The notes under the pieces: model-generated | What the model was told of the DNA's origin: nothing | The model's database searches: none | The model's input: only the letters and a program-made list of their open reading frames with translations | Translations under genes and position numbers: made by a program | Origin: Candidatus Wolfebacteria bacterium RIFCSPLOWO2_01_FULL_47_17b | GTDB taxonomy: Bacteria > Patescibacteriota > Minisyncoccia > UBA6257 > JAGOQP01 | Direction of reading: 5' to 3' | Assembly (NCBI GenBank): GCA_001793865.1 | Contig: MGIS01000024.1 | Span: forward strand, 21,525-85,524 | DNA length: 64,000 bases | Shown: positions 1 to 64,000 of the stretch, piece after piece | How positions within the stretch are numbered: the first letter of the stretch is position 1 | How the letters are laid out: every line of letters starts with the position of its first letter

Positions 1-1
1 G

Positions 2-1207
2 GGGTTAAAGGTTGTTACGACGCTTGATTGGCACCTACAGGAAGTTGCTGAACGAGTTGTAAAGGAAGGGGCCGTAAAAAATTCCGAGCGTTATGCCGGA
101 TCGAATGCCGCGCTTGTCGCCGAGGACCCGAAAACCGGCCAGATCCTTGCGCTTGTTGGCTCGGCTGATTATTTCAATGAGGATATTGACGGAAACTTCA
201 ACGTTATAACCCAGGGATTGCGCCAACCCGGCTCAACTATGAAGCCGATCGTGTACCTCGCCGCATTTATGAAAGGATATACGCCTGACACTGTGGTATT
301 TGATCTTCCAACACAATTTAATACCTCAGACGATCCGCGTTATAACTATAGCCCCGCGAACTTCGAGGGAACATTCCGAGGTCCGATAACGCTCAAACAA
401 GCGCTTTCACAGTCCATAAATGTGGCCGCGGTAAAAGTGTTATATCTGACCGGCGTATCACAAGCGCTCGATACCGCACAAAAGCTTGGCATTACCACCC
501 TTACCGATCCGTCCCGCTACGGCCTTTCGCTTGTTCTCGGAGGAGGAGAGGTTCGTCCGATAGAATTGGTGCATGCATACAGTGCGTTCGCACGGGACGG
601 CGTCCAACATATGCAATCCAATATTCTGCGCGTGGAAGACGCGCAAGGAAACACACTCGAAACATTCAAGGATGAGGCGGAGCAGGTGATTGACGCACAG
701 TATGCCAGAATGATAAATACTATTTTATCCGATATCGAACTGCGCTCGGGGTTATTAAGCGGCAGCTTGCCTCTTACTATATTCGAGGGGTATCAGGTCG
801 CGCTCAAAACGGGAACTACAAATGATTATCGCGATGCGTGGACAATCGGCTACGCGCCGTTTCTGACCGTCGGCGTATGGGCCGGAAACAGCAATAATCA
901 GGCGATGCGGCGCCAAGGAGGTAGCATCCTTGCCGCACTTCCTATGTGGAGCGAATTTATGCGTGAAGCAATACAATCATACCAACCAGAACCGTTTACG
1001 CCCGCACAGCCTGTTTTTGTAGAAAACAACCCCGTCCTTAATGGAGAGGCGCAAGAACACACTATTTTGTATTACATAGACAAAAACGATCCAAAATCGT
1101 TTAATCCTCCCAAAACCAGCGACTCCCAGTTTTTAAACTGGGATACGCCGGTGCGTGTGTGGATGTCCCAGCACAGCACCTCCACGCTTTCAGGCGGTCT
1201 TGATTGA
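2..1207 (+). CDS. penicillin-binding protein, transpeptidase domain (5' partial, continues upstream of window)
   Basis: Frame open from nt 2; SxxK 'STMKP', SxN 'SQSIN', KTG 'KTGTT' motifs of class A PBP transpeptidase. Confidence 0.8.
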   Translation, partial: GLKVVTTLDWHLQEVAERVVKEGAVKNSERYAGSNAALVAEDPKTGQILALVGSADYFNEDIDGNFNVITQGLRQPGSTMKPIVYLAAFMKGYTPDTVVFDLPTQFNTSDDPRYNYSPANFEGTFRGPITLKQALSQSINVAAVKVLYLTGVSQALDTAQKLGITTLTDPSRYGLSLVLGGGEVRPIELVHAYSAFARDGVQHMQSNILRVEDAQGNTLETFKDEAEQVIDAQYARMINTILSDIELRSGLLSGSLPLTIFEGYQVALKTGTTNDYRDAWTIGYAPFLTVGVWAGNSNNQAMRRQGGSILAALPMWSEFMREAIQSYQPEPFTPAQPVFVENNPVLNGEAQEHTILYYIDKNDPKSFNPPKTSDSQFLNWDTPVRVWMSQHSTSTLSGGLD

Positions 1208-2308
1208 CGTAAGTACGTATAAGAAGCCCTCGTCATCCGGCGCCTGCAGGATGCTCGGTTTTTGCTCCGAATTTATTCCAATAAATACCGTTTCGGTCGG
1301 CACCTGCTTCAGTCCGTCCAATAAAAACCGCCAGTTGAATGATATGACCAATGGGGATCCCTTGCTTTTTACGGATAGGATGTATTCACTCTCACCGAAT
1401 TCATGACTTGATGACAGGAGTTGTATATTTTTCATCGAATCATCTATTTTTATTCGCACCTCATTGAGCCGGTTGGCAAGCGAGCTGGTAAGCCGAAGCG
1501 CTTGTATGAGCTCATTTTTTTGAATCGTAAGTTCCGCTTCGAATGATTTTGGTATAACCATCGTGTAATCCGGGAATTTGCCCTCGATAAGGCGCGATAC
1601 AAGCCGTGTTGATTTGCTTTTCACCACGATCTGATTTTCGTCGAATAGCACCTGTATCACGTCGCTCTCTTGTGGAAATATGCGTATAATCTCCTGCGCC
1701 GTGCGTAACGGAATAATTATAGAAGCGGTAATAGAAGGGGATATATTCAGCTTTTTTTTGGGAATGATCGCTTTGGCGAGACGAAAACTGTCAGTCGCCA
1801 CCGCATACACAAATCCGTCGCGGATATCAAGAAGAATTCCGCTTAATTCAGGCCTGAATTCCGACGTGTGGCATGCGGTTGCCGTTGTCTGTAGTGCGTG
1901 CACGCACGATCCTGCATCAACCGAAAACTGCTGCGGCGTATCATCGGATAAGTTCGGAATGATCGGAAACTCGTCTTTCTGGGTAGCCGCTATTTTCGCG
2001 TTGTAGTTTTCCGTGGATATATGCAGCGCACTTCCTTTCAGCTCAAGCTCGATGCGCTCAGATGCCGCGTTTTGGATTATTTGCTGAAACACGCCGAAGG
2101 GAACGGTGCACGATCCCTTTAAAAGCACTTTTGCCGATAGGGAGTGTACGACTCCTATCTCAAGATCTGTTGCGGATAGGGTAAGCGCGGTATCATGCGC
2201 TTCAATAAGGATGTTTTTTAATGCAGGAAGCTGGGCACTTTCTTTTTTTGCGTTTGCGACCAGAGAGATTCCTTCTTTTAAATTATTTCGTAGAATGATG
2301 CAGTGCAT
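1190..2308 (-). CDS. dnaN: DNA polymerase III beta sliding clamp
   Basis: 372 aa, three-domain beta-clamp-like sequence, adjacent to dnaA in canonical order. Confidence 0.8.
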   Translation of the reverse strand: MHCIILRNNLKEGISLVANAKKESAQLPALKNILIEAHDTALTLSATDLEIGVVHSLSAKVLLKGSCTVPFGVFQQIIQNAASERIELELKGSALHISTENYNAKIAATQKDEFPIIPNLSDDTPQQFSVDAGSCVHALQTTATACHTSEFRPELSGILLDIRDGFVYAVATDSFRLAKAIIPKKKLNISPSITASIIIPLRTAQEIIRIFPQESDVIQVLFDENQIVVKSKSTRLVSRLIEGKFPDYTMVIPKSFEAELTIQKNELIQALRLTSSLANRLNEVRIKIDDSMKNIQLLSSSHEFGESEYILSVKSKGSPLVISFNWRFLLDGLKQVPTETVFIGINSEQKPSILQAPDDEGFLYVLTSIKTA

Positions 2309-2484
2309 TTGGGTAGTAGAAGTTTACTATTGCTATAAGTATAATTAATTATATATATAAATAGTAGTTGTAGTAGAGGATGTGGATAAGGGGATAAGTG
2401 GGTTATGGGTTATGGGTAGTGGGCGGTTTGTTTGCTATGTTCCGGTACAAGTACTGGATAGGGTGTGTACGAAGAGTGGATGAA
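2309..2484. promoter_or_regulatory. candidate oriC segment between dnaA and dnaN with perfect DnaA box TGTGGATAA (2381-2389) and AT-rich tract
   Basis: Consensus DnaA box plus degenerate boxes 'GGATAAGTGG', AT-rich 2340-2370. Confidence 0.5.
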
Positions 2485-3861
2485 TTAGGCAGGTGTTTTT
2501 TGGATTATTTCCTTCAACATTACAATTTTTTGGTTTAGCGCCTTATCTTTTATTATTCCTTGTGTTATTTTTTCAAAAGAATGTATCGCGGTCGTGTGAT
2601 CTTTCTTTCCCATCTTATCCCCAATATCTGGGTATGACATCCCCAGCATATCCCGCAAAAGATACATCGCGATTTGTCGCGGGATGACGATTTCTTTGCG
2701 CCGAGATTTATTTGTGAGATCCGATGTTTGTATCTCAAAAAACTGTGCGACACATTTGAGAAGATGTGTGGGGTTTATATTAATCATGTTCTGCTGCAGG
2801 GTGTTTTGTATGATTTCTTCAGCGACCCGGATGTCAATGGCTGAACCCTTTAATTCCTTATAAAATAACAGCTTGTTTATAATACCCTCTATTTCCCGTA
2901 CATTTCGCTGTATTTTTGTGGCTATAAGATGGGTAACGTCGTCTTGTATTTGGAGTTTTTTTTCTTGCACCTTGTTTTTTATGATTGCCAGCTTCATTTC
3001 GTAGTCGGGGTAGGTGATATCTACAATCATGCCCCCTTCAAACCGCGATCTGAGCCGATCTTCGAGTGTTGGAATTGCCGCGGGAGCGCGGTCGGATGAT
3101 ATGATTATCTGTTTATTGTTCTGGTACAGGATGTTGAATGTGTGGAAAAATTCCTCTTCGCTTCGCTCTTTTCCGCCAATGAACTGTATATCGTCGATGA
3201 TAAGCACATCCACGTTGCGGTACTTATTTTTTATGTCATCCATCCGTTTCGTGCGGATTGCCCATACAACGTCGTTTACAAACCGTTCGGATGGCACGTA
3301 TTTTACCCGCGTCCGTTTTTTAAAATTCTTTACAATCTCGTTTCCGATCGCTTGGATAAGGTGTGTTTTTCCGAGTCCGGTGCTGCCGTATACAAATAGC
3401 GGGTTGTATTTGGTTCCAACCTCTTTGGTGACCGCGCTTGCCGCCGCGAAGGCAAGTTCGTTTGATGATCCGACCACGAACGAGTCGAACGTATAGCGCG
3501 GATGGAGGTTTGTTTCGGGGTCCGCGGAGAATTCAATAAAACCCACTTGTGATGAGGGCTGCTCTTCGCGCGTCTGTTTTTGTTCAAATATCTTTTTTTC
3601 AGCCTCGGCGCTTGAGAGTACGATGTATTCTACCCGATTAATACTCGGTTCGTGGTTTTGAATTATTTCGATGATCGTCTTGTTGTATTTTGACTGTATC
3701 CACTCCTTTGCGAAGTTGCTTCCGACACCCACCACCACATGTCCGGTGTCGGTATTCTTTTCGATGAGCCTGCTGTTCTTAAACCACGTCAGGAAATTTG
3801 GTTTGGAGACTTGTAATTCTATCTCAGACAGTGTTTTTTCCCATAGTTTTTTTTCGTCCAT
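2485..3861 (-). CDS. dnaA: chromosomal replication initiator DnaA
   Basis: AAA+ Walker A 'GSTGLGKTHL', DnaA signature C-terminal DNA-binding domain. Confidence 0.9.
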   Translation of the reverse strand: MDEKKLWEKTLSEIELQVSKPNFLTWFKNSRLIEKNTDTGHVVVGVGSNFAKEWIQSKYNKTIIEIIQNHEPSINRVEYIVLSSAEAEKKIFEQKQTREEQPSSQVGFIEFSADPETNLHPRYTFDSFVVGSSNELAFAAASAVTKEVGTKYNPLFVYGSTGLGKTHLIQAIGNEIVKNFKKRTRVKYVPSERFVNDVVWAIRTKRMDDIKNKYRNVDVLIIDDIQFIGGKERSEEEFFHTFNILYQNNKQIIISSDRAPAAIPTLEDRLRSRFEGGMIVDITYPDYEMKLAIIKNKVQEKKLQIQDDVTHLIATKIQRNVREIEGIINKLLFYKELKGSAIDIRVAEEIIQNTLQQNMININPTHLLKCVAQFFEIQTSDLTNKSRRKEIVIPRQIAMYLLRDMLGMSYPDIGDKMGKKDHTTAIHSFEKITQGIIKDKALNQKIVMLKEIIQKTPA

Positions 3862-4014
3862 ATGAAGCGGGTTTTATTGCGAGTTATTGTAGACGAAACT
3901 GATTCTAATGCAAGCTGTGGAAAAATCAATTTTGTGCATAACTTGTGCATTACAAAATGTGGCACAGTGTCTTCACATATTGCTATATGCTTTCTTTTCT
4001 GATACGTTAACGAT
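3862..4014. promoter_or_regulatory. dnaA/rpmH divergent promoter region with degenerate DnaA boxes (TGTGCATAA, TGTGGAAAA)
   Basis: One-mismatch DnaA boxes upstream of dnaA start. Confidence 0.35.
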
Positions 4015-4149
4015 ATGTCAGTAACATTTCAGCCGAAAAAGAAGAAGAGGAAGAAATCGCATGGCTATTTGAAGAGGCGGCGAACCCCCGGAGGGAGACG
4101 TGTGCTTGCGCGAAGGCGCGCGAAAGGAAGAAAGAGACTTACTTCATAA
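4015..4149 (+). CDS. rpmH: 50S ribosomal protein L34
   Basis: 44-aa basic ORF '[44 protein letters not shown]' found by eye (not in ORF track); canonical position before rnpA. Confidence 0.85.
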
Positions 4150-4156
4150 TACATTG

Positions 4157-4501
4157 ATGATATCGCGAAAACATACATTGCCCGCTTCTTTTTTCAGAAA
4201 GATTCATCAAAAAAAAATTTCTCCCGATCGTGTTTTGTCGCTACACACGTGTCATGTGCGCTGTTACGCGTCTGGTCTCCGCTATAGCAGGTATGCGGTA
4301 GTGGTTCCCAATAGTGCGTTTTCGAGTGTGGTGTCCCGCAACGCATTCAGGAGAATGGCGTATGAGGTGATTCGCTCTGAAAAACTTACAGATGTTCTCG
4401 GTTATGATGTTGTGCTCTTGTTCGGAAAGATGGCGGGAACTTTCTCGAAGGAAGAAGTTAAAAAAGATATTTTAAAACTGCGTCATGTCATTTCTATTTA
4501 A
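4157..4501 (+). CDS. rnpA: ribonuclease P protein component
   Basis: Position after rpmH and before yidC; basic ~115 aa protein; start may be 4100. Confidence 0.65.
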   Translation: MISRKHTLPASFFRKIHQKKISPDRVLSLHTCHVRCYASGLRYSRYAVVVPNSAFSSVVSRNAFRRMAYEVIRSEKLTDVLGYDVVLLFGKMAGTFSKEEVKKDILKLRHVISI

Positions 4502-5231
4502 CGAAATTTTATATAAGCCCCTTTTGAACCTATTGATACTCATCTACGACCTTGTGGTGTCCGATTTCGGCGTTTCCATTATTCTTATTACGGTTCTCAT
4601 ACGCTTTGTTCTGCTTCCGATTTTTTATAAAAGCGCCAAGGACCAAACCATACTTCAGAAAATAGCGCCGCAGATCCGCGAAATACAAAAAAAGCACAAG
4701 GAAAACAAAGAAGAGCAGGTGCGCCAGATGATGGCGGTATATAAAGAGCATCGTGTCAATCCGTTTTCGAGCATACTTCTGCTTATTATCCAGCTTCCCA
4801 TATTGTTCGCTTTGTACCGTGTGTTTGTGGGCGGATTGCCGGAGGCGGGATCGGACAAGCTCTACTCGTTCGTGCATCTTCCCGAGGTTATCCACTACAC
4901 CTTCCTGGGATTTATAGATCTCAGCAGCCCGTTTTTGGCGCTTGTGATTATCACGGCGTTGGCGCAATTTACGCAGTCGTGGCTCTTACTGCGTGTTGCG
5001 AAAAAGCGCGCTCCCAATCCGGCCGCGGCGGGAGATAACCCGGCCATTCAGGCCGCCGAGCGGATGTCCCACAAGATGATATACTTTATGCCAGTCGTGA
5101 CTGCAATCATTCTATTTAATCTTCCCGCGGCAGTTGCGCTGTACTGGTTTACGACGTCGGTATTTTCCGCAATCCAGCAACTAGCCATCAACAAAAAGAT
5201 TCGGGAAAAAGAAATTATCAGCAATGCATAA
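4485..5231 (+). CDS. yidC: membrane protein insertase YidC/Oxa1 (short form)
   Basis: Multi-TM, conserved YidC core, synteny rpmH-rnpA-yidC-jag. Confidence 0.8.
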   Translation: MSFLFNEILYKPLLNLLILIYDLVVSDFGVSIILITVLIRFVLLPIFYKSAKDQTILQKIAPQIREIQKKHKENKEEQVRQMMAVYKEHRVNPFSSILLLIIQLPILFALYRVFVGGLPEAGSDKLYSFVHLPEVIHYTFLGFIDLSSPFLALVIITALAQFTQSWLLLRVAKKRAPNPAAAGDNPAIQAAERMSHKMIYFMPVVTAIILFNLPAAVALYWFTTSVFSAIQQLAINKKIREKEIISNA

Positions 5232-5658
5232 CGAAGCCAAGACAATTTTAGAGGAGATACTTTCCCGAATGGGCTTTTCGGATTTTTCGGTGCAACAAAG
5301 CGAGGACGGAAAGCGATGCGCGGTGTTTGTAAACGATGCTCCGTTTCTTTCTCGGCAGGTGGCTGGGTTTATGCTTGATCTGGATACGGTGCTACGGCTT
5401 ATACTCAAGAAAAAGAATCTGCCATTCGTATTTGTGGACGTGAATAACTACCGCAAGGAGCGTGAGGAGATTATTATAAAGCTTGCGAAGGCCGCTGCTC
5501 GAAAGGCGCTGGCCGAAAAAACCAATGTGCCACTTCCGCCCATGAATGCGTATGAACGCATGATTGTGCATACGGAATTATCGCTGCATCCGGAACTTAA
5601 GACCGAAAGCTTCGGCGAAGGGCCGAACCGACACGTTGTCATTCGTCCATTCCAATAA
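5224..5658 (+). CDS. jag: Jag/KhpB-like RNA-binding protein (KH/R3H)
   Basis: C-terminal R3H-like 'GEGPNRHVVIRP', synteny after yidC. Confidence 0.7.
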   Translation: MHNEAKTILEEILSRMGFSDFSVQQSEDGKRCAVFVNDAPFLSRQVAGFMLDLDTVLRLILKKKNLPFVFVDVNNYRKEREEIIIKLAKAAARKALAEKTNVPLPPMNAYERMIVHTELSLHPELKTESFGEGPNRHVVIRPFQ

Positions 5659-7690
5659 GATGGGGACACTGTAGCTTGTATAGTATTCCCGCTTCATCTT
5701 CATACACCCTCTCTGTTTGTGACAGGAAATTTTTTTGTATAAATGGCAGGTATTCTTGCTTAAATGGTTCATCCCAATACAGATATGTCGCTCCATTGGA
5801 GCAGAGGACGGTGGGATCGCCTGTTTGCAGAAATGAGCGTATGTTCTGGCGGCGCGCTGATCCGGTGTCCGCGCGGCCTTGTGTCCAGAGCCACCCCTCG
5901 AATCCTAAATATATAGGACGTCCTGTAAGCATGGGGATGAAATTGTTTGCTCCCGATGCGGATACGATAACGGCCGTGCTCGGTGTGTTGTTCCGTATAT
6001 ACTCAGCCGCTCCAAACTGCGTTTGTGAATAGTAGCCAAAATGCGATTTGTTTATGCGAGGACTTGTCCCAAGACTAATTCGTGCGAATACGTCCGCGGT
6101 TCCGGACGCGAGCGCTCCGAGTATGAAAATTATCGCAAGTGAAATAGGCGTGATTTTATACGGTGTACGATATACGATATTCGGCATACGGCCAATAAAT
6201 TTTTCTATAAGAAAAACAAAAACAAGCGTCGCGGCGAACCACCAGTAGAACAAAAGTTTGTTGTTATCGAATTCCCATGGCTGGAGCTTTACGAGATTTC
6301 CAACGGCAAAAATAATACTTCCGGCAATCCACGTTGCGAAAAGTGCGCTATGTTTTTTTATTTTTTTTATAAAAAAGAATGAAAGCAGCCATGCCCCAAA
6401 CAATACGCCGAAGTTTTTAAACCAAAACCACAGCGCATTCGCGTCGGTGCCCGAGGTATTGGGGTCGCACGCAAACCAGTTTGTGTTGTGTGCGCATGTC
6501 ATCCAGCCGAACCATAACGTGAGAGGTGAGACAGATGAAAAAATGGAATTTGAGAGGAGAAAATAAAGTTGCGGAGCGGCGATGAGGATGCCTATAAAGA
6601 TGGGGAGGAGTGCTTGTATACCGTATGCCGTATATTGTATATCGCGTACGCGGAACAAAAACACCACTAGCGCGAAAATTCCCATTGCAACGACCGTATG
6701 CAAGTGCGCTAAAGGAATGAATCCGACAAGCATGAACCAAAGCCATACCTTGTCTGTCTTCCAATATGCAAAAACTCCTGCAAGGAACAGGAACGCGAGC
6801 GCGGCGGCCGGCATAAACGATCGCTGGTGAGAAAAGAATGAAATAGCGGGCGTTATCCAGACAATATTCGCATCGTATTCCGCGCCGGACGGCTTTCCTC
6901 CTGTGCGGATATCCATGTGCGTGTATTCGAGTTGAGTGGTGAGTAGTGAGTAGTGAGTGGTGGGTTGTGAAAAATGCACGATGAATAGACCCAGGCCACC
7001 GCCAAACAAAACAATGGCGACAAATGATATTTGTAGAACAGGTTTCTTGACGGTGAGCTTTACGAGGTTCCACAATCCCGCTACGATGCCTGCGCCGTAT
7101 ATAAAGAGGGGCAGATGCCAAGCCAAGGCAAATGAACTCCCAAGCTTTAAAATCAACGCGCTGAGGAAGTTGATAAAAAATGTGTAGGTGAGCGGCGTGC
7201 CGCCGGCGATCGGGTGATTGAGCGCGAATGGATCCGATTCGGCCAACACTCGTATCATGTCCATGTGGTACGCGCCGTCTCCCCAGCCCTTGAGTATGCC
7301 GTAGGGAAATCCGTCCACCCAAATCATAGATTGGTACGCGAGAAGCAGGACAACGGCGGCTATTAATAGGATAGAAATACTTGTCGCTATCATTGCGAGC
7401 GACCAGCGGGAGCGCGGCAATCTCAAATAGTCAAGTGGATTGCTTCGCGTTGCTCGCAATGACAATAAAAACACTATCAGTGAAATTCCCAGAGTCGCCC
7501 ATGCCGCGAGCGTCAAATTTTTTGTGACCAGCGCACATACAAGCACAACAAACCCCTGTAAAGTTGTTCCAAGTACGAGCGAGAAAATCAAGCGCGAGAA
7601 AATACCGAATCGTTTTTCTTTATCCAAAAATGAAAGCGCAACCGCGCCTGATACTACTGAGAAAATACAAAACAACACCCCGTATATCAT
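5639..7690 (-). CDS. large polytopic membrane protein, possibly GT-C-fold glycosyltransferase (PMT/ArnT-like)
   Basis: 683 aa with >12 predicted TM helices; family assignment uncertain. Confidence 0.35.
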   Translation of the reverse strand: MIYGVLFCIFSVVSGAVALSFLDKEKRFGIFSRLIFSLVLGTTLQGFVVLVCALVTKNLTLAAWATLGISLIVFLLSLRATRSNPLDYLRLPRSRWSLAMIATSISILLIAAVVLLLAYQSMIWVDGFPYGILKGWGDGAYHMDMIRVLAESDPFALNHPIAGGTPLTYTFFINFLSALILKLGSSFALAWHLPLFIYGAGIVAGLWNLVKLTVKKPVLQISFVAIVLFGGGLGLFIVHFSQPTTHYSLLTTQLEYTHMDIRTGGKPSGAEYDANIVWITPAISFFSHQRSFMPAAALAFLFLAGVFAYWKTDKVWLWFMLVGFIPLAHLHTVVAMGIFALVVFLFRVRDIQYTAYGIQALLPIFIGILIAAPQLYFLLSNSIFSSVSPLTLWFGWMTCAHNTNWFACDPNTSGTDANALWFWFKNFGVLFGAWLLSFFFIKKIKKHSALFATWIAGSIIFAVGNLVKLQPWEFDNNKLLFYWWFAATLVFVFLIEKFIGRMPNIVYRTPYKITPISLAIIFILGALASGTADVFARISLGTSPRINKSHFGYYSQTQFGAAEYIRNNTPSTAVIVSASGANNFIPMLTGRPIYLGFEGWLWTQGRADTGSARRQNIRSFLQTGDPTVLCSNGATYLYWDEPFKQEYLPFIQKNFLSQTERVYEDEAGILYKLQCPHLIGMDE

Positions 7691-9942
7691 AGTTCTTTCC
7701 AGGTTTTACCTATTGATGCGGATACCGCAAGCGGCACCGAGAGTTTATACGCGGATTCCATTGTTTTTTTGATGTCCTGCACGATATCACTTTTGTCTCC
7801 GTTTTTGAGCATCGCATCCGGTATTTCGAATATGAGTTCGTCATGAATGGTGAGTATCATACGCGCTTTCGTGTGCACTTTCACCATCGCTAACTTCAGG
7901 ATGTCCGCGGCAAGTCCTTGGGTGGGCATATTGATGGCGGCGCGTTGGGCTTCGGACGCCATAAATTGATTTGACGCGTACAAGCCGGGCAGATGCCGAA
8001 TTCGTCCGCTCTCGTTTTGCACGTAGCCCTTTTTTCGCGCGCCGGTAAGTATTTTTTCCTGCCATTTTTTGATTGTTGCGAACTCCTCAAAATATTTTTG
8101 CATAAATTTCTTTGCCTCGTCGCCCGGAATGCCCGCCGATTGCGCGAACGCGCGATATCCCATGCCATACACCATGCCGAAGTTGAGCGTTTTTGCCATA
8201 CGGCGCATGGATTTGTCTACTTTTTCGTCGGGCACGCCGAATACGAATGCCGCCGTGCGGGTATGGATATCTTTTCCTTCGACGAATGCGTCCATCATCT
8301 GCTGGTCTTGCGTGAGGTGCGCGAGCACGCGAAGCTCGATTTGTGAGTAGTCACACGAAAGAAGCGAGTGGCCTTTGGCGGCCACGAACGCGCCGCGGAT
8401 TTCACCTGACCATTTTGATTCCTGCGGGATATTCTGCAGGTTTGGATTCGTGCAAGCGATGCGGCCCGTTGCCGCGCCTATTTGCAGGAACGTCGGATGT
8501 ATACGCCCGTCCTTTTGGACAAGGTCCTGCAAGGGATGCAGGTATGTTGTTCTGAGTTTGAATAATTCGCGGTATGCGAGCAGATCTTCGAGTGCTTTTG
8601 GCGGATCATTTATTTTTGCCAAAGCATCTGCAGATGTGGACTTGAGTTTGAGGCTGAATTTCGAGTTGAGCGCTTCAAGTACTTGCTTGGGCGAATTGAA
8701 ATTTATGTCGCTTATGGATTTTTTCAGCTTCTGTTCTTTCGTTTCAATCTCCTTTATGAGCTTGGTTTCAGTTTTTTTGAGGCGTGCTTTGTCTACCCGT
8801 ATTCCTGCTTTTTGCATATCTTCTAGGACCGGAATCAGCGGCCGTTCGATATTTTGCCATATGTCCCACAAGCCGCGCTTTTTCAGCTCTTTTTCGATTT
8901 GTGATTGCGGCATGCGCTTGTTCGGGTCCATTTCAAGAAGCTGGAGCATAATTTTTTCTTCCGGATTTAATTCGGAGTCGTGGGATTGTTTCCCCCGATT
9001 TTCCATCGGGGTCGCAATGACCGCGTGTGAACCCTCCAATCTTTTTATGAGCGATGTAAAGTTCTGTTCTTCAAAGAACGCGAGTGCTTTTTTGGGTGAA
9101 AATGAACACACAAGATCGGAGAGCTTGATGTCCACCGGTACGTTTTGGTCGATCGTCGCAAGCTCGCGCGAAAGGAATGCGATGTCTTTGTGAGATGATA
9201 TTTTTTCGTATGCCTTTTCGCCCCTTCCCTTGCTTAAAAAATCATCCAGTGTTCCGTACTTTTGTAGAATGGTTGCCGCGGTTTTGGGGCCCACGCCGGC
9301 AACGCCCGGGATATTGTCCGATGTATCTCCAACAAGCGCCTTGTAGTCTATGAGTTGGTCCGGCCTTAGGCCATAGCGTTCGTGTACGCGCGCTTCGTTG
9401 TATAGAAGCGTTTCGGAAACACCCTTTTTGAACGTTTCTACTTCCACCCCGTTAGAAGCAGATCGCCCCTCGGCGGTCGTAGCCATGCCTGCGGCAGGGC
9501 GGCTTCTAACGGGGTCCACGGCATCATCGTGCACCAATTGCAGCGAGTCAAGGTCTCCGGTGAGTATGCGCACCGGTTCCTGTTCTGAAAATTTTTTTGC
9601 GAGCGCACCAATGAGGTCATCTGCCTCGTAGCCCGCCTTTTCGATCCACGGTATCGAAAAGGCGTCGAATAAGTCATGGGCTTTTATTATCTGTGCGATG
9701 AGTTCATCGTCTGCCTTGGGCCGATGGATTTTATAGTCCGCAAATTTTTCCTTGCGGAATGTGGGTTCGGGCCGATCGAAGAGTGCCGCGCAATGCGCGG
9801 GTTTGGTTTGCTGGATGATTTTCAGCACAATGCCCGCTACACCGTATAAGGCGCCGGTTGGCTCGCCCTTTTTGTTCGTAAGCGGCGGGAGCGCATGGTA
9901 GCAGCGGTGTATTAGTGAATTGGCATCGATTAATAACAACAT
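7687..9942 (-). CDS. polA: DNA polymerase I (5'-3' exonuclease plus polymerase domains)
   Basis: Motif A 'DYSQIELRVLAHL', motif B 'RRMAKTLNFGMVYG', motif C 'HDELIFE', FEN-like N-terminus. Confidence 0.9.
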   Translation of the reverse strand: MLLLIDANSLIHRCYHALPPLTNKKGEPTGALYGVAGIVLKIIQQTKPAHCAALFDRPEPTFRKEKFADYKIHRPKADDELIAQIIKAHDLFDAFSIPWIEKAGYEADDLIGALAKKFSEQEPVRILTGDLDSLQLVHDDAVDPVRSRPAAGMATTAEGRSASNGVEVETFKKGVSETLLYNEARVHERYGLRPDQLIDYKALVGDTSDNIPGVAGVGPKTAATILQKYGTLDDFLSKGRGEKAYEKISSHKDIAFLSRELATIDQNVPVDIKLSDLVCSFSPKKALAFFEEQNFTSLIKRLEGSHAVIATPMENRGKQSHDSELNPEEKIMLQLLEMDPNKRMPQSQIEKELKKRGLWDIWQNIERPLIPVLEDMQKAGIRVDKARLKKTETKLIKEIETKEQKLKKSISDINFNSPKQVLEALNSKFSLKLKSTSADALAKINDPPKALEDLLAYRELFKLRTTYLHPLQDLVQKDGRIHPTFLQIGAATGRIACTNPNLQNIPQESKWSGEIRGAFVAAKGHSLLSCDYSQIELRVLAHLTQDQQMMDAFVEGKDIHTRTAAFVFGVPDEKVDKSMRRMAKTLNFGMVYGMGYRAFAQSAGIPGDEAKKFMQKYFEEFATIKKWQEKILTGARKKGYVQNESGRIRHLPGLYASNQFMASEAQRAAINMPTQGLAADILKLAMVKVHTKARMILTIHDELIFEIPDAMLKNGDKSDIVQDIKKTMESAYKLSVPLAVSASIGKTWKEL
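9447..9514. mobile_element. MITE-like palindromic element inserted in-frame in polA (TIR CCCCGTTAGAAGC / GCTTCTAACGGGG)
   Basis: 13-nt perfect terminal inverted repeats, 42-nt spacer, flanking TCCA direct repeat; element+TSD=72 nt=24 codons. Confidence 0.6.
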
Positions 9943-9998
9943 GATACGTTTATTTTATCACATATTTGGTCTGTCTTTCTTATTTGTTTGCTATACAC

Positions 9999-10100
9999 AA
10001 TTTCGAATTCTGAATTTCTAATTTCGATTCAATTTTGAATAACTGAAGTTTCGAAATTAATGCATTAGAAATTGATTCGAAATTCGGAATTGGAAATTAT
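9999..10100. repeat. AT-rich GAATTTCGAAT-type palindromic intergenic repeat, copy A (diverged)
   Basis: Shares 'gaatttc/gaaattc' motif architecture with copies at 25.9, 26.6/27.0, 41.6 and 45.1 kb. Confidence 0.6.
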
Positions 10101-10194
10101 AAATTATATGAATTATCCACACATCTTCGATTTGCGCGTAAATAATGTGTTATACTGTTTGAAAGGCCCTAAAAGCAATCACTAATTATTTATT

Positions 10195-11334
10195 ATGGAT
10201 CAAAACACGTCCTTCGATCCGATACAATCATCGGGTCAGCAAGATGATCGAAGTAAAGTTCCTCCTCCGCCCCCGTCATATGATCAACAGGTTGGGGTAC
10301 GAAGCATGGCTTCCGATATGCAGTCCATCCAGCAGTCCGGAGGCGAGTCGCCTCAGTCCCAGATACTCTCGGCACAGGATGTTTTCAAGTCGCCGCAGCA
10401 GGATCAGTCTCAATTTATTCCCCCAGCCACTCCGATGAGCGCGGTTCCTCCTCCACCGATGCCGGATATTCCCGGCATGATGCCGCAGGCACCCGATCAA
10501 CAGCAGGTAGTTATGGAACCTCCGGTGTCGCACGGATCGCCCCTCAAGACCATTCTTACGATATTCGGTATTGTTATCGTTGCGGCGGGCGTGGGATATG
10601 GAGTGTATTATCTTGTAAACTCGTTGAACTCTGGGCCAGCCGTTCCCGCGGTTCCTGCGTTTTCACCCAATCCGGCGCTTTCCGAGGAGCCGACGCCGGC
10701 CGCATCGACACCGTCTCCGCTAAGCCATTCATCGCTTATTCCCAACCCGGCAAAATCAGAGAGTATTCCGCTGACGATGATTGCGTTGGGAGATTTCAAA
10801 ACGGCTTTGTCGGCAGTATCAGCCCGGGAAAGCATGCTCGTGGGCACCGTAAAAGATCTTTCTTTTGTGACTGAAGCGGGGGTGCCGGTAAGTTCTGAAC
10901 AGTTTTTGACCGCGTTCTTTCCGTCAGCGGCCGCGAATATTTCATTTCTCTTTGAACAGGACTTTACCGCATGGTTGTATGGCGATCGTGTAGGCGGAAA
11001 TAAATTCGGTGTAGTGTTCGGGGTAAAGCAAGGAATCTCTGCTGAGCAATTAACCGCGTCACTCTCTCTTCTTGAGGGAAACACATCGGACATATCCAAT
11101 ATGTTTGTTTCATCGGTTTCGGCGGCAGGAACATCCGGTTTTGAAGGGGCTCCGATTGATGGCATTCCGGTTCGGTATCTGGTGCTTTCATCAAAGAATC
11201 AGCAGGTGTTTGAGTACGCGTCGGTGCAGATCGGCGGTAAGATGCACGTGATCATTACGACTTCCTACTATCAGATGCAGCACATACTTAATCTGCTCAA
11301 CGCCCAGCCGGTTGCCACAACTCCGACCGTGTAA
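10195..11334 (+). CDS. hypothetical Pro/Ser-rich membrane-anchored protein
   Basis: Long disordered P/Q/S-rich N-region, one TM helix, no recognised domain. Confidence 0.4.
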   Translation: MDQNTSFDPIQSSGQQDDRSKVPPPPPSYDQQVGVRSMASDMQSIQQSGGESPQSQILSAQDVFKSPQQDQSQFIPPATPMSAVPPPPMPDIPGMMPQAPDQQQVVMEPPVSHGSPLKTILTIFGIVIVAAGVGYGVYYLVNSLNSGPAVPAVPAFSPNPALSEEPTPAASTPSPLSHSSLIPNPAKSESIPLTMIALGDFKTALSAVSARESMLVGTVKDLSFVTEAGVPVSSEQFLTAFFPSAAANISFLFEQDFTAWLYGDRVGGNKFGVVFGVKQGISAEQLTASLSLLEGNTSDISNMFVSSVSAAGTSGFEGAPIDGIPVRYLVLSSKNQQVFEYASVQIGGKMHVIITTSYYQMQHILNLLNAQPVATTPTV

Positions 11335-12370
11335 GTTCTTGTAGCACCAACCCCAGTTCCTTTTGGGTGGTTTTGGTTTGGGAGAATATAATTATATTGC
11401 AACCTGCTTCAAGCGCGCGGAGGGCGCGGTCTTTGAGTGAGAATTGCGAGAATGCATCCATCTCCAAATCGTCGCTTATGGCCATGCCTTTGAATCCGAG
11501 TTCGTTTTGAAGCAAGGATTGTATGATTGTAGGAGAAAGGGCCGCGGGCAAAGAATCAAAGGCGGCGTATACGCTACCGCCGATCATGACCGCGGGGGGA
11601 TTGAAGCGTGAAATTATTTTTTTGAATGGCACAAGGTGCTTTTCGAGCTCTTGTTTGGAAGCAGGTACGGTTGCTATGGAATCGTGTGTGTCTACCGAGT
11701 CGTCGGTGTGGCCCGGAAAGTGTTTGAGCACCGGTATAACGCCGCCGTCTTCGTAACCTCGTAGCATCGCTCCCGCGAGCATCGTTATTATTTCGGGATC
11801 TTTTTGGAATGTTCGGTTATATAAAAAGGAATCTGGGTTCGTAATGTAATCAACAACGGGAGAAAAATTCATATCAATGCCGTACTCACGCAGCTGTTCG
11901 GCCCTCTTCCGCGCTATGAGGTACGCATCGGTTTCCGATGAAATGTCTTTTTGTGCCGTACTCTCCGTGCCGGGAAATGCTATGCGTGATACGTCGCCGC
12001 CTTCCTGGTCTATTGCGATTATAATTTCGGAATTGATCGCATGAATATCAGCGGTTAGTTTTTTCAATTGTGCGAGAGATTGGATGTTTCTGGATAGGAG
12101 TAAAATGCCGCCGATGTGATACGCGCGTATGAAATCGGCCGTTGTTTTGGAAAGCACCGTGTCGGTGACGCCGATCATCACTTGAGAAGGCGCGTGAGGT
12201 TCAACCTTGGTCTGGGAAGGTTGAACCTCGGCGATATTTAGTATGTTTGCCTGCAACGAAACAGAAGCCGTTGGGGTGGCTTTGGAAATGGCCGTGCAAG
12301 CGAACGCAAAAAATACCGAGAGCAGAATAAAGGAAAGTATATAGGGGGCGTGTATGAGCTTGCGGTTCAT
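11297..12370 (-). CDS. nagZ: beta-N-acetylhexosaminidase, glycoside hydrolase family 3 (NagZ-like), secreted
   Basis: GH3 motif 'KHFPGHTDDSVDTHDS', N-terminal signal peptide. Confidence 0.75.
   Translation of the reverse strand: MNRKLIHAPYILSFILLSVFFAFACTAISKATPTASVSLQANILNIAEVQPSQTKVEPHAPSQVMIGVTDTVLSKTTADFIRAYHIGGILLLSRNIQSLAQLKKLTADIHAINSEIIIAIDQEGGDVSRIAFPGTESTAQKDISSETDAYLIARKRAEQLREYGIDMNFSPVVDYITNPDSFLYNRTFQKDPEIITMLAGAMLRGYEDGGVIPVLKHFPGHTDDSVDTHDSIATVPASKQELEKHLVPFKKIISRFNPPAVMIGGSVYAAFDSLPAALSPTIIQSLLQNELGFKGMAISDDLEMDAFSQFSLKDRALRALEAGCNIIIFSQTKTTQKELGLVLQELTRSELWQPAGR
12198..12227. repeat. small palindromic element GGTTCAACC-TTGGTCTGGGAA-GGTTGAACC inserted in-frame in nagZ
   Basis: 9-bp perfect stem, 12-nt loop; same element in three other genes. 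Confidence 0.6.
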
Positions 12371-12396
12371 CGGTTACGAGTGTATACTATAAGCAT

Positions 12397-12738
12397 ATGT
12401 TAACAGCTCAGGAAGCACAAGAATTTAAAAAGATACTGCAAGAAGACAAGCATAAAACGCTTGCAGATCTTAAGGAGCTGGAATCGCCTCCCGATTTTGG
12501 AAATGAACCCGGGCCCGAGGACGAAATAGACGAGGCCAAACAGGCATTCGATAATGAAGGAAGCGCCAAAAGCTACCGCCGCCGCATATCGGAAATAGAT
12601 GCGGCACTTGCCCGCATTGAAAAAGGAACGTATGGAGTTTGCGAGAAAACAGGAAAGGAAATTCCCAAAGAGGTGCTGGAAATAAACCCGGTTGCTCGAT
12701 TCCACCCAGACTATCTGAAGCAATCCCACAACCCATAA
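12397..12738 (+). CDS. DksA/TraR-family C4 zinc-finger protein
   Basis: Coiled-coil N-terminus and C-terminal Cys-containing 'TYGVCEKTGKEIP...ARF' region. Confidence 0.65.
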   Translation: MLTAQEAQEFKKILQEDKHKTLADLKELESPPDFGNEPGPEDEIDEAKQAFDNEGSAKSYRRRISEIDAALARIEKGTYGVCEKTGKEIPKEVLEINPVARFHPDYLKQSHNP

Positions 12739-12772
12739 TTTACTCCGCCAGCTGGCGGATCACAACTTATCA

Positions 12773-14320
12773 ATGGCTGTCAAACATACAACTGCAAAAC
12801 TATACTGCGCCGAACTGGAGGGCGTTGTTTCTCGTTGTATTGAAGTTGAGGTGGACCTGCACCCTGGACTGAGCGCGTTTACAATTGTGGGACTTGGGGA
12901 CAAAGCCGTGTCCGAAGCGAAGGAACGCGTGCAAGCGGCTATAAAAAATTCCGGTATGAAGCCTCCCAACAAACAGAATCGCAAACTCACCGTAAATCTC
13001 GCTCCGGCGGACGTGAAGAAAAACGGATCGCAGTACGACATGGCTATCGCGCTCGGGTATTTGCTTGCGTCCGAACAGATGGCAGTATTCGATGCTTCCA
13101 AGAAACTCTTCTTGGGTGAGCTAGCTTTGGACGGCGCAATACGCCCAGTCCCGGGCGTGCTGAATGCATGTTTGATGGCCCGCGAACGCGGTATAGAGCA
13201 GGTATATGTGCCGCAGGGCAATGCGCCGGAAGTGAGGCACCTGTCTGAGCCTCGTGTTATTCCCGTCGGGCATATGCGTGGACTGGTTGCGCTGCTGGAG
13301 GGTAAGGTGCGTTACGCGTGCGCCGAGGCCGATCCGTTCGCGGCTGAGCAAACGCCCGGCGCAGTGGATATATCCGAGATACGCGGTCAGTCGGCGGCGA
13401 AGCGAACGCTTCTTGTCGCGGCGGCTGGAGGGCATAACCTGCTTATGTCAGGTCCGCCCGGCGCGGGTAAGACCATGCTGGCACAATCGCTTGTTTCTAT
13501 TCTGCCTGCTCTTGCGTTTGAAGAGGCGTTGGAATGCACGCAGATATACAGTGCGGCGGGACTTTTGCTGGATCGTCCGTTTATGTCGTATCGTCCGTTC
13601 CGATCTCCGCATCACAGCGCGTCGCTGGCGTCGGTGGTGGGAGGCGGAACAAATCCGCGGCCGGGTGAAGTTAGTTTGGCGCACCGGGGAGTGCTCTTTA
13701 TGGATGAATTTCCCGAATTCCATCGGGATGTACTGGAGGCGCTTCGCCAGCCGTTGGAACAAGGCACGGTTGTCGTGGCTCGCGCCAAGAGTACACATGT
13801 TTTTCCCTCCAAATTTATGCTTGTGGCCGCGGCAAATCCCTGCCCATGCGGTTACTACCAAGACGAGGAGAAGGAGTGCGTGTGCAGTCCTCGAGAAATT
13901 CACCGGTATTCCAAGAAATTGTCGGGGCCGTTGCTTGATCGTATAGACCTGCACATATGGGTACCGCGCCTTCGCTCCGAGGATCTGGTAAAGGATATCA
14001 ACGTCGCCGAATCCGACGCCGCGCGAGCACGTGTGCAGGAGGCTCGGGCGCGGCAAGCGGAACGATTTAGGCAAGCCGGACTTGGCCATTTTTCGAATTC
14101 CGAACTTACCTCAAAACAAGCGACGGAGCATATCCGTATCTCCCAGAGGGCAAAGGCCATGCTTGATCGGATGCTTGATGCGGCAAAGATCTCTGCACGC
14201 GGGTATTTTAAATCGATGAAAGTTGCTCAAACCATAGCGGACTTGGATGGTAGAGGTGAGGTTGACGAAGCGTGCATTCATGAAGCATTTTCGTATAGGA
14301 TACGTAATGTGGAGCACTGA
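12773..14320 (+). CDS. comM: YifB/ComM-family Mg-chelatase-like AAA+ ATPase
   Basis: Walker A 'GPPGAGKT', ChlI-like core, 'LFMDEFPEF' Walker B. Confidence 0.85.
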   Translation: MAVKHTTAKLYCAELEGVVSRCIEVEVDLHPGLSAFTIVGLGDKAVSEAKERVQAAIKNSGMKPPNKQNRKLTVNLAPADVKKNGSQYDMAIALGYLLASEQMAVFDASKKLFLGELALDGAIRPVPGVLNACLMARERGIEQVYVPQGNAPEVRHLSEPRVIPVGHMRGLVALLEGKVRYACAEADPFAAEQTPGAVDISEIRGQSAAKRTLLVAAAGGHNLLMSGPPGAGKTMLAQSLVSILPALAFEEALECTQIYSAAGLLLDRPFMSYRPFRSPHHSASLASVVGGGTNPRPGEVSLAHRGVLFMDEFPEFHRDVLEALRQPLEQGTVVVARAKSTHVFPSKFMLVAAANPCPCGYYQDEEKECVCSPREIHRYSKKLSGPLLDRIDLHIWVPRLRSEDLVKDINVAESDAARARVQEARARQAERFRQAGLGHFSNSELTSKQATEHIRISQRAKAMLDRMLDAAKISARGYFKSMKVAQTIADLDGRGEVDEACIHEAFSYRIRNVEH

Positions 14321-14342
14321 TTCTGTAACCTTTCAAATCCCC

Positions 14343-15106
14343 ACGAGGCTCAGCCTCGTAGAGAAAGTATGAGAAAGTTAGCTTTTGTAAATGGTGGTAT
14401 ATATCACATCTATAACCGCGGAGTTGAAAAACTCCCCGTTTTTCATGATAGTCATGATTGTTTCAGGTTTTTGTATGGCCTTTATGAATTTAATGACAAA
14501 AATCCTGCCGAAAATATTTACTTTAAAGAACCTTCTTTAAAGTCCTACGAGGCTGAGCCTCGTAGGGAGCTTATCCTTAAGGATCGCGAACAAGTTGTCC
14601 ATATATACGCGTATTGCCTTATAGATAATCACTTCCATCTTATGGCCAGGCAAATAGAAGAAGGGGGAATTGTAAAATTTATGCATAAATTAGGGACGGG
14701 GTATACTGGGTTTTCCAATAAAAAATATGAAAGGTCAGGGCATCTTTTTCAAGGAAGATTTAAAGCGGTTTCCATAGAGAAGGAATCTCAATTATTGTAT
14801 CTTCCATATTATATCCATGCGAATACACTTGATATGTATATGCCCGGATGGAGAGAGGATGGTGTTGCTAACCTCAATAAGGCAATGCAAATTCTTGAAA
14901 ACTATGAGTATAGCAGTTATTCGGAGTATGCATGCGAACAAGGGAATTATCGGAATCCTATTTTAGAAAAAGATTTTTTATCAGGAGTTTTAGGATCCCC
15001 AGAACAATATAAAAAAGATATGATGAAGTGGCTTAAGGAAAAAAATAGATTCGAAAAATTAGGCGGAGTAACGATAGAGTCATAGTTCTACGAGGCTGAG
15101 CCTCGT
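14343..15106. mobile_element. IS200-like unit / RAYT with REP-like palindromes ACGAGGCT(C/G)AGCCTCGT at 14343-14359, 14545-14565 (internal) and 15090-15106
   Basis: Three copies of the same perfect 17-nt palindrome bracketing and within the HuH gene. Confidence 0.55.
14369..15085 (+). CDS. IS200/IS605-like (RAYT-like) HuH Y1 transposase family protein
   Basis: HuH motif 'DNHFHLM', family resemblance to COG1943; flanked by REP-like palindromes. Confidence 0.6.
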   Translation: MRKLAFVNGGIYHIYNRGVEKLPVFHDSHDCFRFLYGLYEFNDKNPAENIYFKEPSLKSYEAEPRRELILKDREQVVHIYAYCLIDNHFHLMARQIEEGGIVKFMHKLGTGYTGFSNKKYERSGHLFQGRFKAVSIEKESQLLYLPYYIHANTLDMYMPGWREDGVANLNKAMQILENYEYSSYSEYACEQGNYRNPILEKDFLSGVLGSPEQYKKDMMKWLKEKNRFEKLGGVTIES

Positions 15107-15129
15107 GGAAACTATACACTCATCCTCTT

Positions 15130-16929
15130 TTGCTTTACACTGGCGTTATGTTTTCGGACTTGAACGACAAACAAAGAGAGGCGGTGTTTGCGGGGGATGG
15201 GCCGCTTTTGATAGTGGCGGGCGCGGGATCTGGCAAAACCAAAACACTTATTTCTCGGATCTTGTATTTTATTGCCGAGAAAAAGATCGAGCCGGCGAGG
15301 ATACTTGCTATTACGTTTACAAACAAGGCGGCTGATGAAATGAAATCCCGCGTGCTCGCCGCGCTCAAAAAAAGCGGTATCGGTATCCATTCCGAGCCGC
15401 GATTGAGCACCTTCCATTCATTCGGCGCGGCGTTGCTGCGTGATATGTGCGAGTACGCGGGTCGCACGAAGACTTTTTCCATATACGACGATGATGACTC
15501 GATCAAGCTTCTGCGCGACATAGTGAAACATAAAAATCTTGAAAAAGGAAAAGGAGCCGGCTACTTTGTGCGTGAAATATCCCGCATAAAAAGTGAGTTA
15601 GTCGGCAAAGCTGAATTCAGCGGGGAGGATGTTGTGCGGGAGGTATATGAGGAATACGAAGCTATGCTTAAAAAAAACAATGCGTTTGATTTTGATGATC
15701 TGATTGAAAAAGTGGTGCGCATATTTCAGGTCCACCGTGACGTGCTGGAGGAATATCAGAAGCGCTATACCCATGTGCTTGTGGACGAATACCAGGACGT
15801 GAATACCTCGCAGTATTGGATGCTGAAATTACTCGCGCAGAAACACGCCAACGTGACGGTCGTCGGAGACGATGCGCAATCCATATACCGGTTCCGATTC
15901 TCTGATTTTAGGAATTTTTTGAACTTCGAACAAAGTTGGCCGAATGCGAAGGTAATTTTTTTGGAGCAGAACTACCGTTCTTCTAAAAATATCATTGAGG
16001 CATCTTCGGATCTGATCGCAAAGAATACACAACAAAAGAAAAAGAATTTATGGACCGAGAATAGCCAAGGCGTGCCGGTGCAAGTCGTTGAGCATTCCGA
16101 TGAATTTAGCGAGGCTGATTTTATTGTCACCAAGGGGCGCGATCTTCAGAAGCTTACGAAGCATATCGGGATTCTGTTCCGTACAAACGCGCAGTCGCGC
16201 GCGCTGGAGCAGATGCTTATTGAATACGGCGTGGAGTACCGCCTATTCGGGGCGGTGAGTTTTTATGAGCGTAAGGAGATACGCGATGTGGTAGCGGCGC
16301 TGCGGTACGCGCACAATCCCGCCGATGAAGTCGCGCTTGATCGGCTGAAAAAGAACCTGTACAAAAAGCATTTTGTCTTGCTACGTGACGAGCTGCCGCA
16401 AAGAGCGCATGGAGTTTCTCCGACGAAGGTTATTTCGTATTTTATGGACGCGGTTTCGTATCCCGCGTATCTGCAGTCGGAATTTTCAAATTTTACTGAG
16501 CGGTTGGAAAACGTGCAGGAGCTTTTAAATTTTGCCGAGCAATTCGATTCTCTTGGGGCGTTTTTGGAAAAAATAGCGTTGGTGGATGCTTTTGATTCGG
16601 GGCGAAGGAAAAAGAAGTCTCGGCATGAACAGGGACCGACCATCGATTTAATGACTATACACCTCGCAAAAGGGCTTGAATTCGATGTGGTTCTGGTGGC
16701 GGGGGTCAATGAGGGAACGCTGCCGCATAGCCGGTCGTATTATTCGATGGACGAATTGGAGGAAGAACGGCGGCTGATGTATGTGGCGATGACGCGGGCC
16801 AAAGAGCAGTTGTATTTGAATTTCTATCACACGCCTTCGCGATTCCTATTTGAACTTCCGGGTAATAAGATTGTGTTCCATGGAGAAAAATCACTTGAGG
16901 ATGAAGAACGGTATATAGAATATGACTAA
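15130..16929 (+). CDS. UvrD/PcrA-family ATP-dependent DNA helicase (short)
   Basis: Walker A 'GAGSGKTKTL', 'VLVDEYQDVN' motif II, UvrD C-terminal motifs. Confidence 0.85.
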   Translation: MLYTGVMFSDLNDKQREAVFAGDGPLLIVAGAGSGKTKTLISRILYFIAEKKIEPARILAITFTNKAADEMKSRVLAALKKSGIGIHSEPRLSTFHSFGAALLRDMCEYAGRTKTFSIYDDDDSIKLLRDIVKHKNLEKGKGAGYFVREISRIKSELVGKAEFSGEDVVREVYEEYEAMLKKNNAFDFDDLIEKVVRIFQVHRDVLEEYQKRYTHVLVDEYQDVNTSQYWMLKLLAQKHANVTVVGDDAQSIYRFRFSDFRNFLNFEQSWPNAKVIFLEQNYRSSKNIIEASSDLIAKNTQQKKKNLWTENSQGVPVQVVEHSDEFSEADFIVTKGRDLQKLTKHIGILFRTNAQSRALEQMLIEYGVEYRLFGAVSFYERKEIRDVVAALRYAHNPADEVALDRLKKNLYKKHFVLLRDELPQRAHGVSPTKVISYFMDAVSYPAYLQSEFSNFTERLENVQELLNFAEQFDSLGAFLEKIALVDAFDSGRRKKKSRHEQGPTIDLMTIHLAKGLEFDVVLVAGVNEGTLPHSRSYYSMDELEEERRLMYVAMTRAKEQLYLNFYHTPSRFLFELPGNKIVFHGEKSLEDEERYIEYD

Positions 16930-17719
16930 CAAACGACTCGGTCAGCATTTTTTACAGAATGGAGCTAAGCTACAAAAGATTGCAGACGCTCTTGAGATAC
17001 AAAAAGGGGATGTGATAATCGAGATTGGCCCCGGTAGAGGCGAACTTACTGAAAAACTTCTTGCCGCGGGCGCACGTGTGATTGCTATTGAAAAGGATGT
17101 ATTGTTGTGGTCAAGGCCGGGTCTCGACCACCTCGAGATGGTGTACGGCGATGTGCGAGAAAAGCTTTCGGTTGTTGTGAAATCTTTAGAAAAGAAACCC
17201 TACTTTCTTGCAGGAAATATCCCTTACTATCTGACGGGGTATTTGTTGCGAATGATAGGAGATATTGAGCACAAGCCGGTGCGGACAGTTTTTACGATTC
17301 AAAAGGAAGTTGCTGAGCGAATATGTAAAACCGAGGAGGTTGGCATGAATATATTAGCGGCTTCCATTTTGTGGTGGGCTGACGCGGCATACATTACCAC
17401 AATTCCGCGAAAAATGTTCAATCCTCCGCCGAAGATTGATTCCGCCGTAATCTTACTGAAAACAAAGCCAGCTTTCATAAAGGGTGGAACGAGGCAGCTC
17501 CGTGACCACGCTGATTATATGAAATTCGTGAAAGTTTTATTCGCGCATCCACGCAAAACAGCGCTATCGAATCTCCTCGCATTGTATAAAAAGAAGGCCG
17601 TGTTGGTCACCTTTACTGCATTGGATATTAGTGCGAATATTCGTCCCGAAAGACTCTCATTTGAGAAAATTTTAGAATTATATAAAACATTGCCCTCACT
17701 TAAGGACGATCGTCCTTAA
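16922..17719 (+). CDS. rsmA: 16S rRNA (adenine1518/1519-N6)-dimethyltransferase
   Basis: 'LGQHFLQN' and SAM-binding 'IEIGPGRGELT' KsgA motifs. Confidence 0.85.
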   Translation: MTNKRLGQHFLQNGAKLQKIADALEIQKGDVIIEIGPGRGELTEKLLAAGARVIAIEKDVLLWSRPGLDHLEMVYGDVREKLSVVVKSLEKKPYFLAGNIPYYLTGYLLRMIGDIEHKPVRTVFTIQKEVAERICKTEEVGMNILAASILWWADAAYITTIPRKMFNPPPKIDSAVILLKTKPAFIKGGTRQLRDHADYMKFVKVLFAHPRKTALSNLLALYKKKAVLVTFTALDISANIRPERLSFEKILELYKTLPSLKDDRP

Positions 17720-17725
17720 GTGAGG
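17694..17725. repeat. perfect 32-nt palindrome CCTCACTTAAGGACGATCGTCCTTAAGTGAGG overlapping rsmA 3' end
   Basis: Exact palindrome between convergent genes; related copies at 18383-18424 and 19650-19691. Confidence 0.7.
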
Positions 17726-17727
17726 AA

Positions 17728-18300
17728 CTAAATTCCAAAGTGATATTTAAGTTTATCTTCTCCTTCAAAATGATCCACATACGCAATAAGTATGTGATCT
17801 CGAATTGCGTAAAACGACGCGATGAAATCTATTTCGTCTTCGCACGAGTACGGAATAATAGCCACGCTCCTTTGGAGGAAATAAAAACCCATTCGATAAA
17901 GATGCCTTCGTAGAGCATTCCGCGCGGTTTTGTATTTTTCAGGAACGTCGAATGAAACAATTCGCCATTTTTTGTCCCATCGTCCCGCCGTCTTCAGCTC
18001 TATGTGTTCAATATCAAATTGCAAAACTTTTTCTTTTCCGGTTTTCAGTATTTTTATCTCTATGTTGCCATCCGCGAGTTCTTTGTAATCAACCATCTCT
18101 CGTTTCTGGAGGACGCGCAGATCCCGCATGAATTTATCTTTTTCAAAACACCTTTTTCGATAATAGATTTTTGCCAGTTCCGAGAGGATACGCGCGCCGC
18201 CAGCTGGATTGGTAAGTGAGACAACGGCAATTCCCGTGCCGATTGCAAGGTATTTCAATATAAGATGCGAGCGAGAGTTTCTATATATATTTTTTGCCAT
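17728..18300 (-). CDS. hypothetical protein with PaaX-C-like 'RWDKKWRIVSFDVPE' motif, possible regulator
   Basis: Weak motif resemblance only. Confidence 0.3.
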   Translation of the reverse strand: MAKNIYRNSRSHLILKYLAIGTGIAVVSLTNPAGGARILSELAKIYYRKRCFEKDKFMRDLRVLQKREMVDYKELADGNIEIKILKTGKEKVLQFDIEHIELKTAGRWDKKWRIVSFDVPEKYKTARNALRRHLYRMGFYFLQRSVAIIPYSCEDEIDFIASFYAIRDHILIAYVDHFEGEDKLKYHFGI

Positions 18301-18382
18301 AACAGCCGAGCACTATTCGTGCTCCTATTATCACTCCCTCTGTATATAAAATCAACCCCCAGTTAGGCGATTGTCAGATGTT

Positions 18383-18424
18383 CTGCCCCCACTTAAGAAC
18401 GATCGTTCATAAGTGAGGGCAGGG
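18383..18424. repeat. imperfect palindrome with ACGATCGT core (family copy 2)
   Basis: 'CTGCCCCCACTTAAGAACGATCGTTCATAAGTGAGGGCAGGG'. Confidence 0.6.
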
Positions 18425-18461
18425 AGAGTGGCGGGAAGAGAATTTAAAAGAGTCAGGGCGG

Positions 18462-18800
18462 CTAGAAAGGAAATAGGCCGCAACGTATGACTCCGTCCGC
18501 AAGCTCATGACAGGTAAAAAATAATTCTATGACGGTTTCGTATAGAAAGTAGATAAGCAGACATCCATATGCGGCAAGCGTTCCTATTCCCGTCCATTTT
18601 AAGAAGTTATTTCCATTTTTTCTGGATTTTGATATGAGGATTATGGGCACAGAAATGAAAGCGATTAAGAATAGAAGCGACAGATTTGCCCCGACTGATC
18701 CGAGTCCGAGAATTCCTGAAAGGCGAAACAAACCCAATACAGCAGCAAAAATGGCAATGCCGGTTATAACTCCGCTGATCTTTTGATATGCGTTCTTCAT
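18462..18800 (-). CDS. small integral membrane protein, hypothetical
   Basis: 112 aa, 3-4 TM helices. Confidence 0.4.
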   Translation of the reverse strand: MKNAYQKISGVITGIAIFAAVLGLFRLSGILGLGSVGANLSLLFLIAFISVPIILISKSRKNGNNFLKWTGIGTLAAYGCLLIYFLYETVIELFFTCHELADGVIRCGLFPF

Positions 18801-18836
18801 TTTTAAATTTGGTTATAATGTAGTATCAGCCGCCAT

Positions 18837-19601
18837 TTAGCGGTAGATACAATAGGGATTTGGGGAGATGGCGCAGGGATCGTTTTTCTCTTTTGCCGTA
18901 ATACATGATTCGTTTTTGTTTGTCGTATACACATATCTTTGCGAGCCCGTGTATTCGGCGGGTTTTGGCACCGGAAAAGTGTCCAATTTTTTTTCTAGCT
19001 CCATCAGGTTATTCGCGTATACTCCGAATTTTGTAAAATACAGTACCTGAAGAGCCTCTATTTTTTGTATATCCGCTTTTGCGCGTGCGGTGCTTGCGGT
19101 TGATTTGCAATATACACCCGGAATACTTTCCCAGATTGAAGCGATAATAATCACGTAGCTGACAACGTTTATGATCGTCATAAGCACGAGGGCTTGATTT
19201 TGCGTGAAATTATATTTTTCTTTGATCTTTTTTGTGAAGAATGCGAGTTCGAAAAATACGGTGAATATAAAGAATATTGGGAAGAGAATGTATATAGATT
19301 GCTTGTCGGGTCGGGCGATAATAGAAGTCGCAAAAAATCCGAGGATGGATGTTACGAAATTCCCAAGAATGATAATGAATAGAATGTGTTTTACCGCAAG
19401 CCATTTTTTGTATATGAACTTTGAAGCGATAATGAGCGTGATTGCTTCGGATATAACCACCACAGCAAAGAGAACGAACACATTTCCGAATGCTTCTATG
19501 ATAGTTGGAGACATGCCAACGATCATATCTGCATATGCAAAGGATGTGGACAGCAGGATTCCGGCCGCAATAAGAGTTGGTAGAAGCGGGGCTTTTTTCA
19601 T
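18837..19601 (-). CDS. polytopic membrane protein with C-terminal pilin-like Cys-containing segment, hypothetical
   Basis: Multiple TMs; C-terminal 'ARAKADIQKIEALQVLYFTKFGVYA' resembles type IV pilin post-helix region. Confidence 0.35.
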   Translation of the reverse strand: MKKAPLLPTLIAAGILLSTSFAYADMIVGMSPTIIEAFGNVFVLFAVVVISEAITLIIASKFIYKKWLAVKHILFIIILGNFVTSILGFFATSIIARPDKQSIYILFPIFFIFTVFFELAFFTKKIKEKYNFTQNQALVLMTIINVVSYVIIIASIWESIPGVYCKSTASTARAKADIQKIEALQVLYFTKFGVYANNLMELEKKLDTFPVPKPAEYTGSQRYVYTTNKNESCITAKEKNDPCAISPNPYCIYR

Positions 19602-19649
19602 GTTGCTTTAAGTATAAGTCGTGTCTGCGAAAGTTCAAGCTATACGTGT

Positions 19650-19691
19650 CCCTGCCTTCACTTATGAACGATCGTCCATAAGCGAGGGCAG
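19650..19691. repeat. imperfect palindrome with ACGATCGT core (family copy 3, inverted relative to copy 2)
   Basis: 'CCCTGCCTTCACTTATGAACGATCGTCCATAAGCGAGGGCAGG'. Confidence 0.6.
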
Positions 19692-19779
19692 GTAGAGGGG
19701 GCGGTTGGTGAGGGGGATTTTATGCACATTTTTCGTTTGTATAAAGACCTCCACTAGTAGTATACTTATATTGTATGAA

Positions 19780-19909
19780 CCCCGCTAGAAGCCCTTGGCT
19801 GAAAATTTTTAACGAAATTTTCTGCGGGGCGCGAGCGGGGAGTTGTGCTATGGATAATCAAGTCACCCGAAATGAGCATGGGCTCTATAAGGACAGGCTT
19901 CTAACGGGG
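19780..19909. mobile_element. MITE-like element (TIR CCCCGCTAGAAG / CTTCTAACGGGG) immediately upstream of and overlapping start of ORF 19909
   Basis: Terminal inverted repeats with one mismatch; homologous to 58508-58634 copy; flanking TGAA direct repeat. Confidence 0.6.
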
Positions 19910-20685
19910 TGAATCGCTCGCGGACATACTTTTCCGTGTTTTTAGGCATAGTGATACTTTTTGTATCCTATTATGTTTCGCAATCTCTCTTTTTTTCGCG
20001 AAATAACGACAAGGATGCTCCTATCTCAAAAATTTTCAGTAGTGGAACGACTCCGAAGTTCGCCGAATCAATATCGGCAGGAAGTGTTTCCAATGTAAAT
20101 CTTACGCAGGCGCTCGTGAGCGATATAAGTGAGGATTTTTATACCAAAGTTGAAGGTCTCGACGCGCAAGGGCGTGAAGATCTATTCGCGCAAATTAAAG
20201 CGGGAAACGCGGAAAGTCTTAGCTTTGCGAATGTCGATCCCGATACGTTTGCGCAGCAGTTAACTCCCGAGCTTATCGGTATTCGTAACGAGATTTCGGA
20301 CGATGAAATAAAGTCAGATCCGAAGAATGATGTGGAAGCGTATAAAAAGCGTTACTTGCTTGCGGTAACCGATGTGCAGCTGCTTGTTTCTTCGCAAGAT
20401 GCAGCCGGAGTACTGCAATCCTTTATGGATCAAGGGGATGTCTCTGGACTGAACGCGATTGTGAACGCACATCGGGAGACATACGGCGCTTTACTGGACA
20501 TTCCGGTTCCCAAGAATGCGCTTGAATTCCATAAAAAGAATTTATTGTATTTTTCCAATTCTGCCGCTATCTACACTGCGCTTGGGCAATACCAATCCGA
20601 TCCTTTAAAAGGATACCTTGCGGTGCAGTATATGGGATCCATTTATCGGTTGTGGGATGAAATTTATTCAAGCGGCATTTTATGA
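19909..20685 (+). CDS. hypothetical secreted/membrane-anchored protein (GTG start inside MITE terminus)
   Basis: N-terminal TM/signal; first gene of T4SS-like cluster. Confidence 0.4.
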   Translation: MNRSRTYFSVFLGIVILFVSYYVSQSLFFSRNNDKDAPISKIFSSGTTPKFAESISAGSVSNVNLTQALVSDISEDFYTKVEGLDAQGREDLFAQIKAGNAESLSFANVDPDTFAQQLTPELIGIRNEISDDEIKSDPKNDVEAYKKRYLLAVTDVQLLVSSQDAAGVLQSFMDQGDVSGLNAIVNAHRETYGALLDIPVPKNALEFHKKNLLYFSNSAAIYTALGQYQSDPLKGYLAVQYMGSIYRLWDEIYSSGIL

Positions 20686-22679
20686 AACGGACTATTTTGA
20701 TTTTAATAATATGTACGGTTGTGGGATCGACCCTTGGTTTTCTGGTCCCGCCTCGGCGTGTGCACGCCCAAGCCGACGGTTCAGGGTGGGCGATATTCGG
20801 GGAAATGCTTGCGGAATGGGGCAAGACGATTTTGAAGTGGGTCGAGGATGAATTATGGCCGGTGCTTCGTGACCAAGCGGTGAAGCGGATAGTTGATGAT
20901 CTTACCGATCAGATAATAGATTCAATAGAAAACGGAGGAGAACCATTGTTTATACAGGATCCGCTGGGTGAATTACAGAGGGTGGGAGATATTACGTTTG
21001 ATACGTTTAATTCATATCTGGGAAGTGAAACGGGTGTAAACTTATGTGCGCCTTTTCAGGCTGAACTTTCATTATATTTTCAAACAACATTTCAACGAGA
21101 GCAGCCATTTGGGCTTCCTGTGCAATGTACATTTAGCGAATTTCAGCAGGCGTTGCAGGATAGCGCCCATTTGATTGAACGTGGTGGATGGGTGACGTTC
21201 CAGCAGGCATTTATTCCGAGTAATAATTTCTTCGGGGCATCTCTTCTTGTCGATCAAGCGTATATGAATGAGACACAGCGAAAGCTTAAAGAAGCAAGCG
21301 ACAGAATGAATAGAAATTTAGGATTTGACGATGTGAGTCTTTGTACCCAGTGGCGTAATCCTCGCTCAGGAGATCTGGCCGTTTCTGAGAACGAGGCGTA
21401 TAGCATGGCGCTTGAAATGAGTGGATACGCGATGCCGCTGACTCAAGACCAGGATCAACAAGTACAGAACATAATGGAAGGCCTTTGTACAAGACGCGAA
21501 ACGCTTACGCCCGGAAGCATTGTAGCGGAAGCTGCTACAAAAGGAGTTTTGAAAGATTTTGAATACGCGGCGAATGTGCAGAGTATCATATCCGCGCTTA
21601 TCAACACCGCGTTAAGCAAGGTGTTTGATAAAGACAAGGGAGGGCTGCTTGCGGCGCATAGTTCGGTGCGAGGGACGAGCTTTGGTTACGAGTCATATAC
21701 CGGCAAGACGTTCAAAGATCAGGTTGACGCGGCTATACGTGATTTGGAGGCGAAAAAAGAATCGTACTACGGGATCAACGCATACCTGCAGGTCCTGGAG
21801 CCGAAGATACTACATGCAAGAAGAGGCGCCCTTTCGGCAATAGCCCTATGTACGAACTGGTATGATACAAATAAAAATAATAACGAAGGGGGCGCTATCG
21901 GCTATCCACATTTCGGATATGTTATTTATGATCCGCAAGAAGGCATGCGTGTAACGGCAACTTTGGGAGATTTAGTTGAAATTCCGTTCGCGTCTTCCTC
22001 GCCTCTTTTTGCCGATTCGTGGGAAACGCTTTTTGACAGCAGTCCGGACAGCAACGGAGGGTTTTTTATGCGGGATCCTACGATGGGCGAGCCCCTCGCA
22101 CATGAAGGATACTTCACTGGGCTTGAGCGCGCGAGACGCGCCGCGCGGGACGCATTAAACGGCACCCCTGAGAATCCCGAAGGTATTTCGCGGCGTCTTG
22201 AGGGATACCTTGCCGAATTGCGGGCGATTCAAACCAATCCTGAAACCGGAATAAAGAATGCTGTTATCGCGTCATTGCAAGCGGGACCGCCGTCTTTGAC
22301 GGCAGACGAAGCGCGGGCAATATTCGAATCCGCGAGCTCCACTTTTGTTCTTGAATATATCGCGGATTCGACCGACCGCATGAACAGGATTCTTGGCATT
22401 GCGACAAGGGAATTCTCAGATTACACAAGCGAATTTTCTGTTGTGGTCAGCGATGCCGTAAGGCAAAGTTCATACGGGTCTGGGCCAGGAAACCTGAATA
22501 TAGCCAACCTTTCGCTCTCCGCGACACTCGATTCCCTTATCCAGGGATTCACAACCACTCCGTACGGGGCGTTTGTTGATTCCCGTCCGTGGACCGGGTC
22601 GCTTCATATAAAGAATCTTATCCGTAATAGTATTCCTGGAGAATATTCCCCCATGTTTTTCTGTGAAAATAGGACATGA
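20682..22679 (+). CDS. large hypothetical secreted protein
   Basis: 665 aa with N-terminal signal peptide; 4-nt overlaps with both neighbours (operon). Confidence 0.45.
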   Translation: MKRTILILIICTVVGSTLGFLVPPRRVHAQADGSGWAIFGEMLAEWGKTILKWVEDELWPVLRDQAVKRIVDDLTDQIIDSIENGGEPLFIQDPLGELQRVGDITFDTFNSYLGSETGVNLCAPFQAELSLYFQTTFQREQPFGLPVQCTFSEFQQALQDSAHLIERGGWVTFQQAFIPSNNFFGASLLVDQAYMNETQRKLKEASDRMNRNLGFDDVSLCTQWRNPRSGDLAVSENEAYSMALEMSGYAMPLTQDQDQQVQNIMEGLCTRRETLTPGSIVAEAATKGVLKDFEYAANVQSIISALINTALSKVFDKDKGGLLAAHSSVRGTSFGYESYTGKTFKDQVDAAIRDLEAKKESYYGINAYLQVLEPKILHARRGALSAIALCTNWYDTNKNNNEGGAIGYPHFGYVIYDPQEGMRVTATLGDLVEIPFASSSPLFADSWETLFDSSPDSNGGFFMRDPTMGEPLAHEGYFTGLERARRAARDALNGTPENPEGISRRLEGYLAELRAIQTNPETGIKNAVIASLQAGPPSLTADEARAIFESASSTFVLEYIADSTDRMNRILGIATREFSDYTSEFSVVVSDAVRQSSYGSGPGNLNIANLSLSATLDSLIQGFTTTPYGAFVDSRPWTGSLHIKNLIRNSIPGEYSPMFFCENRT

Positions 22680-24880
22680 AAAACCGCGCATTTAAAGTTT
22701 TTCTTATAAGCTGTATCATCTTTACACTGATTGTGGTGCCGTTTTTCGCGCAGGGACAGGTGCAGAATGCTCCTTCGGGGCTTCAGGATGTGGGGAGCAT
22801 AAACATCCCCATTATCGGGTTTGTGGTTAAGGCAATTCTGTATCTTGGTCTTGTTATTGAGGGACTTTTTATAGCGCTTGTGGGACAGTTTGTCGGGATA
22901 GCGCTTGGATTTAATGCAACGATTCTGAATTTTGATCCTCCCTTTATTACTATCGGATGGAGTTTGTTCAGGGACATCGCAAACCTTGGATTTGTCATCG
23001 GTATTGTGGTGATAGCGGTGATGACCATATTGCGGGTAAAAGGGTATCAGGCGCAGCAAATTTTGTGGAAGCTTGTTGTGGCGGCGCTTGTGGTGAACTT
23101 CAGCTTGCTTATAGGAGGCGCTATTATAGCTCCCGCGAACGCAATCTCGTGTTTTATTCTTTCATATTTTGGTCCGGGGGGAGAATGTACCGATGGAGCC
23201 ATGTACTCCGCGCAGATCGGGGACTCTTTTAGGTTTATCGATATTTCGACAAACGTTGCGCGGTGGTCCGATGGGCTTCTCTCGAATCTTGGTTCGATTG
23301 TTGGCATAGGAGACAGTGCGAGTTTGCTGGTGATCGCGAGCATGGCCGTAGTACTTATATTCGGGCTTGTGATGTTTCTTACGCTGCTCGCCATAGCGGG
23401 GATGCTCTTTCTGCGCTATTTTTATCTCTCGTTTTTACTTATTATTTCTCCAGTTGTGTGGCTGTTGTGGATATTTCCACATACAAAACAGCATTTCAGG
23501 AAATGGTGGAGTAAATTTATACACTGGGTTCTGTACGCGCCGTTTATGCTCCTTTTTATATATCTCGCGCTGCGGGTGCTGGACTTGTACGCGGATTCTC
23601 CTAATGGTGTGCTTAAAAACGCAACGGCGAGCGATTTTACGTGGATCGCGGGTGGGGATAATACCGGTATAAACTTTGGACTCCTGATGACAAGCATATT
23701 TGCGTCGGCGATTCTGATAGGCGGGCTGAAGCTTGCTGCGGAAATGGGGCACGGCGGGACGACGCTTGCATTGGGTGCGGTAACTGGAATGCAGAAGTGG
23801 GGGAAGAATTATATAAAGACAAAATCACAGCGGGCAGGAGCGCGGGCTGGAGTTGTCACAGCTGGAAAAGCATCAGCGGGATTGCGGGGGACTATGCAGA
23901 AGTGGTCTGAAAAATCTGGAACTTGGGGGAAGGTTGGTAAGGTTGCGTCAAAGATGACAGCACCTTTGCAACGTGGAGGCATACAGATGGAAGCAGCTCT
24001 TCAGAAAAAAGCATACGAAGGCATAGAAGAAAAGAAGAAGACATACGCAAAACTGTCCACGGATCAGCAAATTGCAATGTTGAAAACGACGGGAGGTGTT
24101 GAGGGACGAGCGGCCTTGCTCGAATTACTTGAAGGAGCGGATCAGTTGAGTGTCAAGAATACCGCTGGAATTGATACGTCCGCTGTCATAGCGGACATGG
24201 CGAAGAAAGGTAGAGGGAAAGAAGCTGCTAAGGTTGCAAAAAAGTTAGGCAAGAGCATTGATGTTGCGCGTCTTGAGACGGAAGGAAAGCAAGATGAAAA
24301 TGGCTGGTACATTGAATCAAAAACAGAATTTGGGCCTGATGGTAAAACGCCGAAAAGGGTATATGAAGGAGAAATATTTGATAAGGTGTTCGAGGGATTT
24401 TCGAAAGACGATATACAAAATTTTGTCAAAAATAATAAGGATTCATTTACAAAGGATCCTCTTGGCACAAACACACAGGTTTCAGACCGGCATCGAGACG
24501 CATATCGGGAGCGTTTGAGAGCTCAGATATTAAACCCACTTTCAAACTTTTCACAAAATATTTCGCTCGTGCTTAAGGGCGCGAAAGATAAAATGGCATT
24601 TTATGAGCAGATGGTTAAGGAATTGGTTCAGGAAGTGGGAAGGGAAACTGTTAAGATAAATGGCCTGAATGTAAATCTTTCCAAAATGGCCTCTCAGCGT
24701 TTTGCGCAGGGTGATGTCGATGGAGCATTTGAGTTGCTTGAGCAATCACAACATGAAAATGTCTCAAAGATGGCTAAGAAGTTAGGTAAAACTATGGGAG
24801 CACAGCTTATATCCGCGTTTGAAGGCGCTAGGGCTCCAGGTGAGCCAGAAGGAGAAAAGAAAGCAGAAAAAGAAAAATAG
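22676..24880 (+). CDS. VirB6/TrbL-like polytopic membrane protein with long Lys-rich C-terminal tail
   Basis: ~7 TM helices in first 330 aa, hydrophilic K/E-rich C-terminus; context with VirB4/PrgI-like genes. Confidence 0.4.
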   Translation: MKNRAFKVFLISCIIFTLIVVPFFAQGQVQNAPSGLQDVGSINIPIIGFVVKAILYLGLVIEGLFIALVGQFVGIALGFNATILNFDPPFITIGWSLFRDIANLGFVIGIVVIAVMTILRVKGYQAQQILWKLVVAALVVNFSLLIGGAIIAPANAISCFILSYFGPGGECTDGAMYSAQIGDSFRFIDISTNVARWSDGLLSNLGSIVGIGDSASLLVIASMAVVLIFGLVMFLTLLAIAGMLFLRYFYLSFLLIISPVVWLLWIFPHTKQHFRKWWSKFIHWVLYAPFMLLFIYLALRVLDLYADSPNGVLKNATASDFTWIAGGDNTGINFGLLMTSIFASAILIGGLKLAAEMGHGGTTLALGAVTGMQKWGKNYIKTKSQRAGARAGVVTAGKASAGLRGTMQKWSEKSGTWGKVGKVASKMTAPLQRGGIQMEAALQKKAYEGIEEKKKTYAKLSTDQQIAMLKTTGGVEGRAALLELLEGADQLSVKNTAGIDTSAVIADMAKKGRGKEAAKVAKKLGKSIDVARLETEGKQDENGWYIESKTEFGPDGKTPKRVYEGEIFDKVFEGFSKDDIQNFVKNNKDSFTKDPLGTNTQVSDRHRDAYRERLRAQILNPLSNFSQNISLVLKGAKDKMAFYEQMVKELVQEVGRETVKINGLNVNLSKMASQRFAQGDVDGAFELLEQSQHENVSKMAKKLGKTMGAQLISAFEGARAPGEPEGEKKAEKEK

Positions 24881-24885
24881 CACAC

Positions 24886-25923
24886 ATGATTCAGATTTCT
24901 CAACAACAACTTGAACGACGATGGGATGAGGCGCCAGACGAGATTCGGGACGGCATATTTTCGGATGAAAATAATGATGAGTTGGACAGGATAGGAGTCA
25001 CATATACTTTGAATCGTCAGCAGGAAAAAGATCTGGCATATCTGTGCCTGGTTACGTTCTTGGGATTCATCACCACGAAAGATGTATACAACCAGTTGCT
25101 GGAATTTTTCGGAGGAAATGCAAAGAGTGCGTACGATGTGTATGTGCTGTTGGATGTGAAGCTGTTCGGGCCGGTAAAGGGGCAAATAGAGGCGTTTCGG
25201 AAGACGCACTGGATTCCGGATGAGCAGGCCGATGTTCAACTTTCCCAGACCAAGGTTGAACCTCCACGCATGGAACAGAGGGTGGATTTGAAGAAGAGAC
25301 CGGAGAAAGATGCGGTCAATTTAAAAACAGAAGAGATTAAAAAGGTGGAGTCGGAGCCTGGACCGGTGGTGGTGTCACAAGTTAGAAGTGAGAAGCTAGA
25401 AGTGAGAAGTGAACAAAAAGAGCAAGTCCCCGCTGCTGTTCTTCCAACCTCCAACTTCCAACCCCTAACTTCTCAACCGAAATTGTTTTCGCCACACGAT
25501 TTTCACTTGAGAGGTGAGAAGTGGGCTGTGAGTAGTGAGAAAACTCAGTCTTCACAATCCGTAACTCAAAACCCACAACCCACTACTCAAAACCTAGACG
25601 AAGGGCCCATCATTCTTCACAAAAAGGAGGAATCTATTCCGATTGCGGAAGCGAATAGGTATAAAGAATATAAAAATATATCGGCGGGAGGATTTTTGGG
25701 GTCGTTTGGAAGCATATTCAACAGGAAGCGGGAACAGCAGAATCAGGCGCCGAGGGCGAGCGTGGAGATACCGGAGGCGTATACCGAAAACCGTATACCG
25801 TATACCGAATCAGGGAAGGTAGGGGAGAAAGTTCCGGTGAAGGTGAAGAATTTCGGAGATGAGCGAAGCAATGTGCAGTACAGTGATTATAGGACATATC
25901 TAAAACAAAGAGACCAGAGTTAA
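24886..25923 (+). CDS. hypothetical protein with internal short tandem repeats
   Basis: Repeats 'agaagtgagaag' x2, 'cgtataccg' x3, plus in-frame palindromic element 25234-25261. Confidence 0.4.
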   Translation: MIQISQQQLERRWDEAPDEIRDGIFSDENNDELDRIGVTYTLNRQQEKDLAYLCLVTFLGFITTKDVYNQLLEFFGGNAKSAYDVYVLLDVKLFGPVKGQIEAFRKTHWIPDEQADVQLSQTKVEPPRMEQRVDLKKRPEKDAVNLKTEEIKKVESEPGPVVVSQVRSEKLEVRSEQKEQVPAAVLPTSNFQPLTSQPKLFSPHDFHLRGEKWAVSSEKTQSSQSVTQNPQPTTQNLDEGPIILHKKEESIPIAEANRYKEYKNISAGGFLGSFGSIFNRKREQQNQAPRASVEIPEAYTENRIPYTESGKVGEKVPVKVKNFGDERSNVQYSDYRTYLKQRDQS

Positions 25924-26030
25924 TTTTTAATTATGATTTTCGAATTTCGAATCAATTTTAAATGACTGAATTTCTAAAATCAATACATTCGAGTTTGACT
26001 CGAAATTCAAAATTAGAAATTCGGGATTAT
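25924..26030. repeat. AT-rich GAATTTCGAAT-type palindromic intergenic repeat, copy B (solo)
   Basis: ~90% identical to copies D and E. Confidence 0.7.
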
Positions 26031-26039
26031 ACCTAAAAC

Positions 26040-26558
26040 ATGCAATTTTCAGTACCACAATTCATTGATGTTGAAAGCAAGATTGTCGGGCCGCTGACCA
26101 TCAAGCAATTTGTGCTGGTGGCGGTGCCGGCATTGTTGACATTTGTGCTCTTTTTCGTACTGCACATTGCCTTCTGGATTCCGATCGCGGCAATCTTGGT
26201 TGGCGTTGGTGTATCGTTTGCTTTCATAAAAGTAGACTCCCGTCCTTTGTATATGATTGCGCTCTATGCCCTCAAATTCTTTTGGCAGCCGAAACTGTAT
26301 TTATGGAAGCCGGCGGTTATAACCGAGAAAGTTATTATTCCCGAGATACAAAAGAAACGATTCGAGCTTAAGACACTTATACCCGATTTTTCGAAGGTCA
26401 ATAAGCTATGGCAGGACATGACCACGACTAAAAACCCCATTCCGAAGCGCGAAAAAATACTTCCCAAAGCGATGCTGCAAGAAGTGCAAGAACAGTACCA
26501 GGTGTTTAGAAAATTGAGCGGCGAACGGGAGATAGCGAAGAGAGTGGACTTTAGATGA
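26040..26558 (+). CDS. PrgI/TcpE/VirB3-like small conjugation membrane protein
   Basis: Two adjacent TM helices after 'IVGPLTIKQFVLVAV' segment, precedes VirB4. Confidence 0.45.
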   Translation: MQFSVPQFIDVESKIVGPLTIKQFVLVAVPALLTFVLFFVLHIAFWIPIAAILVGVGVSFAFIKVDSRPLYMIALYALKFFWQPKLYLWKPAVITEKVIIPEIQKKRFELKTLIPDFSKVNKLWQDMTTTKNPIPKREKILPKAMLQEVQEQYQVFRKLSGEREIAKRVDFR

Positions 26559-27016
26559 AAATTTTGAATTTCGAGTTCTGAATTTCGAATCAATTTTAAA
26601 TTATTGAATTATGAAGAACAGGCTGTCAGATACAACATATAACCTTGAAGAGCGAACCGCCGCATTTGGTGAAAAGATTATTAAACTCTGCAGAAGCATC
26701 CCGCAAGATGTTATCACGAAACCAATCATTAATCAGCTCATCCGTTCCGGGACGAGTATAGGTGCAAATTATATGGAAGCGAATGCCGCTAGCTCAAGGA
26801 AAGATTTCAAGAACAAGATTTTTATCTGTAAGAAAGAATCTCAAGAAACGCAGCATTGGCTTAGGATGATGGCACAATGCGTGCCGGGAAAGAAGGAGGA
26901 AATTAGAAATTTATGGAAGGAAGTGCATGAGTTGATATTAATATTTGGAAAAATTGTTTCAACATTAAGAAATTAGAATTTGAATCGAAATTCAAAATCA
27001 AGAATTCGAAATTCCC
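26557..27016. mobile_element. loaded copy of AT-rich palindromic repeat carrying a four-helix-bundle gene between its arms
   Basis: Left arm 26560-26610 and right arm 26977-27016 match left and right halves of solo copies B/D/E. Confidence 0.6.
26611..26976 (+). CDS. four-helix-bundle protein (23S rRNA IVS-protein / Avd-like family)
   Basis: 'QLIRSGTSIGANYMEANAASSRKDFKNKIFICKKESQETQHWL' matches TIGR02436-type consensus. Confidence 0.7.
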   Translation: MKNRLSDTTYNLEERTAAFGEKIIKLCRSIPQDVITKPIINQLIRSGTSIGANYMEANAASSRKDFKNKIFICKKESQETQHWLRMMAQCVPGKKEEIRNLWKEVHELILIFGKIVSTLRN

Positions 27017-27075
27017 AAGGAGTATCAAAACATAATTGCTTTATTAAACATAGTTTTTGCACTATACTACTATAC

Positions 27076-27738
27076 ATGGCAGAGGTGACATACGCTCCGA
27101 ACTCCACTCAGCAGTTTGTGGATGTGGAGCGGATCAAAAACGGAATTGTGGAGCTACGGAGCGGATCCATTCGGTCCGTTATTATGGTTGGCGGCGTAAA
27201 CTTCGAGCTGAAATCTGAAGAAGAACAAAACAGCATAATCGCCGCGTATCAGAATTTTTTGAACGCGCTCGATTTTTCTCTGCAGATACTGGTTCATTCG
27301 CGCAAGCTGAACATCGATCGATACCTGGATAAGATGCAAGGGATTCACGAAAAAGAGCAAAACGATCTTCTGCGCAATCAGATAGCCGAATATATCGAAT
27401 TTGTACGGGGGTTTGTGAAAGAAAATGAGATTATGGCAAAAAACTTTTTTGTCGTAGTGCCGTATGACGGAGGCGGCGTCGCGGAGCTCAAAAAAGGCAT
27501 TTCGAGCGTGCTACCGTTTTTCGGTAAGAAGAAGAATGCTGCAAAGGGAAAACAGGAGACCTATGAGCAGAAAGTGGTGCAGCTTAAGCAGCGCGTGGAT
27601 GAGGTGGTAAGCGGGCTTGAGCGGATCGGTCTGCGGGCAATCCCGTTGCAGGACGATGAGCTCACGGAGCTATATTACAATTTATACAATCCGGAAACAG
27701 TCGAAAAAGAACTGAAAAAACATGGAGCAGAAGATTAG
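27076..27738 (+). CDS. VirB4/TraC-like conjugation ATPase, N-terminal portion (split gene)
   Basis: N-terminal VirB4 region 'ELRSGSIRSVIMVGGVNFELKSEEEQNSIIAAYQNFLNALDF'; ends at A6 tract 27731-27736. Confidence 0.6.
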   Translation: MAEVTYAPNSTQQFVDVERIKNGIVELRSGSIRSVIMVGGVNFELKSEEEQNSIIAAYQNFLNALDFSLQILVHSRKLNIDRYLDKMQGIHEKEQNDLLRNQIAEYIEFVRGFVKENEIMAKNFFVVVPYDGGGVAELKKGISSVLPFFGKKKNAAKGKQETYEQKVVQLKQRVDEVVSGLERIGLRAIPLQDDELTELYYNLYNPETVEKELKKHGAED

Positions 27739-29476
27739 GATTTCACAAAAGAATATTTCGGAGGACAGTGAAGTGAAAAATCTTATCGCTCCGGCGGCAA
27801 TCCAGTCCAATCAGTCGCACTTGAAGGTGGGAAATAAATTTGCGAAGACGTTTTTTGTTTTTTCGTACCCACGGTATCTTTCGAGCGGATGGTTTTCGCC
27901 GATTATCAATCTCGCGAAGTTGTTTGATATATCCATTTTTGTGCACCCGGTGGATACCGCGTTGGCGCTTCGCAATTTGCGCAAAAAAGCGGCGCAGGTT
28001 GAAGCCGAGATTCTGGACAGGCAGGAAAAGGGATATGTGCGGGACCCCATGCTTGAAACCGCGTTCGGCGACATCGAGGGCTTGCGGGATAATCTTCAAC
28101 AGGCGCAGGAGCGGTTGTTCGATACGGCGGTGTACGTAACCATCTATGCCGAGACGCTTGAAAAATTGCAGGAATTGGAGGATACACTGGTGAACTTATT
28201 TGAGAGCAAGCTCATATACATCAAACCGGCAATTTTCCAGCAGGTGGAGGGCCTCGTGTCTACGTTGCCGCTCGCGCAAGACAAGCTTGCGATTCATACG
28301 CCTCTGAATTCCGGCCCGGTATCGTCGTTTTTTCCGTTCACGTCCATGGATCTTACGTCGGAGAACGGGATAATGTATGGCATAAATTTGCACAATAATT
28401 CGCTTGTGCTCTTCGATCGATTTTCTTTGGAAAACGCGAACCAGGTTGTGTTCGCCAAGTCGGGAAGCGGAAAATCGTACGCAACGAAGCTGGAAATTTT
28501 GCGTACGCTTATGATGGGGACCGAGGTAATCGTGGTGGATCCGGAAAAAGAGTACAAGAATTTGTGTGATACCGTTGGAGGCACGTATTTCAATGTATCG
28601 CTTACGTCGGATCAGCACATAAATCCTTTCGACATACCATTCGTACCGGAAGGAGAAGATCCGGCAGATGTATTTCGTTCACACATACTGACGATGGCGG
28701 GGCTTTTGAAGATTATGTTGGGAGATATTGCCGTGGAAGAAGAAGCTCTTCTGGACCGGGCTATAAGTGAAACATACTCGTCGTTCGACATTACACCGGA
28801 TAATCCTAACTTTTTAAAACTGGATGCGCCTCTTCTGTCCGATTTTGAGACCGTTTTGCGAAATATGGAGGGCGGAAAAGATATGGCGGAACGATTGTAT
28901 AAATATACACAAGGAAGCTACGCGGGGTTCGTGAATCAAAAGACAAATATAGATGTGCAGAACCGGCTGGTTGCGTTTTCAATACGAGATTTGGAGGACG
29001 AGCTGCGGCCGATTGCCATGTATGTCATCCTTAACTTTATTTGGAACTTGGTGCGGTCGCAGATGAAACGGCGCATACTTGTGATAGATGAAGCATGGGT
29101 GATGATGAAATACCCCGAAGGGGCAGCCTTTTTGTTCGGGATGGCGAAGCGCGGGCGTAAATATTACCTAGGCCTTACCACTATCACGCAGGAAGTTGAC
29201 GACTTTCTGAATTCGCCGTATGGGAAGCCTATTATCACCAACTCGTCGTTACAGCTTCTTTTGAAGCAAGCACCAGCGACCATAGATACGGTTGCAAAGA
29301 CGTTCAACCTGACCGAAGCGGAGAAGAATCTTTTGCTTGAGGCGGGCGTGGGACAGGGAGTGTTTTTCGCGGGATTGAAGCATGTTGCCATGCAGGTGGT
29401 GGCCTCGTACTTTGAGGATAAAATTATTACGACCAAGCCGCAACAATTATTATCGGAAGAGGAGCCACTCGTATAA
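27722..29476 (+). CDS. VirB4/TraC-like conjugation ATPase, C-terminal ATPase portion
   Basis: Walker A 'AKSGSGKSYATK', Walker B 'RRILVIDEAWVMM'; overlaps upstream ORF in +1 frame. Confidence 0.8.
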   Translation: MEQKIRISQKNISEDSEVKNLIAPAAIQSNQSHLKVGNKFAKTFFVFSYPRYLSSGWFSPIINLAKLFDISIFVHPVDTALALRNLRKKAAQVEAEILDRQEKGYVRDPMLETAFGDIEGLRDNLQQAQERLFDTAVYVTIYAETLEKLQELEDTLVNLFESKLIYIKPAIFQQVEGLVSTLPLAQDKLAIHTPLNSGPVSSFFPFTSMDLTSENGIMYGINLHNNSLVLFDRFSLENANQVVFAKSGSGKSYATKLEILRTLMMGTEVIVVDPEKEYKNLCDTVGGTYFNVSLTSDQHINPFDIPFVPEGEDPADVFRSHILTMAGLLKIMLGDIAVEEEALLDRAISETYSSFDITPDNPNFLKLDAPLLSDFETVLRNMEGGKDMAERLYKYTQGSYAGFVNQKTNIDVQNRLVAFSIRDLEDELRPIAMYVILNFIWNLVRSQMKRRILVIDEAWVMMKYPEGAAFLFGMAKRGRKYYLGLTTITQEVDDFLNSPYGKPIITNSSLQLLLKQAPATIDTVAKTFNLTEAEKNLLLEAGVGQGVFFAGLKHVAMQVVASYFEDKIITTKPQQLLSEEEPLV

Positions 29477-29895
29477 TGGAAGAGGTACAAGAAGGAATTG
29501 AACAAGTAGATGAATCGGTGGAATTGTCCGAAGAAACTGAAGAAGATGAGCTGAATCGTCCGCGGTTTGATATTATAGAATCGTTTTTTTTAATAGCGTT
29601 TAATGCCCTGGGGGATATTGCGGAGCTTCTCGATATAACGGGTGTCGGCGTCGTGGTGGGGCTCGCTGTTGATTTTATAAATGGACCTCTTACCGTGATG
29701 TATTTGTGGATTAAGGGCGTGCCTCGGACAGTAGGCAAAAACGCGCTTGCGCAGACGGTTGAGCTTTTCCCTTTTATCGATATTCTTCCGATACGTACCG
29801 TCGCGATAGTATATACGATATTAATTACCAATCATCCCGAGCGTTTTCGGAAACTACAGTCGGCGCTTTCTTTCGCAAAAAAGGTTAAAAAGTGA
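29476..29895 (+). CDS. hypothetical acidic small membrane protein
   Basis: Acidic N-terminus, two hydrophobic segments; start overlaps VirB4 stop. Confidence 0.35.
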   Translation: MEEVQEGIEQVDESVELSEETEEDELNRPRFDIIESFFLIAFNALGDIAELLDITGVGVVVGLAVDFINGPLTVMYLWIKGVPRTVGKNALAQTVELFPFIDILPIRTVAIVYTILITNHPERFRKLQSALSFAKKVKK

Positions 29896-29906
29896 CGGCG
29901 ATGCCG

Positions 29907-29962
29907 TCATCCTGAGCGAAGCGAAGGATCTCATGAAAACGAGGAGATTGCTTCGCTTCACT
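29907..29962. repeat. imperfect inverted repeat GTCATCCTGAGCGAAGCGAAGGATCTC...GAGATTGCTTCGCTTCACTCGCAATGAC
   Basis: ~27-nt arms, ~80% complementary, 11-nt loop. Confidence 0.5.
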
Positions 29963-29966
29963 CGCA

Positions 29967-30671
29967 ATGACAAGATGTATGTTATATACTATGTGCATGA
30001 ATAAAAGGTTTCCGCACCTTTTTGTGCCCGTATTTTTTACCTTCCTTTTTGCCGTCTTGGCGTTGTCCGCACAAGCGGCGGATCCGCAGTTTTTGGTGAC
30101 GTGGAAAGCACAGACGAAGGTTCCGGTGTGGTATGAAGGCAAAGCGCTTGCGGTGCAGAACAGCTCGGTGCTTGTGTCGCTTGCGATGGTAGAGCAGAGC
30201 GGGAAACTCCTTAATCTTAGCGGATCTGAAATCCGATGGTATCTGAAAGGGGAATTGGTGCAGAAAGGGACGGGACTCACGTCCATTTCGGTTCTGAATA
30301 AGGACTTTTCGGGAAACTATATAGATCTGAAAGTTTCGGTTGAATATGCCGATCAGCAGAGCGGCAGGCGGTTTATTGATGCGTACTACACTATTCCTAT
30401 CGTAAGTCCCAAAGCGGTGGTAGAGTATAAGAATCTTCAACCCTCATACGTTGCCGGATCCGATCTTTTGGTGAAAGGCTATCCGTTCTTCTTCACAAAT
30501 TCGTATCTGAAGTCCGAATGGGACCTCGGCGGATCGCAAAAAGTGCAAGATTCATATGAACTTCGCATTGAACAGGCGCCAGCGGGAATACGCAGTATTC
30601 AATTTGCCGTATGGAACCCGAGCAGGGTGCTCGAAAAGGCGCAGAGCACGCTTTATTTACAGAGCAACTAG
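29967..30671 (+). CDS. hypothetical secreted protein
   Basis: N-terminal signal peptide ending 'ALSAQA'. Confidence 0.45.
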   Translation: MTRCMLYTMCMNKRFPHLFVPVFFTFLFAVLALSAQAADPQFLVTWKAQTKVPVWYEGKALAVQNSSVLVSLAMVEQSGKLLNLSGSEIRWYLKGELVQKGTGLTSISVLNKDFSGNYIDLKVSVEYADQQSGRRFIDAYYTIPIVSPKAVVEYKNLQPSYVAGSDLLVKGYPFFFTNSYLKSEWDLGGSQKVQDSYELRIEQAPAGIRSIQFAVWNPSRVLEKAQSTLYLQSN

Positions 30672-30776
30672 AGTAATGACAAATCCGCCAGCTGGCGGAC
30701 CAATTTCCAATGTCAAATCAAGTCCAAAGGTCAAGATCCAAATGACAAGGCGGCTGTTTCGTTGTAGTATATATAC

Positions 30777-31058
30777 ATGGATGTTGAACAGATAAAAGTG
30801 AAAATCGTGCCAATACTCAAATCCGCTGGGGTTACGCGGTCGTCTTTGTTCGGCTCGGTCGTGCGGGGCGAAGCGACGGAATCCAGCGACGTTGATGTAC
30901 TGGTTGAATTTCCAAAAGGGAAAACGCTCCTTGATTTGGTGCGCCTGCAGAATGAGTTGGAGGGCGCACTTGACAGACGGGTTGATGTTTTGACGTATAA
31001 GTCACTACATCACTTGTTTCGAGACGAAGTTCTTAAAAGCCAAGTCCCCATACTATGA
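30777..31058 (+). CDS. mntA: MntA-like nucleotidyltransferase antitoxin
   Basis: 'LFGSVVRGEATESSDVDVLVEF' minimal nucleotidyltransferase motif. Confidence 0.75.
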   Translation: MDVEQIKVKIVPILKSAGVTRSSLFGSVVRGEATESSDVDVLVEFPKGKTLLDLVRLQNELEGALDRRVDVLTYKSLHHLFRDEVLKSQVPIL

Positions 31059-31396
31059 GAAAAGATCCTCAAACGCTCCTTAAACACATTAAAGAGAGTA
31101 TCGAATGGGTTGAATCATATGTTGCAGGACTTTCGTTTGAAGATTTTTTTAGATCGCAGGAAAAACAGGATGCCGTTTCAAAACGATTGGAGATAATCGG
31201 CGAAGCGGTGAAAAATCTTCCGCAAGAAATACGGGATGCACACACAGAGATTCCGTGGAAAGAAATAACAGGTATGCGGGATCGGCTTATACATGAGTAC
31301 TTTAGCATTGATGCGGAATTGGTGTGGGATACGATTGGATCTGATATGACGAAGTTAAAAAAATGGGTTGTGGAATTCTTGAATAAAAAGGAATAA
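31055..31396 (+). CDS. hepT: HepT-like HEPN (DUF86) toxin
   Basis: HEPN R-x4-6-H motif 'RDRLIHEY'; 4-nt overlap with mntA. Confidence 0.75.
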   Translation: MRKDPQTLLKHIKESIEWVESYVAGLSFEDFFRSQEKQDAVSKRLEIIGEAVKNLPQEIRDAHTEIPWKEITGMRDRLIHEYFSIDAELVWDTIGSDMTKLKKWVVEFLNKKE

Positions 31397-33240
31397 TGAA
31401 AACAATTTTTATAATTTTATTTGTGCTCCCCATCTTTTCTTTCGGTACCGTTGTATATGCGCAGACGACGACGATATCAAGTAGTTCGCTTGCGCTGGAT
31501 CAGATACCCGGAGACCCAACCAACCCGCAGGGGCCGGCGGATCTGGTGCAGAAGATATTTGCGTTCGCGATATACATTGCAGGCACGCTTGCGGTCATTA
31601 TGATCGTATACGGCGGCGTGCGGTATGTGGTTGAAGCGGGCAATACCGCGTCGCAGACCGAAGCCAAGGAAGTATTGAAAGGAGCGGTATGGGGAATTAT
31701 CCTGCTTGCCGGCGGTTGGCTGATACTCAATACCATAAATCCCCAGCTTACCAATCTTTCGAACCTGGGCTTGCAAAACGTGACGATACACGGGAATACG
31801 TCGCAGTTAGAGCCGCCCGAGGGGCAGTTTGATACGGGTGGTAATCTTGGTGATAATACTCTCGGGTGTACGGTTGAAAATATAGGGATGTCGTACAATG
31901 ATCCAAACAGTGGATTGCAAAAGATTGCTATTGATTACCTTGCTACCACTCCAAATCTGGATTCTGGTGGAGATTGTGGCGTGAATACGAGTCCGAGAAA
32001 CATTGTTAATGCGGTTGCGGGCGGTACCATCCCGCAGGTATGTGATCGGAGCGACAAAAATCAATCATGTAGTTGCGAGCAAGGAGGTGATACGAATAAA
32101 AAAACGCTCTGTCCACTTCTTTTGCAGCGGCTTACTATTCTTCAGCAGAATGCAAGCGTGCTTCCATCATTCACAATTGAGAGTTTGACGGGGGGAGATC
32201 ATTCGCCGGGATCAACTCATTATCAGGGAAGAGGTGTTGATATTACTGTGCCGGGAGGCAGTATTGGTGACTGGCAGAATGTGCGTGCGGCAATGGTGCA
32301 AGCCGGATTTCGGTCTGCAAAATTTGAATACAATAGGAATGGCAGACCATACTTTTCTCCAGGAAGTGGAAATGACGGCGACTTCCTCGCATCAGGGAGT
32401 ACAAACCAGCATATACATGCTGAATCAGGAGGAGCAGGAAGCCCTCCTCCAGGTAGTGAAAATCAATTATTGGAAGATTTGAAGAATCTTGCATTGCAAC
32501 TTGACTTGAATAAATTTAAGGGCGATATGTCCTGGGGGCTTCCATCGAGTACCCTTGATCCTACGTATACATGTAATGCGGGATCCGATCCGCGCTCAAT
32601 TATCAGCGAGACCTCAAAGATGAATCTTCCGATGGTGTGTGATACAAGCGCGTACGGGACGATCCCGGGAACCGATAACGTTTTTTCGGTTGACTGTTCA
32701 TGTAATGTTGGCGGTAAAGATGGAGTTCGTGTGTTGGATAAGCGTTTGCTCCAGAAACTCGTTTCCCTACAAGAAAGCGGTATTGACTATAGGGTCGTTT
32801 CCTTAACGGGAGGCGTACATAAAAATGACGGAATTGCGAGTAGTCACCATTATAGCGGTACCGCGCTGGATGTGGTTCCAATGAGCGGCTCGGTAATATC
32901 TCAAAATCAATCTGATTGGATTGCGCTGTATAATGCTGTCAAATCTGCTCAGCCGATCGCCGGAATCGTTGATTATATATACGATGAGGTGAACACGGAT
33001 TCCAAGATCGTATTTGAAGGGGTTACGCCGATTGAGTATAGGTGGATTGATAGTATTATTACAAAGCCTACTAATGATACTTTGGCATTGCTTCAGTGCC
33101 CCACAATGAATTTCAGCGGGAGCAGTCCAACACATTTGTACAGCATATTTGAGATTAAAAATCCCATCGCAGATTCACGCTTTCATACCGAGATTATAGG
33201 GAGGTGCTACAATCCGCGTATTCGAGCAGTCGTGAATTAA
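31396..33240 (+). CDS. VirB2/TrbC-pilin-like N-terminal domain fused to large Cys-rich extracellular region with two M15/LAS-peptidase-like repeats
   Basis: Signal peptide plus two TMs; repeats 'HSPGSTHYQGRGVDI' and 'ASSHHYSGTALDV' resemble 'SxHxxGxAxD' Zn-site of M15 peptidases. Confidence 0.4.
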   Translation: MKTIFIILFVLPIFSFGTVVYAQTTTISSSSLALDQIPGDPTNPQGPADLVQKIFAFAIYIAGTLAVIMIVYGGVRYVVEAGNTASQTEAKEVLKGAVWGIILLAGGWLILNTINPQLTNLSNLGLQNVTIHGNTSQLEPPEGQFDTGGNLGDNTLGCTVENIGMSYNDPNSGLQKIAIDYLATTPNLDSGGDCGVNTSPRNIVNAVAGGTIPQVCDRSDKNQSCSCEQGGDTNKKTLCPLLLQRLTILQQNASVLPSFTIESLTGGDHSPGSTHYQGRGVDITVPGGSIGDWQNVRAAMVQAGFRSAKFEYNRNGRPYFSPGSGNDGDFLASGSTNQHIHAESGGAGSPPPGSENQLLEDLKNLALQLDLNKFKGDMSWGLPSSTLDPTYTCNAGSDPRSIISETSKMNLPMVCDTSAYGTIPGTDNVFSVDCSCNVGGKDGVRVLDKRLLQKLVSLQESGIDYRVVSLTGGVHKNDGIASSHHYSGTALDVVPMSGSVISQNQSDWIALYNAVKSAQPIAGIVDYIYDEVNTDSKIVFEGVTPIEYRWIDSIITKPTNDTLALLQCPTMNFSGSSPTHLYSIFEIKNPIADSRFHTEIIGRCYNPRIRAVVN

Positions 33241-33244
33241 TATC

Positions 33245-34423
33245 ATGAGAAGAGTAATTATCATACTTATCATAGTTGTTATTATCGCGATCATTGCGGG
33301 TGTTGTATTCGCGCTGTTGGACTCCGGTAACGGAGATGGTGAAGATTCTCCGTTGAAAAACGTATTTCCAATTTCTCTCCTGTATCCCGATACATCTTCT
33401 ACTCCCGGTGTCTTCATTCCAGGAAGTGGCGGAGGAAGCGGTGGGTACACTGAGGAGACCGATGAATACGCGGAAGGTTCTGCTGTGCATCCGATCCCAC
33501 TTTCACAGGAAGAGATATATGGATACTGGGTTTCGAGCAGTACGGCATTCTTTTTGACCAAAGACGGGGACCTGAAGAAAAACGACGGGACTGGAGAATT
33601 TTCACTTCTGTCGCATTCATACGGCATACCGCTTAGGGTAAAGCAAAATCTCGCTGGGACCGCCGCCGCGGTGAAGTTTGATTCCGGATCCACGTATCTA
33701 TATATAGAAAGCCGCAATGCGTGGGAGTTTTTGGGCAATGCCATAAGCGACTTTGCATTTTCGCCGGACGGCAACAGTTTATTGGCGCTTGAAGAACGGG
33801 GAAGTGAAATGTCCATGGTGCGACACGAGCCATTTACAACACCGAAGCGCGCCGTGACGCTGCTTCGTATGAGTGGTGTGGATTTGCGCGTGCAGTGGCC
33901 GAGCGCAAATCGGGCGGTGCTTTCATCGGTGCCTTCATACTATGCCGAAAGTCAGATATGGGAAATAAACCTGCAAACGCAGACATTTAGAAAAATAGCA
34001 GTGGGAAGCGGTATGAGCGCAATTACCTCGCCGTTCGTCACGCGCACGGTTGTCTTTACGCCCGAATCGAAACAGAAAATGGTTGCACGTTTGTATGCCT
34101 CGGATGGAACTCAGGTGAATTCTTATTCCAGAATGCTTCTTGAGGCAAAGTGCGGTGCATCGCTGAGTGATCCCATTGTGTGGTGCGGCGCCCCTCAGCT
34201 TGTACCTGCCGATGCTCACGTGTTTCCCGATGATTATCTTCAGCGTGAGGTATTTACGCACGATGAACTCGCGGGCATCGCGCTTGATACGGGAGAATTT
34301 TTCACGATTCCGTTCAGGTCCGACTCATATGTGGATATGTCTGGAGTCAAACATAGTAATGGTGTTGTGTATTTTATAAACCGACTTGATGATAGATTAT
34401 ATAAACTAGAAGTTGGACTTTAG
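33245..34423 (+). CDS. membrane-anchored beta-propeller-like protein (TolB-like repeats), hypothetical
   Basis: N-terminal TM, 'DFAFSPDGNSLLA' repeat. Confidence 0.35.
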   Translation: MRRVIIILIIVVIIAIIAGVVFALLDSGNGDGEDSPLKNVFPISLLYPDTSSTPGVFIPGSGGGSGGYTEETDEYAEGSAVHPIPLSQEEIYGYWVSSSTAFFLTKDGDLKKNDGTGEFSLLSHSYGIPLRVKQNLAGTAAAVKFDSGSTYLYIESRNAWEFLGNAISDFAFSPDGNSLLALEERGSEMSMVRHEPFTTPKRAVTLLRMSGVDLRVQWPSANRAVLSSVPSYYAESQIWEINLQTQTFRKIAVGSGMSAITSPFVTRTVVFTPESKQKMVARLYASDGTQVNSYSRMLLEAKCGASLSDPIVWCGAPQLVPADAHVFPDDYLQREVFTHDELAGIALDTGEFFTIPFRSDSYVDMSGVKHSNGVVYFINRLDDRLYKLEVGL

Positions 34424-34478
34424 GAGTTACGAGGTGGAACCTCGGTTTGGGGAGGTTCTACCTCTAATACAATTAACT

Positions 34479-35639
34479 ATGTTTTCCCTATTCAAAAAAA
34501 AAGAGACCAAGACGCCGTATGAGCGGCAGGCGGATATCATTATACGGAATCTTCCGGTTGGCGTTGTTGTATATGATGCGGACTTTGAGGTACAGATATT
34601 CAACCCTGCCGCAGAAGATATATTTGGCATTACCGTGCAGGAGGCAATGGCGCAAAAACTGGATGCGTCACTTACCATGGATCCAAAACTGCAGCTGTTT
34701 GTGCGGGTTGTTTTCTCCACGCTGGCGCCGGTCGTCATCAAGCGGTCCGATCCGGGAAAATATCCGCAGATCGCCGATATCATATTCGACGACCCGCATG
34801 TAGAACTTAATGTGGTGACCGATACCGTCTATGAAGAACTTCCCGATGGAACTCGGGGAAAGCCGAACGGGTTCATTAAGCTTATTGTCAATAAAACACG
34901 TGAAGCGAACCTCATTCAATCAAAGGCGGAATTCATTACGGTCGCCGCGCATCAATTGCGTACACCGCTTACCGCCGTTAACTGGGCGCTCGAGGCGCTT
35001 GAGGGAAGCATTACCGATCCCGGACAAAAAGAATTGTTGGACACCGGTTTTGGAGCGGTCAAGAATTCTTTGAAAATCGTCAATGATCTTCTGGACGTTT
35101 CGAAGATCGAAGAAGGACGGTTTGGATATGAATTTCATAAAGTAAGCATGGTTGATTTTCTGGAACGGGCGCTTATGCAAGTTGCGGATATTGCAAAACA
35201 ATATGGAGTTAAGTTTTATTTTGATCATAGTCAGCAATCGCAGGTGGAAGTTTCCATTGATGAGCAAAAAATGGGAATTGTATTCTTTAATCTTTTTGAC
35301 AACGCGATTCAGTACAATGTGGAGAATGGGCAGGTGACGGTACGCGTGAAGCGGGATATGACGAAAAATTCGGTAGTGGTGAGCGTGGAGGATACCGGTA
35401 TCGGCATCCCACAGGAGGAGATTAATAAGGTATTCTCAAAATTTTTTCGTGCCGAGAACGCCAAGAAAACCATCGCCAACGGAAATGGGCTTGGCTTGTA
35501 TATCGCCCGCAATATTGTTCGGGCGCACGGGGGAGATATGTGGGTGGAGTCGGAGGTGAACCGCGGCACGACGTTTTACGTGTCCATACCAGTTGAGCGC
35601 CAGGCCGCGAGCGAGGAATTATTGGGGGGAAATAGTTAG
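34479..35639 (+). CDS. sensor histidine kinase (PAS-HisKA-HATPase_c), orphan
   Basis: H-box 'HQLRTPLTAVNWALE', G2 box 'GLGLYIARNIVRAHGG'; alternative start 34413. Confidence 0.75.
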   Translation: MFSLFKKKETKTPYERQADIIIRNLPVGVVVYDADFEVQIFNPAAEDIFGITVQEAMAQKLDASLTMDPKLQLFVRVVFSTLAPVVIKRSDPGKYPQIADIIFDDPHVELNVVTDTVYEELPDGTRGKPNGFIKLIVNKTREANLIQSKAEFITVAAHQLRTPLTAVNWALEALEGSITDPGQKELLDTGFGAVKNSLKIVNDLLDVSKIEEGRFGYEFHKVSMVDFLERALMQVADIAKQYGVKFYFDHSQQSQVEVSIDEQKMGIVFFNLFDNAIQYNVENGQVTVRVKRDMTKNSVVVSVEDTGIGIPQEEINKVFSKFFRAENAKKTIANGNGLGLYIARNIVRAHGGDMWVESEVNRGTTFYVSIPVERQAASEELLGGNS

Positions 35640-35698
35640 GCGTCAAACGCGCTGACTCCATTAGACATTTTCGTACTTTCTCATTTATACTGTATGCA

Positions 35699-37321
35699 AT
35701 GAGAAAGTATGTCTTTGTGGTGGGAGGGGTTATGTCCGGCGTAGGCAAGGGCGTGGCTTCGTCTTCCATTGCACGCATCCTCAAAGACGGCGGATACCGC
35801 GTAACAGCGGTAAAAATCGATCCCTATGTGAACGTAGACGCCGGGACGATGAATCCGACCGAACATGGGGAGGTTTTTGTGCTTGACGATGGTACCGAAT
35901 GTGATCAGGACATGGGCAACTATGAACGATTCTTGCACACCAATCTGTCCGGTTATAACTATATGACTACGGGCAGTGTGTACTTATCCGTTATCCAAAA
36001 GGAGCGAAATCTTGAGTATCATGGCAAATGTGTGGAAGTGGTTCCGCACGTTCCGCTTGCTGTTCTGGATACCATCAATGGCGCCTTGAAGCATACGAAA
36101 TCCGAGATCGTGGTTGTTGAAATTGGCGGCACGATCGGCGAGTACCAAAATCTCATCTTTCTTGAAGCTGTGCGTATGCTCAAACAGAAGCATCCCGACG
36201 ATGTTGCTCTGGTTCTTGTCAGCTATCTCCCGCTTTTGAATAAAGACAACGAACTCAAAACAAAGCCGACGCAATACGCGGTTCGCACGCTGAACTCCGC
36301 CGGTTTGCAGCCGGATATCATACTTGCCCGTTCCGCTCAGTCGATTGACGATAAGCGCAAAGAAAAGATCGCGTTCAACTGCAATATACCGAAACATTCT
36401 GTGGTTGCGGCGCCCGATGTTAAAAATATATATGAAATTCCGGTCAACTTGCGGAAAGGGAAGATAGATATGCTTCTTCTGAAGAAACTTGGTTTGCGTA
36501 AACGAGAAAACGCGTCGGCACAGTGGCGGAAGTTCGCATTGTCTTTGGACGGCGTCCAGAAAACGGTGCGCATTGGGATAGTGGGAAAATATTTTTCGTC
36601 CGGATCGTTTGTCCTTGCCGATTCCTACCGCTCGGTCATCGAGGCGTTGCGCCATGCGGCTCATCAGGAGAAGATTAAATTGGAACTTGATTGGATTGAT
36701 TCGGAACAGGTACAGAAAAAACCCTCTTTAATCGGGCAGTACGATGGCATTCTGGTCCCTGGCGGATTCGGAGCGCGCGGTATTGAGGGGAAGATCAAAG
36801 CGATTGAATACGCCCGTACGCATAAAATCCCCTATTTCGGGCTGTGCTATGGTATGCAGCTTGCGGTGGTGGAATTTACCCGTAATGTGGTGGGCCTTAA
36901 AAAAGCCCATACCACCGAGGCGGATCCCAAGACGCCGTATCCGGTCATCGCGGTGCTTCCTGAACAAAAAGAATATTTGGCTTTAAAAAAATATGGCGCA
37001 ACTATGCGCCTAGGAGGATATCCTGCCGTGTTGCAGAAGAATACGATCGCTCGTGAAGCGTACGGAAAACCGAATATTCGTGAACGCCATCGGCATCGTT
37101 ATGAAGTGAACCCCGATTATCTGAAGGTGTTAGCGGACGCGGGCTTGGTGATATCCGGCATTTCTCCATCGCAGGAACTTGCGGAAATCATCGAACTGCC
37201 GCGGACGGTTCATCCGTTTTTCGTCGGCACGCAGTTTCATCCGGAGCTTACGAGTCGTCCCCTTGAGCCGCATCCGCTCTTCTGTGCCTTTATGAAAGCC
37301 GCAAAAAGAGAGAGTTTATAG
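35699..37321 (+). CDS. pyrG: CTP synthase
   Basis: N-terminal synthetase domain, GATase 'GLCYGMQLAVVEF'. Confidence 0.9.
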   Translation: MRKYVFVVGGVMSGVGKGVASSSIARILKDGGYRVTAVKIDPYVNVDAGTMNPTEHGEVFVLDDGTECDQDMGNYERFLHTNLSGYNYMTTGSVYLSVIQKERNLEYHGKCVEVVPHVPLAVLDTINGALKHTKSEIVVVEIGGTIGEYQNLIFLEAVRMLKQKHPDDVALVLVSYLPLLNKDNELKTKPTQYAVRTLNSAGLQPDIILARSAQSIDDKRKEKIAFNCNIPKHSVVAAPDVKNIYEIPVNLRKGKIDMLLLKKLGLRKRENASAQWRKFALSLDGVQKTVRIGIVGKYFSSGSFVLADSYRSVIEALRHAAHQEKIKLELDWIDSEQVQKKPSLIGQYDGILVPGGFGARGIEGKIKAIEYARTHKIPYFGLCYGMQLAVVEFTRNVVGLKKAHTTEADPKTPYPVIAVLPEQKEYLALKKYGATMRLGGYPAVLQKNTIAREAYGKPNIRERHRHRYEVNPDYLKVLADAGLVISGISPSQELAEIIELPRTVHPFFVGTQFHPELTSRPLEPHPLFCAFMKAAKRESL

Positions 37322-37329
37322 GAGTGGGT

Positions 37330-37413
37330 GTAGCAGCTTGTATGGTCTAAAGTCTATGGGTAAGAGCATGCGGACCCGTAACTATCCCCACGGACCATAC
37401 TAGCGTCCATACC
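37330..37413. repeat. solo palindromic element with termini GTAGCAGCTTGTATGGT ... ACCATACTAGCGTCCATACC
   Basis: Termini match those flanking the four-helix-bundle gene at 40797-41259. Confidence 0.6.
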
Positions 37414-37485
37414 CATGCCTATATCAAAATCAACAGTGGGGAGTGGTGTATAAGTTCTAGAATTGATGTATTATATATTTATTAT

Positions 37486-38502
37486 ATGAAAATAAACCCT
37501 ATTGATATCACCTGGTCGTCGCTTTTTAGGATTCTTGCGGTTCTGATTTTGGCTGTGACGGCATATTATATCCGCGAGGTGTTTGTTATTCTTTTTATCG
37601 CCATTATCATATCGTCCGCGCTTCATACGCCGGTACAGTACCTTGAACGAAAGAAGATTCCCCGAGTGCTGAGCGTATTGATGATATTTTTGATCGCACT
37701 TGCGATCGTATCACTTATTGTATACGCGGTAGCGCCGGTACTCATTATCCAGCTTAAGTATTTTCTCTCGAATATCAACGAGCTTCGTATTCCGCTTTTG
37801 GATTCGTTCGGCACTTCGGATGCCGTTTCACAGCTTAATGGCCAGCTTAACCAGTGGCTAAATAATTTATTCTACGGCGGGTCAGACATTGTCGGATTTA
37901 TAACTTCGTTCGCGGGCAACGTATTGTTTGTGTTTGTGGCGGTTGTGCTTTCATTTTACCTTTCGATTAGTAAGGGTGGCATTCAGCGTTTCATCCGTTC
38001 TGTTATGCCGATCGAAAAAGAAGAGTATGCCATAGATTTGTACAAGCGCACGAGGCGAAAGATTGGCAGGTGGTTTACGAGTCAGATTATTATCAGTTTT
38101 TTTGTGGGATCGCTCACGTTTATCAGCCTGCTTATCCTAGGGACTGATTACGCTCTTTTACTCGGCATACTGGCCGCGGTCCTTGAAATCGTGCCGTACG
38201 TCGGGCCGATTGTCGTGGGAATTGTGAGTTTTGTAGTGATCCTGCCGGAATCTGCGACGTTGGCATTCATTGCGGTGATTATATTCTTTCTTATCCAGCA
38301 ACTTGAAAACCATGTGCTTGTGCCGCTTATTGTCGGCCGAGCTATCGGCATTGACCCCGTTATGATTGTAATCGCTATTCTTGCGGGAGGTGAACTCGCG
38401 GGCCTTACTGGCGCGCTTGTCGCGATCCCAGTTGCTATTATCCTGCAAGAGATTATAGACGACTGGAGTCTCAAGAAGACGCAGAAATTAAAGTCTTCTT
38501 GA
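37486..38502 (+). CDS. AI-2E family transporter (PerM/UPF0118)
   Basis: 8 TM topology and conserved C-terminal region of PF01594. Confidence 0.65.
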   Translation: MKINPIDITWSSLFRILAVLILAVTAYYIREVFVILFIAIIISSALHTPVQYLERKKIPRVLSVLMIFLIALAIVSLIVYAVAPVLIIQLKYFLSNINELRIPLLDSFGTSDAVSQLNGQLNQWLNNLFYGGSDIVGFITSFAGNVLFVFVAVVLSFYLSISKGGIQRFIRSVMPIEKEEYAIDLYKRTRRKIGRWFTSQIIISFFVGSLTFISLLILGTDYALLLGILAAVLEIVPYVGPIVVGIVSFVVILPESATLAFIAVIIFFLIQQLENHVLVPLIVGRAIGIDPVMIVIAILAGGELAGLTGALVAIPVAIILQEIIDDWSLKKTQKLKSS

Positions 38503-39977
38503 GCATGAAGGAGAAATATTATATTACCACCGCCATTGACTATGTGAATGCGCCACCGCATATCGGGCATGCGCTTGAAAAAATACAGGCGGATGTGCTT
38601 GCTCGCTACGCGCGTCTCAAGGGGATGGATGTGTATTTTTTGACTGGAACAGACGAGCATGGTTCCAAGATAGCCCGTACTGCCCGTGAGGCTGGTGCGG
38701 AGGTAAAGAAATTCGCTGCCCAGAACAGTAAAACCTTTAAGGAGCTCAAAGAGATCCTGAACCTATCATGGAACCAATTTATACGGACAAGTGACCAAAA
38801 AAAGCACTGGCCCGGTGTCATAAAAATGTGGAATGCTCTTGCCGCCGCGGGCGACCTGTACAAGAAGACGTATCGTGGGCTGTACTGTGCCGGCTGTGAA
38901 GGATTTTTAACAGAAAAAGATTTGGTAGATGGTCTGTGCCCGATACACAAAAAAGAGCCCGAACTTGTGGAGGAGGAGAATTATTTTTTTCGCCTCTCTG
39001 CATACGGCAAACAGATAAAACAGGCAATCCAAAACAAGGATATACGCGTGATTCCTGAATCACGCGAGCGCGAAATTCTTTCTCTTATTAATACTGGACT
39101 TGAGGATGTGAGCTTCTCTAGGTCAAAGGAGAAACTTGCGTGGGGGATTCCGGTTCCGGGTGATGATTCTCAGACGATGTATGTCTGGGCGGACGCTCTT
39201 ACAAATTACATTTCCGCGATCGGATATGGTCAGTCCGATGTCTTGATGTCTCGGAATTTTGAAAAATGGTGGCCGGCAGACGTACACGTGGTAGGTAAAG
39301 ATATTCTGCGATTTCATGCGGCTATCTGGCCCGCGATGCTTCTTTCGGCAAAACTGCCGCTTCCTAGGGTGCTTTTTGTGCACGGATTTGTGAATGCCGA
39401 GGGGCAGAAAATATCCAAATCTTTGGGAAATGTTATAGCGCCTCAGGATATTGTTTCCGCGTACGGCACTGACCCATTCCGATACTACTTTTTACGGGAG
39501 ATATCACCCACCGAGGACGGGGATTTTTCTCAGACCCGGTTCTTGGAGCGATACAATGCTGACTTGGCCAATGGCTTGGGGAATTTTACCGCGCGTGTTG
39601 CGACGCTCGTTTCGAAAAGAGAGCTCAAAAAGGACTTCAAACTTATGGACCTTATTGTTGAACAGCGTATCAAGACGGTGCAGAAGAATATAGATGAAGC
39701 GATGCGGGCGTTTCGGTTCAATGACGCCCTCGCCGAGCTCTGGGAATTAATTTCGTTTGGTGACGGCTATCTGAACGAAAAACAACCATGGGCGAAACAG
39801 GCGGTTGATGTAGATAACGCACTTTTTTCCCTTTCGGTGCTTGTGACAAGCATCGCGGTTCTACTTGAGCCTTTTTTGCCGAAAACGGCCAAAAAAATAT
39901 CTGACGCCATTTCTCTTAAAGGAAAGATGGTTGAAGTAAAAGAAGTTCCAAAATTATTTCCGAGATTAGAGCAATAA
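38499..39977 (+). CDS. metG: methionine--tRNA ligase
   Basis: HIGH-like 'PPHIGHALE', 'KISKSLGN' KMSKS, Zn knuckle CxxC. Confidence 0.9.
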   Translation: MSMKEKYYITTAIDYVNAPPHIGHALEKIQADVLARYARLKGMDVYFLTGTDEHGSKIARTAREAGAEVKKFAAQNSKTFKELKEILNLSWNQFIRTSDQKKHWPGVIKMWNALAAAGDLYKKTYRGLYCAGCEGFLTEKDLVDGLCPIHKKEPELVEEENYFFRLSAYGKQIKQAIQNKDIRVIPESREREILSLINTGLEDVSFSRSKEKLAWGIPVPGDDSQTMYVWADALTNYISAIGYGQSDVLMSRNFEKWWPADVHVVGKDILRFHAAIWPAMLLSAKLPLPRVLFVHGFVNAEGQKISKSLGNVIAPQDIVSAYGTDPFRYYFLREISPTEDGDFSQTRFLERYNADLANGLGNFTARVATLVSKRELKKDFKLMDLIVEQRIKTVQKNIDEAMRAFRFNDALAELWELISFGDGYLNEKQPWAKQAVDVDNALFSLSVLVTSIAVLLEPFLPKTAKKISDAISLKGKMVEVKEVPKLFPRLEQ

Positions 39978-39978
39978 T

Positions 39979-40785
39979 ATGACTATTTTACTGTATGGGC
40001 CTGATACGTATTCCAGACAATGCAAGCTTGTCCAGTTTCGTGAAGGAGTCGTGAAGCGCAATCCTGATGTGGTGCAGGGCTCGTTTGATTTGAGTGAAGA
40101 TGGCACGCTGTATACGCTACACGAGTTTGCATCGGTGCGGGGGCTCTTTTCGCAAGGAAAGCGCATTGCGGTTGTGCGCGGCGCTCTTGGTTTTTTTGGC
40201 AATGAAGCTTTTGTCCGAATCGTATCCCGCGCGGCGCATGATCCAGACGTGCTTTTGCTTTTGCAGGAAGACCGGGACAGAAAATTAGACCGAAAGACGG
40301 AATCGTTCTGCAAAAAGAATGATATACAGGTGCAATATTTTGCAAAACCGACCGTTGCAACAGTGCGTACACGGGTGCAGGAGCACGCTGTATCAATCGG
40401 TGTTACGATCGATTCTCGGGCGCTTGATTTTCTGATTGAAGCGCGTGGGCAGGATATATACGCGTTAGTATCGGACATTGATAAATGGTCCGCCGTCAGC
40501 ACGAAAATCGATGTACCGTTTCTTTCAAAGACGGGCGAGTATGCTGCGGGAATAGGCGTATTCGATTTTTCTCAATCGGTGTTGTACCGAAAACCGCTTG
40601 CGGAGCGGCTCTCGCTGTTTGAGCGCGTTTCTTCACAAGGGATTGATCTATACGCGGCGTTCAACATTATCGCGAAAATGACCGCTTCCAAGGATCTTAT
40701 TGATTTGCTTGCCGCCGCGGATCTGAAAATAAAAAAAGGCCTTTTGGATATACAGCAAGCGATGCTTGCTGTGGTTATAGATTAG
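39979..40785 (+). CDS. holA: DNA polymerase III delta subunit-like
   Basis: Size/N-terminal pattern 'LLYGPDTYSRQ'; weak. Confidence 0.4.
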   Translation: MTILLYGPDTYSRQCKLVQFREGVVKRNPDVVQGSFDLSEDGTLYTLHEFASVRGLFSQGKRIAVVRGALGFFGNEAFVRIVSRAAHDPDVLLLLQEDRDRKLDRKTESFCKKNDIQVQYFAKPTVATVRTRVQEHAVSIGVTIDSRALDFLIEARGQDIYALVSDIDKWSAVSTKIDVPFLSKTGEYAAGIGVFDFSQSVLYRKPLAERLSLFERVSSQGIDLYAAFNIIAKMTASKDLIDLLAAADLKIKKGLLDIQQAMLAVVID

Positions 40786-41218
40786 GGGTTTTGGCGTAGA
40801 AGCTTGTATGGTTGAGGGGCTTTGTTTGATGTTTGTCTTTAAACGAATTCCACGCAGTGGCAAGGTTGAATAGTTGTCTCGATGTAATGTCGTAGACGGT
40901 GATGAGTTCAGTGCAGAGCGAAATTTCAATCCTGTAGATATCCTTGATTTGTTCAAGTCCCACGATTGTTTCGTTGCTTTCGGCCATTGCGTCATCAAGA
41001 TATTTTTGAAACCCGCGTTTTTGATGACGTTTTGCATAACCTTCTGCGATAAGACGAGGCACAGCTTTGCATGATCGTGATAGCTGATCTTTTAAATCAT
41101 ACCTTTCGTTAAGAGGTAGTTTTGGAATAATTTTAGTCATCAAAATAACACAGGCGTTGTAGCTGTTTTTATATACTTCTAAGTCCCGAAAACTTCTTAT
41201 GGGTTTTTTTATTTCCAT
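40775..41218 (-). CDS. four-helix-bundle protein (23S rRNA IVS-protein family)
   Basis: 'FRDLEVYKNSYNACVIL...QLSRSCKAVPRLIAEGYAKRHQKRGFQKYLDDA' classic TIGR02436-type pattern. Confidence 0.8.
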   Translation of the reverse strand: MEIKKPIRSFRDLEVYKNSYNACVILMTKIIPKLPLNERYDLKDQLSRSCKAVPRLIAEGYAKRHQKRGFQKYLDDAMAESNETIVGLEQIKDIYRIEISLCTELITVYDITSRQLFNLATAWNSFKDKHQTKPLNHTSFYAKTPNL

Positions 41219-41259
41219 ACGACAACCTTTTGACGCTATACCATACTAGCGTCTATACC
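40797..41259. mobile_element. loaded copy of the 37.3-kb palindromic element carrying a four-helix-bundle gene
   Basis: Left terminus GTAGAAGCTTGTATGGT (40797-40813), right ACCATACTAGCGTCTATACC (41240-41259). Confidence 0.6.
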
Positions 41260-41531
41260 TAAGCCTTTGTAAAAGTCTTTGTATATAACCTGCTGGCCCG
41301 TGATTTAATGCGACTCGCTTTATTGCGGTGAATGAAGTTGGACTTGGATGTCTTGTCCGCGGTCTTGTACAGCTTGGTAAGCGCGGCGGCTGCTTCGTCT
41401 TTTTTCTGCGCGGCGGCAAGTTTCTTGAATTCTTTAGCGGCGCTTTTGAGGGCGGTTTTCCGCTCCAGATTGCGCTCCCGCCGGCGGATATTCTGCCGGT
41501 TCGCTTTTATGGCTGATTTCGTGTTTGGCAT
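41259..41531 (-). CDS. rpsT: 30S ribosomal protein S20
   Basis: 'MPNTKSAIKANRQNIRRRERN' typical S20. Confidence 0.85.
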   Translation of the reverse strand: MPNTKSAIKANRQNIRRRERNLERKTALKSAAKEFKKLAAAQKKDEAAAALTKLYKTADKTSKSNFIHRNKASRIKSRASRLYTKTFTKA

Positions 41532-41599
41532 GATACGCGTGATAGTAGCATGACAATTTTATAAAATCAAGCTACACATGTTTCTTTGCGGTCAAGATT

Positions 41600-41720
41600 T
41601 AATATATTTAATTTTTAATTTTGACTTTCGAATTTCGAATCAATTTTTAATGATTGAATTTTCAAAATTAATACATTCGAGCTTGATTCGAAATTCAAAA
41701 TTAGAAATTCGAAATTATTA
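41600..41720. repeat. AT-rich GAATTTCGAAT-type palindromic intergenic repeat, copy D
   Basis: Near-identical to copy E including upstream 'tatatttaatttttaattttga'. Confidence 0.7.
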
Positions 41721-41762
41721 TTGATTTTGATACGGTGTATGGAATGCGGTATACTACTACAT

Positions 41763-42344
41763 ATGTTATATTCACTCAGCGGAGTCATAACCCACATCCG
41801 AGATGATTTTTTTGTGCTAGAAACAGCGGGAATAGGGTTTCGCATTCGCGCCACGCAGGGACTTCGCCAAAAAGCAGTTGTCGGGAAGAATTTATCCATT
41901 TTTTGTAACTGGCAGGTGGAGCAGGGCGATATATATGGCTTTGAGGCTTCGGAGGAGCTTTCGCTTTTTGAAACGCTCATTATGGTGTCGGGAGTAGGGC
42001 CGAAAATGGCGCTGAAACTTCTCAATAGCATGCCCGCCGCGCAGCTAGCGTCATTAATTCTGCTTGAGAAGCGTGACGATCTTTCGAATTTTTCGGGTAT
42101 AAGCGAAAAAACCGCGTCCAAGATCATTATTGAGCTTAAAGAAAAACTTCGAAAAAGCTCATTTTCCAAGACTTCTGATACTGCCCGCTCGCTTGAGCTT
42201 GAGGAACTTTTACGGATGTTGGGGTATGCCCACAAAGACATTGAGGCGGTGTGCAAGGATATGGACACACGTACCGGTAAGATTGAAGTTCACCTTAAGA
42301 ACGCGTTGAAGGAGCTATCAAAGAACAAACTTCGAAAAGTATGA
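41763..42344 (+). CDS. ruvA: Holliday junction DNA helicase RuvA
   Basis: OB-fold N-terminus, HhH 'GVGPKMALKLL'; ORF-track start 41721 lies in repeat. Confidence 0.8.
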   Translation: MLYSLSGVITHIRDDFFVLETAGIGFRIRATQGLRQKAVVGKNLSIFCNWQVEQGDIYGFEASEELSLFETLIMVSGVGPKMALKLLNSMPAAQLASLILLEKRDDLSNFSGISEKTASKIIIELKEKLRKSSFSKTSDTARSLELEELLRMLGYAHKDIEAVCKDMDTRTGKIEVHLKNALKELSKNKLRKV

Positions 42345-43564
42345 TGTTATTTGTGTATTCACTGTACCATTTGCTATGGAGCGTTGTGGGGGCATTTTTA
42401 TACCGGCATCCTTCCAGGAAATTGTGCGTGATTGGCGTTACCGGCACCAAGGGAAAATCAACAACGCTTGCGCTCTTATCGCATATTTTTTCATACGCAG
42501 GCAAAAAGACGGCGCTCGTGTCTTCTTCGTACGTGCAGATCGGCGCGCGCACCGAACGGAATGAGTCCGGCAATTCCATGCCCGGCAGGTTTTTTTTGCA
42601 GAGGTTTTTGCACCGCGCGCACAAAGAGGGATGTGAGTATGTATTTTTGGAGGTAACGTCGCAGGGGGTGTTGCAGCACCGGCATCGCTTCATTCATTGG
42701 GACAGTGCGGTGTTTTTGGATATCCATCCCGAGCACATTGAAGCGCACGGGTCGTTTCGGAATTATCTGCGCGCGAAAGTATCCTTTTTCACCTATGTAG
42801 CGAAATTTACTTTAAAAAAGCCAACTTTTTTTGCTTACGCGCATGATCCCCACACGCATGCATTCGAGTACGCGGCTCGGCCGTATCCGGTCACGCTTTT
42901 TTCAGAGTCGGTTATACGCGAGAAAAAGATTGAGATTCCCGAAACACTTCCCGGAGACTTTAATCGGATTAACGTTGCGGCGGCGTATGCGATTGCCCGC
43001 ACGCATGGTATTTCGGGTGCCGAGGTTCGCGAAGCGATCGCTTCATTCCCCGGCTTGCTTGGGCGTATGACAATTGTTTCGAAACGTCCTGTGTATGCAG
43101 TTGTGGATTACGCGCATACTCCCGATTCCCTGCAGGCAGTGTATGAATTTTTAAACTCAAAACTCAAAACTCAAAACTCAAAACTCATATGTGTTCTGGG
43201 GGCTGCGGGTGGAGGACGAGACAAATGGAAGCGGCCGATTATGGGCGGCGTCGCGGGACGTTATTGCTCTACTATTATTCTGACAAATGAAGATCCCTAT
43301 AATGAAGATCCGAAAAAAATTATGTATGATGTGGAAAGGGGAATACGGGAGAGCAATTTCATCGGTGAGCTGCACATCATAGAAGATCGAATGATGGCGA
43401 TTATGAAAGCAATATCGCTTGCCACAGACGGGGATACACTCGTGTGTACCGGTAAAGGGGCCGAAGGCTCCATACATATCGCGGGAGGAAAAAAAATTCC
43501 TTGGTCGGAGAGCGAGTTTGTGTTTACGGAATTACAACGACAGGGAAAATATTACAAAACGTGA
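42341..43564 (+). CDS. murE: Mur ligase family protein (MurE-like UDP-N-acetylmuramoyl-tripeptide ligase)
   Basis: P-loop 'GVTGTKGKSTT', Mur ligase middle and C domains. Confidence 0.6.
   Translation: MMLFVYSLYHLLWSVVGAFLYRHPSRKLCVIGVTGTKGKSTTLALLSHIFSYAGKKTALVSSSYVQIGARTERNESGNSMPGRFFLQRFLHRAHKEGCEYVFLEVTSQGVLQHRHRFIHWDSAVFLDIHPEHIEAHGSFRNYLRAKVSFFTYVAKFTLKKPTFFAYAHDPHTHAFEYAARPYPVTLFSESVIREKKIEIPETLPGDFNRINVAAAYAIARTHGISGAEVREAIASFPGLLGRMTIVSKRPVYAVVDYAHTPDSLQAVYEFLNSKLKTQNSKLICVLGAAGGGRDKWKRPIMGGVAGRYCSTIILTNEDPYNEDPKKIMYDVERGIRESNFIGELHIIEDRMMAIMKAISLATDGDTLVCTGKGAEGSIHIAGGKKIPWSESEFVFTELQRQGKYYKT
43153..43187. repeat. heptanucleotide tandem repeat (AAACTCA)x5 inside Mur ligase CDS
   Basis: Five perfect copies, encodes 'LNSKLKTQNSKL' insertion. 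Confidence 0.9.
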
Positions 43565-43662
43565 TAGGTTAAAGGGTGTGGCAACCCGTGTCGGCGTGGG
43601 AATGGTTATACGTCAGACAAAATCCCTAGACGATACTGGTTGCGATACCTACAACTACAACT

Positions 43663-45015
43663 ATGACATTGCAATTTCTAGGCGGAGCAAAAAGCGTAAC
43701 GGGGGCGCAATACCTTTTGGAACACGAGGGAACCCGCGTACTCGTGGATTGCGGACTATTTCAAGGAGGTGCGGCAACAGAACAGCTGAATGCCGAACCG
43801 TTTGGGTTTGATCCCGCGACGGTTACGGCGCTTTTTGTGACACACTCGCATATCGATCATATGGGTCGGGTGCCCATGCTCGTGAAGAACGGGTTTCATG
43901 GAGAGATTTATTCTACGCCTCCGGCACGTGACGTGTCGCACGAACTTCTGCTTGACGCGCATTCGCTTATGACTCACCAGTTAAGTCAAGGTACCTTGCC
44001 GCTCTATGAGATTGATGATATTGATCGCGCAATGGGGCTGTGGAGGGGAGTCGCGTACCATGAGCCGTTTTCTGTTGGGCCGTTTCGAGTCGAATTTTTC
44101 AATTCCGGGCATATTCTGGGATCCGCGTGCGTGCGCATTGAGGCAGGAGGCAGAACGATTGTATTTTCGGGAGATCTTGGAAATTCTCCGGCGCCGCTTT
44201 TAAAGGATACCGAACGGATCGAATTTGCGGACTATGCGGTGGTAGAATCCGCGTATGGAGGGCGGGTGCACGAACCAAAAGAACAGGGCAAGCATGTATT
44301 GGAAGATCTTATTGAAGATACGGTCAGATTAAAGGGGACGCTTATGATTCCGGCGTTTGCGATGGAGCGCACGCAGGAACTATTGTATGAATTGAACGAT
44401 TTGGTGGAGCACGGGCGCATTCCGCGTATTCCTGTGTTTATTGATAGCCCCTTGGCCATCCGCCTTACGGCGGTGTACGAGAAATATATCCATGATTCTG
44501 ATTATTTTGACGAGGAAGTTCAAAGGCTTCTTGAGCGGGGTGATGAAATATTCAACTTTTCGGGACTTCGATTAACGCTAACCAAAGAGGAGTCCAAACA
44601 AATAAATGTGGTACCGTCGCCTAAGATGATTATTGCAGGGGCCGGAAATTCGCAGGGAGGGCGGATTTTGCATCATGAACGCAGATATTTATCCGATCCA
44701 AACAGTACGCTCCTTTTTGTCGGATATCAGACCGAGGGATCGTTGGGTAGGCGCATTCTTGACGGTGTTACGGAGGTGACGATTATGAGTGAAAAAATCC
44801 CGGTTCGCGCGCGGGTACAAGAAATCGAATCATTCTCGGCGCACGCGGACCAGCCGCAGTTGGTGGGATGGATTAAGTCGATGCGCGCTTCTCTAAAAAA
44901 GGTATTTGTGGTGCAAGGTGAGGAAGAACAAAGTGAAGCGCTCGCGCACAAGATTTCGGATGAGTTGGCGGTGGACGCTGTCGTTCCGGAGCGCGGTGGT
45001 ATATATGAGCTTTGA
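43663..45015 (+). CDS. MBL-fold beta-CASP family RNA-metabolising hydrolase
   Basis: 'HSHIDHMGRVPML' HxHxDH motif, beta-CASP and RMMBL-like C-terminus. Confidence 0.7.
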   Translation: MTLQFLGGAKSVTGAQYLLEHEGTRVLVDCGLFQGGAATEQLNAEPFGFDPATVTALFVTHSHIDHMGRVPMLVKNGFHGEIYSTPPARDVSHELLLDAHSLMTHQLSQGTLPLYEIDDIDRAMGLWRGVAYHEPFSVGPFRVEFFNSGHILGSACVRIEAGGRTIVFSGDLGNSPAPLLKDTERIEFADYAVVESAYGGRVHEPKEQGKHVLEDLIEDTVRLKGTLMIPAFAMERTQELLYELNDLVEHGRIPRIPVFIDSPLAIRLTAVYEKYIHDSDYFDEEVQRLLERGDEIFNFSGLRLTLTKEESKQINVVPSPKMIIAGAGNSQGGRILHHERRYLSDPNSTLLFVGYQTEGSLGRRILDGVTEVTIMSEKIPVRARVQEIESFSAHADQPQLVGWIKSMRASLKKVFVVQGEEEQSEALAHKISDELAVDAVVPERGGIYEL

Positions 45016-45049
45016 TGTGCAGTGTGATATAGTTATGTATTATAGGAAT

Positions 45050-45165
45050 ATATTTAATTTTTAATTTTGATTTTCGAATTTCGATTCAATTTTAAATGAC
45101 TGAATTTCTAAAACTAATACATTCGAATTTGACTCGAAATTCAAAATTAGAAATTGGAAATTTTT
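45050..45165. repeat. AT-rich GAATTTCGAAT-type palindromic intergenic repeat, copy E
   Basis: Sequence near-identical to copies B and D. Confidence 0.7.
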
Positions 45166-45171
45166 AAACCC

Positions 45172-45804
45172 ATGCAACGAGGAACTAAAACGCCCAAAAA
45201 AATAGAAACCCATCTGTCGAATAACCTAGAGCCCCTTACCTGTTCGATTGATACCAAATACAAGATATGTGTCTCGGGGGCCGCGGATACGACGTATTGC
45301 GGAGATAAGGCGTTTGATGTGGCTATGGAGCTTGGGCGTGAAATCGTTCGCCACCAAGCGGTGCTTGTGGATGGTGCTACAACGGGGTTTCCTTTCTGGG
45401 CTTCGAAGGGGGCTAAAGAAGAGGGAGGTATGGTCATTGGGTTTTCGCCCGCCGCGACCGAGCTTGAACACATAAAATCATACCGTCTGCCGATCGAATA
45501 CCATGATGTCATCGTGTATACCGGATCAAACTACTCCGGCCGCAATCTCCAGCTGACTCGTTCGGCTGACGCGGTTATCATCGGATGCGGGCGGTTGGGC
45601 ACGTTGAACGAATTTACGATCGCGTTTGAAGACCAGAAGCCCATTGGGGTTTTAGAGGGCGCGTGGGAAATGGATGATCTTATCAAGGAGATCATTGCCA
45701 AGGGGCACCGAGGCCCCGGGAAGATTGTGTATGCGCAGTCGCCAAAGGAGCTTTTAGACAAGCTTGTTGAGCTTATCGAAAAAGAGAAAGGAAATGTGGA
45801 ATAA
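45172..45804 (+). CDS. TIGR00725/LOG-like Rossmann-fold protein
   Basis: 'KICVSGAADTTYCGDKAFDVAMELGREIV' SLOG-type N-terminus. Confidence 0.45.
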   Translation: MQRGTKTPKKIETHLSNNLEPLTCSIDTKYKICVSGAADTTYCGDKAFDVAMELGREIVRHQAVLVDGATTGFPFWASKGAKEEGGMVIGFSPAATELEHIKSYRLPIEYHDVIVYTGSNYSGRNLQLTRSADAVIIGCGRLGTLNEFTIAFEDQKPIGVLEGAWEMDDLIKEIIAKGHRGPGKIVYAQSPKELLDKLVELIEKEKGNVE

Positions 45805-46987
45805 AACGGTACTTCCTATATCTCTGCTTGCCGGTACCGTTATTGGTGCCGGAGTATTTTCACTTCCGTATGTATTCAAAACGACCGGATTTTGGCTGAG
45901 CGTCGCGTATGGCGCTCTTTTTTGTTGTGTGGCAATCAGTACCTTTCTGATGTACGCGGATCTTCTGCGACAGCATCCGGGGATGCGGTATGTGGGGCTT
46001 ATGCGCTCATACTTCGGTGCGCGGGGGTATTATATGTCGTTTTTGCTGGACACGGTCCAGCTTTTTTTGGCGCTCACGGTATATGTGGTTCTTTCCGAAA
46101 GTTTTTTGCGGCTCATCCTACCGGGGTACAGCGGAGGCGTGTACGCGATTGGATTCTGGCTTCTGGGATCACTGGCGCTTTTTGTCCGTAATAAAAAAGA
46201 GGCGCTGGAAGAATTTTTTGCCTTGCTGGGGGTGCTTATTATTATGCTCGTCATCGCGATTCTTGGTATAAAAGGATTTGTGCAGTCGGGCATAGCGGAT
46301 CAACCTTTTTCGTACGAATTCATATTCCTTCCGTTCGGGGCGCTTTTATTTTCGTTCAGCGGCCGATCGGTCATACCCGATCTTGTTTCGCTTACGCGAG
46401 GAAATCGGCGTGTTCTGAAACGATCAATCATTGCAGGCATCAGTATTCCGCTTGTACTGTATCTGCTTTTTGTCGTGGGAGTGCTGGGGCTCAGTTCGGA
46501 GGTCTCATCGGACGCGGTTACTGGGCTTCTGGGGCAGGTATACCCCTCTCTTTTGATCTGTATCGGTGTGCTTGGAGCACTTACGCTGTGGAGTTCGTAT
46601 GTGGCGATAGGAGAAAATATCCGCAGGACGCTTGCGGGAGATGTCGGTATTCCGAAGTACATGGCGGGACTTTTTGTGGTCATGGTACCGATTATTCTGT
46701 TCGCGTTTGGATTGCAGAATTTTATCGTGCTCATCGCTTTAATCGGAGGACTTTTGACCGCGACCGAATGGGCGTGTGTTGCCTTGATGTGGCGGAAGTC
46801 GTTTAAGAGAGATTCTATAATGCGAATGCCGCGAATGCAGAATGCGAATGCCGCGAAAGAAGCTGTCATTCCTGCGGAAGCAGGAATCCATTTGCTATTG
46901 CCGCGTTTCTCGTACCCGCTTTTCCTCGGGGTTTTAGGCGTGCTTTCTATCGCGTTCGTGTACACGCTTGTTGAGTTTGTGTTTTAA
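45764..46987 (+). CDS. polytopic membrane transporter, amino-acid-permease-like
   Basis: ~11 TM helices; contains 15-nt tandem duplicate 'AATGCGAATGCCGCG' near 3' end. Confidence 0.4.
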   Translation: MLSLSKKRKEMWNKTVLPISLLAGTVIGAGVFSLPYVFKTTGFWLSVAYGALFCCVAISTFLMYADLLRQHPGMRYVGLMRSYFGARGYYMSFLLDTVQLFLALTVYVVLSESFLRLILPGYSGGVYAIGFWLLGSLALFVRNKKEALEEFFALLGVLIIMLVIAILGIKGFVQSGIADQPFSYEFIFLPFGALLFSFSGRSVIPDLVSLTRGNRRVLKRSIIAGISIPLVLYLLFVVGVLGLSSEVSSDAVTGLLGQVYPSLLICIGVLGALTLWSSYVAIGENIRRTLAGDVGIPKYMAGLFVVMVPIILFAFGLQNFIVLIALIGGLLTATEWACVALMWRKSFKRDSIMRMPRMQNANAAKEAVIPAEAGIHLLLPRFSYPLFLGVLGVLSIAFVYTLVEFVF

Positions 46988-46996
46988 AGTTATATA

Positions 46997-48487
46997 ATGA
47001 ATATAATGCGAATGTTACGAAATCGGAGCCCAAAGCTCGTAAGGTTTGGCCTTGGTTTGCGAAGGCCGAACCTTGGTTTTACGAGCTTTGGATGTAAGAA
47101 TTCTTTCACCCTGATTGAGCTCCTCATCGTCATAGGCATCCTCGCCATCCTCACCGCCGCAGTCGTCATCCTCCTCAACCCAGCAGAAATGCTCAAAAAA
47201 GGACGGGATGGTACCCGTATGCAGGACATTGCTTCGCTTGATACAACCATATCACTTCTTGAAACACAGGTATCCAATCTTGATCTGGGCATCGCCCAAA
47301 CCCTCTATATATCCATTCCCGATCCATCCCTATCAGGATCATCTACATCCACCTGTTCCTCACTTGGACTTCCAACACTTCCGAGCGGTTATACCTACCA
47401 CTGCGTATCCCAAGACAATCTCCGAAACGTAGATGGTACTGGCTGGCTCCCCGTGGACTTTACCCAATCGGGCATCACCTCTCTTCCCGCGCTTCCCATC
47501 GATCCTACCAACAGCACCTCTACAGGTCTTTTCTATCGCTACATACCCGGAGGCAGTTATCACTTGGAAGCACTACTTGAATCAAACAGCTATCTAGCTA
47601 CCGCTCAAAGTGATGGTGGCTCTTCTCCCTCTGCATTTGAAAAAGGATCCAACCTTACTCTTATGCCTCCCACCTTTCCTACCGGCTATGTGAAAGTACC
47701 AGGCAACTCAACCTTCGGTACCTCTGATTTCTATGTCATGCAGTATGAGGCGAAGTGTTTTGATGAAAACAACCAACCTCTTCCCTATACCACCGGAGAT
47801 GGAGGTGAGGGAGCAACGTACAACATATATCGAGACCTTTCATTCCCCTGCACATCCGCAAACAACAAGTATGTAGGATCCGCACCCACCGGAGCTCCTA
47901 TTACCCGCGTATCCCAAACAAACGCAATTGCCCGATGTGAAGCATCGGGTGCACATCTCATCACCAATAATGAATGGCAGACCATCGCGTGGAACATACA
48001 AAATAACGCAGTCAACTGGAGCGGCGGATCGGTGGGATCTGGTACCGTACCTCGTGGAAATTCAAACACGTCCGCGGCCATGAGTGACGCCTCTACATTG
48101 AGCGGAGTCAATTATCGAAAGCACATACTTTCAAACGGAAATGAGGTGTGGGATATGGCAGGAAATGTCTGGGATTGGACAAGCGATACCATTGTGGGAA
48201 CTAACAAACCCGCAGGCACGGCAGGTTCGTGGGTTGAATTTACCGCCGTATCAAATTACGGGACACTCTCCCGCTCACAGTTTGGTCCCGTTGACAGCTC
48301 GTGGAGTGCTACGCAAGGTCTTGGTCGCTACTATATGGGAACCGCCGATGGAACAACTTACGCCTTTCTACGCGGCGGCGATTGGGGTGATAGCACGAAC
48401 GCGGGGGTTGAGACGCTGTACCTGACCTACACGCCGGGCTATACGGAGAAGCTACATCGGGTTCCGTTGCGCGAGGTAGTCGTGTAG
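46997..48487 (+). CDS. DGR target protein: type IV pilin-like N-terminus plus C-terminal C-type-lectin/FGE-fold variable region
   Basis: Prepilin-type helix 'FTLIELLIVIGILAILTAAVVILL'; C-terminal VR (48360-48480) matches TR with A-specific differences. Confidence 0.8.
   Translation: MNIMRMLRNRSPKLVRFGLGLRRPNLGFTSFGCKNSFTLIELLIVIGILAILTAAVVILLNPAEMLKKGRDGTRMQDIASLDTTISLLETQVSNLDLGIAQTLYISIPDPSLSGSSTSTCSSLGLPTLPSGYTYHCVSQDNLRNVDGTGWLPVDFTQSGITSLPALPIDPTNSTSTGLFYRYIPGGSYHLEALLESNSYLATAQSDGGSSPSAFEKGSNLTLMPPTFPTGYVKVPGNSTFGTSDFYVMQYEAKCFDENNQPLPYTTGDGGEGATYNIYRDLSFPCTSANNKYVGSAPTGAPITRVSQTNAIARCEASGAHLITNNEWQTIAWNIQNNAVNWSGGSVGSGTVPRGNSNTSAAMSDASTLSGVNYRKHILSNGNEVWDMAGNVWDWTSDTIVGTNKPAGTAGSWVEFTAVSNYGTLSRSQFGPVDSSWSATQGLGRYYMGTADGTTYAFLRGGDWGDSTNAGVETLYLTYTPGYTEKLHRVPLREVVV
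48360..48480 (+). repeat. DGR variable repeat (VR)
   Basis: ~120 nt aligned to TR 48942-49060; about 10 of about 13 mismatches at TR adenines. Confidence 0.8.
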
Positions 48488-48496
48488 CAACCCCGC

Positions 48497-48526
48497 ACCA
48501 GAGCGAAGCTCGGTGCGGGGCGCAGT
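48497..48526. other. GC-rich hairpin CCCCGCACC-N-GGTGCGGGG immediately 3' of VR
   Basis: 9-10-bp perfect stem; position analogous to DGR homing hairpin. Confidence 0.5.
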
Positions 48527-48556
48527 CTGAAATCTCTCCTCTCGATCAAACAACAT

Positions 48557-48928
48557 ATGTTGCAAAATCTTGTCATCTACCAAAAGACGTATGATCTGCT
48601 GCTCTGGCTGTATCCGGTTGTAAATAAATTTCCCAAAAGCCAGCGGTTCGTGCTCGGACAGCATATTGAAAACAAAGCGCTTGATCTGCTGCAGCTTTTG
48701 ATCCGCGCGCAAGCGGCAATGGACAAGAAAACATATTTGCGGGGCATAAGCATTGCATTGGACGAACTGCGCACACTCGTGCGTTTGGCAAAAGATCTCA
48801 AGTTTATGCAATTGAAACAATATGAACAGGCGGCGGATAGGCTGAATGAGATTGCGAAACTACTCTGCGGACTTATGAAAAGGTTTATTCCGGAGTATAC
48901 TGAGAGCGCTTATCAAAAGCAGGGGTAA
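48557..48928 (+). CDS. avd: DGR accessory variability determinant (Avd), four-helix-bundle protein
   Basis: 123 aa helical, Avd/four-helix-bundle pattern, between target and TR/RT. Confidence 0.75.
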   Translation: MLQNLVIYQKTYDLLLWLYPVVNKFPKSQRFVLGQHIENKALDLLQLLIRAQAAMDKKTYLRGISIALDELRTLVRLAKDLKFMQLKQYEQAADRLNEIAKLLCGLMKRFIPEYTESAYQKQG

Positions 48929-48941
48929 GACTGCACAATGG

Positions 48942-49060
48942 ACGCCTTTCAACGCGGCGGCGATTGGAATAATAGCACGAACGCGGGGGTTGAGACGCTG
49001 AACCTGAACAACACGCCGGGCAATACGAACAACAACATCGGGTTCCGTTGCGCGAGGTAC
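48942..49060 (+). repeat. DGR template repeat (TR)
   Basis: Adenine-rich relative to VR (AAC/AAT codons). Confidence 0.8.
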
Positions 49061-49211
49061 TCATTACTTTTTGGCCCGAATGAAGCGTGTACGCACACTT
49101 CATCTGAGCCGGACGACTACTGCCTTATTCCTTCTCCAAAAGAGTAAATACACATCCCATTCTCCGCGCTGTTGCATATGCTCCGGCGCGGAGGTGGAGG
49201 GATGTTTTATT

Positions 49212-50210
49212 ATGTTTGATCAACTCACTTCATTTCAAAATCTGCACCAAGCGTATCGGGATGCGAGAAAAGCAAAAAGATATCGCCCCGCTATCCTGCG
49301 ATTTGGATGCATGCTTGAAAAGGAACTTCCAATACTGCGGGATGCATTGCGCAACGGGACGTATGTACACGGCACCTACAGGACATTTATTGTTTCCGAT
49401 TCCAAAAAACGAATCATTCAAGCAGCTCCATTTCGCGATCGAGTGGTGCACCACGCGGTGTGCAATGTGATAGAGCCATTGTTCGAGCGTACCTTTATAC
49501 ACGACTCATACGCGTGCCGAAAGGACAAGGGGACGCATGCGGCGGTCAAACGATTGCGTTCGTTCATGCAAAGTTGCGGGGGGGGGGGGTCCAGGGTCTT
49601 CTGCCTGAAATGCGACATATCCAAATACTTCGATTCCATAGATCACGGAATATTATTGGGGCTACTGAAGAAGGGGCTACGAAAAGAAACCAAGGTTGAA
49701 CCTTCGCAGACCAAGGTTCAACCTTGGTCACTTCTCAATCTCTGCGAGCAGATCATCCGAAGCGTTCCTTCGGGCGTACCCATAGGCAATCTCACGAGTC
49801 AATTATTCGCAAACATCTATCTCAATGAACTTGACCAGTATGTGAAACGCGTACTCAAAGAACGATACTATATCCGCTATATGGATGATTTTCTTATTTT
49901 GAGTACGGATGCAGAGCATTTGTACAAACAACGAGAGTGCATACGCGCATTTTTGCGGGATCGATTGAAGCTTGTTTTGCATCCAAAAAAATCATCCATA
50001 TTTCCAATCATGCCCAACGGCATAGATTTTCTAGGATATCGTGTGTTCACGCACCATGTGGAATTGCGGAGATCTACCGTACAAAGGTGGAAGAGAAAAT
50101 TCAAAAATCTTCCGGCGGATCTCAGATCGGACGCGATTCGTGATTGGAAAGGATACACGAAGCATGCGAAATCGTGGAAGACGGTTCAAGGATTGCGGAT
50201 TTTGAAGTAA
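49212..50210 (+). CDS. DGR reverse transcriptase
   Basis: 'IGNLTSQLFANIYLNELD' and 'YIRYMDDFLIL' (YxDD) motifs; upstream ORF-track start 49071 overlaps TR. Confidence 0.85.
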   Translation: MFDQLTSFQNLHQAYRDARKAKRYRPAILRFGCMLEKELPILRDALRNGTYVHGTYRTFIVSDSKKRIIQAAPFRDRVVHHAVCNVIEPLFERTFIHDSYACRKDKGTHAAVKRLRSFMQSCGGGGSRVFCLKCDISKYFDSIDHGILLGLLKKGLRKETKVEPSQTKVQPWSLLNLCEQIIRSVPSGVPIGNLTSQLFANIYLNELDQYVKRVLKERYYIRYMDDFLILSTDAEHLYKQRECIRAFLRDRLKLVLHPKKSSIFPIMPNGIDFLGYRVFTHHVELRRSTVQRWKRKFKNLPADLRSDAIRDWKGYTKHAKSWKTVQGLRILK

Positions 50211-51253
50211 TTGCGCGCGACGAACTCGTATTGCTTCATAAATAATTCTTTGAAATACGAAAGGTTGTTTTGTTCGTCAAAAAGCAGGATTGCTTTTTTG
50301 TACTCTTCCTCGTCCGTCGCGCGGTATGAAAGCGGCAATTTGTTATACGCGAGCAAGAGCGCGTTGCCGACCATTCTGCTTGTACGCTTGTTTCCATCCT
50401 CAAACGGTTGGATGTACGCAAGCAACGATATCGCAACGATTGTCTTTTCAAACGGATTTTTTATCTTATTCACCGTATTGCACGCATCTTTTATCGCTTC
50501 CTGAATTTGATATAGATTATCCAGCGGACGGTAATATGTTCCAGTTATTCCTACCGCCGTTTTGCGGATGTTGCCGGATATTTCCAAATTCTTTGTAAGG
50601 ATTTCGTGCAGATATTCGATATCCGCTATCGAAAGTTTTCTGAATTTTTTTGGATGCGATAAAACAAACGTCATTGCGTCTTTATGATTTAAAATCATCC
50701 GCGCCTCTTCGATTTTCTTGCCCTTTGCAGAAGTGTGTTTTTTGATGAGATTTTCGGTTTCGAGCAGGGTATAGGTATTTCCTTCTATTCGCGATGATTT
50801 CCAGCTGAACTCGATAATAAACCGTTCCAGCTCCTGTTTTTTGATTGCGGGAGGCACGTACTTTTTTCGTGTACGCGCGGCATCGGTTGTATTTTGAAGC
50901 ATTTTTCTCTCCTGGGTATTCAGTAGTGCCGTCTTTTGCAGTATTGAAAATATGCTCTGATTGAATCGCGTTTGAATTTCTTCAGCCCTTCGTTCGCCGG
51001 AGAAATATTTCGATATCTGTACGGGCTTCATAAGCTTGTATAGAGGTGTTATGGAATATGTGCGAGCCCGCGCAGAGCCTGTGCAGGCAATAAATCTATT
51101 CTTTTTCAGGAATGCCAAATCACGCTTTAGTGTCACGAATGATGCGCTGTGCACTGAATTGGTAAGTATTTTTTGAATTTCTCCAGAAGAAACAGGTTGG
51201 TTCGCGGGGATTATGTGGAGTATTTCAGTTTGTCTTTCATTTATTTTGACCAT
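50186..51253 (-). CDS. Fic/DOC family protein
   Basis: Fic motif 'HPFEDGNKRTSRMVGNALLL'. Confidence 0.8.
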   Translation of the reverse strand: MVKINERQTEILHIIPANQPVSSGEIQKILTNSVHSASFVTLKRDLAFLKKNRFIACTGSARARTYSITPLYKLMKPVQISKYFSGERRAEEIQTRFNQSIFSILQKTALLNTQERKMLQNTTDAARTRKKYVPPAIKKQELERFIIEFSWKSSRIEGNTYTLLETENLIKKHTSAKGKKIEEARMILNHKDAMTFVLSHPKKFRKLSIADIEYLHEILTKNLEISGNIRKTAVGITGTYYRPLDNLYQIQEAIKDACNTVNKIKNPFEKTIVAISLLAYIQPFEDGNKRTSRMVGNALLLAYNKLPLSYRATDEEEYKKAILLFDEQNNLSYFKELFMKQYEFVARNYFKIRNP

Positions 51254-51273
51254 ATTTTATGCCGTTCTATCTT

Positions 51274-51319
51274 AAATCGTATCATTCTAACATAAAAATC
51301 GTATCATATATGATACGAT
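51274..51319. promoter_or_regulatory. candidate operator upstream of fic: 24-nt perfect palindrome AATCGTATCATATATGATACGATT plus extra half-site
   Basis: Exact palindrome 51296-51319, half-site copy 51274-51284, -10-like 'TAGAAT' nearby on minus strand. Confidence 0.45.
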
Positions 51320-51444
51320 TACGCAATTGTACGTGGAAGCGTACGGTATACACGGAATGAAACCGCGCGCAGGCTGACGAGCCGAGTGCAGGGAGTTTGC
51401 GAGCACGCAAAACTCCCGAGTTGAATGGAGTGTATAACCGTACG

Positions 51445-53184
51445 CTACACCTCTATCACAACCGGAAGCACCATCGGGCGGCGCTTGGTTTTGGAATAGA
51501 GGAATGAGCCGAGCTGGTCGCGGATGAGCGCTTTGAGGTAGTCGGGCTCTATGGACTGCGCCCGCGGAATTCGGTTGACGATCACTTTGATTCGCTTGCG
51601 GATATCTTCCACAAACTCTTTGTTCATTTTCAGGTTAATAAATCCCCGCGAGATGATGTCGGGATTTTTCAAAAATCTTCCGGTGCGGCGATCGAGCGTG
51701 GAAATGACCACAATCATTCCTTCGCTTGAAAGTGCCTGGCGGTCGCGCAGAACCACTTCTTCCACGTCCCCGACACCCAGTCCGTCCACCATCACATAGT
51801 TTGCCGGTACCATCATGTCTGTTGCGATGACTTTGTCCGGCAAAAGATCCACGATCTGACCATTGTCCACGAGTATACAATTTTTCTCGGGCACTCCCAT
51901 TTCTTGCGCGTTTTCGCAGTTTGCCGAACGCATATAATACATACCGTGGATGGGAAGGAAAAACTTCGGCTGTACGGTCTTAATCATAAGTTTGAGGTCT
52001 TCGGCGGGGCCATGGCCTCCGGAGTGCACATCGATATCCTGCGTCTGGATGACTTTGGCGCCCTGGCGCGTGAGGTTGTCTTTGAGTGTCTGGATCGCCA
52101 TTTCATTTCCGGGAATAATTGACGATGAAAAGATAATCGTATCTCCTTTTTTGACGGATACGTACCTGTTTTCGCCGTTCGCGATCTTCATCATACTCGC
52201 GCGCGGCTCTCCCTGGGCTCCGGTGCTGAGGATGAGAACCTTGTCATCTTTATATTTCCGTATTTCTTCTACAGGAACGATGGTTCCTTTTTTTACTTTT
52301 ATGTAGCCGAGATTCTGCGCAATTTGGAAGTTTGTTTTGAGTGAAAAGCCGCTCAGGATGACTTTTTTGTCGAGCTTTTCGGCTATCTTTACGATCTCGC
52401 CGGCGCGCGTCAGTAAAGACGCGAACATACCGACAATAATCCGCCCCTTTGCTTTGGCGAGGATGTCCTCGATGTTCTTTTGTACGATTTCTTCGGAAAG
52501 CGATTTGCCCTGCTTCCACGCGGAGGTGCTATCCAGAAAAAGCGTATGGATGCCGTGCTTTTTCATCTTTTCGAATGAGCCGAGGTCTTTTGGATTTCCT
52601 TTCGCGTCAAAATCAATTTTGAGGTCGGTGCAGTACGCGAAATTTCCGACAGGGGTTTCGATGACCAAGCCGATCGAGTCGGGGATCGTATGCTCGATCT
52701 CGTAGAAATGCACCTTGATATGCTCGGATATCTGCATGCTTTGCCCGTCTTTTATACTGTGGATGATGGGCTTGGCCGCGTGAGAATAATCCTCCTGCCG
52801 CCTTTTTATGATTTCGCGGGTGAGGTCGGTTGCGTAGATGGGTATTGAGGCGCCAAGTTTATCCAGCAAGTGAGGAATGCCGCCGATGTGATCATAGTGC
52901 CCGTGTGTAATGATGATTCCCTTTATGTTGTGGCGCTTGGGGAGCAGTGATTCCACGTTGGGAATAATGTAGTCAATCCCTGGCGTGTTTTCTTCGGGGA
53001 ACTGCAGCCCCATGTCTATGAGCAGTATTTCGTTTTTATATTCGAACACGGACATATTGCGCCCGATTTCCTCAAGCCCGCCCAGCCCGATAAAACGAAC
53101 GCCGTCGCCAGAGGATCGCGGAGCTTGTTTACCGACAGTGGAATGAAGAGGTCGCCGTAGCGTTCTTTTTTTAGTAGTTTGCAT
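51445..53184 (-). CDS. rnj: ribonuclease J
   Basis: 'ITHGHYDHIGGIPHL' MBL motif, beta-CASP plus C-terminal domain, 579 aa. Confidence 0.85.
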   Translation of the reverse strand: MQTTKKRTLRRPLHSTVGKQAPRSSGDGVRFIGLGGLEEIGRNMSVFEYKNEILLIDMGLQFPEENTPGIDYIIPNVESLLPKRHNIKGIIITHGHYDHIGGIPHLLDKLGASIPIYATDLTREIIKRRQEDYSHAAKPIIHSIKDGQSMQISEHIKVHFYEIEHTIPDSIGLVIETPVGNFAYCTDLKIDFDAKGNPKDLGSFEKMKKHGIHTLFLDSTSAWKQGKSLSEEIVQKNIEDILAKAKGRIIVGMFASLLTRAGEIVKIAEKLDKKVILSGFSLKTNFQIAQNLGYIKVKKGTIVPVEEIRKYKDDKVLILSTGAQGEPRASMMKIANGENRYVSVKKGDTIIFSSSIIPGNEMAIQTLKDNLTRQGAKVIQTQDIDVHSGGHGPAEDLKLMIKTVQPKFFLPIHGMYYMRSANCENAQEMGVPEKNCILVDNGQIVDLLPDKVIATDMMVPANYVMVDGLGVGDVEEVVLRDRQALSSEGMIVVISTLDRRTGRFLKNPDIISRGFINLKMNKEFVEDIRKRIKVIVNRIPRAQSIEPDYLKALIRDQLGSFLYSKTKRRPMVLPVVIEV

Positions 53185-53203
53185 AGTTATTAATGATTAT
53201 TTG

Positions 53204-53284
53204 TGGGCGAGAGAGGATTTGAACCTCCATGGATTGCTCCACACGCTCCTGAAGCGTGCGCGTCTGCCATTTCGCCACTCGCCC
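53204..53284 (-). tRNA. tRNA-Leu (anticodon CAG), type II with long variable arm
   Basis: Manual fold: acceptor GGGCGAG/CTCGCCC, anticodon loop TTCAGGA, T-loop GGAGGTTCAAATCCTCT. Confidence 0.75.
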
Positions 53285-53288
53285 ATGG

Positions 53289-53966
53289 TTATTCAAATGG
53301 GTATAGCGGGTCGTTATTCTTTGGTGCGGTTATTTTTTTGGCCGTATAGCCGGACAGCCGGGGATTTTTTTTGAATGTCAGTTTTTGTTTATCCCATACG
53401 GGGAACAGTGCGGGGCCGTGTGTGCGTCGAAAAAAATCGTAGTCTGAAGAGTGCTTTTTTGCTGTGAAAATATTTGCAATAACAAGTGGTGTGCCGCGGG
53501 ATGCCTGTATGGTTATATGTCCGTACACGCCGGGAATATGTACATACGATCCTTCCTCTGCGCGTACGAGTATGATTTCTTTTTTAGTAGCGTGCTGCAG
53601 GTAGAACAGACCTTGTCCGTGAAGTACCTGGTACAGTTCGGCTGGCCGAGTACTACCGATTCGTTTGTGTATGTGGCCTATGGTCCGTACGGCTTCCGGG
53701 CCGATGGTTCCATACTGCAGGACGGTTATATCGTATCGAATGCCCTGTTTTCTGAACAGTTGCGTATGCGAAGGGAATCGAACGTTACGGTAAATATAAT
53801 ACAATGGTTTGGGAATTGCAAGTGTCCGGGTGTGCGGCATAAAAAATTCTTCATTTCCAGCGTAGTGCCGTTTTTCCACTGGGTCGTGCTCCAGCTTGGA
53901 AGAAAATATAAGGCCGCGCTTCGTGAGTGTTATTGGAAGGCCTGAGATGTGTTGTAGGGAAATCAT
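53289..53966 (-). CDS. cupin-type glucose-6-phosphate isomerase-like protein
   Basis: 'TIGHIHKRIGSTRPAELYQVLHGQGLFYLQ' matches cPGI metal-binding pattern. Confidence 0.5.
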   Translation of the reverse strand: MISLQHISGLPITLTKRGLIFSSKLEHDPVEKRHYAGNEEFFMPHTRTLAIPKPLYYIYRNVRFPSHTQLFRKQGIRYDITVLQYGTIGPEAVRTIGHIHKRIGSTRPAELYQVLHGQGLFYLQHATKKEIILVRAEEGSYVHIPGVYGHITIQASRGTPLVIANIFTAKKHSSDYDFFRRTHGPALFPVWDKQKLTFKKNPRLSGYTAKKITAPKNNDPLYPFE

Positions 53967-53984
53967 GAGAGAATTATAAATTTT

Positions 53985-54060
53985 AAATTATAAATCAGTT
54001 TTTAATTACTAAATTATAAAATTCAGACCTTGATTTTAAATTTATAATTTATAATTGGAA
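53985..54060. repeat. AT-rich hairpin (ATAAATTTTAAATTATAAATCA / TGATTTTAAATTTATAATTTAT), distinct from GAATTTC family
   Basis: ~22-nt inverted arms between convergently ordered minus-strand genes. Confidence 0.5.
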
Positions 54061-54061
54061 A

Positions 54062-55732
54062 TTAACGTGATACCCGTTTTGTCTTCGCATACCATTCGGT
54101 GATGCGGACAAAGCGGGCGTCGGGCGTCGCGATGGTGTCTATGGGAGCGCCGATTGTATGCGCTTGCGTGAGATATATGTACTGCGGGGAAGCTATGAAG
54201 AGTGCGGGTGTTTGGGAGACGATCTCTTGTGCAAGAATCGCCAGCGTTTCATTCCTGGATTGCGATTGAGGATCGATGGATCGCAGCTGCAAAAGTAGTT
54301 CATCTATGGTGCCGCTTTCATAAAGCGAGAAGTTAAGTCCCGGGTAAAACCGTTCGTTTGAATGCCAGAACGATGTAAGATCCGGCATAGGGAGTAGAAT
54401 ATTCCCATATATGATCATTTCGTAGTTTCTAGTTTTCAGTACATCTTCGGAAAAGAGATTTGCGTCGGTTGTTTCAATCTTCGTTTTGATCCCGACGGTT
54501 TCCCATTGGTTCCGCACCGATTCGGCGATTTGCCGCACGATCGGAGAGTCGGGGATTTTTATGGTGAACATAAGTTGCGCGAGCGTTTCATCGTCGGTTA
54601 CCGTATTCCATGTGCGAGTTTCGTCGTCAAAGAACCACCCGTTGTCTTCAAGCAGGCGATGGGCTTCATCGGTATTTCCTTGGGCTGGTACGGGGTTTTG
54701 AAGCGCGGTATCTTGGTATGCCGGCAACGGTCCTTGTTGAACCACTGCGTGTCCCGCGAAAACATCTTGTATAAGTGCTTCGCGGTCCACAAAGAGCCAT
54801 AGTGCGCGTCGTACCGCGGGTGACGCCAGGGCGGAATGCGCATTCTGGTTCAGGAACACCGCGTAGTATCGGGACGTTGAAATATTGTTTTGTTGGGTGT
54901 TTATTTCGGCGTATTCGGCAATGCGAGGCGTAAAACTGCCGAATCCGTCTATCAGTCCCTTATTGAACGAACGCATGAGTAAATCTTCGTTTTCAAAGTA
55001 CAGCATTACGAATCGATCCAGGTGTGGCAGTGTGCCGATCGCGTGGTACCGTTCGTTTTTCTTCATAAATATGCTTGTAATAAAGCCGTCCGCGCGCTTT
55101 TCGAGCTCCTCGAATACGAATGGTCCGCTTCCGATAGGCTTGAGGTTAAATGCCGAAAGCCGAATATTCGCAGGAGAAAGATCGGCAAAGTATTTCTTCG
55201 GGATGGGGCGAAGATCGTGCAGGAGATTTTCGAAGAGCGCGTAGGTATTGACTGTTTCAAAGAGAACTTCCCGTTCGCTGACGCGCTCAACGCTTACGTT
55301 CTGCCAGTTGGAAAAATGCGGACTTGCCGCGTCTGTGTTTTGGATGATTTGTACGGTGAATACAATGTCGTCGCTTGTAACGGGGGTGTTGTCGTGCCAA
55401 ACGGCTTCCTCTTTCAAGCGCAGACTCCAGCTCCTGAACTCCTCATCGTGTTCAATAAGCTCGGCAAGATCGTAGACTGAGGCAAACAGGAGTGCTACCG
55501 CGTCCCGGTCCGCGCTGCCTTCCCGCGCAAGCACGGGATTGAGGTAGGCGACCTGTCCGACAACTCCTTCGGTGAACGTACCACCCTGTGCCGGTACCGA
55601 CACGGTGTAGGTGTTGATAAGCTGGATGATCAAAAGCACGCCCGTTAGGAGTACGAGCGCCGAACACACCAGAAAGATCGTGAACTCTTTGGGTGAGAAA
55701 GATTTGATAGCGGACAAAAACGTGTGAAGCAT
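54062..55732 (-). CDS. extracellular solute-binding protein, family-5 (peptide/nickel ABC SBP-like), membrane-anchored
   Basis: N-terminal TM anchor, size/pattern of SBP_bac_5; no adjacent ABC permease. Confidence 0.45.
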   Translation of the reverse strand: MLHTFLSAIKSFSPKEFTIFLVCSALVLLTGVLLIIQLINTYTVSVPAQGGTFTEGVVGQVAYLNPVLAREGSADRDAVALLFASVYDLAELIEHDEEFRSWSLRLKEEAVWHDNTPVTSDDIVFTVQIIQNTDAASPHFSNWQNVSVERVSEREVLFETVNTYALFENLLHDLRPIPKKYFADLSPANIRLSAFNLKPIGSGPFVFEELEKRADGFITSIFMKKNERYHAIGTLPHLDRFVMLYFENEDLLMRSFNKGLIDGFGSFTPRIAEYAEINTQQNNISTSRYYAVFLNQNAHSALASPAVRRALWLFVDREALIQDVFAGHAVVQQGPLPAYQDTALQNPVPAQGNTDEAHRLLEDNGWFFDDETRTWNTVTDDETLAQLMFTIKIPDSPIVRQIAESVRNQWETVGIKTKIETTDANLFSEDVLKTRNYEMIIYGNILLPMPDLTSFWHSNERFYPGLNFSLYESGTIDELLLQLRSIDPQSQSRNETLAILAQEIVSQTPALFIASPQYIYLTQAHTIGAPIDTIATPDARFVRITEWYAKTKRVSR

Positions 55733-55948
55733 TTATAACAACAAATTTGCCAATGACGTAGCGATAAACAAGACCAAACCCACAATAGTTGCGGTGTGAA
55801 GGTATTTTTCGATGCCTCTGCGCTGGGTGGTAAATTCCGCTCCTCCTCCAAACGCTTCTCCGACTCCGCCGCCCCGTTCTTGCACGAGCACGAGTATGAT
55901 GAGTATGACCGCAATTGCCAGTTGCGCAACTGATAAAATGGTGGACAT
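55733..55948 (-). CDS. secG: preprotein translocase subunit SecG
   Basis: 71 aa, two TMs with Gly-rich 'ERGGGVGEAFGGGAEF' loop. Confidence 0.75.
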   Translation of the reverse strand: MSTILSVAQLAIAVILIILVLVQERGGGVGEAFGGGAEFTTQRRGIEKYLHTATIVGLVLFIATSLANLLL

Positions 55949-55961
55949 AAAAATAATTTAA

Positions 55962-56405
55962 TCACTCCTTTTTCTTAGAGGACTTTGATGTAAGATAGTT
56001 AGCCACACTTATGATTACTGTAGCATAGACGAGCGGAAAAAGTCCAGCAATGGTGATTTCTGTTAGTACAAAGTCTACGCCATAGAGTAAAAGCGCGTTT
56101 ACCACAAGTACACCCAGCCCCAGCGTGATGAATATGACTGGGCTGAAGATGAGCTTGAGTATGGGCCGGATAAAGATGTTTACGAGCGTCAGTACCGCGG
56201 CGACCTTGAGGTATGCCTCAACGCTTGGCACGACGTCAAAACCGTCGATGAAATACTGCGATACATACAGTGCCGCGCCGTTTGCAAGCAATTGGATCAG
56301 TATTCGGGAGATGAATGACATGGCTCTAGTATATCCCATTGTATTCCTATTTTCCACATGCAATGAGTTTAGATGTGCTATACTGAAGAGGTAATTCATT
56401 AGCAT
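55962..56405 (-). CDS. PF04020-family (phage holin 4_2-like) 4-TM membrane protein
   Basis: 'IRPILKLIFSPVIFITLGLGVLVVNALLLY' pattern. Confidence 0.5.
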   Translation of the reverse strand: MLMNYLFSIAHLNSLHVENRNTMGYTRAMSFISRILIQLLANGAALYVSQYFIDGFDVVPSVEAYLKVAAVLTLVNIFIRPILKLIFSPVIFITLGLGVLVVNALLLYGVDFVLTEITIAGLFPLVYATVIISVANYLTSKSSKKKE

Positions 56406-56445
56406 TTAAAGGTCGCTTTTGTTTATCGTATATTGATTTAACCAT

Positions 56446-57114
56446 ATGTGGACAGATATCATAACTCAGTCGTTTCAAAACGCATGGGTCGTGGTTGTGA
56501 ATTTTTTGCCGTCGTTTATCGCGGCTTTGATCATCCTCATCATCGGTCTTTTGGTAGCATCGGTGCTGCGGACGATTTTCGAGCGGATTATAACTGTGTT
56601 GCAACTTGATTCGGTTTTGCGCAAGCTTGGACTTGAAGCGGCATTGCAACGCGGCGGCCTCGCGCTTAATAGCGCACGGTTTATCGGCGCGCTGGTGTAT
56701 TGGTTCTTTGTCGTTGTGACGGTGCTTGCAGCATCAGATATTCTTGGATTGTGGGGTCTTTCTTCGTTCCTGAACGAAGTACTGCTCTACTTCCCGAATG
56801 TGATCGCCGCGGTGCTCATCTTGGTGGCGGCGATACTGGTTGCCAACTTCCTTCGCTCGCTCGTACGCGCGTCGGTCAAGGGCGCGAAACTGCATGGTGC
56901 CAAGTTTCTTGGTACGCTCACCTGGTGGATAGTCGTAGTATTCGGATTTCTGGCAGCGCTTCTGCAGCTGGGAGTCGCGACCGAACTTATCCAGTCAGTT
57001 GTTGTCGGCGTCATCGGCATGTTTGCGCTCGCCGGGGGTCTTGCATTCGGACTTGGTGGCAAGGATTACGCGGCGGCGTGGATCTCAAAATTCAAAAGCC
57101 ATACCGAAGAATAA
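56446..57114 (+). CDS. membrane protein with MscS-N-terminal-like TM helix repeats
   Basis: Repeated TM hairpins; weak family assignment. Confidence 0.35.
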   Translation: MWTDIITQSFQNAWVVVVNFLPSFIAALIILIIGLLVASVLRTIFERIITVLQLDSVLRKLGLEAALQRGGLALNSARFIGALVYWFFVVVTVLAASDILGLWGLSSFLNEVLLYFPNVIAAVLILVAAILVANFLRSLVRASVKGAKLHGAKFLGTLTWWIVVVFGFLAALLQLGVATELIQSVVVGVIGMFALAGGLAFGLGGKDYAAAWISKFKSHTEE

Positions 57115-57120
57115 TTCAGT

Positions 57121-57176
57121 AAAACACCGCTGGTCTGCCATCCGTCAGCGGATGGAGGCGAAGCGGTGTTTTTGTA
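57121..57176 (+). terminator. rho-independent terminator (compound hairpin followed by T5)
   Basis: AAAACACCGCT...AGCGGTGTTTTT outer stem with inner CCATCCG-TCAG-CGGATGG hairpin. Confidence 0.6.
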
Positions 57177-57247
57177 CTTGCATTTCCCATTTACGATGCT
57201 AGAATAATTCTATTCAGATCCGCTGCTCAGCGGATTTATTTAAGGAC

Positions 57248-58483
57248 ATGCTCGATATCAAAATGGTGCAAAAGGCGGTCGAACAGCTGGCCGCGGAAAA
57301 GGATCTTGATCCGAAGCAAATTATGGAGGCGCTCGAAGCGGCGCTTGTTTCCGCGTATAAAAAAGAATACAACAAGCGCGGTGAAGTGATCCGCTGCAAT
57401 TTGGACACCAAGACCGGCGATATGCATTTCTACCAGATAAAGACCGTGGTAGATGATACGCTTGTGAGGTTCCCGGTAGAGGGGGAGGAAGAAGAACAGC
57501 AACGCGTTGAGGAGCCACGGCGTGAAGTCGGGGTTCCGGCCGAAACTTCGGAAGAGCAACTGCCGTTGTTTAACGAAGAGCGCCACATGACGCTTGATGA
57601 GGCAAAAAAGGTAAAGAAAGACGCCGCTGTGGGCGACGAGTTTACATTTGATCTCGAGACTCCTTCTATGGATTTCGGGCGCATTGCCGCGCAGACCGCA
57701 AAGCAGGTCATTATGCAGAAATTGCGCGAGATCGAAAAAGACGCCATTAAAAAGGAGTTTGAGGGTCGCGTTGGAGAGCTTGTGACTGGTGTTTTACAGC
57801 GCATCGAACGGGGGAATGTATTTGTGGATTTAGGGCGCGCGTCTGGTGTTATGTTTTTTTCAGAGGCGATCCCCGGCGAGCATTACCGTATCGGCGAGCG
57901 GCTGAAGTTTTATCTTTTGCAGGCGCAGGAGAGCGGCCGGGGGCCGAATCTGCTGTTATCCCGCTCGCATCCCCGCTTTGTTACAAAACTTTTTGAACTT
58001 GAAGTTCCCGAAATCGCGGATGGCGTGGTACAAATAAAGGGTATTGTGCGGGAGCCGGGTAGCCGGTCCAAGATTGCGGTTGCGACCGAGGAGGACGGCG
58101 TGGATCCGGTTGGATCGTGCGTGGGTCAGCGAGGCGCGCGCGTGCTTGCGGTAACCAGCGAACTTGGAAGCGAAAAAACCGATATTATCGAATGGTCTGC
58201 GGATCCAGAAAAATATGTGTCGGCAGCTTTGAGTCCAGCGACCGTTACGGCGGTTGAGCGCACCGGAGACCGTGAGGTCCGCGTACTTGTTCCTGAGGAT
58301 CAGCTGAGTCTTGCGATCGGCAAAGGGGGGCAAAATGCCCGCCTCGCGGCGCAGCTGACCGGTATGAAAATCGATATTCGTTCGCAATCCCGCCCCGAAG
58401 AGAAGCAGGAGGGAGGGGTCGCCGAAGTGCCCGAAGGCGAAGAGGCTATGTCTGAGGAGAAAAATGAGGACGCCGAAGAGTAA
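57248..58483 (+). CDS. nusA: transcription termination/antitermination factor NusA
   Basis: N-terminal domain, S1 'GELVTGVLQRIERGNVFVDLG', two KH domains, acidic tail. Confidence 0.9.
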   Translation: MLDIKMVQKAVEQLAAEKDLDPKQIMEALEAALVSAYKKEYNKRGEVIRCNLDTKTGDMHFYQIKTVVDDTLVRFPVEGEEEEQQRVEEPRREVGVPAETSEEQLPLFNEERHMTLDEAKKVKKDAAVGDEFTFDLETPSMDFGRIAAQTAKQVIMQKLREIEKDAIKKEFEGRVGELVTGVLQRIERGNVFVDLGRASGVMFFSEAIPGEHYRIGERLKFYLLQAQESGRGPNLLLSRSHPRFVTKLFELEVPEIADGVVQIKGIVREPGSRSKIAVATEEDGVDPVGSCVGQRGARVLAVTSELGSEKTDIIEWSADPEKYVSAALSPATVTAVERTGDREVRVLVPEDQLSLAIGKGGQNARLAAQLTGMKIDIRSQSRPEEKQEGGVAEVPEGEEAMSEEKNEDAEE

Positions 58484-58507
58484 ATAATGTATACTACACA
58501 TATGAAT

Positions 58508-58634
58508 CCCGTTAGAAGTTCTTGGCTGGAAAAATTTGTAAAATTTTTCTCGGCGCATACAATACGGGATATATTAATAAATAAAGTTTTCTAAAAATGA
58601 TTTCTGTATCATATAAGGATAAACTTCTAACGGG
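58508..58634. mobile_element. MITE-like element (TIR CCCGTTAGAAGTT / AACTTCTAACGGG) abutting clpP start codon
   Basis: 13-bp perfect stem; ATGAAT direct repeats flank it (58502-58507 and 58635-58640). Confidence 0.6.
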
Positions 58635-59225
58635 ATGAATCTCGTACCAATGGTCATAGACAAGTCCCAGTTCGGTGAACGGGCATACGATATTTTTTCC
58701 CGCCTTTTGAAGGAGAGGATTATTTTTGTCGGCGGGCCGATCAGCGATGAAGTTGCCAATCTTGTGATTGCCCAGCTTCTGTTTTTGGACCATGAAGATC
58801 CGAAAAAAGATATTCAAATGTACATCAACAGCCCTGGGGGATCGGTTACGGCTGGGCTTGCTATCTATGATACGATGCAGCATGTGCGCCCCGATGTATC
58901 TACAATTAGCGTGGGGATCGCCGCCTCCATGGCATCGGTGCTTTTGGCGTCCGGCAAAAAAGGTAAGCGCTACGCATTACCCAATTCCGAGATTCTTTTG
59001 CATCAAGTGATGGTGGAAGGGATCGGTGGTCAGGCAAGTGAAATTGAAATCGGAGCCAAGCAAATTTTGAAACTTAAACAGCGGCTCAATGAGATGCTTG
59101 CAAAACACACGGGCCAAACGCTTACCAAGATCGAAAAAGACACCGATCGCGATTTTTATCTTACGGCGGATGAGGCCAAGGCATACGGCATCATTGATAG
59201 CATCATCAAGTCAAAAATAAAATAA
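58635..59225 (+). CDS. clpP: ATP-dependent Clp protease proteolytic subunit
   Basis: '[19 protein letters not shown]', catalytic Ser in '[11 protein letters not shown]'. Confidence 0.9.
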
Positions 59226-60241
59226 TGGCGAACATCGCCCTTTTTCACATATCCGGCTGGGAACGGGAATATCTGACAAAGAAGCTTACCGATGCGGGAC
59301 ATTCGGTAGATGTGTATGACCACTCCCTTGATGCAGAGCACCTCCCCGACAAGCGGGACTACGAGGTGCTTTCTGTTTTTGTGGGATCGGCGGTGACTCC
59401 GGATGTGATCGATGCGTTTGGGAGCGTAAAGCTGATCACAACCCGTTCGACTGGATACGATCATGTGGACATTGCACATGCTCGGCAGAAAGGGATTTCG
59501 GTGGGATACGTACCGCATTACGGCGAAAACACCGTCGCGGAGTTTGCGATGGGGCTTTTGCTTACGCTGTCCCGCAAGCTGTATCTGGGTATTGACCGCA
59601 TTAAGGAGACGGCGCAATTTTCATATGAAGGACTGGAAGGTTTTGATTTGAAAGGAAAGACCGTTGGCGTAATAGGAACGGGCAGGATCGGCAAGCATTT
59701 CATACAGATGCTGAAGGGATTTGATGCGCGGGTTGTGGCGTACGATGTGTATCCGAACAAAGAGCTTGCCGCGGAGCTTGGCTATACAATGGTCTCACTG
59801 GATGAGCTGTATGCCGCAAGCGACATTATTTCCCTGCATTGCCCCTGCACGCCCAAAACAACGCACTTGCTCAATAAAGAAGCATTTTCAAAGATGAAAA
59901 AAGGAGTTGTGCTTATAAATACAGCGCGCGGCGCGCTCATTCAGACCGAAGCGCTCGTGGCCGCCCTGCAGAACGGCACGGTGGCCGGCGCAGGGTTGGA
60001 CGTACTGGAGGAGGAGGGAGTTGCATCGGATGAAATGGGCTATGTTATGCACGGCGGAAGTTTGGACAAGGCCCGTACGATGCTTGCGAACCATATCCTT
60101 ATGGATCATCCCAATGTGGTCATCACGCCGCATAACGCGTTCAATACCAAAGAAGCAAAAACCCGCATTTTAGACGCTGATTTCGAAAACATCACTTCGT
60201 TTCTCACCTCCTCCGTCCCGGCCTTTCCGGTCAAGATTTAA
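59225..60241 (+). CDS. D-isomer-specific 2-hydroxyacid dehydrogenase (NAD-binding)
   Basis: 'GVIGTGRIGKHFIQMLKGFDARVVAYD' Rossmann motif, catalytic His region. Confidence 0.8.
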   Translation: MANIALFHISGWEREYLTKKLTDAGHSVDVYDHSLDAEHLPDKRDYEVLSVFVGSAVTPDVIDAFGSVKLITTRSTGYDHVDIAHARQKGISVGYVPHYGENTVAEFAMGLLLTLSRKLYLGIDRIKETAQFSYEGLEGFDLKGKTVGVIGTGRIGKHFIQMLKGFDARVVAYDVYPNKELAAELGYTMVSLDELYAASDIISLHCPCTPKTTHLLNKEAFSKMKKGVVLINTARGALIQTEALVAALQNGTVAGAGLDVLEEEGVASDEMGYVMHGGSLDKARTMLANHILMDHPNVVITPHNAFNTKEAKTRILDADFENITSFLTSSVPAFPVKI

Positions 60242-61004
60242 TCTTGCACGGTGTTGTTTGTGCAAGATTAAATCTTGGACATTTTTGAATACAAGGATTG
60301 AATTTCGTTTGCATTTGGGTTTTGAAGCCAATTCGTTATTTCTTTCTCATATTTATCTGGCCCATTAAAAAAATCCATAAGAAATTTTCTATTTGTAACA
60401 AGTGGGAAGTTTGGTGTTCCGATATAATCTAGATGGCTACTCCATCTATACCCACTCAAATACTCCATTGCTTTTCGGGGATTCTCAACGCCTCCATTCC
60501 TCCATTCTGGAAATTTTAAATCGAGAGGATTTAGGTGGATGTAATACGGTAGGTGGAGAAGGTGTGCGTCTTTTTTAACTTCCGCAGATTTATATGTCCC
60601 TTGAAACAGTGAGCCAGATCGTTCGTATTTTATGTTGAAATACATCGTGTATGCTATTCCTATCTTCTGCATGAATTTTTGAATTCCATCTTTCTTAATT
60701 TCTTGTAGCATAAGGTGGAAGTGGTTTGGCATCAGGCAAAAAGCAAGAATGTTCACTAAGGGACTTCCTTTTCTCTCCTTTTTTAGGTTTTCTTCGTCTA
60801 TGTCTTCTATTCTTCGTTTAGTATTTTTCTCTGATGTTTCTGTTGAATTGAATTCAAATAAATCTAGGACAAGTCGTATCCTATCTTTATCTTCTTGAAA
60901 TATGTTTCTTTTATCTACACCTCTGTTGTATATATGGAAGATTTTATTCATTTTATTTTAATTCAAGATTAAATCTTGCACATGATGTGCAAGATTTAAT
61001 CTTG
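60232..61004. mobile_element. IS200/IS605-like unit: HuH gene flanked by subterminal hairpins (60232-60277 and 60964-61004)
   Basis: Left CAAGATTTAATCTTGCAC-N10-GTGCAAGATTAAATCTTG; right perfect 20-nt-arm palindrome CAAGATTAAATCTTGCACAT/ATGTGCAAGATTTAATCTTG. Confidence 0.65.
60268..60951 (-). CDS. IS200/IS605-like (RAYT-like) HuH Y1 transposase family protein, second paralog
   Basis: 'MPNHFHLML' HuH; clearly homologous to 14369-15085 product ('IYHIYNRGV', 'ERSG-LFQG-K', 'LPYYIH-N-LD'). Confidence 0.6.
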   Translation of the reverse strand: MNKIFHIYNRGVDKRNIFQEDKDRIRLVLDLFEFNSTETSEKNTKRRIEDIDEENLKKERKGSPLVNILAFCLMPNHFHLMLQEIKKDGIQKFMQKIGIAYTMYFNIKYERSGSLFQGTYKSAEVKKDAHLLHLPYYIHLNPLDLKFPEWRNGGVENPRKAMEYLSGYRWSSHLDYIGTPNFPLVTNRKFLMDFFNGPDKYEKEITNWLQNPNANEIQSLYSKMSKI

Positions 61005-61012
61005 AACGCCGG

Positions 61013-64000
61013 CTATTCCTGGAAGTAATATCGGGTGGGGTCGGTTGCGGCGAGGTAGTAGGTTTGGCCGCCGGCGCTGGAAAAGCCGAGTACATAATAC
61101 GCGACGGTGAGGAAATCGTTTGGTGATAGTGTGCCAACCTGTTCTTTGATGAGGTCTATGTGGATCGAACTGGCGCCTACGCTGTTTGGATGAATATAGT
61201 TTTGATTAACGGGGCAAGATGCGGCGTTGTCGTTCAGCACAAGCGCGGGCGCGGTGGTTTGTTTGTTGTTGCATTTACGATATGAGACGGGCAGGGCGGA
61301 TGCGCGCATGTCTTCGCTCCACTCTGCATCAAGTGCTTGACCCCCTCCGACGTGGAATGAGCTCATTGTGGCTGGGTCGCTATTCAAGAAGAAGATGACA
61401 AGCTTGGCAGAGCCGCTTCCAGTATTTTGTGTGTATAGATCCGGTATAAAAGGATATGCATCATATTGCAGTTCAACAGTAGGGGATTCTTGGCTGGTGA
61501 ATAAGATATTTGATACATATGCGGGTATGTCGATATCCCCTTTGTATGAGACGCCGACCGTTGTTGCAGTTAGTGCGGTTGCGCGGATGGCGTAAGTTCG
61601 CCCAACTTCTGATATTTGGAAGCGGTAATAATCAACATCGGCTGTACCCATCTTGACAGGATTATCGGGATCGGATACATCTTCTATAAGATAGTGTTCA
61701 TTTTCCTGTAGTTCTCCTTGCCAGCTCGCGACAAGCGCAGGCGCGAACCGTTGCATGTCGCGTTCCTCTTCGGGCGTATCCTGTAAACTCGCGAGGTATT
61801 CAAGAGTAAGTGTTGACGTGTCTGTGGTCTCGTCTTCCCCAACTTCTTCCGGGGGACCACATATATTTATTTCTCCCGGTGTCGGAGCCCCTGGGCACCA
61901 CACACTTTCCGTAATCTGCAAAGAGTTTCCGGTTTCACTTGCTCCCCATGAAGAATCAAACTCCACTGAATCAATTTTTAAGTCACTGTTATACAAGGCA
62001 AGCGTGTCTGATTCGTTTTTTATGGAGCAGGATGGGCAGGAGCTTTGTAAAAGCATGCCCGAAAAGCCTGGAAATTCTTCCAGGAATCCATTTGTGTCAT
62101 ATGCGATGATCGCATATTCGCCTGGAGACAATACTGCGTCTCCTTGCGCTGGCGTTATCGTGTGTTTTGTACCCTCTTTCTCGGTATGTTTCCAGTTCAG
62201 CAGGTCGGCGTTAGTTGTATCTTCATTAAAAATTTCTATCCATTCCCGACCATTATCTGCTCCAATCGGGTCGTAATATATTTCGGTAATCGTAACCGCA
62301 GTAAATATGGGCGAGGGGCTTGGTGAGGTGGATGGGAACGGTGAGATGGTTGGGGATGCTGACGCGGCTGGTGAGGACGAAGGTGAGGGCGAAAGTGTTG
62401 GATCGGCGTCGTTTGCTTCACTCCCTCCTACCCCTCCGCCGGAGGATGATCCCCCAGTCTGTGATGGAGTAGAATTTGTCCTTTTAGGCGTGCCGTCGGT
62501 TATCGAGGATGTGTACCATACGCGGGTCGATTCATTACGCTCCATTGTTTTACGGCTCGAAGCATTTCCCGCTTGCCACTTTGTGTTTGTAAGTGCGTCT
62601 ATGATGCCGCATGCGGCATTGAACAGGTATAGTTTCTCTCCTTCATTTGCCAACGTGCCAGTATATATTATATCTGCTTTGATCCCCGGCATAGAAGTAT
62701 CATCCGTGCGCTCAAGCAGGGCATAGGCGTCTGCCTGGATTGTTATGCTTGGAAACGACATATCCACCGATCCGTCAGCTGTTTTTAGCCCCCAACCGGA
62801 AAGGTTTATGCTTGAGTTGGAGATATTTTTCAGCTCGATCCACTCGTTTGCCGCGCTTTTGGTTGTTCCCATCCATGCGATTTCGGTTATGAGAATTGGG
62901 GAATAGGTGGGTGTCGCGTTTGTTGGAATGGAGCAGGTGTTTGGTACGGGGGATGGTGACGGAGTTGGTTTAGGCGAGAGCGTTGCTTTTAGTGTTGGCG
63001 TTGGCTTTGGTGATGCTTTTGCTTGCGGTAAGCTTGTTGAAGCCGGAGATGTTTTTGGCGAGGAAGAGGGTCTATATGTTGGGGTGGGAGATTTTTGAGG
63101 TGCAACCTCCCCGGACCGAGGTTGAATATCGGTGACAGGCGATGTGACAATCTTAGGCGAACTTATAGGAATCGTAATAATCTGCTCATTATTCGACGAC
63201 CCTCCGCCGAAGATCGAATTGATTGTATTTTCGGCGAATTCAATTATTTGGCCTATAAATGTTTTCTTTTTGGTGAGGAATTCGGGATTATTTTTATTTT
63301 TCTCGGCTTCTTGAAAGAAGAGATCTATGACTCCCGCGCTGTATTCTATTGCTTTTTTTGAAAGCAGGTTCCAGTAGTCGTTCATTACGACATTGTTTTC
63401 TAGAGTAAAATCTTTTTTTGTTGTTATTAGAGCACTTGAACCACTTACCTGTGTATAGAGGTGAAGTTCTTTTCCAGATTCGTCTTTCCCTATTCCATAT
63501 AATAGATTTCCAATCTGTATTACATCGGTTGGTTGTGGTTTACTATAACCGCTTTGAATTCCGATCGTATCTTTGCTGTAGAAATTATTATTTGAATATA
63601 CAGCGAGATCGGTGAAGAATGAGTCAAGGTTGGGGAGTATTTTTGGCGTCAAGCCTGCGTTTCTGGGTGCGTTTGCGTAGTCGGGAGCGTCGGGATTGAA
63701 TCGCTTTGCGTAATTTTCATACGGACTTCCTTCGGGATGTGTATCGTTTCGGGTATGGTCTGGCACGGATGTGTCTTCCATAAGGTGCAGAATGTGCCCG
63801 AGGGTGAATAGCGCCATTTCTTTTTCACCTTGTATCCAGTATCTCAAGGCCTCGTTCCATGTAAAATCGGATGTGGGGAAGTACGGCTGTATTTTCCCAG
63901 ACTGCATAGCGGAAAGAACCGTGGCGATGACGGGTGAATACACAAAAGATGTTTGGTTCTTGGAATCTTGCGCCCAATCCTTTGATTTCTGCCAGTTTCC
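61013..64000 (-). CDS. very large secreted protein with Zn-phospholipase-C/P1-nuclease-like N-domain, Pro/Ser/Thr linkers and two lamin-tail domains (5' end beyond window)
   Basis: 'LGHILHLMEDTSVPDHTRNDTH' Zn site-like; LTD motifs 'ILITEIAWMG...EWIELKN' and 'VTITEIYYDP...EWIEIFN'; frame open to window edge. Confidence 0.55.
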   Translation of the reverse strand, partial: GNWQKSKDWAQDSKNQTSFVYSPVIATVLSAMQSGKIQPYFPTSDFTWNEALRYWIQGEKEMALFTLGHILHLMEDTSVPDHTRNDTHPEGSPYENYAKRFNPDAPDYANAPRNAGLTPKILPNLDSFFTDLAVYSNNNFYSKDTIGIQSGYSKPQPTDVIQIGNLLYGIGKDESGKELHLYTQVSGSSALITTKKDFTLENNVVMNDYWNLLSKKAIEYSAGVIDLFFQEAEKNKNNPEFLTKKKTFIGQIIEFAENTINSIFGGGSSNNEQIITIPISSPKIVTSPVTDIQPRSGEVAPQKSPTPTYRPSSSPKTSPASTSLPQAKASPKPTPTLKATLSPKPTPSPSPVPNTCSIPTNATPTYSPILITEIAWMGTTKSAANEWIELKNISNSSINLSGWGLKTADGSVDMSFPSITIQADAYALLERTDDTSMPGIKADIIYTGTLANEGEKLYLFNAACGIIDALTNTKWQAGNASSRKTMERNESTRVWYTSSITDGTPKRTNSTPSQTGGSSSGGGVGGSEANDADPTLSPSPSSSPAASASPTISPFPSTSPSPSPIFTAVTITEIYYDPIGADNGREWIEIFNEDTTNADLLNWKHTEKEGTKHTITPAQGDAVLSPGEYAIIAYDTNGFLEEFPGFSGMLLQSSCPSCSIKNESDTLALYNSDLKIDSVEFDSSWGASETGNSLQITESVWCPGAPTPGEINICGPPEEVGEDETTDTSTLTLEYLASLQDTPEEERDMQRFAPALVASWQGELQENEHYLIEDVSDPDNPVKMGTADVDYYRFQISEVGRTYAIRATALTATTVGVSYKGDIDIPAYVSNILFTSQESPTVELQYDAYPFIPDLYTQNTGSGSAKLVIFFLNSDPATMSSFHVGGGQALDAEWSEDMRASALPVSYRKCNNKQTTAPALVLNDNAASCPVNQNYIHPNSVGASSIHIDLIKEQVGTLSPNDFLTVAYYVLGFSSAGGQTYYLAATDPTRYYFQE

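Follow-up and report, generated by a model that had tools for sequence, protein, structure and literature searches.

An intervening-sequence-type palindromic element carrying a PF05635 four-helix-bundle gene at gene ends outside rRNA in a Wolfebacteria genome

Introduction

How does a small four-helix-bundle gene come to lie between two inverted repeats in an intergenic spacer, when the same repeats also occur nearby with no gene between them? The question is raised by a stretch of 64,000 nt from the genome of Candidatus Wolfebacteria bacterium RIFCSPLOWO2_01_FULL_47_17b (contig MGIS01000024.1, positions 21,525 to 85,524), hereafter called the window. An earlier note, made from the sequence alone, had proposed that such genes travel as passengers, or effectors, of hairpin elements resembling the intervening sequences (IVSs) of rRNA, and had counted them, together with the Avd gene of a diversity-generating retroelement (DGR), as the four-helix-bundle genes of the window.

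Most members of the family concerned (PF05635, S23p) are annotated merely as 'four helix bundle protein', and a suggestion made in 1993 that the ORF of IVSs serves mobility has, to our knowledge, never been tested. A 2016 paper on Coxiella (PMC4990558) still called it unclear what the S23p/IVS protein does and where rRNA intervening sequences come from. ORF-less hairpin versions exist in the rRNA of other bacteria (PMC4990558), and insertions have been described in CPR rRNA (PMC11270868). In the literature that we covered, which is incomplete, four-helix-bundle/S23p genes are not linked to intergenic palindromes or heptamer arrays beyond the Coxiella IVS; a prior description is possible.

Results

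Two termini recur with and without a gene between them

The loaded element (40787..41265, minus strand) is a unit of about 480 bp composed of an arm, a PF05635 gene and a second arm, and was delimited by its minimum-energy fold and by matches to an arm profile (described below). On the sense strand of the gene, the terminus GTAGAAGCTTGTATGGT (40796..40812, given on the plus strand) is the downstream arm, and the terminus ACCATACTAGCGTCTATACC (41240..41259, plus strand) is the upstream arm, 21 nt ahead of the ATG. In the minimum-energy structure of 40786-41270 these termini are paired with each other, the outermost pairs joining 41265-41240 with 40787-40812, and the arm profile matches at 40782-40813 on the plus strand and 41236-41268 on the minus strand. 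This stem, with about 16 of 20 pairs and a possible extension to 26 when mismatches are allowed, is imperfect and not significant alone; the significance of the loaded copy comes from the recurrence of both termini, not from its stem.

The left terminus, GTAGMAGCTTGTATGGT, is found at 37330-37346 and 40796-40812, with an imperfect reverse complement (three mismatches) at 41240-41256. These three matches compare with 0.13 expected, and none of 100 shuffles of the window reached three. The right terminus, ACCATACTAGCGTCYATACC, occurs in the window only at 37394-37413 and 41240-41259, with 0.00 expected. Identity between the arms of the ORF-less (solo) and loaded copies reaches 16/17 for the left terminus and 19/20 for the right one, and the two termini are imperfect inverted repeats of one another. 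Chance similarity of the termini is ruled out by the shuffles, so that the recurrence described in the earlier note stands clear of the shuffled-window background; its position for the loaded copy needs a small correction on the left, where the terminus starts at 40796 and not at 40797.

The solo copy (37324..37416, plus strand) is an ORF-less hairpin of the same family, which we call GC-type, and was recognised by its fold, by an inverted-repeat call and by arm-profile matches at 37320-37349 (plus strand) and 37393-37422 (minus strand). Its left terminus, GTAGCAGCTTGTATGGT (37330..37346, plus strand), and right terminus, ACCATACTAGCGTCCATACC (37394..37413, plus strand), are those of the loaded copy brought close together without an ORF, as had been noted before, and the whole folds as a hairpin of -36.9 kcal/mol (z -2.46). 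It begins 3 nt past the pyrG stop codon (37321), ahead of the start of an AI-2E transporter gene (37486), and is directly followed by CATGCCTATATC. No ORF was detected in 37324-37416, and no Rfam match even at E <= 10. Its loop contains no remnant of a four-helix-bundle gene, and the solo copy is therefore not a simple deletion product of the loaded copy in the window.

The best arm-profile match of the window (16.5 bits) is a third ORF-less hairpin (43577..43652, plus strand), absent from the earlier note and recognised by arm profile and fold, which belongs to the same superfamily with the variant termini GGTGTGGCAACCCGTGTCG ... CGATACTGGTTGCGATACC and lies between the stop of a Mur-ligase gene (43564) and the start of a beta-CASP gene (43663). 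Thus, 37324-37416 is an ORF-less version of the loaded element and 43577-43652 is another one, in variant form. The latter folds at -38.8 kcal/mol (z -4.55) on the plus strand and at -23.5 kcal/mol (z -0.59) on the minus strand; being far more stable on the plus strand, it is an exception to the strand symmetry reported below.

The loaded element fills the gap between two genes

The loaded element occupies the spacer between the stop of a putative holA gene (40785; the gene labelled holA in the earlier note has no Pfam match) and the stop of rpsT (41259-41261). On the plus strand, the last base of its right terminus is also the first base of the rpsT stop codon, and the stem reaches the final codons of rpsT. 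Since the element fills the gap between both stops, the termini are not part of the conserved neighbouring genes. Both window copies, solo and loaded, sit between protein-coding genes; no rRNA gene was found in the window, which has one tRNA only, or in seven homologous loci, and neither the window nor seven related loci gave an Rfam match at gathering threshold. An intrinsic terminator was rejected at either window copy, neither of which has a U-tract or a terminator-like call.

All 20-23 contigs with the gene or rpsT, which come from a groundwater CPR/Patescibacteria population, have the same filled arrangement, with at least 99.7% identity, and exact-match searches with the gene and with rpsT, which cover this one population, returned no empty site for either window copy. 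A metagenome scan with metG retrieved relatives that are 47-67% identical, beside whose metG holA and rpsT were undetectable. Among these metG relatives, one locus alone (L095) keeps pyrG by the transporter gene, with a spacer of about 25-50 nt versus 164 in the window; this short spacer is suggestive, and too divergent to align. No target-site duplication could be recognised at the window copies or at those of another locus with two loaded copies (L031, see below); the periodic arms lack sharp outer boundaries.

A conserved protein with the fold of Avd

The gene of the loaded element (40775..41218, minus strand) encodes a protein of 147 aa with a pI of 9.3, which matches PF05635 (E 3.8e-15, 56.5 bits for a cut-off of 33.8) and TIGR02436 (49.3 bits for a cut-off of 24) and gives no match with the Avd-specific models PF22296 and NF033474. 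No promoter-like site was found upstream of it. In an AlphaFold model (AF2, 31 homologues; pLDDT 87.6), predicted helices span residues 14-33, 39-62, 69-95 and 99-129. The folded part corresponds to residues 1-129 (40832-41218); residues 130-147 form a disordered tail, which is the translated left arm and overlaps the neighbouring gene by 11 nt. The best structure match of the model is XCC0516 of Xanthomonas (2gsc, TMt 0.87-0.89), and BT_0352 (2rld, 0.75-0.85) also matches. The comparison with Avd suggested in the earlier note is borne out at the level of the shared four-helix fold (phage Avd 4dwl, TMt 0.81). The solved relatives of the protein are pentameric rings.

Forty-five columns are invariant in the alignment of 31 homologues, and the gene copies of L031 differ by 30 synonymous versus 15 non-synonymous changes; on both grounds, the gene is under constraint (purifying selection). 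At E <= 0.001 the databases contain more than 3,600 relatives of the protein; the best 120 listed are 62-76% identical and full-length, bar two truncated near-identical entries. A tblastn search of 50,697 phage records gave no match to the protein, and all plasmid matches are cyanobacterial and distant (26-39% identity).

Three four-helix-bundle genes and two families of hairpins in the window

The profile search found exactly three four-helix-bundle genes in the window, in agreement with the earlier count: 40775..41218 (minus strand), 26611..26976 (plus strand; PF05635, E 3.2e-16) and the Avd gene of the DGR, 48557..48928 (plus strand). The second one is also the cargo of a hairpin element, as previously proposed: the loaded element at 26560..27013 (plus strand) has the same anatomy as 40787-41265, with 56-nt inverted arms of GAATTTC-type heptads around the PF05635 gene (lag-7 autocorrelation 0.47-0.53). 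This AT-rich family also includes an ORF-less hairpin at 41601..41720 (no strand assigned; direct- and inverted-repeat calls, fold) and further ORF-less copies at 9990-10109, 25913-26032, 45047-45166 and 53965-54063; the folds of these hairpins have z values of -4.0 to -4.8. An inverted repeat with 'loaded' spacing at 6168-6191/6621-6644 encloses no four-helix-bundle gene and was discarded.

The two families had been described as unrelated. This does not hold for their design, which is the same in both (inverted arms around a PF05635 gene and ORF-less copies at gene ends), and because of this common architecture the GC-type and AT-rich families are probably two lineages of one superfamily.

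Inverted arms accompany homologous genes across phyla

We gathered 82 homologous genes in 80 genomic loci, with 56-71% identity to the window protein, from Patescibacteria, WOR-3, Planctomycetota, Omnitrophota, Bacteroidales, Chloroflexota, Nitrospirota, Desulfobacterota, Marinimicrobia and others. For each gene, the 146 nt ahead of the start codon were aligned to the reverse complement of the 220 nt past residue 118, and the flanks were scored by local alignment against 820 controls of the same geometry, RNA duplex folding of whole flanks being too noisy. The flanking inverted repeats reach at least the 95th percentile of controls for 62 of the 82 genes and at least the 99th for 34. Their arms have a 7-nt-periodic consensus, GGTtaCGAnGCcCGTATCG; anchored on the common core, the consensus reads nngtnaanGgtTtacGGTtaCGAnGCcCGTATCGTnaatc, of which GGGTGTAGCAGCTTGTATGG in the window is a recognisable variant. 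Arm identity is 60% between different elements and 73% between the two arms of one element; the former figure implies that the sequence itself is conserved, and not pairing alone.

A profile of these arms has 200 matches in 1.05 Mb of homologous loci and does not match anywhere in 0.62 Mb of CPR control loci. The paired arms are bimodal in size, with 22 ORF-less hairpins (18-74 nt inside), 37 loaded units (416-679 nt) and none between. Several copies are present per locus, with differing neighbours, and none of the 80 loci has a reverse transcriptase within 10 kb. The unit in the window thus exemplifies a general design, in which a PF05635 gene is carried by a palindromic element of IVS type at gene ends outside rRNA.

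Seven-base periodicity extends to distant relatives

The mean lag-7 identity in the arms of the relatives is 0.358 versus 0.267 in controls (p 6e-26). In the window, lag-7 autocorrelation is 0.28-0.41 for the GC-type element versus 0.46-0.58 for the AT-rich family; the periodicity is strong in AT-rich arms, not evident in the loaded GC-type copy, and seen in the arms of its relatives. GC-type arms combine a conserved non-repetitive core, GCnCGTATSG, with periodic flanks.

Of 15 further four-helix-bundle genes in the fetched loci, which are more distantly related, 12 are also flanked by inverted heptamer arrays, with heptamers that vary by lineage (TAGCTTG, GGCGCTA, AGCTGTC and others); such arrays were not found around the two Avd-like genes tested. 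On cyanobacterial plasmids, eight of nine four-helix-bundle genes have (GCAGGGGA)n upstream and an inverted array downstream; the cyanobacterial STRR heptamers are comparable heptameric repeats. In Xanthomonas, accB and accC enclose the XCC0516-type gene, which is flanked by GGGAATC-type arrays, GGGAATC GGGAGTG GAGAATC GGGAATC upstream and, in inverted orientation, CCCATTC CCCATTC TCGACTC CCTATTC downstream. The Xanthomonas GGGAATC and Nostoc GGGGAYT heptamers were catalogued by Rehm et al. (2015) as quadruplex-forming repeats, with 70-75 inverted heptamer pairs per genome near stop codons and no mention of S23 or S23p genes (PMC4692102). In the 23S IVS of Coxiella, tandem GACAGAT heptamers precede the S23p ORF (PMC4990558).

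Units of relatives behave as blocks past stop codons

The locus L031 contains two loaded copies, each placed after a stop codon and ahead of the start of the following gene. They share 88% identity over 504 nt, and their similarity does not continue beyond the arm ends. Orthologous sites differ in content: a four-helix-bundle gene with 8 x AACTCGC in L035 is matched by 98 nt in L033, and a heptad hairpin in L020 by 12 nt in L050, and the orthologous spacers of L058 and L080 (about 92% identical) have different heptad hairpins. Since the similarity of the paralogues stops at the arms and orthologous sites show presence and absence, the units of these relatives are gained and lost as blocks. The proposal of the earlier note that the genes travel with IVS-like hairpin elements is thereby partly upheld: the window unit has the IVS architecture, and block behaviour is seen in relatives, whereas at the window site the insert is fixed in the population and no empty site was found.

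The elements lie a few bases past the stop codon of a host gene and, with few exceptions, point the same way as this gene. In 50 of 54 cases a loaded unit runs in the direction of its upstream neighbour, and the median distance between the stop codon of this neighbour and the arm is 13 nt; most solo hairpins begin 0-22 nt past a stop.

Mismatches between arms include 64 G.U-type transitions of the sense strand, 66 of the antisense strand and 257 transversions, as expected at random. The duplex energies of loaded units are alike on both strands, and solo hairpins fold equally well on both. In view of this lack of G.U bias and strand preference, selection for an RNA stem is not supported, and the symmetry of the arms looks like a constraint on sequence or DNA rather than on a wobble-tolerant RNA stem.

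Discussion

Comparison with known systems

The closest counterparts of the window unit are the 23S rRNA IVSs of Leptospira and Coxiella burnetii, whose terminal inverted repeats make up a long stem around a PF05635/S23p ORF, which in Coxiella adjoins tandem heptamers. However, the window copies lie between protein-coding genes and not in an rRNA helix, and the window ORF is strongly conserved whereas that of Coxiella is thought to be decaying. The architecture also recalls REPIN/RAYT systems, in which a gene is flanked by inverted copies of a repeat that is dispersed as ORF-less hairpins in short spacers by gene ends, but the window protein is a four-helix bundle instead of an HUH Y1 transposase, and the arms are 7-nt periodic. 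Moreover, RAYTs are reported to be mostly vertically inherited, whereas an identity of 57-71% over many phyla suggests horizontal spread for the PF05635 gene.

The heptamer arrays of Xanthomonas and Nostoc resemble the window elements in their position within about 50 bp of stop codons and between co-directional genes, and the same arrays flank XCC0516-type and Nostoc plasmid genes. Their tandem 7-nt units, often in convergent inverted pairs, compare with the arms of relatives and of the AT-rich family, whereas the loaded GC-type copy shows little of this periodicity; the GC-type arms of the window also differ from the arrays by having a non-repetitive core. Like MITEs, the solo hairpins are short, non-coding, bounded by terminal inverted repeats, present in several copies and accompanied by a longer ORF-bearing relative with the same ends; unlike in MITEs, this longer form encodes only a four-helix-bundle protein and no transposase. 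A target-site duplication could not be recognised at the fuzzy arm ends. With the Avd proteins of DGRs, the window protein has in common its fold and superfamily, small size and basic character, but its gene has no adjacent RT or template repeat and fails Avd models, and arrays flank it and not Avd genes.

Alternative explanations

Could the hairpins belong to the host, as transcript-end stabilisers, processing sites or REP-like sequences, with the palindrome being merely the target into whose loop PF05635 genes insert? Such an order of events would suit the rRNA intervening sequences, which occupy the tips of rRNA helices (PMC4990558), the ORF-less hairpins that stand right after stop codons beside loaded units in many fetched loci, and the L058/L080 spacers, whose different heptad hairpins imply that hairpins turn over independently. 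We consider it unlikely, because paralogous loaded copies have their arms in common and their similarity ends outside them, because arm pairs come in two inner sizes only, and because the arm sequence accompanies the gene across phyla (60% identity) and is absent from control loci, which is not expected of a lineage-specific host repeat. Still less likely, in our judgement, is that the gene is simply a resident one whose transcript is structured, with the inverted repeat as a processing, terminator or autoregulatory stem and the solo copy as a remnant of ORF loss, nothing being mobile. The insert is indeed fixed in the population, no target duplication was seen, and the gene is conserved under purifying selection. 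Yet several copies occur per locus with differing neighbours, 57-71% identity is maintained across many phyla in unrelated gene contexts, and orthologous sites show presence and absence; in addition, the solo loop is devoid of an ORF remnant, intermediate sizes are lacking, and the hairpins show neither a U-tract nor a terminator call.

Two further explanations draw on other elements of the window. Its DGR (about 47.0-50.2 kb, RT 49071..50210) lies 7.3 kb from the hairpin gene, whose product has the fold of Avd, a protein reported to bind RNA stem-loops (bioRxiv 10.1101/2023.10.23.563531); the gene could then be an Avd paralogue working with this DGR, or the element could spread via an RNA intermediate copied by its RT. 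This is very improbable: the DGR has its own Avd, which matches both Avd-specific models, whereas the hairpin gene fails them and its product is only 20% identical to that Avd; the 80 homologous loci are all free of an RT within 10 kb; and Avd-type genes are without flanking inverted arrays. A last and hardly credible candidate mobiliser is the IS200-like Y1 transposase (Y1_Tnp) encoded at 14369..15085, with the ORF-less hairpins as its REP sequences. That gene is bracketed in REP/RAYT-like fashion by GTAG-type palindromes, CTACGAGGCTGAGCCTCGTAG, and the window termini also start with GTAG, but the palindrome is otherwise unlike the hairpin arms, and other arms of the family read TACG, ATAG or GTGG at that position instead of a conserved GTAG.

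A probable IVS-type element outside rRNA

Taken as a whole, the data are best explained if the window unit is an element of the 'intervening sequence with ORF' type outside rRNA, turning over as a block with a putative arm-binding protein, and we regard this as probable. Elements of this type, located just past a co-directional stop codon, would be transcribed by read-through from the host gene. Sequence and folding suggest that the arms pair into a stem of 20-35 bp, which would bring the host flanks together, and in relatives, though not at this site, units are seen to duplicate and to come and go as blocks delimited by their arms. The basic protein may bind the arms of its own element and those of ORF-less copies, as its fold, the Avd precedent and the analogy with RAYT and REPIN suggest, and may act in the maintenance or spread of the arms, as a RAYT gene does for REPIN hairpins. 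By analogy with rRNA intervening sequences, the stem in the transcript could be a substrate of RNase III. We know of no nuclease or recombinase activity in a four-helix bundle; hence, a role in mobility would require host enzymes.

A broader proposal is put forward only tentatively, as a possibility that we find rather doubtful: PF05635 proteins and 7-nt-periodic inverted repeats might form a two-part, RAYT/REPIN-like system, in which a non-enzymatic, probably pentameric nucleic-acid-binding protein recognises heptad arrays and promotes their persistence or spread. The rRNA IVSs, the Xanthomonas and cyanobacterial arrays, the 'orphan' four-helix-bundle genes found in CPR genomes and perhaps also the emergence of DGR Avd would then belong to one element class.

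The association of PF05635 genes with intergenic heptad-arm hairpins goes beyond the known rRNA IVSs. A connection of these genes with the DGR is not supported. The association also bears on the annotation of CPR genomes, since several short spacers in the window are taken up by such hairpins. If these genes usually reside in palindromic heptad-periodic elements at gene ends, with ORF-less copies, the rRNA occurrences would be one particular form of a general element. If this is true, the Xanthomonas and Nostoc heptamer arrays would gain a candidate protein partner, and the question would become testable in cultured organisms, because XCC0516 lies inside the accB-accC operon and its crystal structure exists.

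Hairpins and palindromes in the window

An additional ORF-less hairpin of the GC-type superfamily is located at window 43577-43652, with a Mur-ligase gene on one side and the gene of a beta-CASP RNase on the other. The stability of its predicted fold depends strongly on the strand, with -38.8 kcal/mol (z -4.55) for plus and only -23.5 kcal/mol for minus, a bias that the family as a whole does not show. The stretch 25913-27013 contains no spacers: an AT-rich hairpin without an ORF is followed immediately by a gene for a PrgI-like membrane protein (26040..26558), and this in turn by the loaded element of the AT-rich family, which carries a four-helix-bundle gene, so that the PrgI-like gene also has arms on either side.

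The window also has an ORF that matches the IS200-like Y1 transposase family (14369..15085, plus strand; PF01797, 6.6e-06), with copies of the GTAG-type palindrome CTACGAGGCTGAGCCTCGTAG beside and within it (14338-14361, 14545-14568 and 15084-15106). The layout of this region (14338-15106) looks like that of a REP/RAYT unit; the four-helix-bundle hairpins have no sequence relationship with CTACGAGGCTGAGCCTCGTAG. A third type of long palindrome, TGCCCTCACTTAAGGACGATCGTCCTTAAGTGAGGGCA (17691-17725, 18383-18422 and 19651-19692), brackets a gene with a PaaX/Cas2-like domain (17728..18300, minus strand; PF20803) and, likewise, the genes at 18462..19601. Four copies of a short palindrome based on AAGGTTGAACCTT are present at 12194, 25229, 49690 and 63095, one of them within the reverse-transcriptase gene of the diversity-generating retroelement.

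Related four-helix-bundle loci in other genomes

Long tandem heptamer arrays were observed on one side only at two fetched loci: an array of GACAGAG/GACAGAT units in a Nitrospiraceae genome (L080, 8700-8930), whose heptamer is identical to that of the Coxiella IVS, and eight AACTCGC units downstream of a truncated four-helix-bundle ORF (L035, 7640-7700). Both arrays are missing at the orthologous site in a related genome.

Among the nine cyanobacterial plasmid cases, three (L178, L187 and L190, from Nostoc/Tolypothrix) have a tyrosine recombinase/integrase gene directly downstream of the four-helix-bundle gene. A fourth case, L186, has an integrase immediately upstream, encoded on the opposite strand.

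In Xanthomonas chromosomes (L179, L183 and L185, at 1924-2373), a gene of the XCC0516 family, a crystallised four-helix-bundle protein, is enclosed in the accB-accC operon and flanked on both sides by inverted GGGAATC-type heptamer arrays. These loci present the same architecture in a cultured, tractable organism.

Follow-up and report, generated by a model that had tools for sequence, protein, structure and literature searches.

The DNA analysed here, a stretch of 64 kb (hereafter the window) from Ca. Wolfebacteria RIFCSPLOWO2_01_FULL_47_17b, an ultra-small groundwater bacterium of the CPR, carries at 46997–50210 on the plus strand a locus that the initial annotation took for a complete diversity-generating retroelement (DGR). 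This raises the questions whether all parts of such an element are in place, whether it has been at work recently, and which kind of protein it diversifies. Each of the components, i.e., target, Avd, template repeat (TR) and reverse transcriptase (RT), was tested and is present, forming a chromosomal cassette with the order target-avd-TR-RT. Five of the DGR hallmarks tested were found, namely the RT, adenine-specific differences between TR and variable repeat (VR), Avd, a C-terminal VR in a CLec-type fold and, indirectly by way of other assemblies, retrohoming. The DGR belongs to a known system, of which it is an ordinary case, and adds little by itself. Overall, we consider it very likely that the locus is a complete chromosomal DGR with a BPP-1-like mechanism, a diversifiable pilin-like adhesin as its target, and a frameshifted allele created by slippage.

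Components of the retroelement

Local alignment delimits the TR to 48942–49059 (118 nt, 33 adenines) and the VR to 48360–48478 (119 nt), in agreement with the homology of about 120 nt claimed before. The TR encodes ...RGGDWNNSTNAGVETLNLNNTPGNTNNNIGFRCAR and has ten AAY codons, among them an (AAC)3 tract at 49028–49036. From the TR to the VR of the window, adenines are replaced at 48951 (A>T), 48968, 48969 and 48971 (each A>G), 49001 (A>T), 49008 (A>C), 49010 (A>T), 49022 (A>T), 49028 (A>G) and 49034 (A>T); every mismatch listed in the initial annotation is among them, and those at 49028 and 49034 are additional. Non-A differences are a C>G at 49030 and one inserted G (VR position 48451). The count of mismatches by alignment, which had been proposed as a check, gives 10 of 11 substitutions at TR adenines, which make up 33 of the 118 nt (Fisher p = 8e-6 for the window allele). 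It had also been noted that the 3′ ends differ by 1 nt in length and by a few changes not specific to adenine; the frameshift that results from the length difference was overlooked. When each A of the TR is replaced by N, the degenerate pattern matches the window only twice, at the TR and the VR, vs none in 100 shuffles, and further VRs were not found with this pattern in the 64 kb.

The VR ends in an IMH-like stretch, TCGGGTTCCGTTGCGCGAGGTA (48457–48478), which is identical to TR positions 49038–49059, and beyond which the two sequences diverge (GTCGT after the VR, CTCAT after the TR). This end is unchanged in every assembly covering all of it, and its two adenines never vary. An identical 3′ stretch had been proposed rightly, but its length is not 23 nt: it measures 25 nt in the window allele, and 22 nt are invariant across alleles. 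A GC-rich inverted repeat, potentially a hairpin or cruciform, follows 12 nt past the end of the TR/VR homology; it had been recognized, but placed 6 nt off (48497–48526 instead of 48491–48520). It consists of 9 bp, a bulged A, 4 bp and a GAA loop, has a DNA folding energy of −16.8 kcal/mol (z = −3.86), and none of 200 shuffled sequences folds as well. DGRs of the BPP-1 type require such a structure 4–34 bp past the VR (PMC3240598). At the homologous loci L034, L042 and L043, a comparable hairpin is not evident. A role of the hairpin as transcription terminator was considered and dismissed, since no T-run lies behind it.

An Avd-type gene had been expected between target and TR. Indeed, the ORF at 48557–48928 (123 aa) matches both PF22296 bAvd (E 8.5e-25) and the NCBIfam equivalog NF033474 DivGenRetAVD (105 bits, cut-off 80). 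Between TR and RT, a spacer at 49060–49211 has two predicted stem-loops; the RNA of TR plus spacer folds with z = −2.1, and the stems are kept in the centroid structure. By analogy to BPP-1, the spacer presumably supplies the 3′ portion of the DGR RNA, which would bind RT-Avd and prime cDNA synthesis. An Rfam scan of the window returned a tRNA-Leu alone and no family for the TR or the spacer RNA. The RT itself (49212–50210, 332 aa; PF00078, E 2.9e-22) has its best PDB match in 8ub7_A (E 1.7e-52, residues 2–311), which we take to be the RT of BPP-1. An alignment beginning at residue 2 corroborates the start codon chosen before, at 49212. The DGR-type motifs attributed to the RT are likewise present, with IGNLTSQ at 49782–49802 (IGNLTSQLFANIYLNELD from 49782) and YMDD at 49878–49889; IGNLTSQLFAN aligns with IGSLTSQLFAN of 8ub7, and YMDD is conserved. 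The RT scores below the thresholds of the models for group II introns, retrons, Drt and Abi, and its nearest homologues all come from Patescibacteria/Paceibacteria-type MAGs.

Two features of the RT gene had gone unmentioned. At 49578–49589, a G12 homopolymer, the only run of at least eight G or C in the 64 kb, encodes GGGG and falls in a loop of the RT that varies widely in length across homologues. The tract is G12, and in frame, in the window and L002, G10 in L001, and G9TG in L004; consequently, two of the four assemblies that cover the tract (L001 and L004) have a disrupted RT ORF. At 49687–49725, a 39-nt copy of a dispersed palindromic repeat family is present in frame and encodes ETKVEPSQTKVQP. 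These 13 residues are missing from 8ub7 and from all of the 45 nearest RT homologues displayed, by which comparison the repeat is apparently a lineage-specific insertion. The insertion occurs in every assembly covering that part of the RT, though the VRs differ. The RT bearing the repeat was, therefore, probably active.

VR alleles in the population and the frameshifted target

Polymorphism of the VR restricted to TR adenines had been named as a further check, and independent assemblies of the same population bear it out: 20 of the 33 TR adenines vary between alleles, vs 2 non-A sites. At least four VR alleles (3′ sequences) coexist in one aquifer population with nearly identical TR, avd and flanks, the TR being the same in all assemblies but L009 (one G>A). 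Identity between L005 and the window is 99.96% in the sequence preceding the VR and falls to 97.5% in the VR-avd stretch. In-frame alleles end in TYYGIGFRCAR (L004), TYTGIGFRCAR (L005/L006) and TYYGLGFRCAR (L009/L010), with 14 of 15, 13 of 13 and 6 of 6 substitutions at A sites, respectively (9 of 9 in L006, where less of the VR is covered). The p-value of the adenine bias lies between 1e-4 and 1e-9 per allele. The difference of the VRs between nearly identical flanks indicates a VR turnover much faster than background mutation, and a VR varying almost only at TR adenines next to a nearly constant TR points to recent retrohoming. Judging from these sequences, the DGR appears to have been active recently. 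Paul and co-workers are said to have found, in 2017, that DGRs are abundant in CPR genomes of the same aquifer.

Several short contigs of the population end in or beside the VR, where L005 has a gap of Ns and junk sequence, as expected from VR heterogeneity within a sample. The 506-aa “different” target of L005 was considered as a second form of the gene and refuted, as it results from an assembly gap filled with junk. In L001, the VR is a mosaic of the 5′ part of one allele and the 3′ part of another; thus, some “alleles” may be assembly chimeras of coexisting variants. A metagenome scan gave no matches for the 41-nt flank of the VR 3′ end and two unrelated chance matches for a 20-mer. The scanned collection apparently lacks this population and, consequently, contributed no further VR alleles.

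In the window, the target ORF spans 46997–48487, or 496 aa when counted from the first ATG, and carries a frameshift close to the 3′ end. The G inserted at 48451 shifts the frame of the last 10 codons, and translation passes the native stop (TAG, 48477–48479) to end at the TAG at 48485–48487. The protein ends in HRVPLREVVV, compared to IGFRCAR in the family, where about 115 of 120 homologues finish with GFRC[AVS]R*; the altered end probably cripples the C-terminal domain. A frameshifted VR is found in L001, L002 and L003 as well. The +1 insertion together with the C>G within the (AAC)3 tract is a signature of RT slippage. Among the DGRs surveyed by Wu et al. (2018), 7% had TR/VR indels, of which 11 of 25 were frameshifting, and 74% of the indels adjoin AAC, which was ascribed to RT slippage (PMC5758913). 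As the lesion lies within the VR, it would be erased at the next round of retrohoming.

Assemblies are known to become broken or chimeric at hypervariable VRs, as the N-gap of L005 and the mosaic of L001 illustrate, and long G homopolymers are error-prone for Illumina sequencing (the L004 tract reads G9TG). Sequencing or assembly artefacts might, therefore, account for the frameshift and the differing G-tract lengths, and for the latter alone this is quite possible. For both taken together, we consider it unlikely, because four assemblies from different pipelines (NCBI, ENA, JGI, MEGAHIT) agree on the +1 allele, the inserted G is outside any homopolymer, and a C>G is its neighbour, in an (AAC)3 tract, a known hot spot of DGR indels (PMC5758913). 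Alternatively, the element could be decaying or inactive, such that the VR differences are relics, the target is a pseudogene and the RT is being lost. Frameshifted VRs without the GFRCxR end (window, L001, L002, L003) would fit such a process, as would those target relatives which are orphans or accompanied by an Avd remnant only (L035, L036, L037, L040); further, the ORF breaks in the RT of L001 and L004 and its foreign 13-aa insertion could mean that the element is heading for decay. Nevertheless, the coexistence of at least four VR 3′ sequences between nearly identical flanks, an insertion common to assemblies with differing VRs, and an intact RT ORF in the window and L002 render decay very unlikely, and we retain the reading of a recently active DGR with one allele frameshifted by slippage.

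The target: a pilin-like module and a C-type-lectin/FGE-type domain

The target is 100% identical to the NCBI protein A2935_02040 (Ca. Wolfebacteria). Besides the first ATG, alternative starts are ATG 47006 (NCBI), ATG 47012 (ENA/JGI) and TTG 47057. Pfam assigns N_methyl and FGE-sulfatase to the protein. Its hydrophobic N-terminus, which had been called prepilin-like, contains a class III prepilin-type signal motif at 47102–47164 (...KNS, followed after the putative cleavage site by FTLIELLIVIGILAILTA), with Phe+1 at 47105 and Glu+5 at 47117, and scores 26.1 bits with PF07963 N_methyl, above the cut-off of 21.2. Across 85 homologues, F+1, T+2, L+3 and E+5 do not vary. Residue −1 is Ser here, not the canonical Gly, and is S, G or A across the target family; given a small residue throughout, prepilin cleavage seems plausible. 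The adjoining type IV pilin-like module (47105–47701) has an N-terminal helix of about 50 residues on a beta-sheet and a conserved Cys pair. When modelled, it matches type IV pilins and pseudopilins by fold comparison (CofB among the matches), and in the predicted structure a long alpha-1 helix lies against an antiparallel beta-sheet, as is characteristic of the pilin fold.

The C-terminal part (47702–48484) was identified by Pfam (FGE-sulfatase) and fold comparison as a C-type-lectin/FGE-fold domain bearing the VR. This had been claimed before, with modelling suggested as the check, and DGR variable proteins are in fact among the top structural matches of the model (TaqVP, Mtd and TvpA). A sequence search of the target against PDB gave no match, and the likeness to TaqVP comes from fold comparison only. 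More than 1000 homologues of the target exist, mostly N_methyl plus FGE-sulfatase. Homologous loci were gathered by exact-protein look-up; an alignment-based genome scan was dominated by the generic pilin N-terminal pattern and gave few full-length relatives. At 5 of 9 resolvable homologous loci, target, Avd, TR and RT form the same cassette, and the TR/VR pairs are A-biased. The target is most likely a diversifiable adhesin, presumably for attachment to host cells or particles, and would be either held in the membrane by its pilin helix or a tip or minor subunit of a type IV filament. We infer that it may be displayed on the surface on a pilus.

The FGE-sulfatase match, FGE structures among the fold matches, and homologues named “SUMF1/EgtB/PvdO family nonheme iron enzyme” by NCBI could also suggest an enzyme of the FGE/SUMF1 type, with TR and VR as an ordinary partial gene duplication. 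This is extremely improbable: DGR variable proteins, not enzymes, rank first among the structural matches, the per-allele adenine bias (p 1e-4 to 1e-9) excludes neutral drift of a duplicate, and there is no Cys between RGG and GFRC (the TR- and VR-encoded segment RGGDW...TPG...). In FGE, the catalytic Cys pair lies in this segment before GFRC (Cys336/Cys341 in the human enzyme). A weightier alternative to a pilus adhesin, though still a somewhat unlikely one, is that the target acts outside a pilus, its helix being a membrane anchor or a pseudopilin-type export signal of a binding protein facing the surface or periplasm. No type IV pilus assembly genes and no prepilin peptidase are found within the 64-kb window, the target has about 480 aa and is much bigger than major pilins, and residue −1 is Ser. 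On the other hand, the invariance of F+1, T+2, L+3 and E+5 is as expected under selection for prepilin peptidase processing and filament assembly, and a modular minor pilin of similar size is known in CofB, one of the fold matches. S. sanguinis PilB and PilC are modular minor pilins of comparable size, too. Further, CPR bacteria generally encode and express type IV pili (PMC9938205, PMC9894109), which counts against a location outside the pilus. We, therefore, prefer the adhesin with a pilin-like helix as described above.

Known systems and proposed mechanism

The BPP-1 DGR (mtd-avd-TR-brt) has the same order as the Wolfebacteria element and an RT alignable over 310 residues (8ub7), with IGxLTSQLFAN and YMDD in common. 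Avd, adenine-specific TR-to-VR changes, AAY codons in the TR, a VR at the C-terminus of a CLec fold, a TR-RT spacer of about 150 nt, and a GC-rich 3′ IMH-like end with a GC hairpin behind it are shared as well. In contrast to BPP-1, which resides in a phage and targets a tail-fibre tip, the element here is chromosomal in a CPR bacterium and has a pilin-like target, and its RT contains the G12 tract and the repeat-derived insertion of 13 aa. The hairpin differs, too, with an interrupted 13-bp stem and a 3-nt GAA loop, whereas phage DGR hairpins have an 8-bp stem and a 4-nt GRNA loop (PMC3240598).

By homology to BPP-1, the avd-TR-spacer-RT region would be transcribed, and a complex of RT and Avd would reverse-transcribe the TR RNA with misincorporation opposite adenines. 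The cDNA would then replace the VR, guided by the IMH-like end (48457–48478) and the hairpin (48491–48520). Retrohoming could recode up to about 20 codons in this way, mostly AAY, allowing for some 10^17 protein variants. A more far-reaching reading, which we offer only tentatively and rather doubt, is that the pilin-plus-CLec family forms a major, hardly described class of CPR DGR targets, with two-level gating in this lineage. The targets would be type IV pilins of modular build, with a ligand-binding tip that a DGR rewrites; slippage in the G12 tract could turn the RT on or off, and slippage in (AAC)3 could knock out the adhesin until the next retrohoming restores it.

Among known systems, TaqVP, the DGR variable protein of Thermus aquaticus (PDB 5vf4), differs from the target at the N-terminus, which here consists of a prepilin-type signal and a pilin-like module. 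The CPR DGRs of “DGR clade 2” (Roux et al., 2021) resemble the element in their Patescibacteria groundwater hosts, their cellular nature and frequent non-A changes, but not in the clear prepilin signal and pilin-like module of the target family. According to a global survey, targets of CPR DGRs usually have no recognisable membrane or other conserved domains (PMC8144416), with which a family of more than 1000 proteins carrying a prepilin signal and a pilin-like module before a variable lectin domain contrasts. In comparison to modular minor type IV pilins (ETEC CofB, S. sanguinis PilB/PilC), the module grafted here is a CLec domain diversified by a DGR, and filament assembly is putative. DGRs of Bacteroides diversify an adhesive pilus component as well (bioRxiv 2024.11.15.621889), but differ in the pilus system (type V vs type IV-like), host phylum and target architecture.

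Cultivated Saccharibacteria require type IV pili for episymbiosis (PMC9894109). A pilin adhesin diversified by a DGR would join the two best-supported ideas on how CPR cells find their hosts and, if true, episymbionts with tiny genomes would have a programmable host-attachment device. Further, the population has a natural case of a frameshifted VR allele beside in-frame alleles, and an RT interrupted by a polymorphic homopolymer; both are of use for studying non-canonical DGR mutagenesis or its regulation.

Finally, a short motif, GTCTGAAATCT, lies at 48525–48535, between hairpin and avd. As for the form [AG]TCT-N3-ATCT, which was defined post hoc, 5 of 10 homologous loci have it no more than 90 nt away from the stop of the target, compared to a background of 0.4% of 90-nt windows and 0 of 5000 shuffles.

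Gene content and repeat pair of the retroelement

The region at 46997–50210, which had been interpreted in the initial annotation as a complete diversity-generating retroelement (DGR), comprises three ORFs in the same orientation (46997–48487, 48557–48928 and 49071/49212–50210). This interpretation was correct, as the target, Avd, the template and variable repeats (TR and VR) and the reverse transcriptase (RT) were all identified. The element is a typical DGR; worth keeping are its frameshifted allele, the evidence for activity in the population, the pilin-type target family and two oddities of the RT.

The product of the second ORF (48557–48928) matches Pfam bAvd (E 8.5e-25) and reaches 105 bits (cut-off 80) on the NCBIfam equivalog model “diversity-generating retroelement protein Avd”. 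The RT, read from the ATG at 49212 to 50210, matches RVT_1, and its nearest solved structure is 8ub7 (E 1.7e-52, residues 2–311), a 328-aa reverse transcriptase which we take to be bRT of Bordetella phage BPP-1. IGNLTSQLFANIYLN of the RT aligns with IGSLTSQLFANVYGG of 8ub7 and YMDD is kept, while scores on group II intron, retron, Drt and AbiA models were far under the cut-offs. A spacer of 152 nt with two predicted stem-loops lies between TR and RT. A Fic-domain gene on the minus strand (50186–51253; PF02661, E 3.5e-13) runs towards the RT and shares 25 nt with its 3′ end; every long assembly of this locus contains the gene, which has no known DGR link.

Local alignment placed the TR at 48942–49059 and the VR at 48360–48478, and all TR/VR substitutions quoted in the initial annotation were found in it. 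Ten of the 11 substitutions in the core fall on TR adenines (48951, 48968, 48969, 48971, 49001, 49008, 49010, 49022, 49028 and 49034), the sole exception being 49030 C>G; additionally, the VR contains one extra G at 48451. Given 33 adenines in the 118-nt TR, this bias corresponds to a Fisher p of 8e-6. When each A of the TR was replaced by N, the resulting pattern matched only the TR and the VR in 64 kb, and nothing in 100 shuffles. In the target frame, the TR reads ...RGGDWNNSTNAGVETLNLNNTPGNTNNNIGFRCAR and contains ten AAY codons; none of the possible adenine substitutions creates a stop codon, and the potential protein variants, counted upstream of the invariant end, number about 10^17.

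A GC hairpin does follow the VR as initially annotated, but its true site is 48491–48520. It is composed of CCCCGCACC, a bulged A, GAGC, a GAA loop, GCTC and GGTGCGGGG, and folds as DNA with −16.8 kcal/mol (z = −3.9). In BPP-1, efficient homing requires a GC-rich stem 4–34 bp after the VR, and the 4-nt GRNA loop of this stem matters (PMC3240598). In contrast, the stem found here is longer and interrupted, and its loop is GAA. Among related loci carrying target homologues, a comparable hairpin occurs at L041 and was not seen at L034, L042 and L043. By homology to BPP-1, the avd-TR-spacer-RT region would be transcribed, and RT and Avd would convert TR RNA to cDNA with misincorporation at adenines. 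This cDNA would then be directed to the VR by the GC-rich invariant end at 48457–48478 and take its place. The downstream hairpin is a candidate helper of the replacement, with an uncertain role in this lineage since its stem and loop are unlike those of BPP-1 and it is missing at the three loci named.

The target contains the Pfam domains N_methyl (residues 36–56) and FGE-sulfatase. All 85 homologues compared retain F, T, L and E of the FTLIE motif and a Cys pair of the pilin module; before Phe+1, this target has Ser, where the family has S, G or A. Judging from these domains and invariant residues, the most fitting description of the target is a modular, pilin-like protein that carries a lectin domain of the DGR type. 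It probably acts as a variable adhesin, anchored or assembled by means of its pilin helix. A function as FGE enzyme was rejected, as the VR-encoded segment, the part that carries the catalytic cysteines in FGE, has no cysteine.

Variable repeat alleles in the population

Proteins A2935_02040 and A2935_02050 of Candidatus Wolfebacteria bacterium RIFCSPLOWO2_01_FULL_47_17b match target and RT, respectively, with 100% identity. Since dnaA, dnaN, polA and ribosomal genes are also present in the window, the DGR is chromosomal. With the Avd protein as exact query, ten independent contigs (L001–L010) were retrieved that represent this population in other samples and assemblers; they derive from Rifle samples (e.g., SRR2090153 and BioSamples SAMN03842430-39). 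Their TRs are identical, save one G>A in L009, while their VRs vary. The VR ends in ...TYYGIGFRCAR before the stop codon in L004, in ...TYTGIGFRCAR in L005 and L006 and in ...TYYGLGFRCAR in L009 and L010; the window, L001, L002 and L003 share an allele with a +1 insertion. Substitutions fall on TR adenines in 14/15 cases in L004, 13/13 in L005, 9/9 in L006 and 6/6 in L009/L010. Pooled over the alleles, 20 of the 33 TR adenines are variable versus two non-A sites, so the VR polymorphism at TR adenines that the initial annotation had proposed to look for does exist. These alleles are population-level evidence of DGR activity. Several short contigs stop in or beside the VR, a site where L005 contains an N-gap and unrelated sequence; such breaks are the expected assembler effect of VR heterogeneity within a sample. 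The VR of L001 is a mosaic of two alleles and, therefore, chimeric assembly of co-existing variants may account for some of the “alleles”.

In the +1 allele, both the extra G and the exchange C>G fall within an (AAC)3 tract (49028–49036 in TR coordinates). The C-terminus is thereby changed to ...TEKLHRVPLREVVV in the window allele, with the stop codon at 48485–48487. Without the insertion, it would end in ...IGFRCAR with the stop TAG at 48477–48479, the exact end of TR/VR homology. About 115 of 120 homologues have a GFRC[AVS]R C-terminus directly before the stop, and the confidence of the structure model falls across the last 20 residues of the window target. We consider the +1 allele real, as it is identical in four assemblies from different pipelines and the insertion site is not a homopolymer. 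It fits the pattern reported by Wu et al., who found TR/VR length differences in 7% of DGRs, frameshifting in 11/25 of those, and 74% of DGR indels adjoining AAC, an association they explain by RT slippage; several non-A changes are common in DGRs of candidate phyla radiation (CPR) bacteria (PMC5758913). As the lesion is enclosed by the 5′ boundary of the VR and its IMH-like end, it would be overwritten by another round of retrohoming.

Homopolymer tract and palindromic insertion in the reverse transcriptase

The RT ORF contains a run of 12 G (49578–49589), and no other G/C homopolymer of at least 8 nt is found in the 64-kb window. It encodes GGGG in a loop which varies widely in length across RT homologues. 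The tract is G12 and in frame in the window and L002, G10 in L001 and G9TG in L004, the latter two splitting the ORF. These differences could represent a slipped-strand on/off switch of the RT, i.e., phase variation, or they could be a sequencing artefact.

Further downstream, a 39-nt palindromic repeat copy (49687–49725) forms an in-frame insertion, adding ETKVEPSQTKVQP between motif 2 and IGNLTSQ. The 13 inserted residues are absent from the 45 nearest RT homologues displayed and from 8ub7. Nevertheless, the RT carrying them was probably active, since all assemblies covering this part of the RT have the insertion while their VRs differ. This dispersed repeat of about 35–39 nt (AGGTTCAACCTTGGTCTGGGAAGGTTGAACCT) also occurs at 12194–12232, 25228–25264, 47041–47079 and 63095–63129. 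All five copies lie within long ORFs (in positional order a GH3 gene, an unknown ORF, the target leader, the RT and an LTD protein), and three encode ...QPSQTKVEP-like peptides. The repeat is similar to the in-frame Rickettsia palindromic elements.

Target family, related loci and further features of the window

More than 1000 target homologues were found at E ≤ 1e-3, mostly combining N_methyl and FGE-sulfatase and mostly from Patescibacteria-type sources. Gene context was counted over nine resolvable loci (the window, L034–L037 and L040–L043). Target-Avd-TR-RT order with an A-biased TR/VR pair was present in five, namely the window, L034 (12 A-site changes, one non-A), L041 (15/17 at adenines), L042 and L043 (17/19 each). 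L036 keeps only an Avd remnant, and no RT was found within 5–6 kb at L035, L037 and L040. The target class thus recurs, and decay or a trans arrangement is frequent in it.

That CPR genomes carry DGRs is already established (Paul et al. 2017, as cited in PMC10221324 and PMC8867640), and Roux et al. describe CPR DGR targets as typically without recognisable transmembrane or other conserved domains (PMC8144416). In Bacteroides, type V pilus adhesins are DGR targets (bioRxiv 2024.11.15.621889). Our literature search found no paper linking DGRs to type IV pilin or prepilin targets. Given this and the statement of Roux et al., the pilin architecture of DGR targets is under-described; the system itself is not of a new kind. 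That CPR bacteria in general attach to their hosts by a DGR-programmable type IV pilin adhesin, perhaps with homopolymer slippage as a gate, is a speculative and rather unlikely extension.

Single loci show further peculiarities. At L034 (DAIBZC010000005.1), a GIY-YIG nuclease gene and an HTH gene (6500–7163) separate target and avd, and the TR lies within a 5′ extension of the called RT ORF. At L041 (ERZ27236928 k141_1025158, 7355–12127), two Avd-RT pairs lie less than 5 kb from one pilin-CLec (C-type lectin) target, and the DGR adjoins a ubiquitin-like/ThiF (Bub-type) gene cluster. The L042 cassette (ERZ27237554 k141_2840520, 3969–7291) sits within a ribosomal protein operon between rpsJ (S10) and rplC (L3).

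Downstream of the target stop codon, 5 of 10 homologous loci share a motif [AG]TCT-N3-ATCT, often as ATCTGAAATCT. These are the window (48525–48535) and L034, L036, L040 and L042 (there within about 20 nt of the stop), among them orphan targets without RT; L041 and L043 have near-variants. Its background is 0.4% of 90-nt windows and the observed count was reached in 0 of 5000 shuffles, for a motif defined post hoc.

A 147-aa four-helix-bundle protein of the 23S_rRNA_IVP family, an Avd-like paralogue without adjoining RT or TR, is encoded beside rpsT about 7 kb upstream of the DGR (~40775–41218, minus strand; L001 2219–2662). A type IV secretion-like cluster (27722–29476 and 31396–33240) encodes a P-loop ATPase of the TraG/VirB4 type and a T4SS_pilin-domain protein, amid several large ORFs that lie at 20.7–25.9 kb and gave no Pfam match. 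Four full copies of an AT-rich palindromic repeat (~120 nt; 78–90% identity to the reference copy) occur at 9990–10109, 25913–26032, 41601–41720 and 45047–45166, and partial ones at 26560, 26957 and 53965. The copies at 41601 and 45047, at least, are intergenic, and the one at 25913 begins just within the end of ORF 24886–25923. Finally, an IS200-like Y1 transposase gene (60268–60951, minus strand; PF01797, E 1.3e-8) has pairs of ~22-nt palindromes (TGTGCAAGATTAAATCTTG...) on both flanks (60228–60280 and 60960–61007), an arrangement resembling that of REP-associated tyrosine transposases.

Follow-up and report, generated by a model that had tools for sequence, protein, structure and literature searches.

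Short hairpins within coding sequences of a Candidatus Wolfebacteria genome: a probable REP doublet family of a RAYT-like system

To our knowledge, REP/RAYT systems have been studied almost solely in Proteobacteria and are regarded there as extragenic. The Rickettsia palindromic elements, reportedly introduced by Ogata et al. in 2000, are said to measure ~100–150 bp in the RPE-1 type, and we know of no transposase for elements of this type. For REP/RAYT systems, doublets of REPs that form hairpins with compensatory changes have been proposed as the replicative unit (Bertels & Rainey 2011, PMC3116915). The portions of Di Nocera et al. (2013, PMC3733652) used here describe in-frame REP singlets and dimers in known protein genes, many of them for replication or repair and including UvrD/Rep helicases; according to the same portions, the dimers may have spacers of just 1–2 bp, and Patescibacteria are not among the lineages named there. 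A further related group is the IS200/IS605 family, which is established as transposing without target-site duplication. Intragenic REPs and Rickettsia RPEs were already known before the hairpin family, F1, that we describe here.

We analysed a 64-kb stretch of DNA (the window) of a Ca. Wolfebacteria species known from groundwater at Rifle, in which we found six copies of F1 (Table 1). The consensus consists of an arm R-AGGTT-S-AACCT-Y, an 8-nt loop GGTCTGSG and a second arm R-AGGTT-S-AACCT-Y. Each arm is a 13-nt odd-centred palindrome, and two inverted arms with the 8-nt spacer give a hairpin of 30–40 nt. A preliminary description of the window had listed four copies (in nagZ, ORF 24886, the RT and the leader of the DGR target), all of which are present. 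The hairpin itself was recognized correctly, but TT/AA had been assigned to the loop and belongs to the stem, and the stem in the RT comprises 16 bp, not 14 bp. The copies at 34431-34464 and 63101-63126, both diverged, had been overlooked.

Table 1. Hairpins, palindromes and RAYT-like genes in the window
Feature	Position	Strand	Sequence and scores	Host gene, encoded peptide or context
F1	12196..12229	+	GAGGTTCAACCTT-GGTCTGGG-AAGGTTGAACCTC; 13-bp stem; 61.6 bits	GH3 (nagZ-like) gene, 11297-12370 (-); encodes EVQPSQTKVEPH (aa 48-59)
F2	14343..14361	+	AC-GAGGCTCAGCCTC-GTAG, GTAG-tagged	R1 5' flank
R1, RAYT-like Y1/HUH transposase gene, 238 aa	14369..15085	+	Pfam Y1_Tnp 26.7 bits (cutoff 23)	
F2	14544..14566	+	CCTAC-GAGGCTGAGCCTC-GTAGG	inside R1, in frame; encodes SYEAEPRR
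F2	15088..15108	-	CTAC-GAGGCTGAGCCTC-GTGG	R1 3' flank, inverted relative to the 5' copy
F1, slightly decayed	25232..25263	-	loop GGTCTGGG on - strand; 54.3 bits	hypothetical ORF, 24886-25923 (+); encodes DVQLSQTKVEP (aa 116-126)
F1, diverged, intergenic	34431..34464	+	GAGGTGGAACCTC-GGTTTGGG-GAGGTTCTACCTC; 56.8 bits; -25.7 kcal/mol, z -5.1	starts 8 nt past the stop of ORF 33245-34423; upstream of histidine kinase gene
62-nt hairpin with F1 variant core	47030..47091	+	core at 47041-47074, AAGGTTTGGCCTT-GGTTTGCG-AAGGCCGAACCTT, with compensatory stem changes; outer 12-bp arms CCAAAGCTCGTA / TACGAGCTTTGG; 55 bits; -40.3 kcal/mol, z -6.0	leader-coding part of DGR target gene, 46997-48487 (+); encodes PKLVRFGLGLRRPNLGFTSFG, frame unlike the other copies
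F1	49689..49728	-	loop GGTCTGCG on - strand; 60.6 bits	DGR reverse transcriptase, 49212-50210 (+); encodes TKVEPSQTKVQPWS (aa 160-173)
F3 doublet hairpin	60229..60280		21-bp stem; arms CAAGATT-W-AATCTTG	R3 flank
R3, second RAYT-like Y1 transposase gene, 227 aa	60268..60951	-	Pfam Y1_Tnp E 1.3e-8, 35.4 bits	
F3 doublet hairpin	60962..61006		perfect 21-bp stem	other R3 flank
F1-like, degenerate	63101..63126	-	TTCAACCTC-GGTCCGGG-GAGGTTGCA; 49.7 bits	LTD-domain gene, 61013-63943 (-); encodes IQPRSGEVA

GGTTSAACCTT is matched 11 times in the window with at most one mismatch (1.9 expected), a count that none of 100 shuffles reached, and the 16-nt core of F1 has 7 matches with up to three mismatches, against 0.6 expected. 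Six hairpins in the window combine a loop GGTYYGSG with 8 or more pairs, compared with 0.03 expected from 300 shuffles. Covariance-model scores range from 50 to 63 bits across the copies. The loop is conserved whereas the stems co-vary: 6 of the 13 stem pairs have changed on both sides, and pairing extends to 94.5% of the cells versus 85% in 500 shuffles, none of which reached the observed value, with slid controls at 31–58%. As single-stranded DNA, the hairpins give stable folds (z -5.9 to -8.8). Two copies are decaying: the one in ORF 24886 has a 10-bp stem at 25234-25261 with one position that is a T.G wobble on the + strand but mismatched on the - strand, and for the one at 63101-63126 the minimum-free-energy structure is no longer the F1 hairpin. 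The window lies on a single replichore, with dnaA at 2485-3861 and a GC skew that rises, and within it the loop strand divides 3:3 across the six copies, that is, without orientation bias relative to replication. Because the copies recur in independent JGI, ENA, NCBI and Logan assemblies, they are not assembly artefacts. Rfam holds no family with sequence similarity to F1. A CRISPR-like solitary repeat was rejected as there is no array, and a terminator as there is no T-run.

Five of the six window copies are intragenic and one is intergenic. All intragenic copies keep the host ORF open. The proposal that all copies have lengths divisible by 3 does not hold literally, as the four copies first delimited measure 30, 28, 40 and 30 nt; the ORFs nevertheless stay open. 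Three of the window copies encode the near-identical peptide xVQPSQTKVEPx, which might mean that a peptide motif VQP-SQT-KVEP is selected at the protein level and that the DNA palindrome is incidental. However, the copies do occur in both orientations, as claimed in the preliminary description, so that the same DNA is read as SQT or WSG, and in another frame as FGLGLRRPN. A copy in a UvrD-like helicase gene encodes EVQPWSGKVEP from the orientation opposite to the SQT-type copies, while the one in the target leader uses a separate frame and encodes FGLGLRRPNLG. In addition, neither the peptide nor the DNA is present in homologues of the RT and the helicase, and in the RT the peptide forms a low-confidence loop. 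The orientation and frame data thus effectively refute a conserved peptide, to which we give practically no credence, in line with what had been proposed before. Given both orientations, two frames and an intergenic copy, together with the conserved loop and with stem changes that are compensatory at the DNA level, F1 is a DNA or structure feature rather than a protein motif.

The presence of F1 is directly seen to be in-frame and lineage-specific in three host genes. The RT carries a clean 13-aa insertion at F1 that is missing from 23 of 23 aligned homologues; in the predicted structure this insert is coil with a pLDDT of ~56, located between helices 145-159 and 174-183. The insert in the UvrD-like helicase is missing from 16 orthologues, and in two syntenic sister species (L013 and L024) the orthologue of the GH3 (nagZ-like) gene is 6–8 aa shorter at the F1 site. 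The preliminary description had expected in-frame insertions that orthologues lack and that fall into loops. Shorter homologues bear this out for the RT and the GH3 gene, as does the low-pLDDT loop between two helices for the RT, but an insertion could not be shown for ORF 24886: its L013 orthologue has little or ambiguous length difference, and the neighbour in L024 is a non-orthologue. In homologues of the DGR target, the N-terminal leader is ~25 aa shorter. A 23-nt deletion noticed in L019 is unrelated to any palindrome. No presence/absence polymorphism of F1 was found between strains. The comparisons that suggest mobility of F1 are all with fairly distant orthologues (56–64% aa identity). 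The core of the earlier reading, a selfish-type, RPE-like palindrome that resides in unrelated genes with a tolerated peptide of ~10 aa, is supported by these data.

Outside the window, the F1 copy in the UvrD-like helicase comes from a MAG of the same species and is identical over 36 nt to the copy in the GH3 gene; the helicase contains an in-frame doublet of a second palindrome, F2, besides F1. Related intragenic hairpins are also present in TIM and YbeY of this species, and the one in TIM retains the loop GGTCTGGG although its stem is entirely different. Compared with PDB homologues, the net length difference of TIM and YbeY is only 4–7 aa, which is ambiguous as an insertion. A scan of a genome collection with the 21-nt core gave only two matches (a MAG and Donghicola), neither with an intact hairpin, and we treated both as chance. 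The same core had no match in viral sequences, and in metagenomes only a contig of the same species matched. At the protein level, searches for the F1 peptide are weak, since a single insertion scores 18–23 bits with E > 10 in local tests. No dispersed F1 doublets were seen in the 10–20 kb sampled from each of the sister species and of the genomes with a GAGGTT-S-AACCTC REPtron.

The window contains two RAYT-like genes, R1 and R3, that are missing from the preliminary description. Both encode a Y1/HUH transposase domain scoring above the Pfam Y1_Tnp cutoff. R1 has an HUH motif N87-H88-x-H90 and a candidate catalytic tyrosine in Y148-I-H-x-N; N87-H88-H90 and Y148-I149-H150-N152 are invariant among 30 homologues. 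Its protein is 100% identical to one from the MAG with the F1-bearing helicase. With the NCBIfam model for REP-associated tyrosine transposases (NF047646), R1 obtains an E-value of 1.3e-5 and 25.1 bits and fails the cutoff of 80; because it stays so far under this equivalog cutoff, R1 would at best be a distant branch of the RAYT family. Sequence searches against the PDB gave no useful match for R1 and a fold search was needed. In Foldseek, the AF2 model had 4er8_A, the E. coli RAYT-REP complex, as top match (probability 1.00, TM 0.57 on target).

Inverted, odd-centred and cognate palindromes flank R1 and R3. Those on both sides of R1 are F2, AC-GAGGCT-S-AGCCTC-GTAG, and the internal F2 copy falls in segment 48-70 of the model, where pLDDT is low. 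R3 is 41% identical to R1 (BLASTP), and R2, a paralogue in the same species, is flanked by GAGGCT-W-AGCCTC. The paralogues are 41–62% identical, that is, diverged and not multicopy identical copies. R1 orthologues in L013 and L024 occupy the same syntenic position between ComM-like and UvrD-like genes, which points to inheritance of R1 at a fixed locus. The palindromes of R1 orthologues in two sister species are GAAGTT-S-AACTTC and GAGACY-S-RGTCTC, with compensatory pair changes, and internal and flanking palindromes of the RAYT genes evolve in concert.

F1 shares the window with two RAYT-like genes, and the species has at least three, each with cognate flanking palindromes. Among ~108 kb of the species that were read, none of the RAYT genes is flanked by F1 itself; three are flanked by F2, F2' and F3. 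In the Ca. Wolfebacteria genome GCA_016188075.1, a member of the transposase family is flanked at the 5' side, internally and at the 3' side by TAC-GAGGTT-S-AACCTC-GTA, the exact F1 arm. At the internal site, 15 of 120 R1-family members have YEVQPR or YEVEPR, which is the F1 arm in the same frame as the EVQP/KVEP of the host genes. Our preferred reading, with a probability of about 0.65, is that F1 represents a REP doublet, in other words a miniature non-autonomous element of the REPIN-like kind, belonging to a REP/RAYT system in Ca. Wolfebacteria (CPR). As such, F1 is best read as an unusually short and mostly intragenic element. The closest known kind is REP/REPIN-RAYT rather than the 100–150-bp Rickettsia RPE, since the window encodes two RAYT-like genes with flanking palindromes and the F1 arm is a RAYT-flanking palindrome elsewhere in Wolfebacteria.

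Like REPINs, F1 is a palindrome in the range of ~20–40 nt that is repeated in one genome, and its short palindromes are arranged in inverted doublets, each of which folds into a single hairpin whose stem shows compensatory changes. The genome has Y1/HUH transposase paralogues, each with its own type of flanking palindrome and apparently inherited vertically at fixed loci. F1 differs from REPINs in its length of 30–40 nt and its 8-nt spacer, compared with REP-doublet spacings of 71 nt and 110 nt in Pseudomonas fluorescens (PMC3116915). Neither the GTAG/CGTC tag nor the GTAG/YAC tags of RAYT-associated palindromes are found in its flanks, which are GG(Y) on the 3' side and variable on the 5' side, and it is not seen flanking a RAYT gene in this genome. 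The location is not extragenic either: besides five of six window copies, those in the helicase, TIM and YbeY genes lie inside ORFs. Moreover, the RAYT-like proteins are ~230–240 aa long, R1 is below the NCBIfam RAYT equivalog cutoff and the host belongs to the CPR; our literature search found no paper joining RAYT and CPR terms. With the GTAG/CGTC-tagged REPs, as far as the portions of PMC3733652 used here describe them, F1 shares the in-frame intragenic position, here exemplified by a helicase with F1 and F2 doublets. In contrast to them, F1 is tagless, whereas F2 carries GTAG, and its intragenic fraction is far above the mostly intergenic pattern in these portions.

F1 resembles the RPEs as a palindromic repeat placed in-frame in functional genes with tolerance of the added peptide, but it is 30–40 nt long, belongs to another lineage and has arms that match palindromes flanking Y1 transposase genes. 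The RAYT-like proteins share with IS200/IS605 TnpA (PDB 2a6o, 2vjv) the Y1/HUH fold and putative recognition of DNA hairpins. A search beside F1 found no target-site duplication, direct repeats or conserved target motif, and the lack of direct repeats resembles IS200/IS605 transposition. Unlike multicopy insertion sequences, however, the RAYT-like genes are diverged paralogues at conserved syntenic positions, and their flanks are identical inverted palindromes instead of distinct left and right ends.

It is also conceivable that F1 spreads without a transposase, by quasi-palindrome template switching, gene conversion or insertion linked to the DGR reverse transcriptase. The DGR cassette contains two of the six window copies, the species has a second DGR, and one assembly shows the loop of the GH3 hairpin flipped, as a strand switch would give. 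Conversion could explain the concerted evolution of internal and flanking palindromes of the RAYT genes. We nevertheless regard this route as improbable. An adenine-specific mutation pattern and TR/VR similarity are both absent, template switching perfects quasi-palindromes and does not bring an identical stretch of 36 nt into unrelated genes, and a fold-back artefact of the library or of the assembly would account for the flipped loop equally well. The arms are specifically of the type of palindrome associated with Y1 transposases. We rejected an accessory structure of the DGR because of position, since VR (48353-48481) and TR (48935-49062) do not adjoin the hairpins at 47030-47091 and 49689-49728; further F1 copies are in unrelated genes.

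The conserved loop on co-varying stems, kept in TIM even on an unrelated stem, would also be expected of an immobile cis-element under selection, with the loop GGTCTGSG serving as an mRNA or DNA binding site or as a processing or pausing signal. G.U/G.T wobbles on the sense strand in three copies and the very stable hairpin right behind the start codon of the DGR target gene agree with this explanation. Yet the loop is sense in about half of the copies and antisense in the others, so that the RNA shows GGUCUGGG or CCCAGACC, and the host genes are functionally unrelated, with arbitrary positions of the element. Orthologues in sister species do without it, two copies are decaying, and the arms correspond to a transposase-flanking palindrome. 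We consider a cis-element quite unlikely.

Under the preferred reading of F1 as a REP doublet, a RAYT-like Y1/HUH transposase of this genome would recognize F1-type hairpins on single-stranded DNA and copy or move them to new sites without target-site duplication. As the genome has almost no intergenic space, most landings would be in genes, and surviving copies would be those that keep the reading frame, avoid the single TGA-bearing frame and lie in linkers, leaders or surface loops as 10–13 extra residues. We infer that F1 is mobilized by a RAYT and is mobile now or was so recently, and that selection and not targeting is behind its frame and placement.

A more far-reaching and, in our view, doubtful possibility is a distinct CPR branch of REP/RAYT systems, in which the transposase gene has an internal cognate palindrome and the dispersed doublets are mainly intragenic because intergenic space is almost absent from streamlined genomes. 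The internal palindrome would sit in-frame in a disordered loop and co-vary with the two flanks between species. The pairs of internal peptide and flanking palindrome are YEAEPR with GAGGCT..AGCCTC, SETESR with GAGACC..GGTCTC and YEVQPR with GAGGTT..AACCTC. The internal palindrome could serve autoregulation or as donor copy for spread, and F1 would keep supplying core enzymes (RT, helicase, TIM, YbeY and GH3) with short peptide insertions.

F1 would bring the same REP/RAYT logic to an ultra-small CPR genome, in a miniature and mostly intragenic form, with a DGR RT and central enzymes among the hosts. If the RAYT link is true, it illustrates how a hairpin parasite or commensal is accommodated in a streamlined genome and accounts for some lineage-specific peptide insertions in CPR proteins. 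It would also provide a small testable protein-DNA set of three paralogous transposases and three or four distinguishable hairpins. F1-type hairpins can mislead gene annotation and protein alignments in CPR, and they match contig ends in several metagenome assemblies. At the hairpin in the GH3 (nagZ-like) gene, four contigs of other assemblies terminate inside or beside it.

All four copies of the hairpin F1 that had been reported before were found in place. The boundaries of stem and loop did not hold, however: the first arm reads R-AGGTT-S-AACCT-Y, its complement forms the second, the loop between them, GGTCTGSG, is 8 nt long, and the stem of the RT copy, described as 14 bp long, measured 16 bp. 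We found two additional, diverged copies (see table). The window contains 11 matches to the F1 arm (1.9 expected), 7 to the core (0.6 expected) and 6 hairpins with the loop GGTYYGSG (0.03 in shuffles); these counts exclude a chance origin of the repeats.

Among metagenome contigs, the exact F1 core had its sole match in L003/L004 of Ca. Wolfebacteria RIFCSPHIGHO2_01_FULL_48_22. This MAG encodes a protein 100% identical to that of R1, a RAYT-like transposase gene in the window, and independent assemblies of its population are 99.4–100% identical to the window, so these contigs and associated loci represent additional parts of the genome of the same species. In them, a UvrD/AddA-like helicase gene contains F1 in perfect form (36 nt identical to the copy in the GH3 gene), the triosephosphate isomerase (TIM) gene has a hairpin that shares the loop GGTCTGGG on a different stem, and in ybeY a hairpin combines an F1-like stem with another loop. 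No F1 was found in the 10–20 kb sampled from each of two sister species (orthologues 56–64% identical). One MEGAHIT contig (L014, 1–40, corresponding to window 12202–12240) begins CAACCTT-CCCAGACC-AAGGTTGAACCTCGGCG; this is the GH3-gene hairpin with a loop in the opposite orientation to that of the window. A further three assemblies end within or adjoining this hairpin. The inversion could be genuine flip/flop heterogeneity or have arisen as an artefact of fold-back.

A repeat of this kind might reflect a conserved peptide motif, and F1 indeed encodes SQT in the GH3 gene, ORF 24886 and the RT, with CCCAGACC on the sense strand. The TIM hairpin gives PQT where the other copies in this orientation give SQT, the oppositely oriented helicase copy encodes WSG, and the copy in the DGR target leader uses another frame (FGLGLRRPN). 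The frame containing TGA, in both orientations, is used by no copy. In an alignment of seven copies, 6 of the 13 stem pairs showed changes on both sides and 94.5% of the cells were paired, a value matched by 0 of 500 shuffles and dropping to 31–58% in slid registers. Stem covariation, the two orientations and the differing frames rule out the peptide motif; F1 is a DNA or structure feature.

Lineage-specific insertion, as proposed in the preliminary description, was confirmed by alignment with homologues or orthologues for three genes. The 13-aa block TKVEPSQTKVQPW in the RT is missing in 23 of 23 aligned homologues, the closest being 64% identical, and its site falls in a predicted loop: residues 160–173 form a coil (pLDDT ~56) between helices 145–159 and 174–183 in an AF2 model with a mean pLDDT of 81. 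The helicase insert is missing in 16 of 16 orthologues, and two syntenic GH3 orthologues are 6–8 aa shorter at the F1 site, a linker following the signal anchor. Comparisons for ORF 24886, TIM and YbeY were ambiguous, and no empty-site allele was found in the assemblies compared. Together with the two orientations and differing frames, these insertions uphold the earlier reading of F1 as an in-frame selfish palindrome. Alignments of DGR target homologues begin at query residue ~33–36 and their own residue ~2–20, so the leader is ~25 aa longer here, an extension that matches the 62-nt hairpin. There is no alternative start codon 3' of this hairpin in the target gene, which means that it is translated if the protein is made at all. 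The residue before a prepilin-type N-methylation motif is usually Gly; in the target (window 47081–47110) it is Ser (KNS/FTLIELL).

Two genes absent from the preliminary description, R1 and R3 (41% identical), match Pfam Y1_Tnp above cutoff. R1 also hits the NCBIfam model 'REP-associated tyrosine transposase' (E 1.3e-5), with a score far under the model cutoff. Its N87-H88-x-H90 and Y148-I-H-x-N motifs are invariant across 30 homologues, and the best PDB match of its AF2 model (pLDDT 78.7) is the E. coli RAYT-REP hairpin complex 4er8, followed by IS608 TnpA. Inverted copies of the palindrome F2 (AC-GAGGCT-S-AGCCTC-GTAG) lie on each side of R1, doublet hairpins of a further family, F3 (21-bp stem, arms CAAGATT-W-AATCTTG), flank R3, and GAGGCT-W-AGCCTC flanks R2, a third paralogue in the same species (62% identical). 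In both sister species the R1 orthologue occupies the same slot between a ComM-like and a UvrD-like gene; the neighbouring palindromes, GAAGTT-S-AACTTC and GAGACY-S-RGTCTC, diverged via compensatory pairs. In these features, R1-type loci show the layout and behaviour of a REPtron, a RAYT gene flanked by its own palindromes.

Inside RAYT-like genes, at a constant internal position of low pLDDT (aa ~59–66), the palindrome of the flanks recurs a third time, in frame; we know of no description of such a copy for RAYTs. It co-varies with the flanking palindromes across species (YEAEPR, YEAKPR, SETESR, YEVRPR, YEVQPR), and the site reads YE[VA]x[PL]R in 80 of 120 family members. The helicase gene holding F1 also contains an in-frame F2 doublet (L004 11974–12022, TTRLSLKVPTRLSLVD); the same contig has an intergenic singlet of the family F2' (7575–7591) and a single F1-like arm CGAGGTTAAACCTCG within a Dus gene (16524–16540). 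One assembly (L019) lacks 23 nt of the UvrD-like helicase gene at 15130–16929 (window 16264–16286), which splits the ORF. The missing segment is not itself a palindrome, so the gap reflects either variation between strains or an error in the assembly.

The F1 arm GAGGTT-S-AACCTC is one compensatory pair away from F2 and likewise from the palindrome of one sister species (L013). A family member in Ca. Wolfebacteria GCA_016188075.1 (49% identical to R1) has TAC-GAGGTT-S-AACCTC-GTA, the exact F1 arm, at its 5' and 3' sides and internally; another genome has GAGGTTCGACCTC. At the internal site, 15 of 120 members have YEVQPR or YEVEPR, the translation of the F1 arm in the frame that gives EVQP/KVEP in the host genes. 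The exact arm and these peptides identify F1 as two inverted copies of a palindrome type cognate to the R1-type transposase family. No F1-flanked RAYT was seen in about 108 kb of sequence covered for this species. We infer that F1 is mobilised by a RAYT; the description that fits it best is a REPIN-like doublet belonging to a REP/RAYT system of Wolfebacteria.

REPINs are hairpin-forming REP doublets with compensatory changes and RAYT association (PMC3116915). Intragenic GTAG/CGTC REPs, according to PMC3733652, are often dimers and often occupy repair genes, those for UvrD-type helicases among them; the paper equates Rickettsia RPE-4 and RPE-6 with these REPs. F1 is a variant of this known REP/REPIN kind, but differs in being very short, untagged, mainly within genes and hosted by a CPR genome. 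A literature search with RAYT and CPR terms found no paper on RAYTs in CPR.

Features and their positions (in the window unless a contig from another assembly, L-number, is named)
Feature	Position	Remarks
F1 in GH3 (nagZ-like) gene		stem 13 bp
F1 in ORF 24886		stem 10 bp, including one T.G wobble on + strand
F1 in DGR RT		stem 16 bp
F1 in DGR target-gene leader		stem 13 bp including one wobble; nested in 62-nt hairpin, -40 kcal/mol
F1, diverged	34431-34464	intergenic
F1, diverged	63101-63126	decaying, in LTD-domain gene
R1	14369-15085	
R3	60268-60951	
Internal palindrome copies	14544-14566; L010 10175-10199; L024 ~6410-6440; L025 and L027 ~10181	in RAYT-like genes
DGR target gene	46997-48487	
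DGR VR	48353-48481	within target gene
bAvd	48557-48928	
DGR TR	48935-49062	
DGR RT	49212-50210	100% identical to protein A2935_02050 of Ca. Wolfebacteria RIFCSPLOWO2_01_FULL_47_17b (source of the window), encoded on an 86.6-kb contig
TTCGAA-N-TTCGAA repeats	9996-10107, 25938-26030, 26560-26593, 41626-41719, 45055-45165; L003 6700-6830	
CCTCACTTAAG...GATC...CTTAAGTGAGG palindromes	17694-17725, 18383-18422, 19651-19692	

The window begins near a replication origin (dnaN and dnaA, 1190–3861), and GC skew climbs steadily through it. Its DGR is complete, with target gene and VR, bAvd, TR and RT. A second DGR-type RT with a neighbouring bAvd gene lies on a separate contig of the species (L010 16798–18184), where gene calls vary among assemblies, and two orphan Avd-like genes (23S_rRNA_IVP/bAvd-like four-helix-bundle) are found outside the cassette at 26611–26976 and 40775–41218. 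A conjugation/type IV secretion-like cluster (26040–33240; PrgI-like, TraG P-loop ATPase, T4SS pilin-like) has an MNT/HepT toxin-antitoxin pair embedded at 30777–31396. Several intergenic regions of the species share an AT-rich repeat of ~110 nt with TTCGAA-N-TTCGAA palindromes, probably the other 'RPE-like' element hinted at in the preliminary description. A further palindrome family, CCTCACTTAAG...GATC...CTTAAGTGAGG, with stems of 12–14 bp, is located at or near gene ends around a PaaX_M-domain gene.
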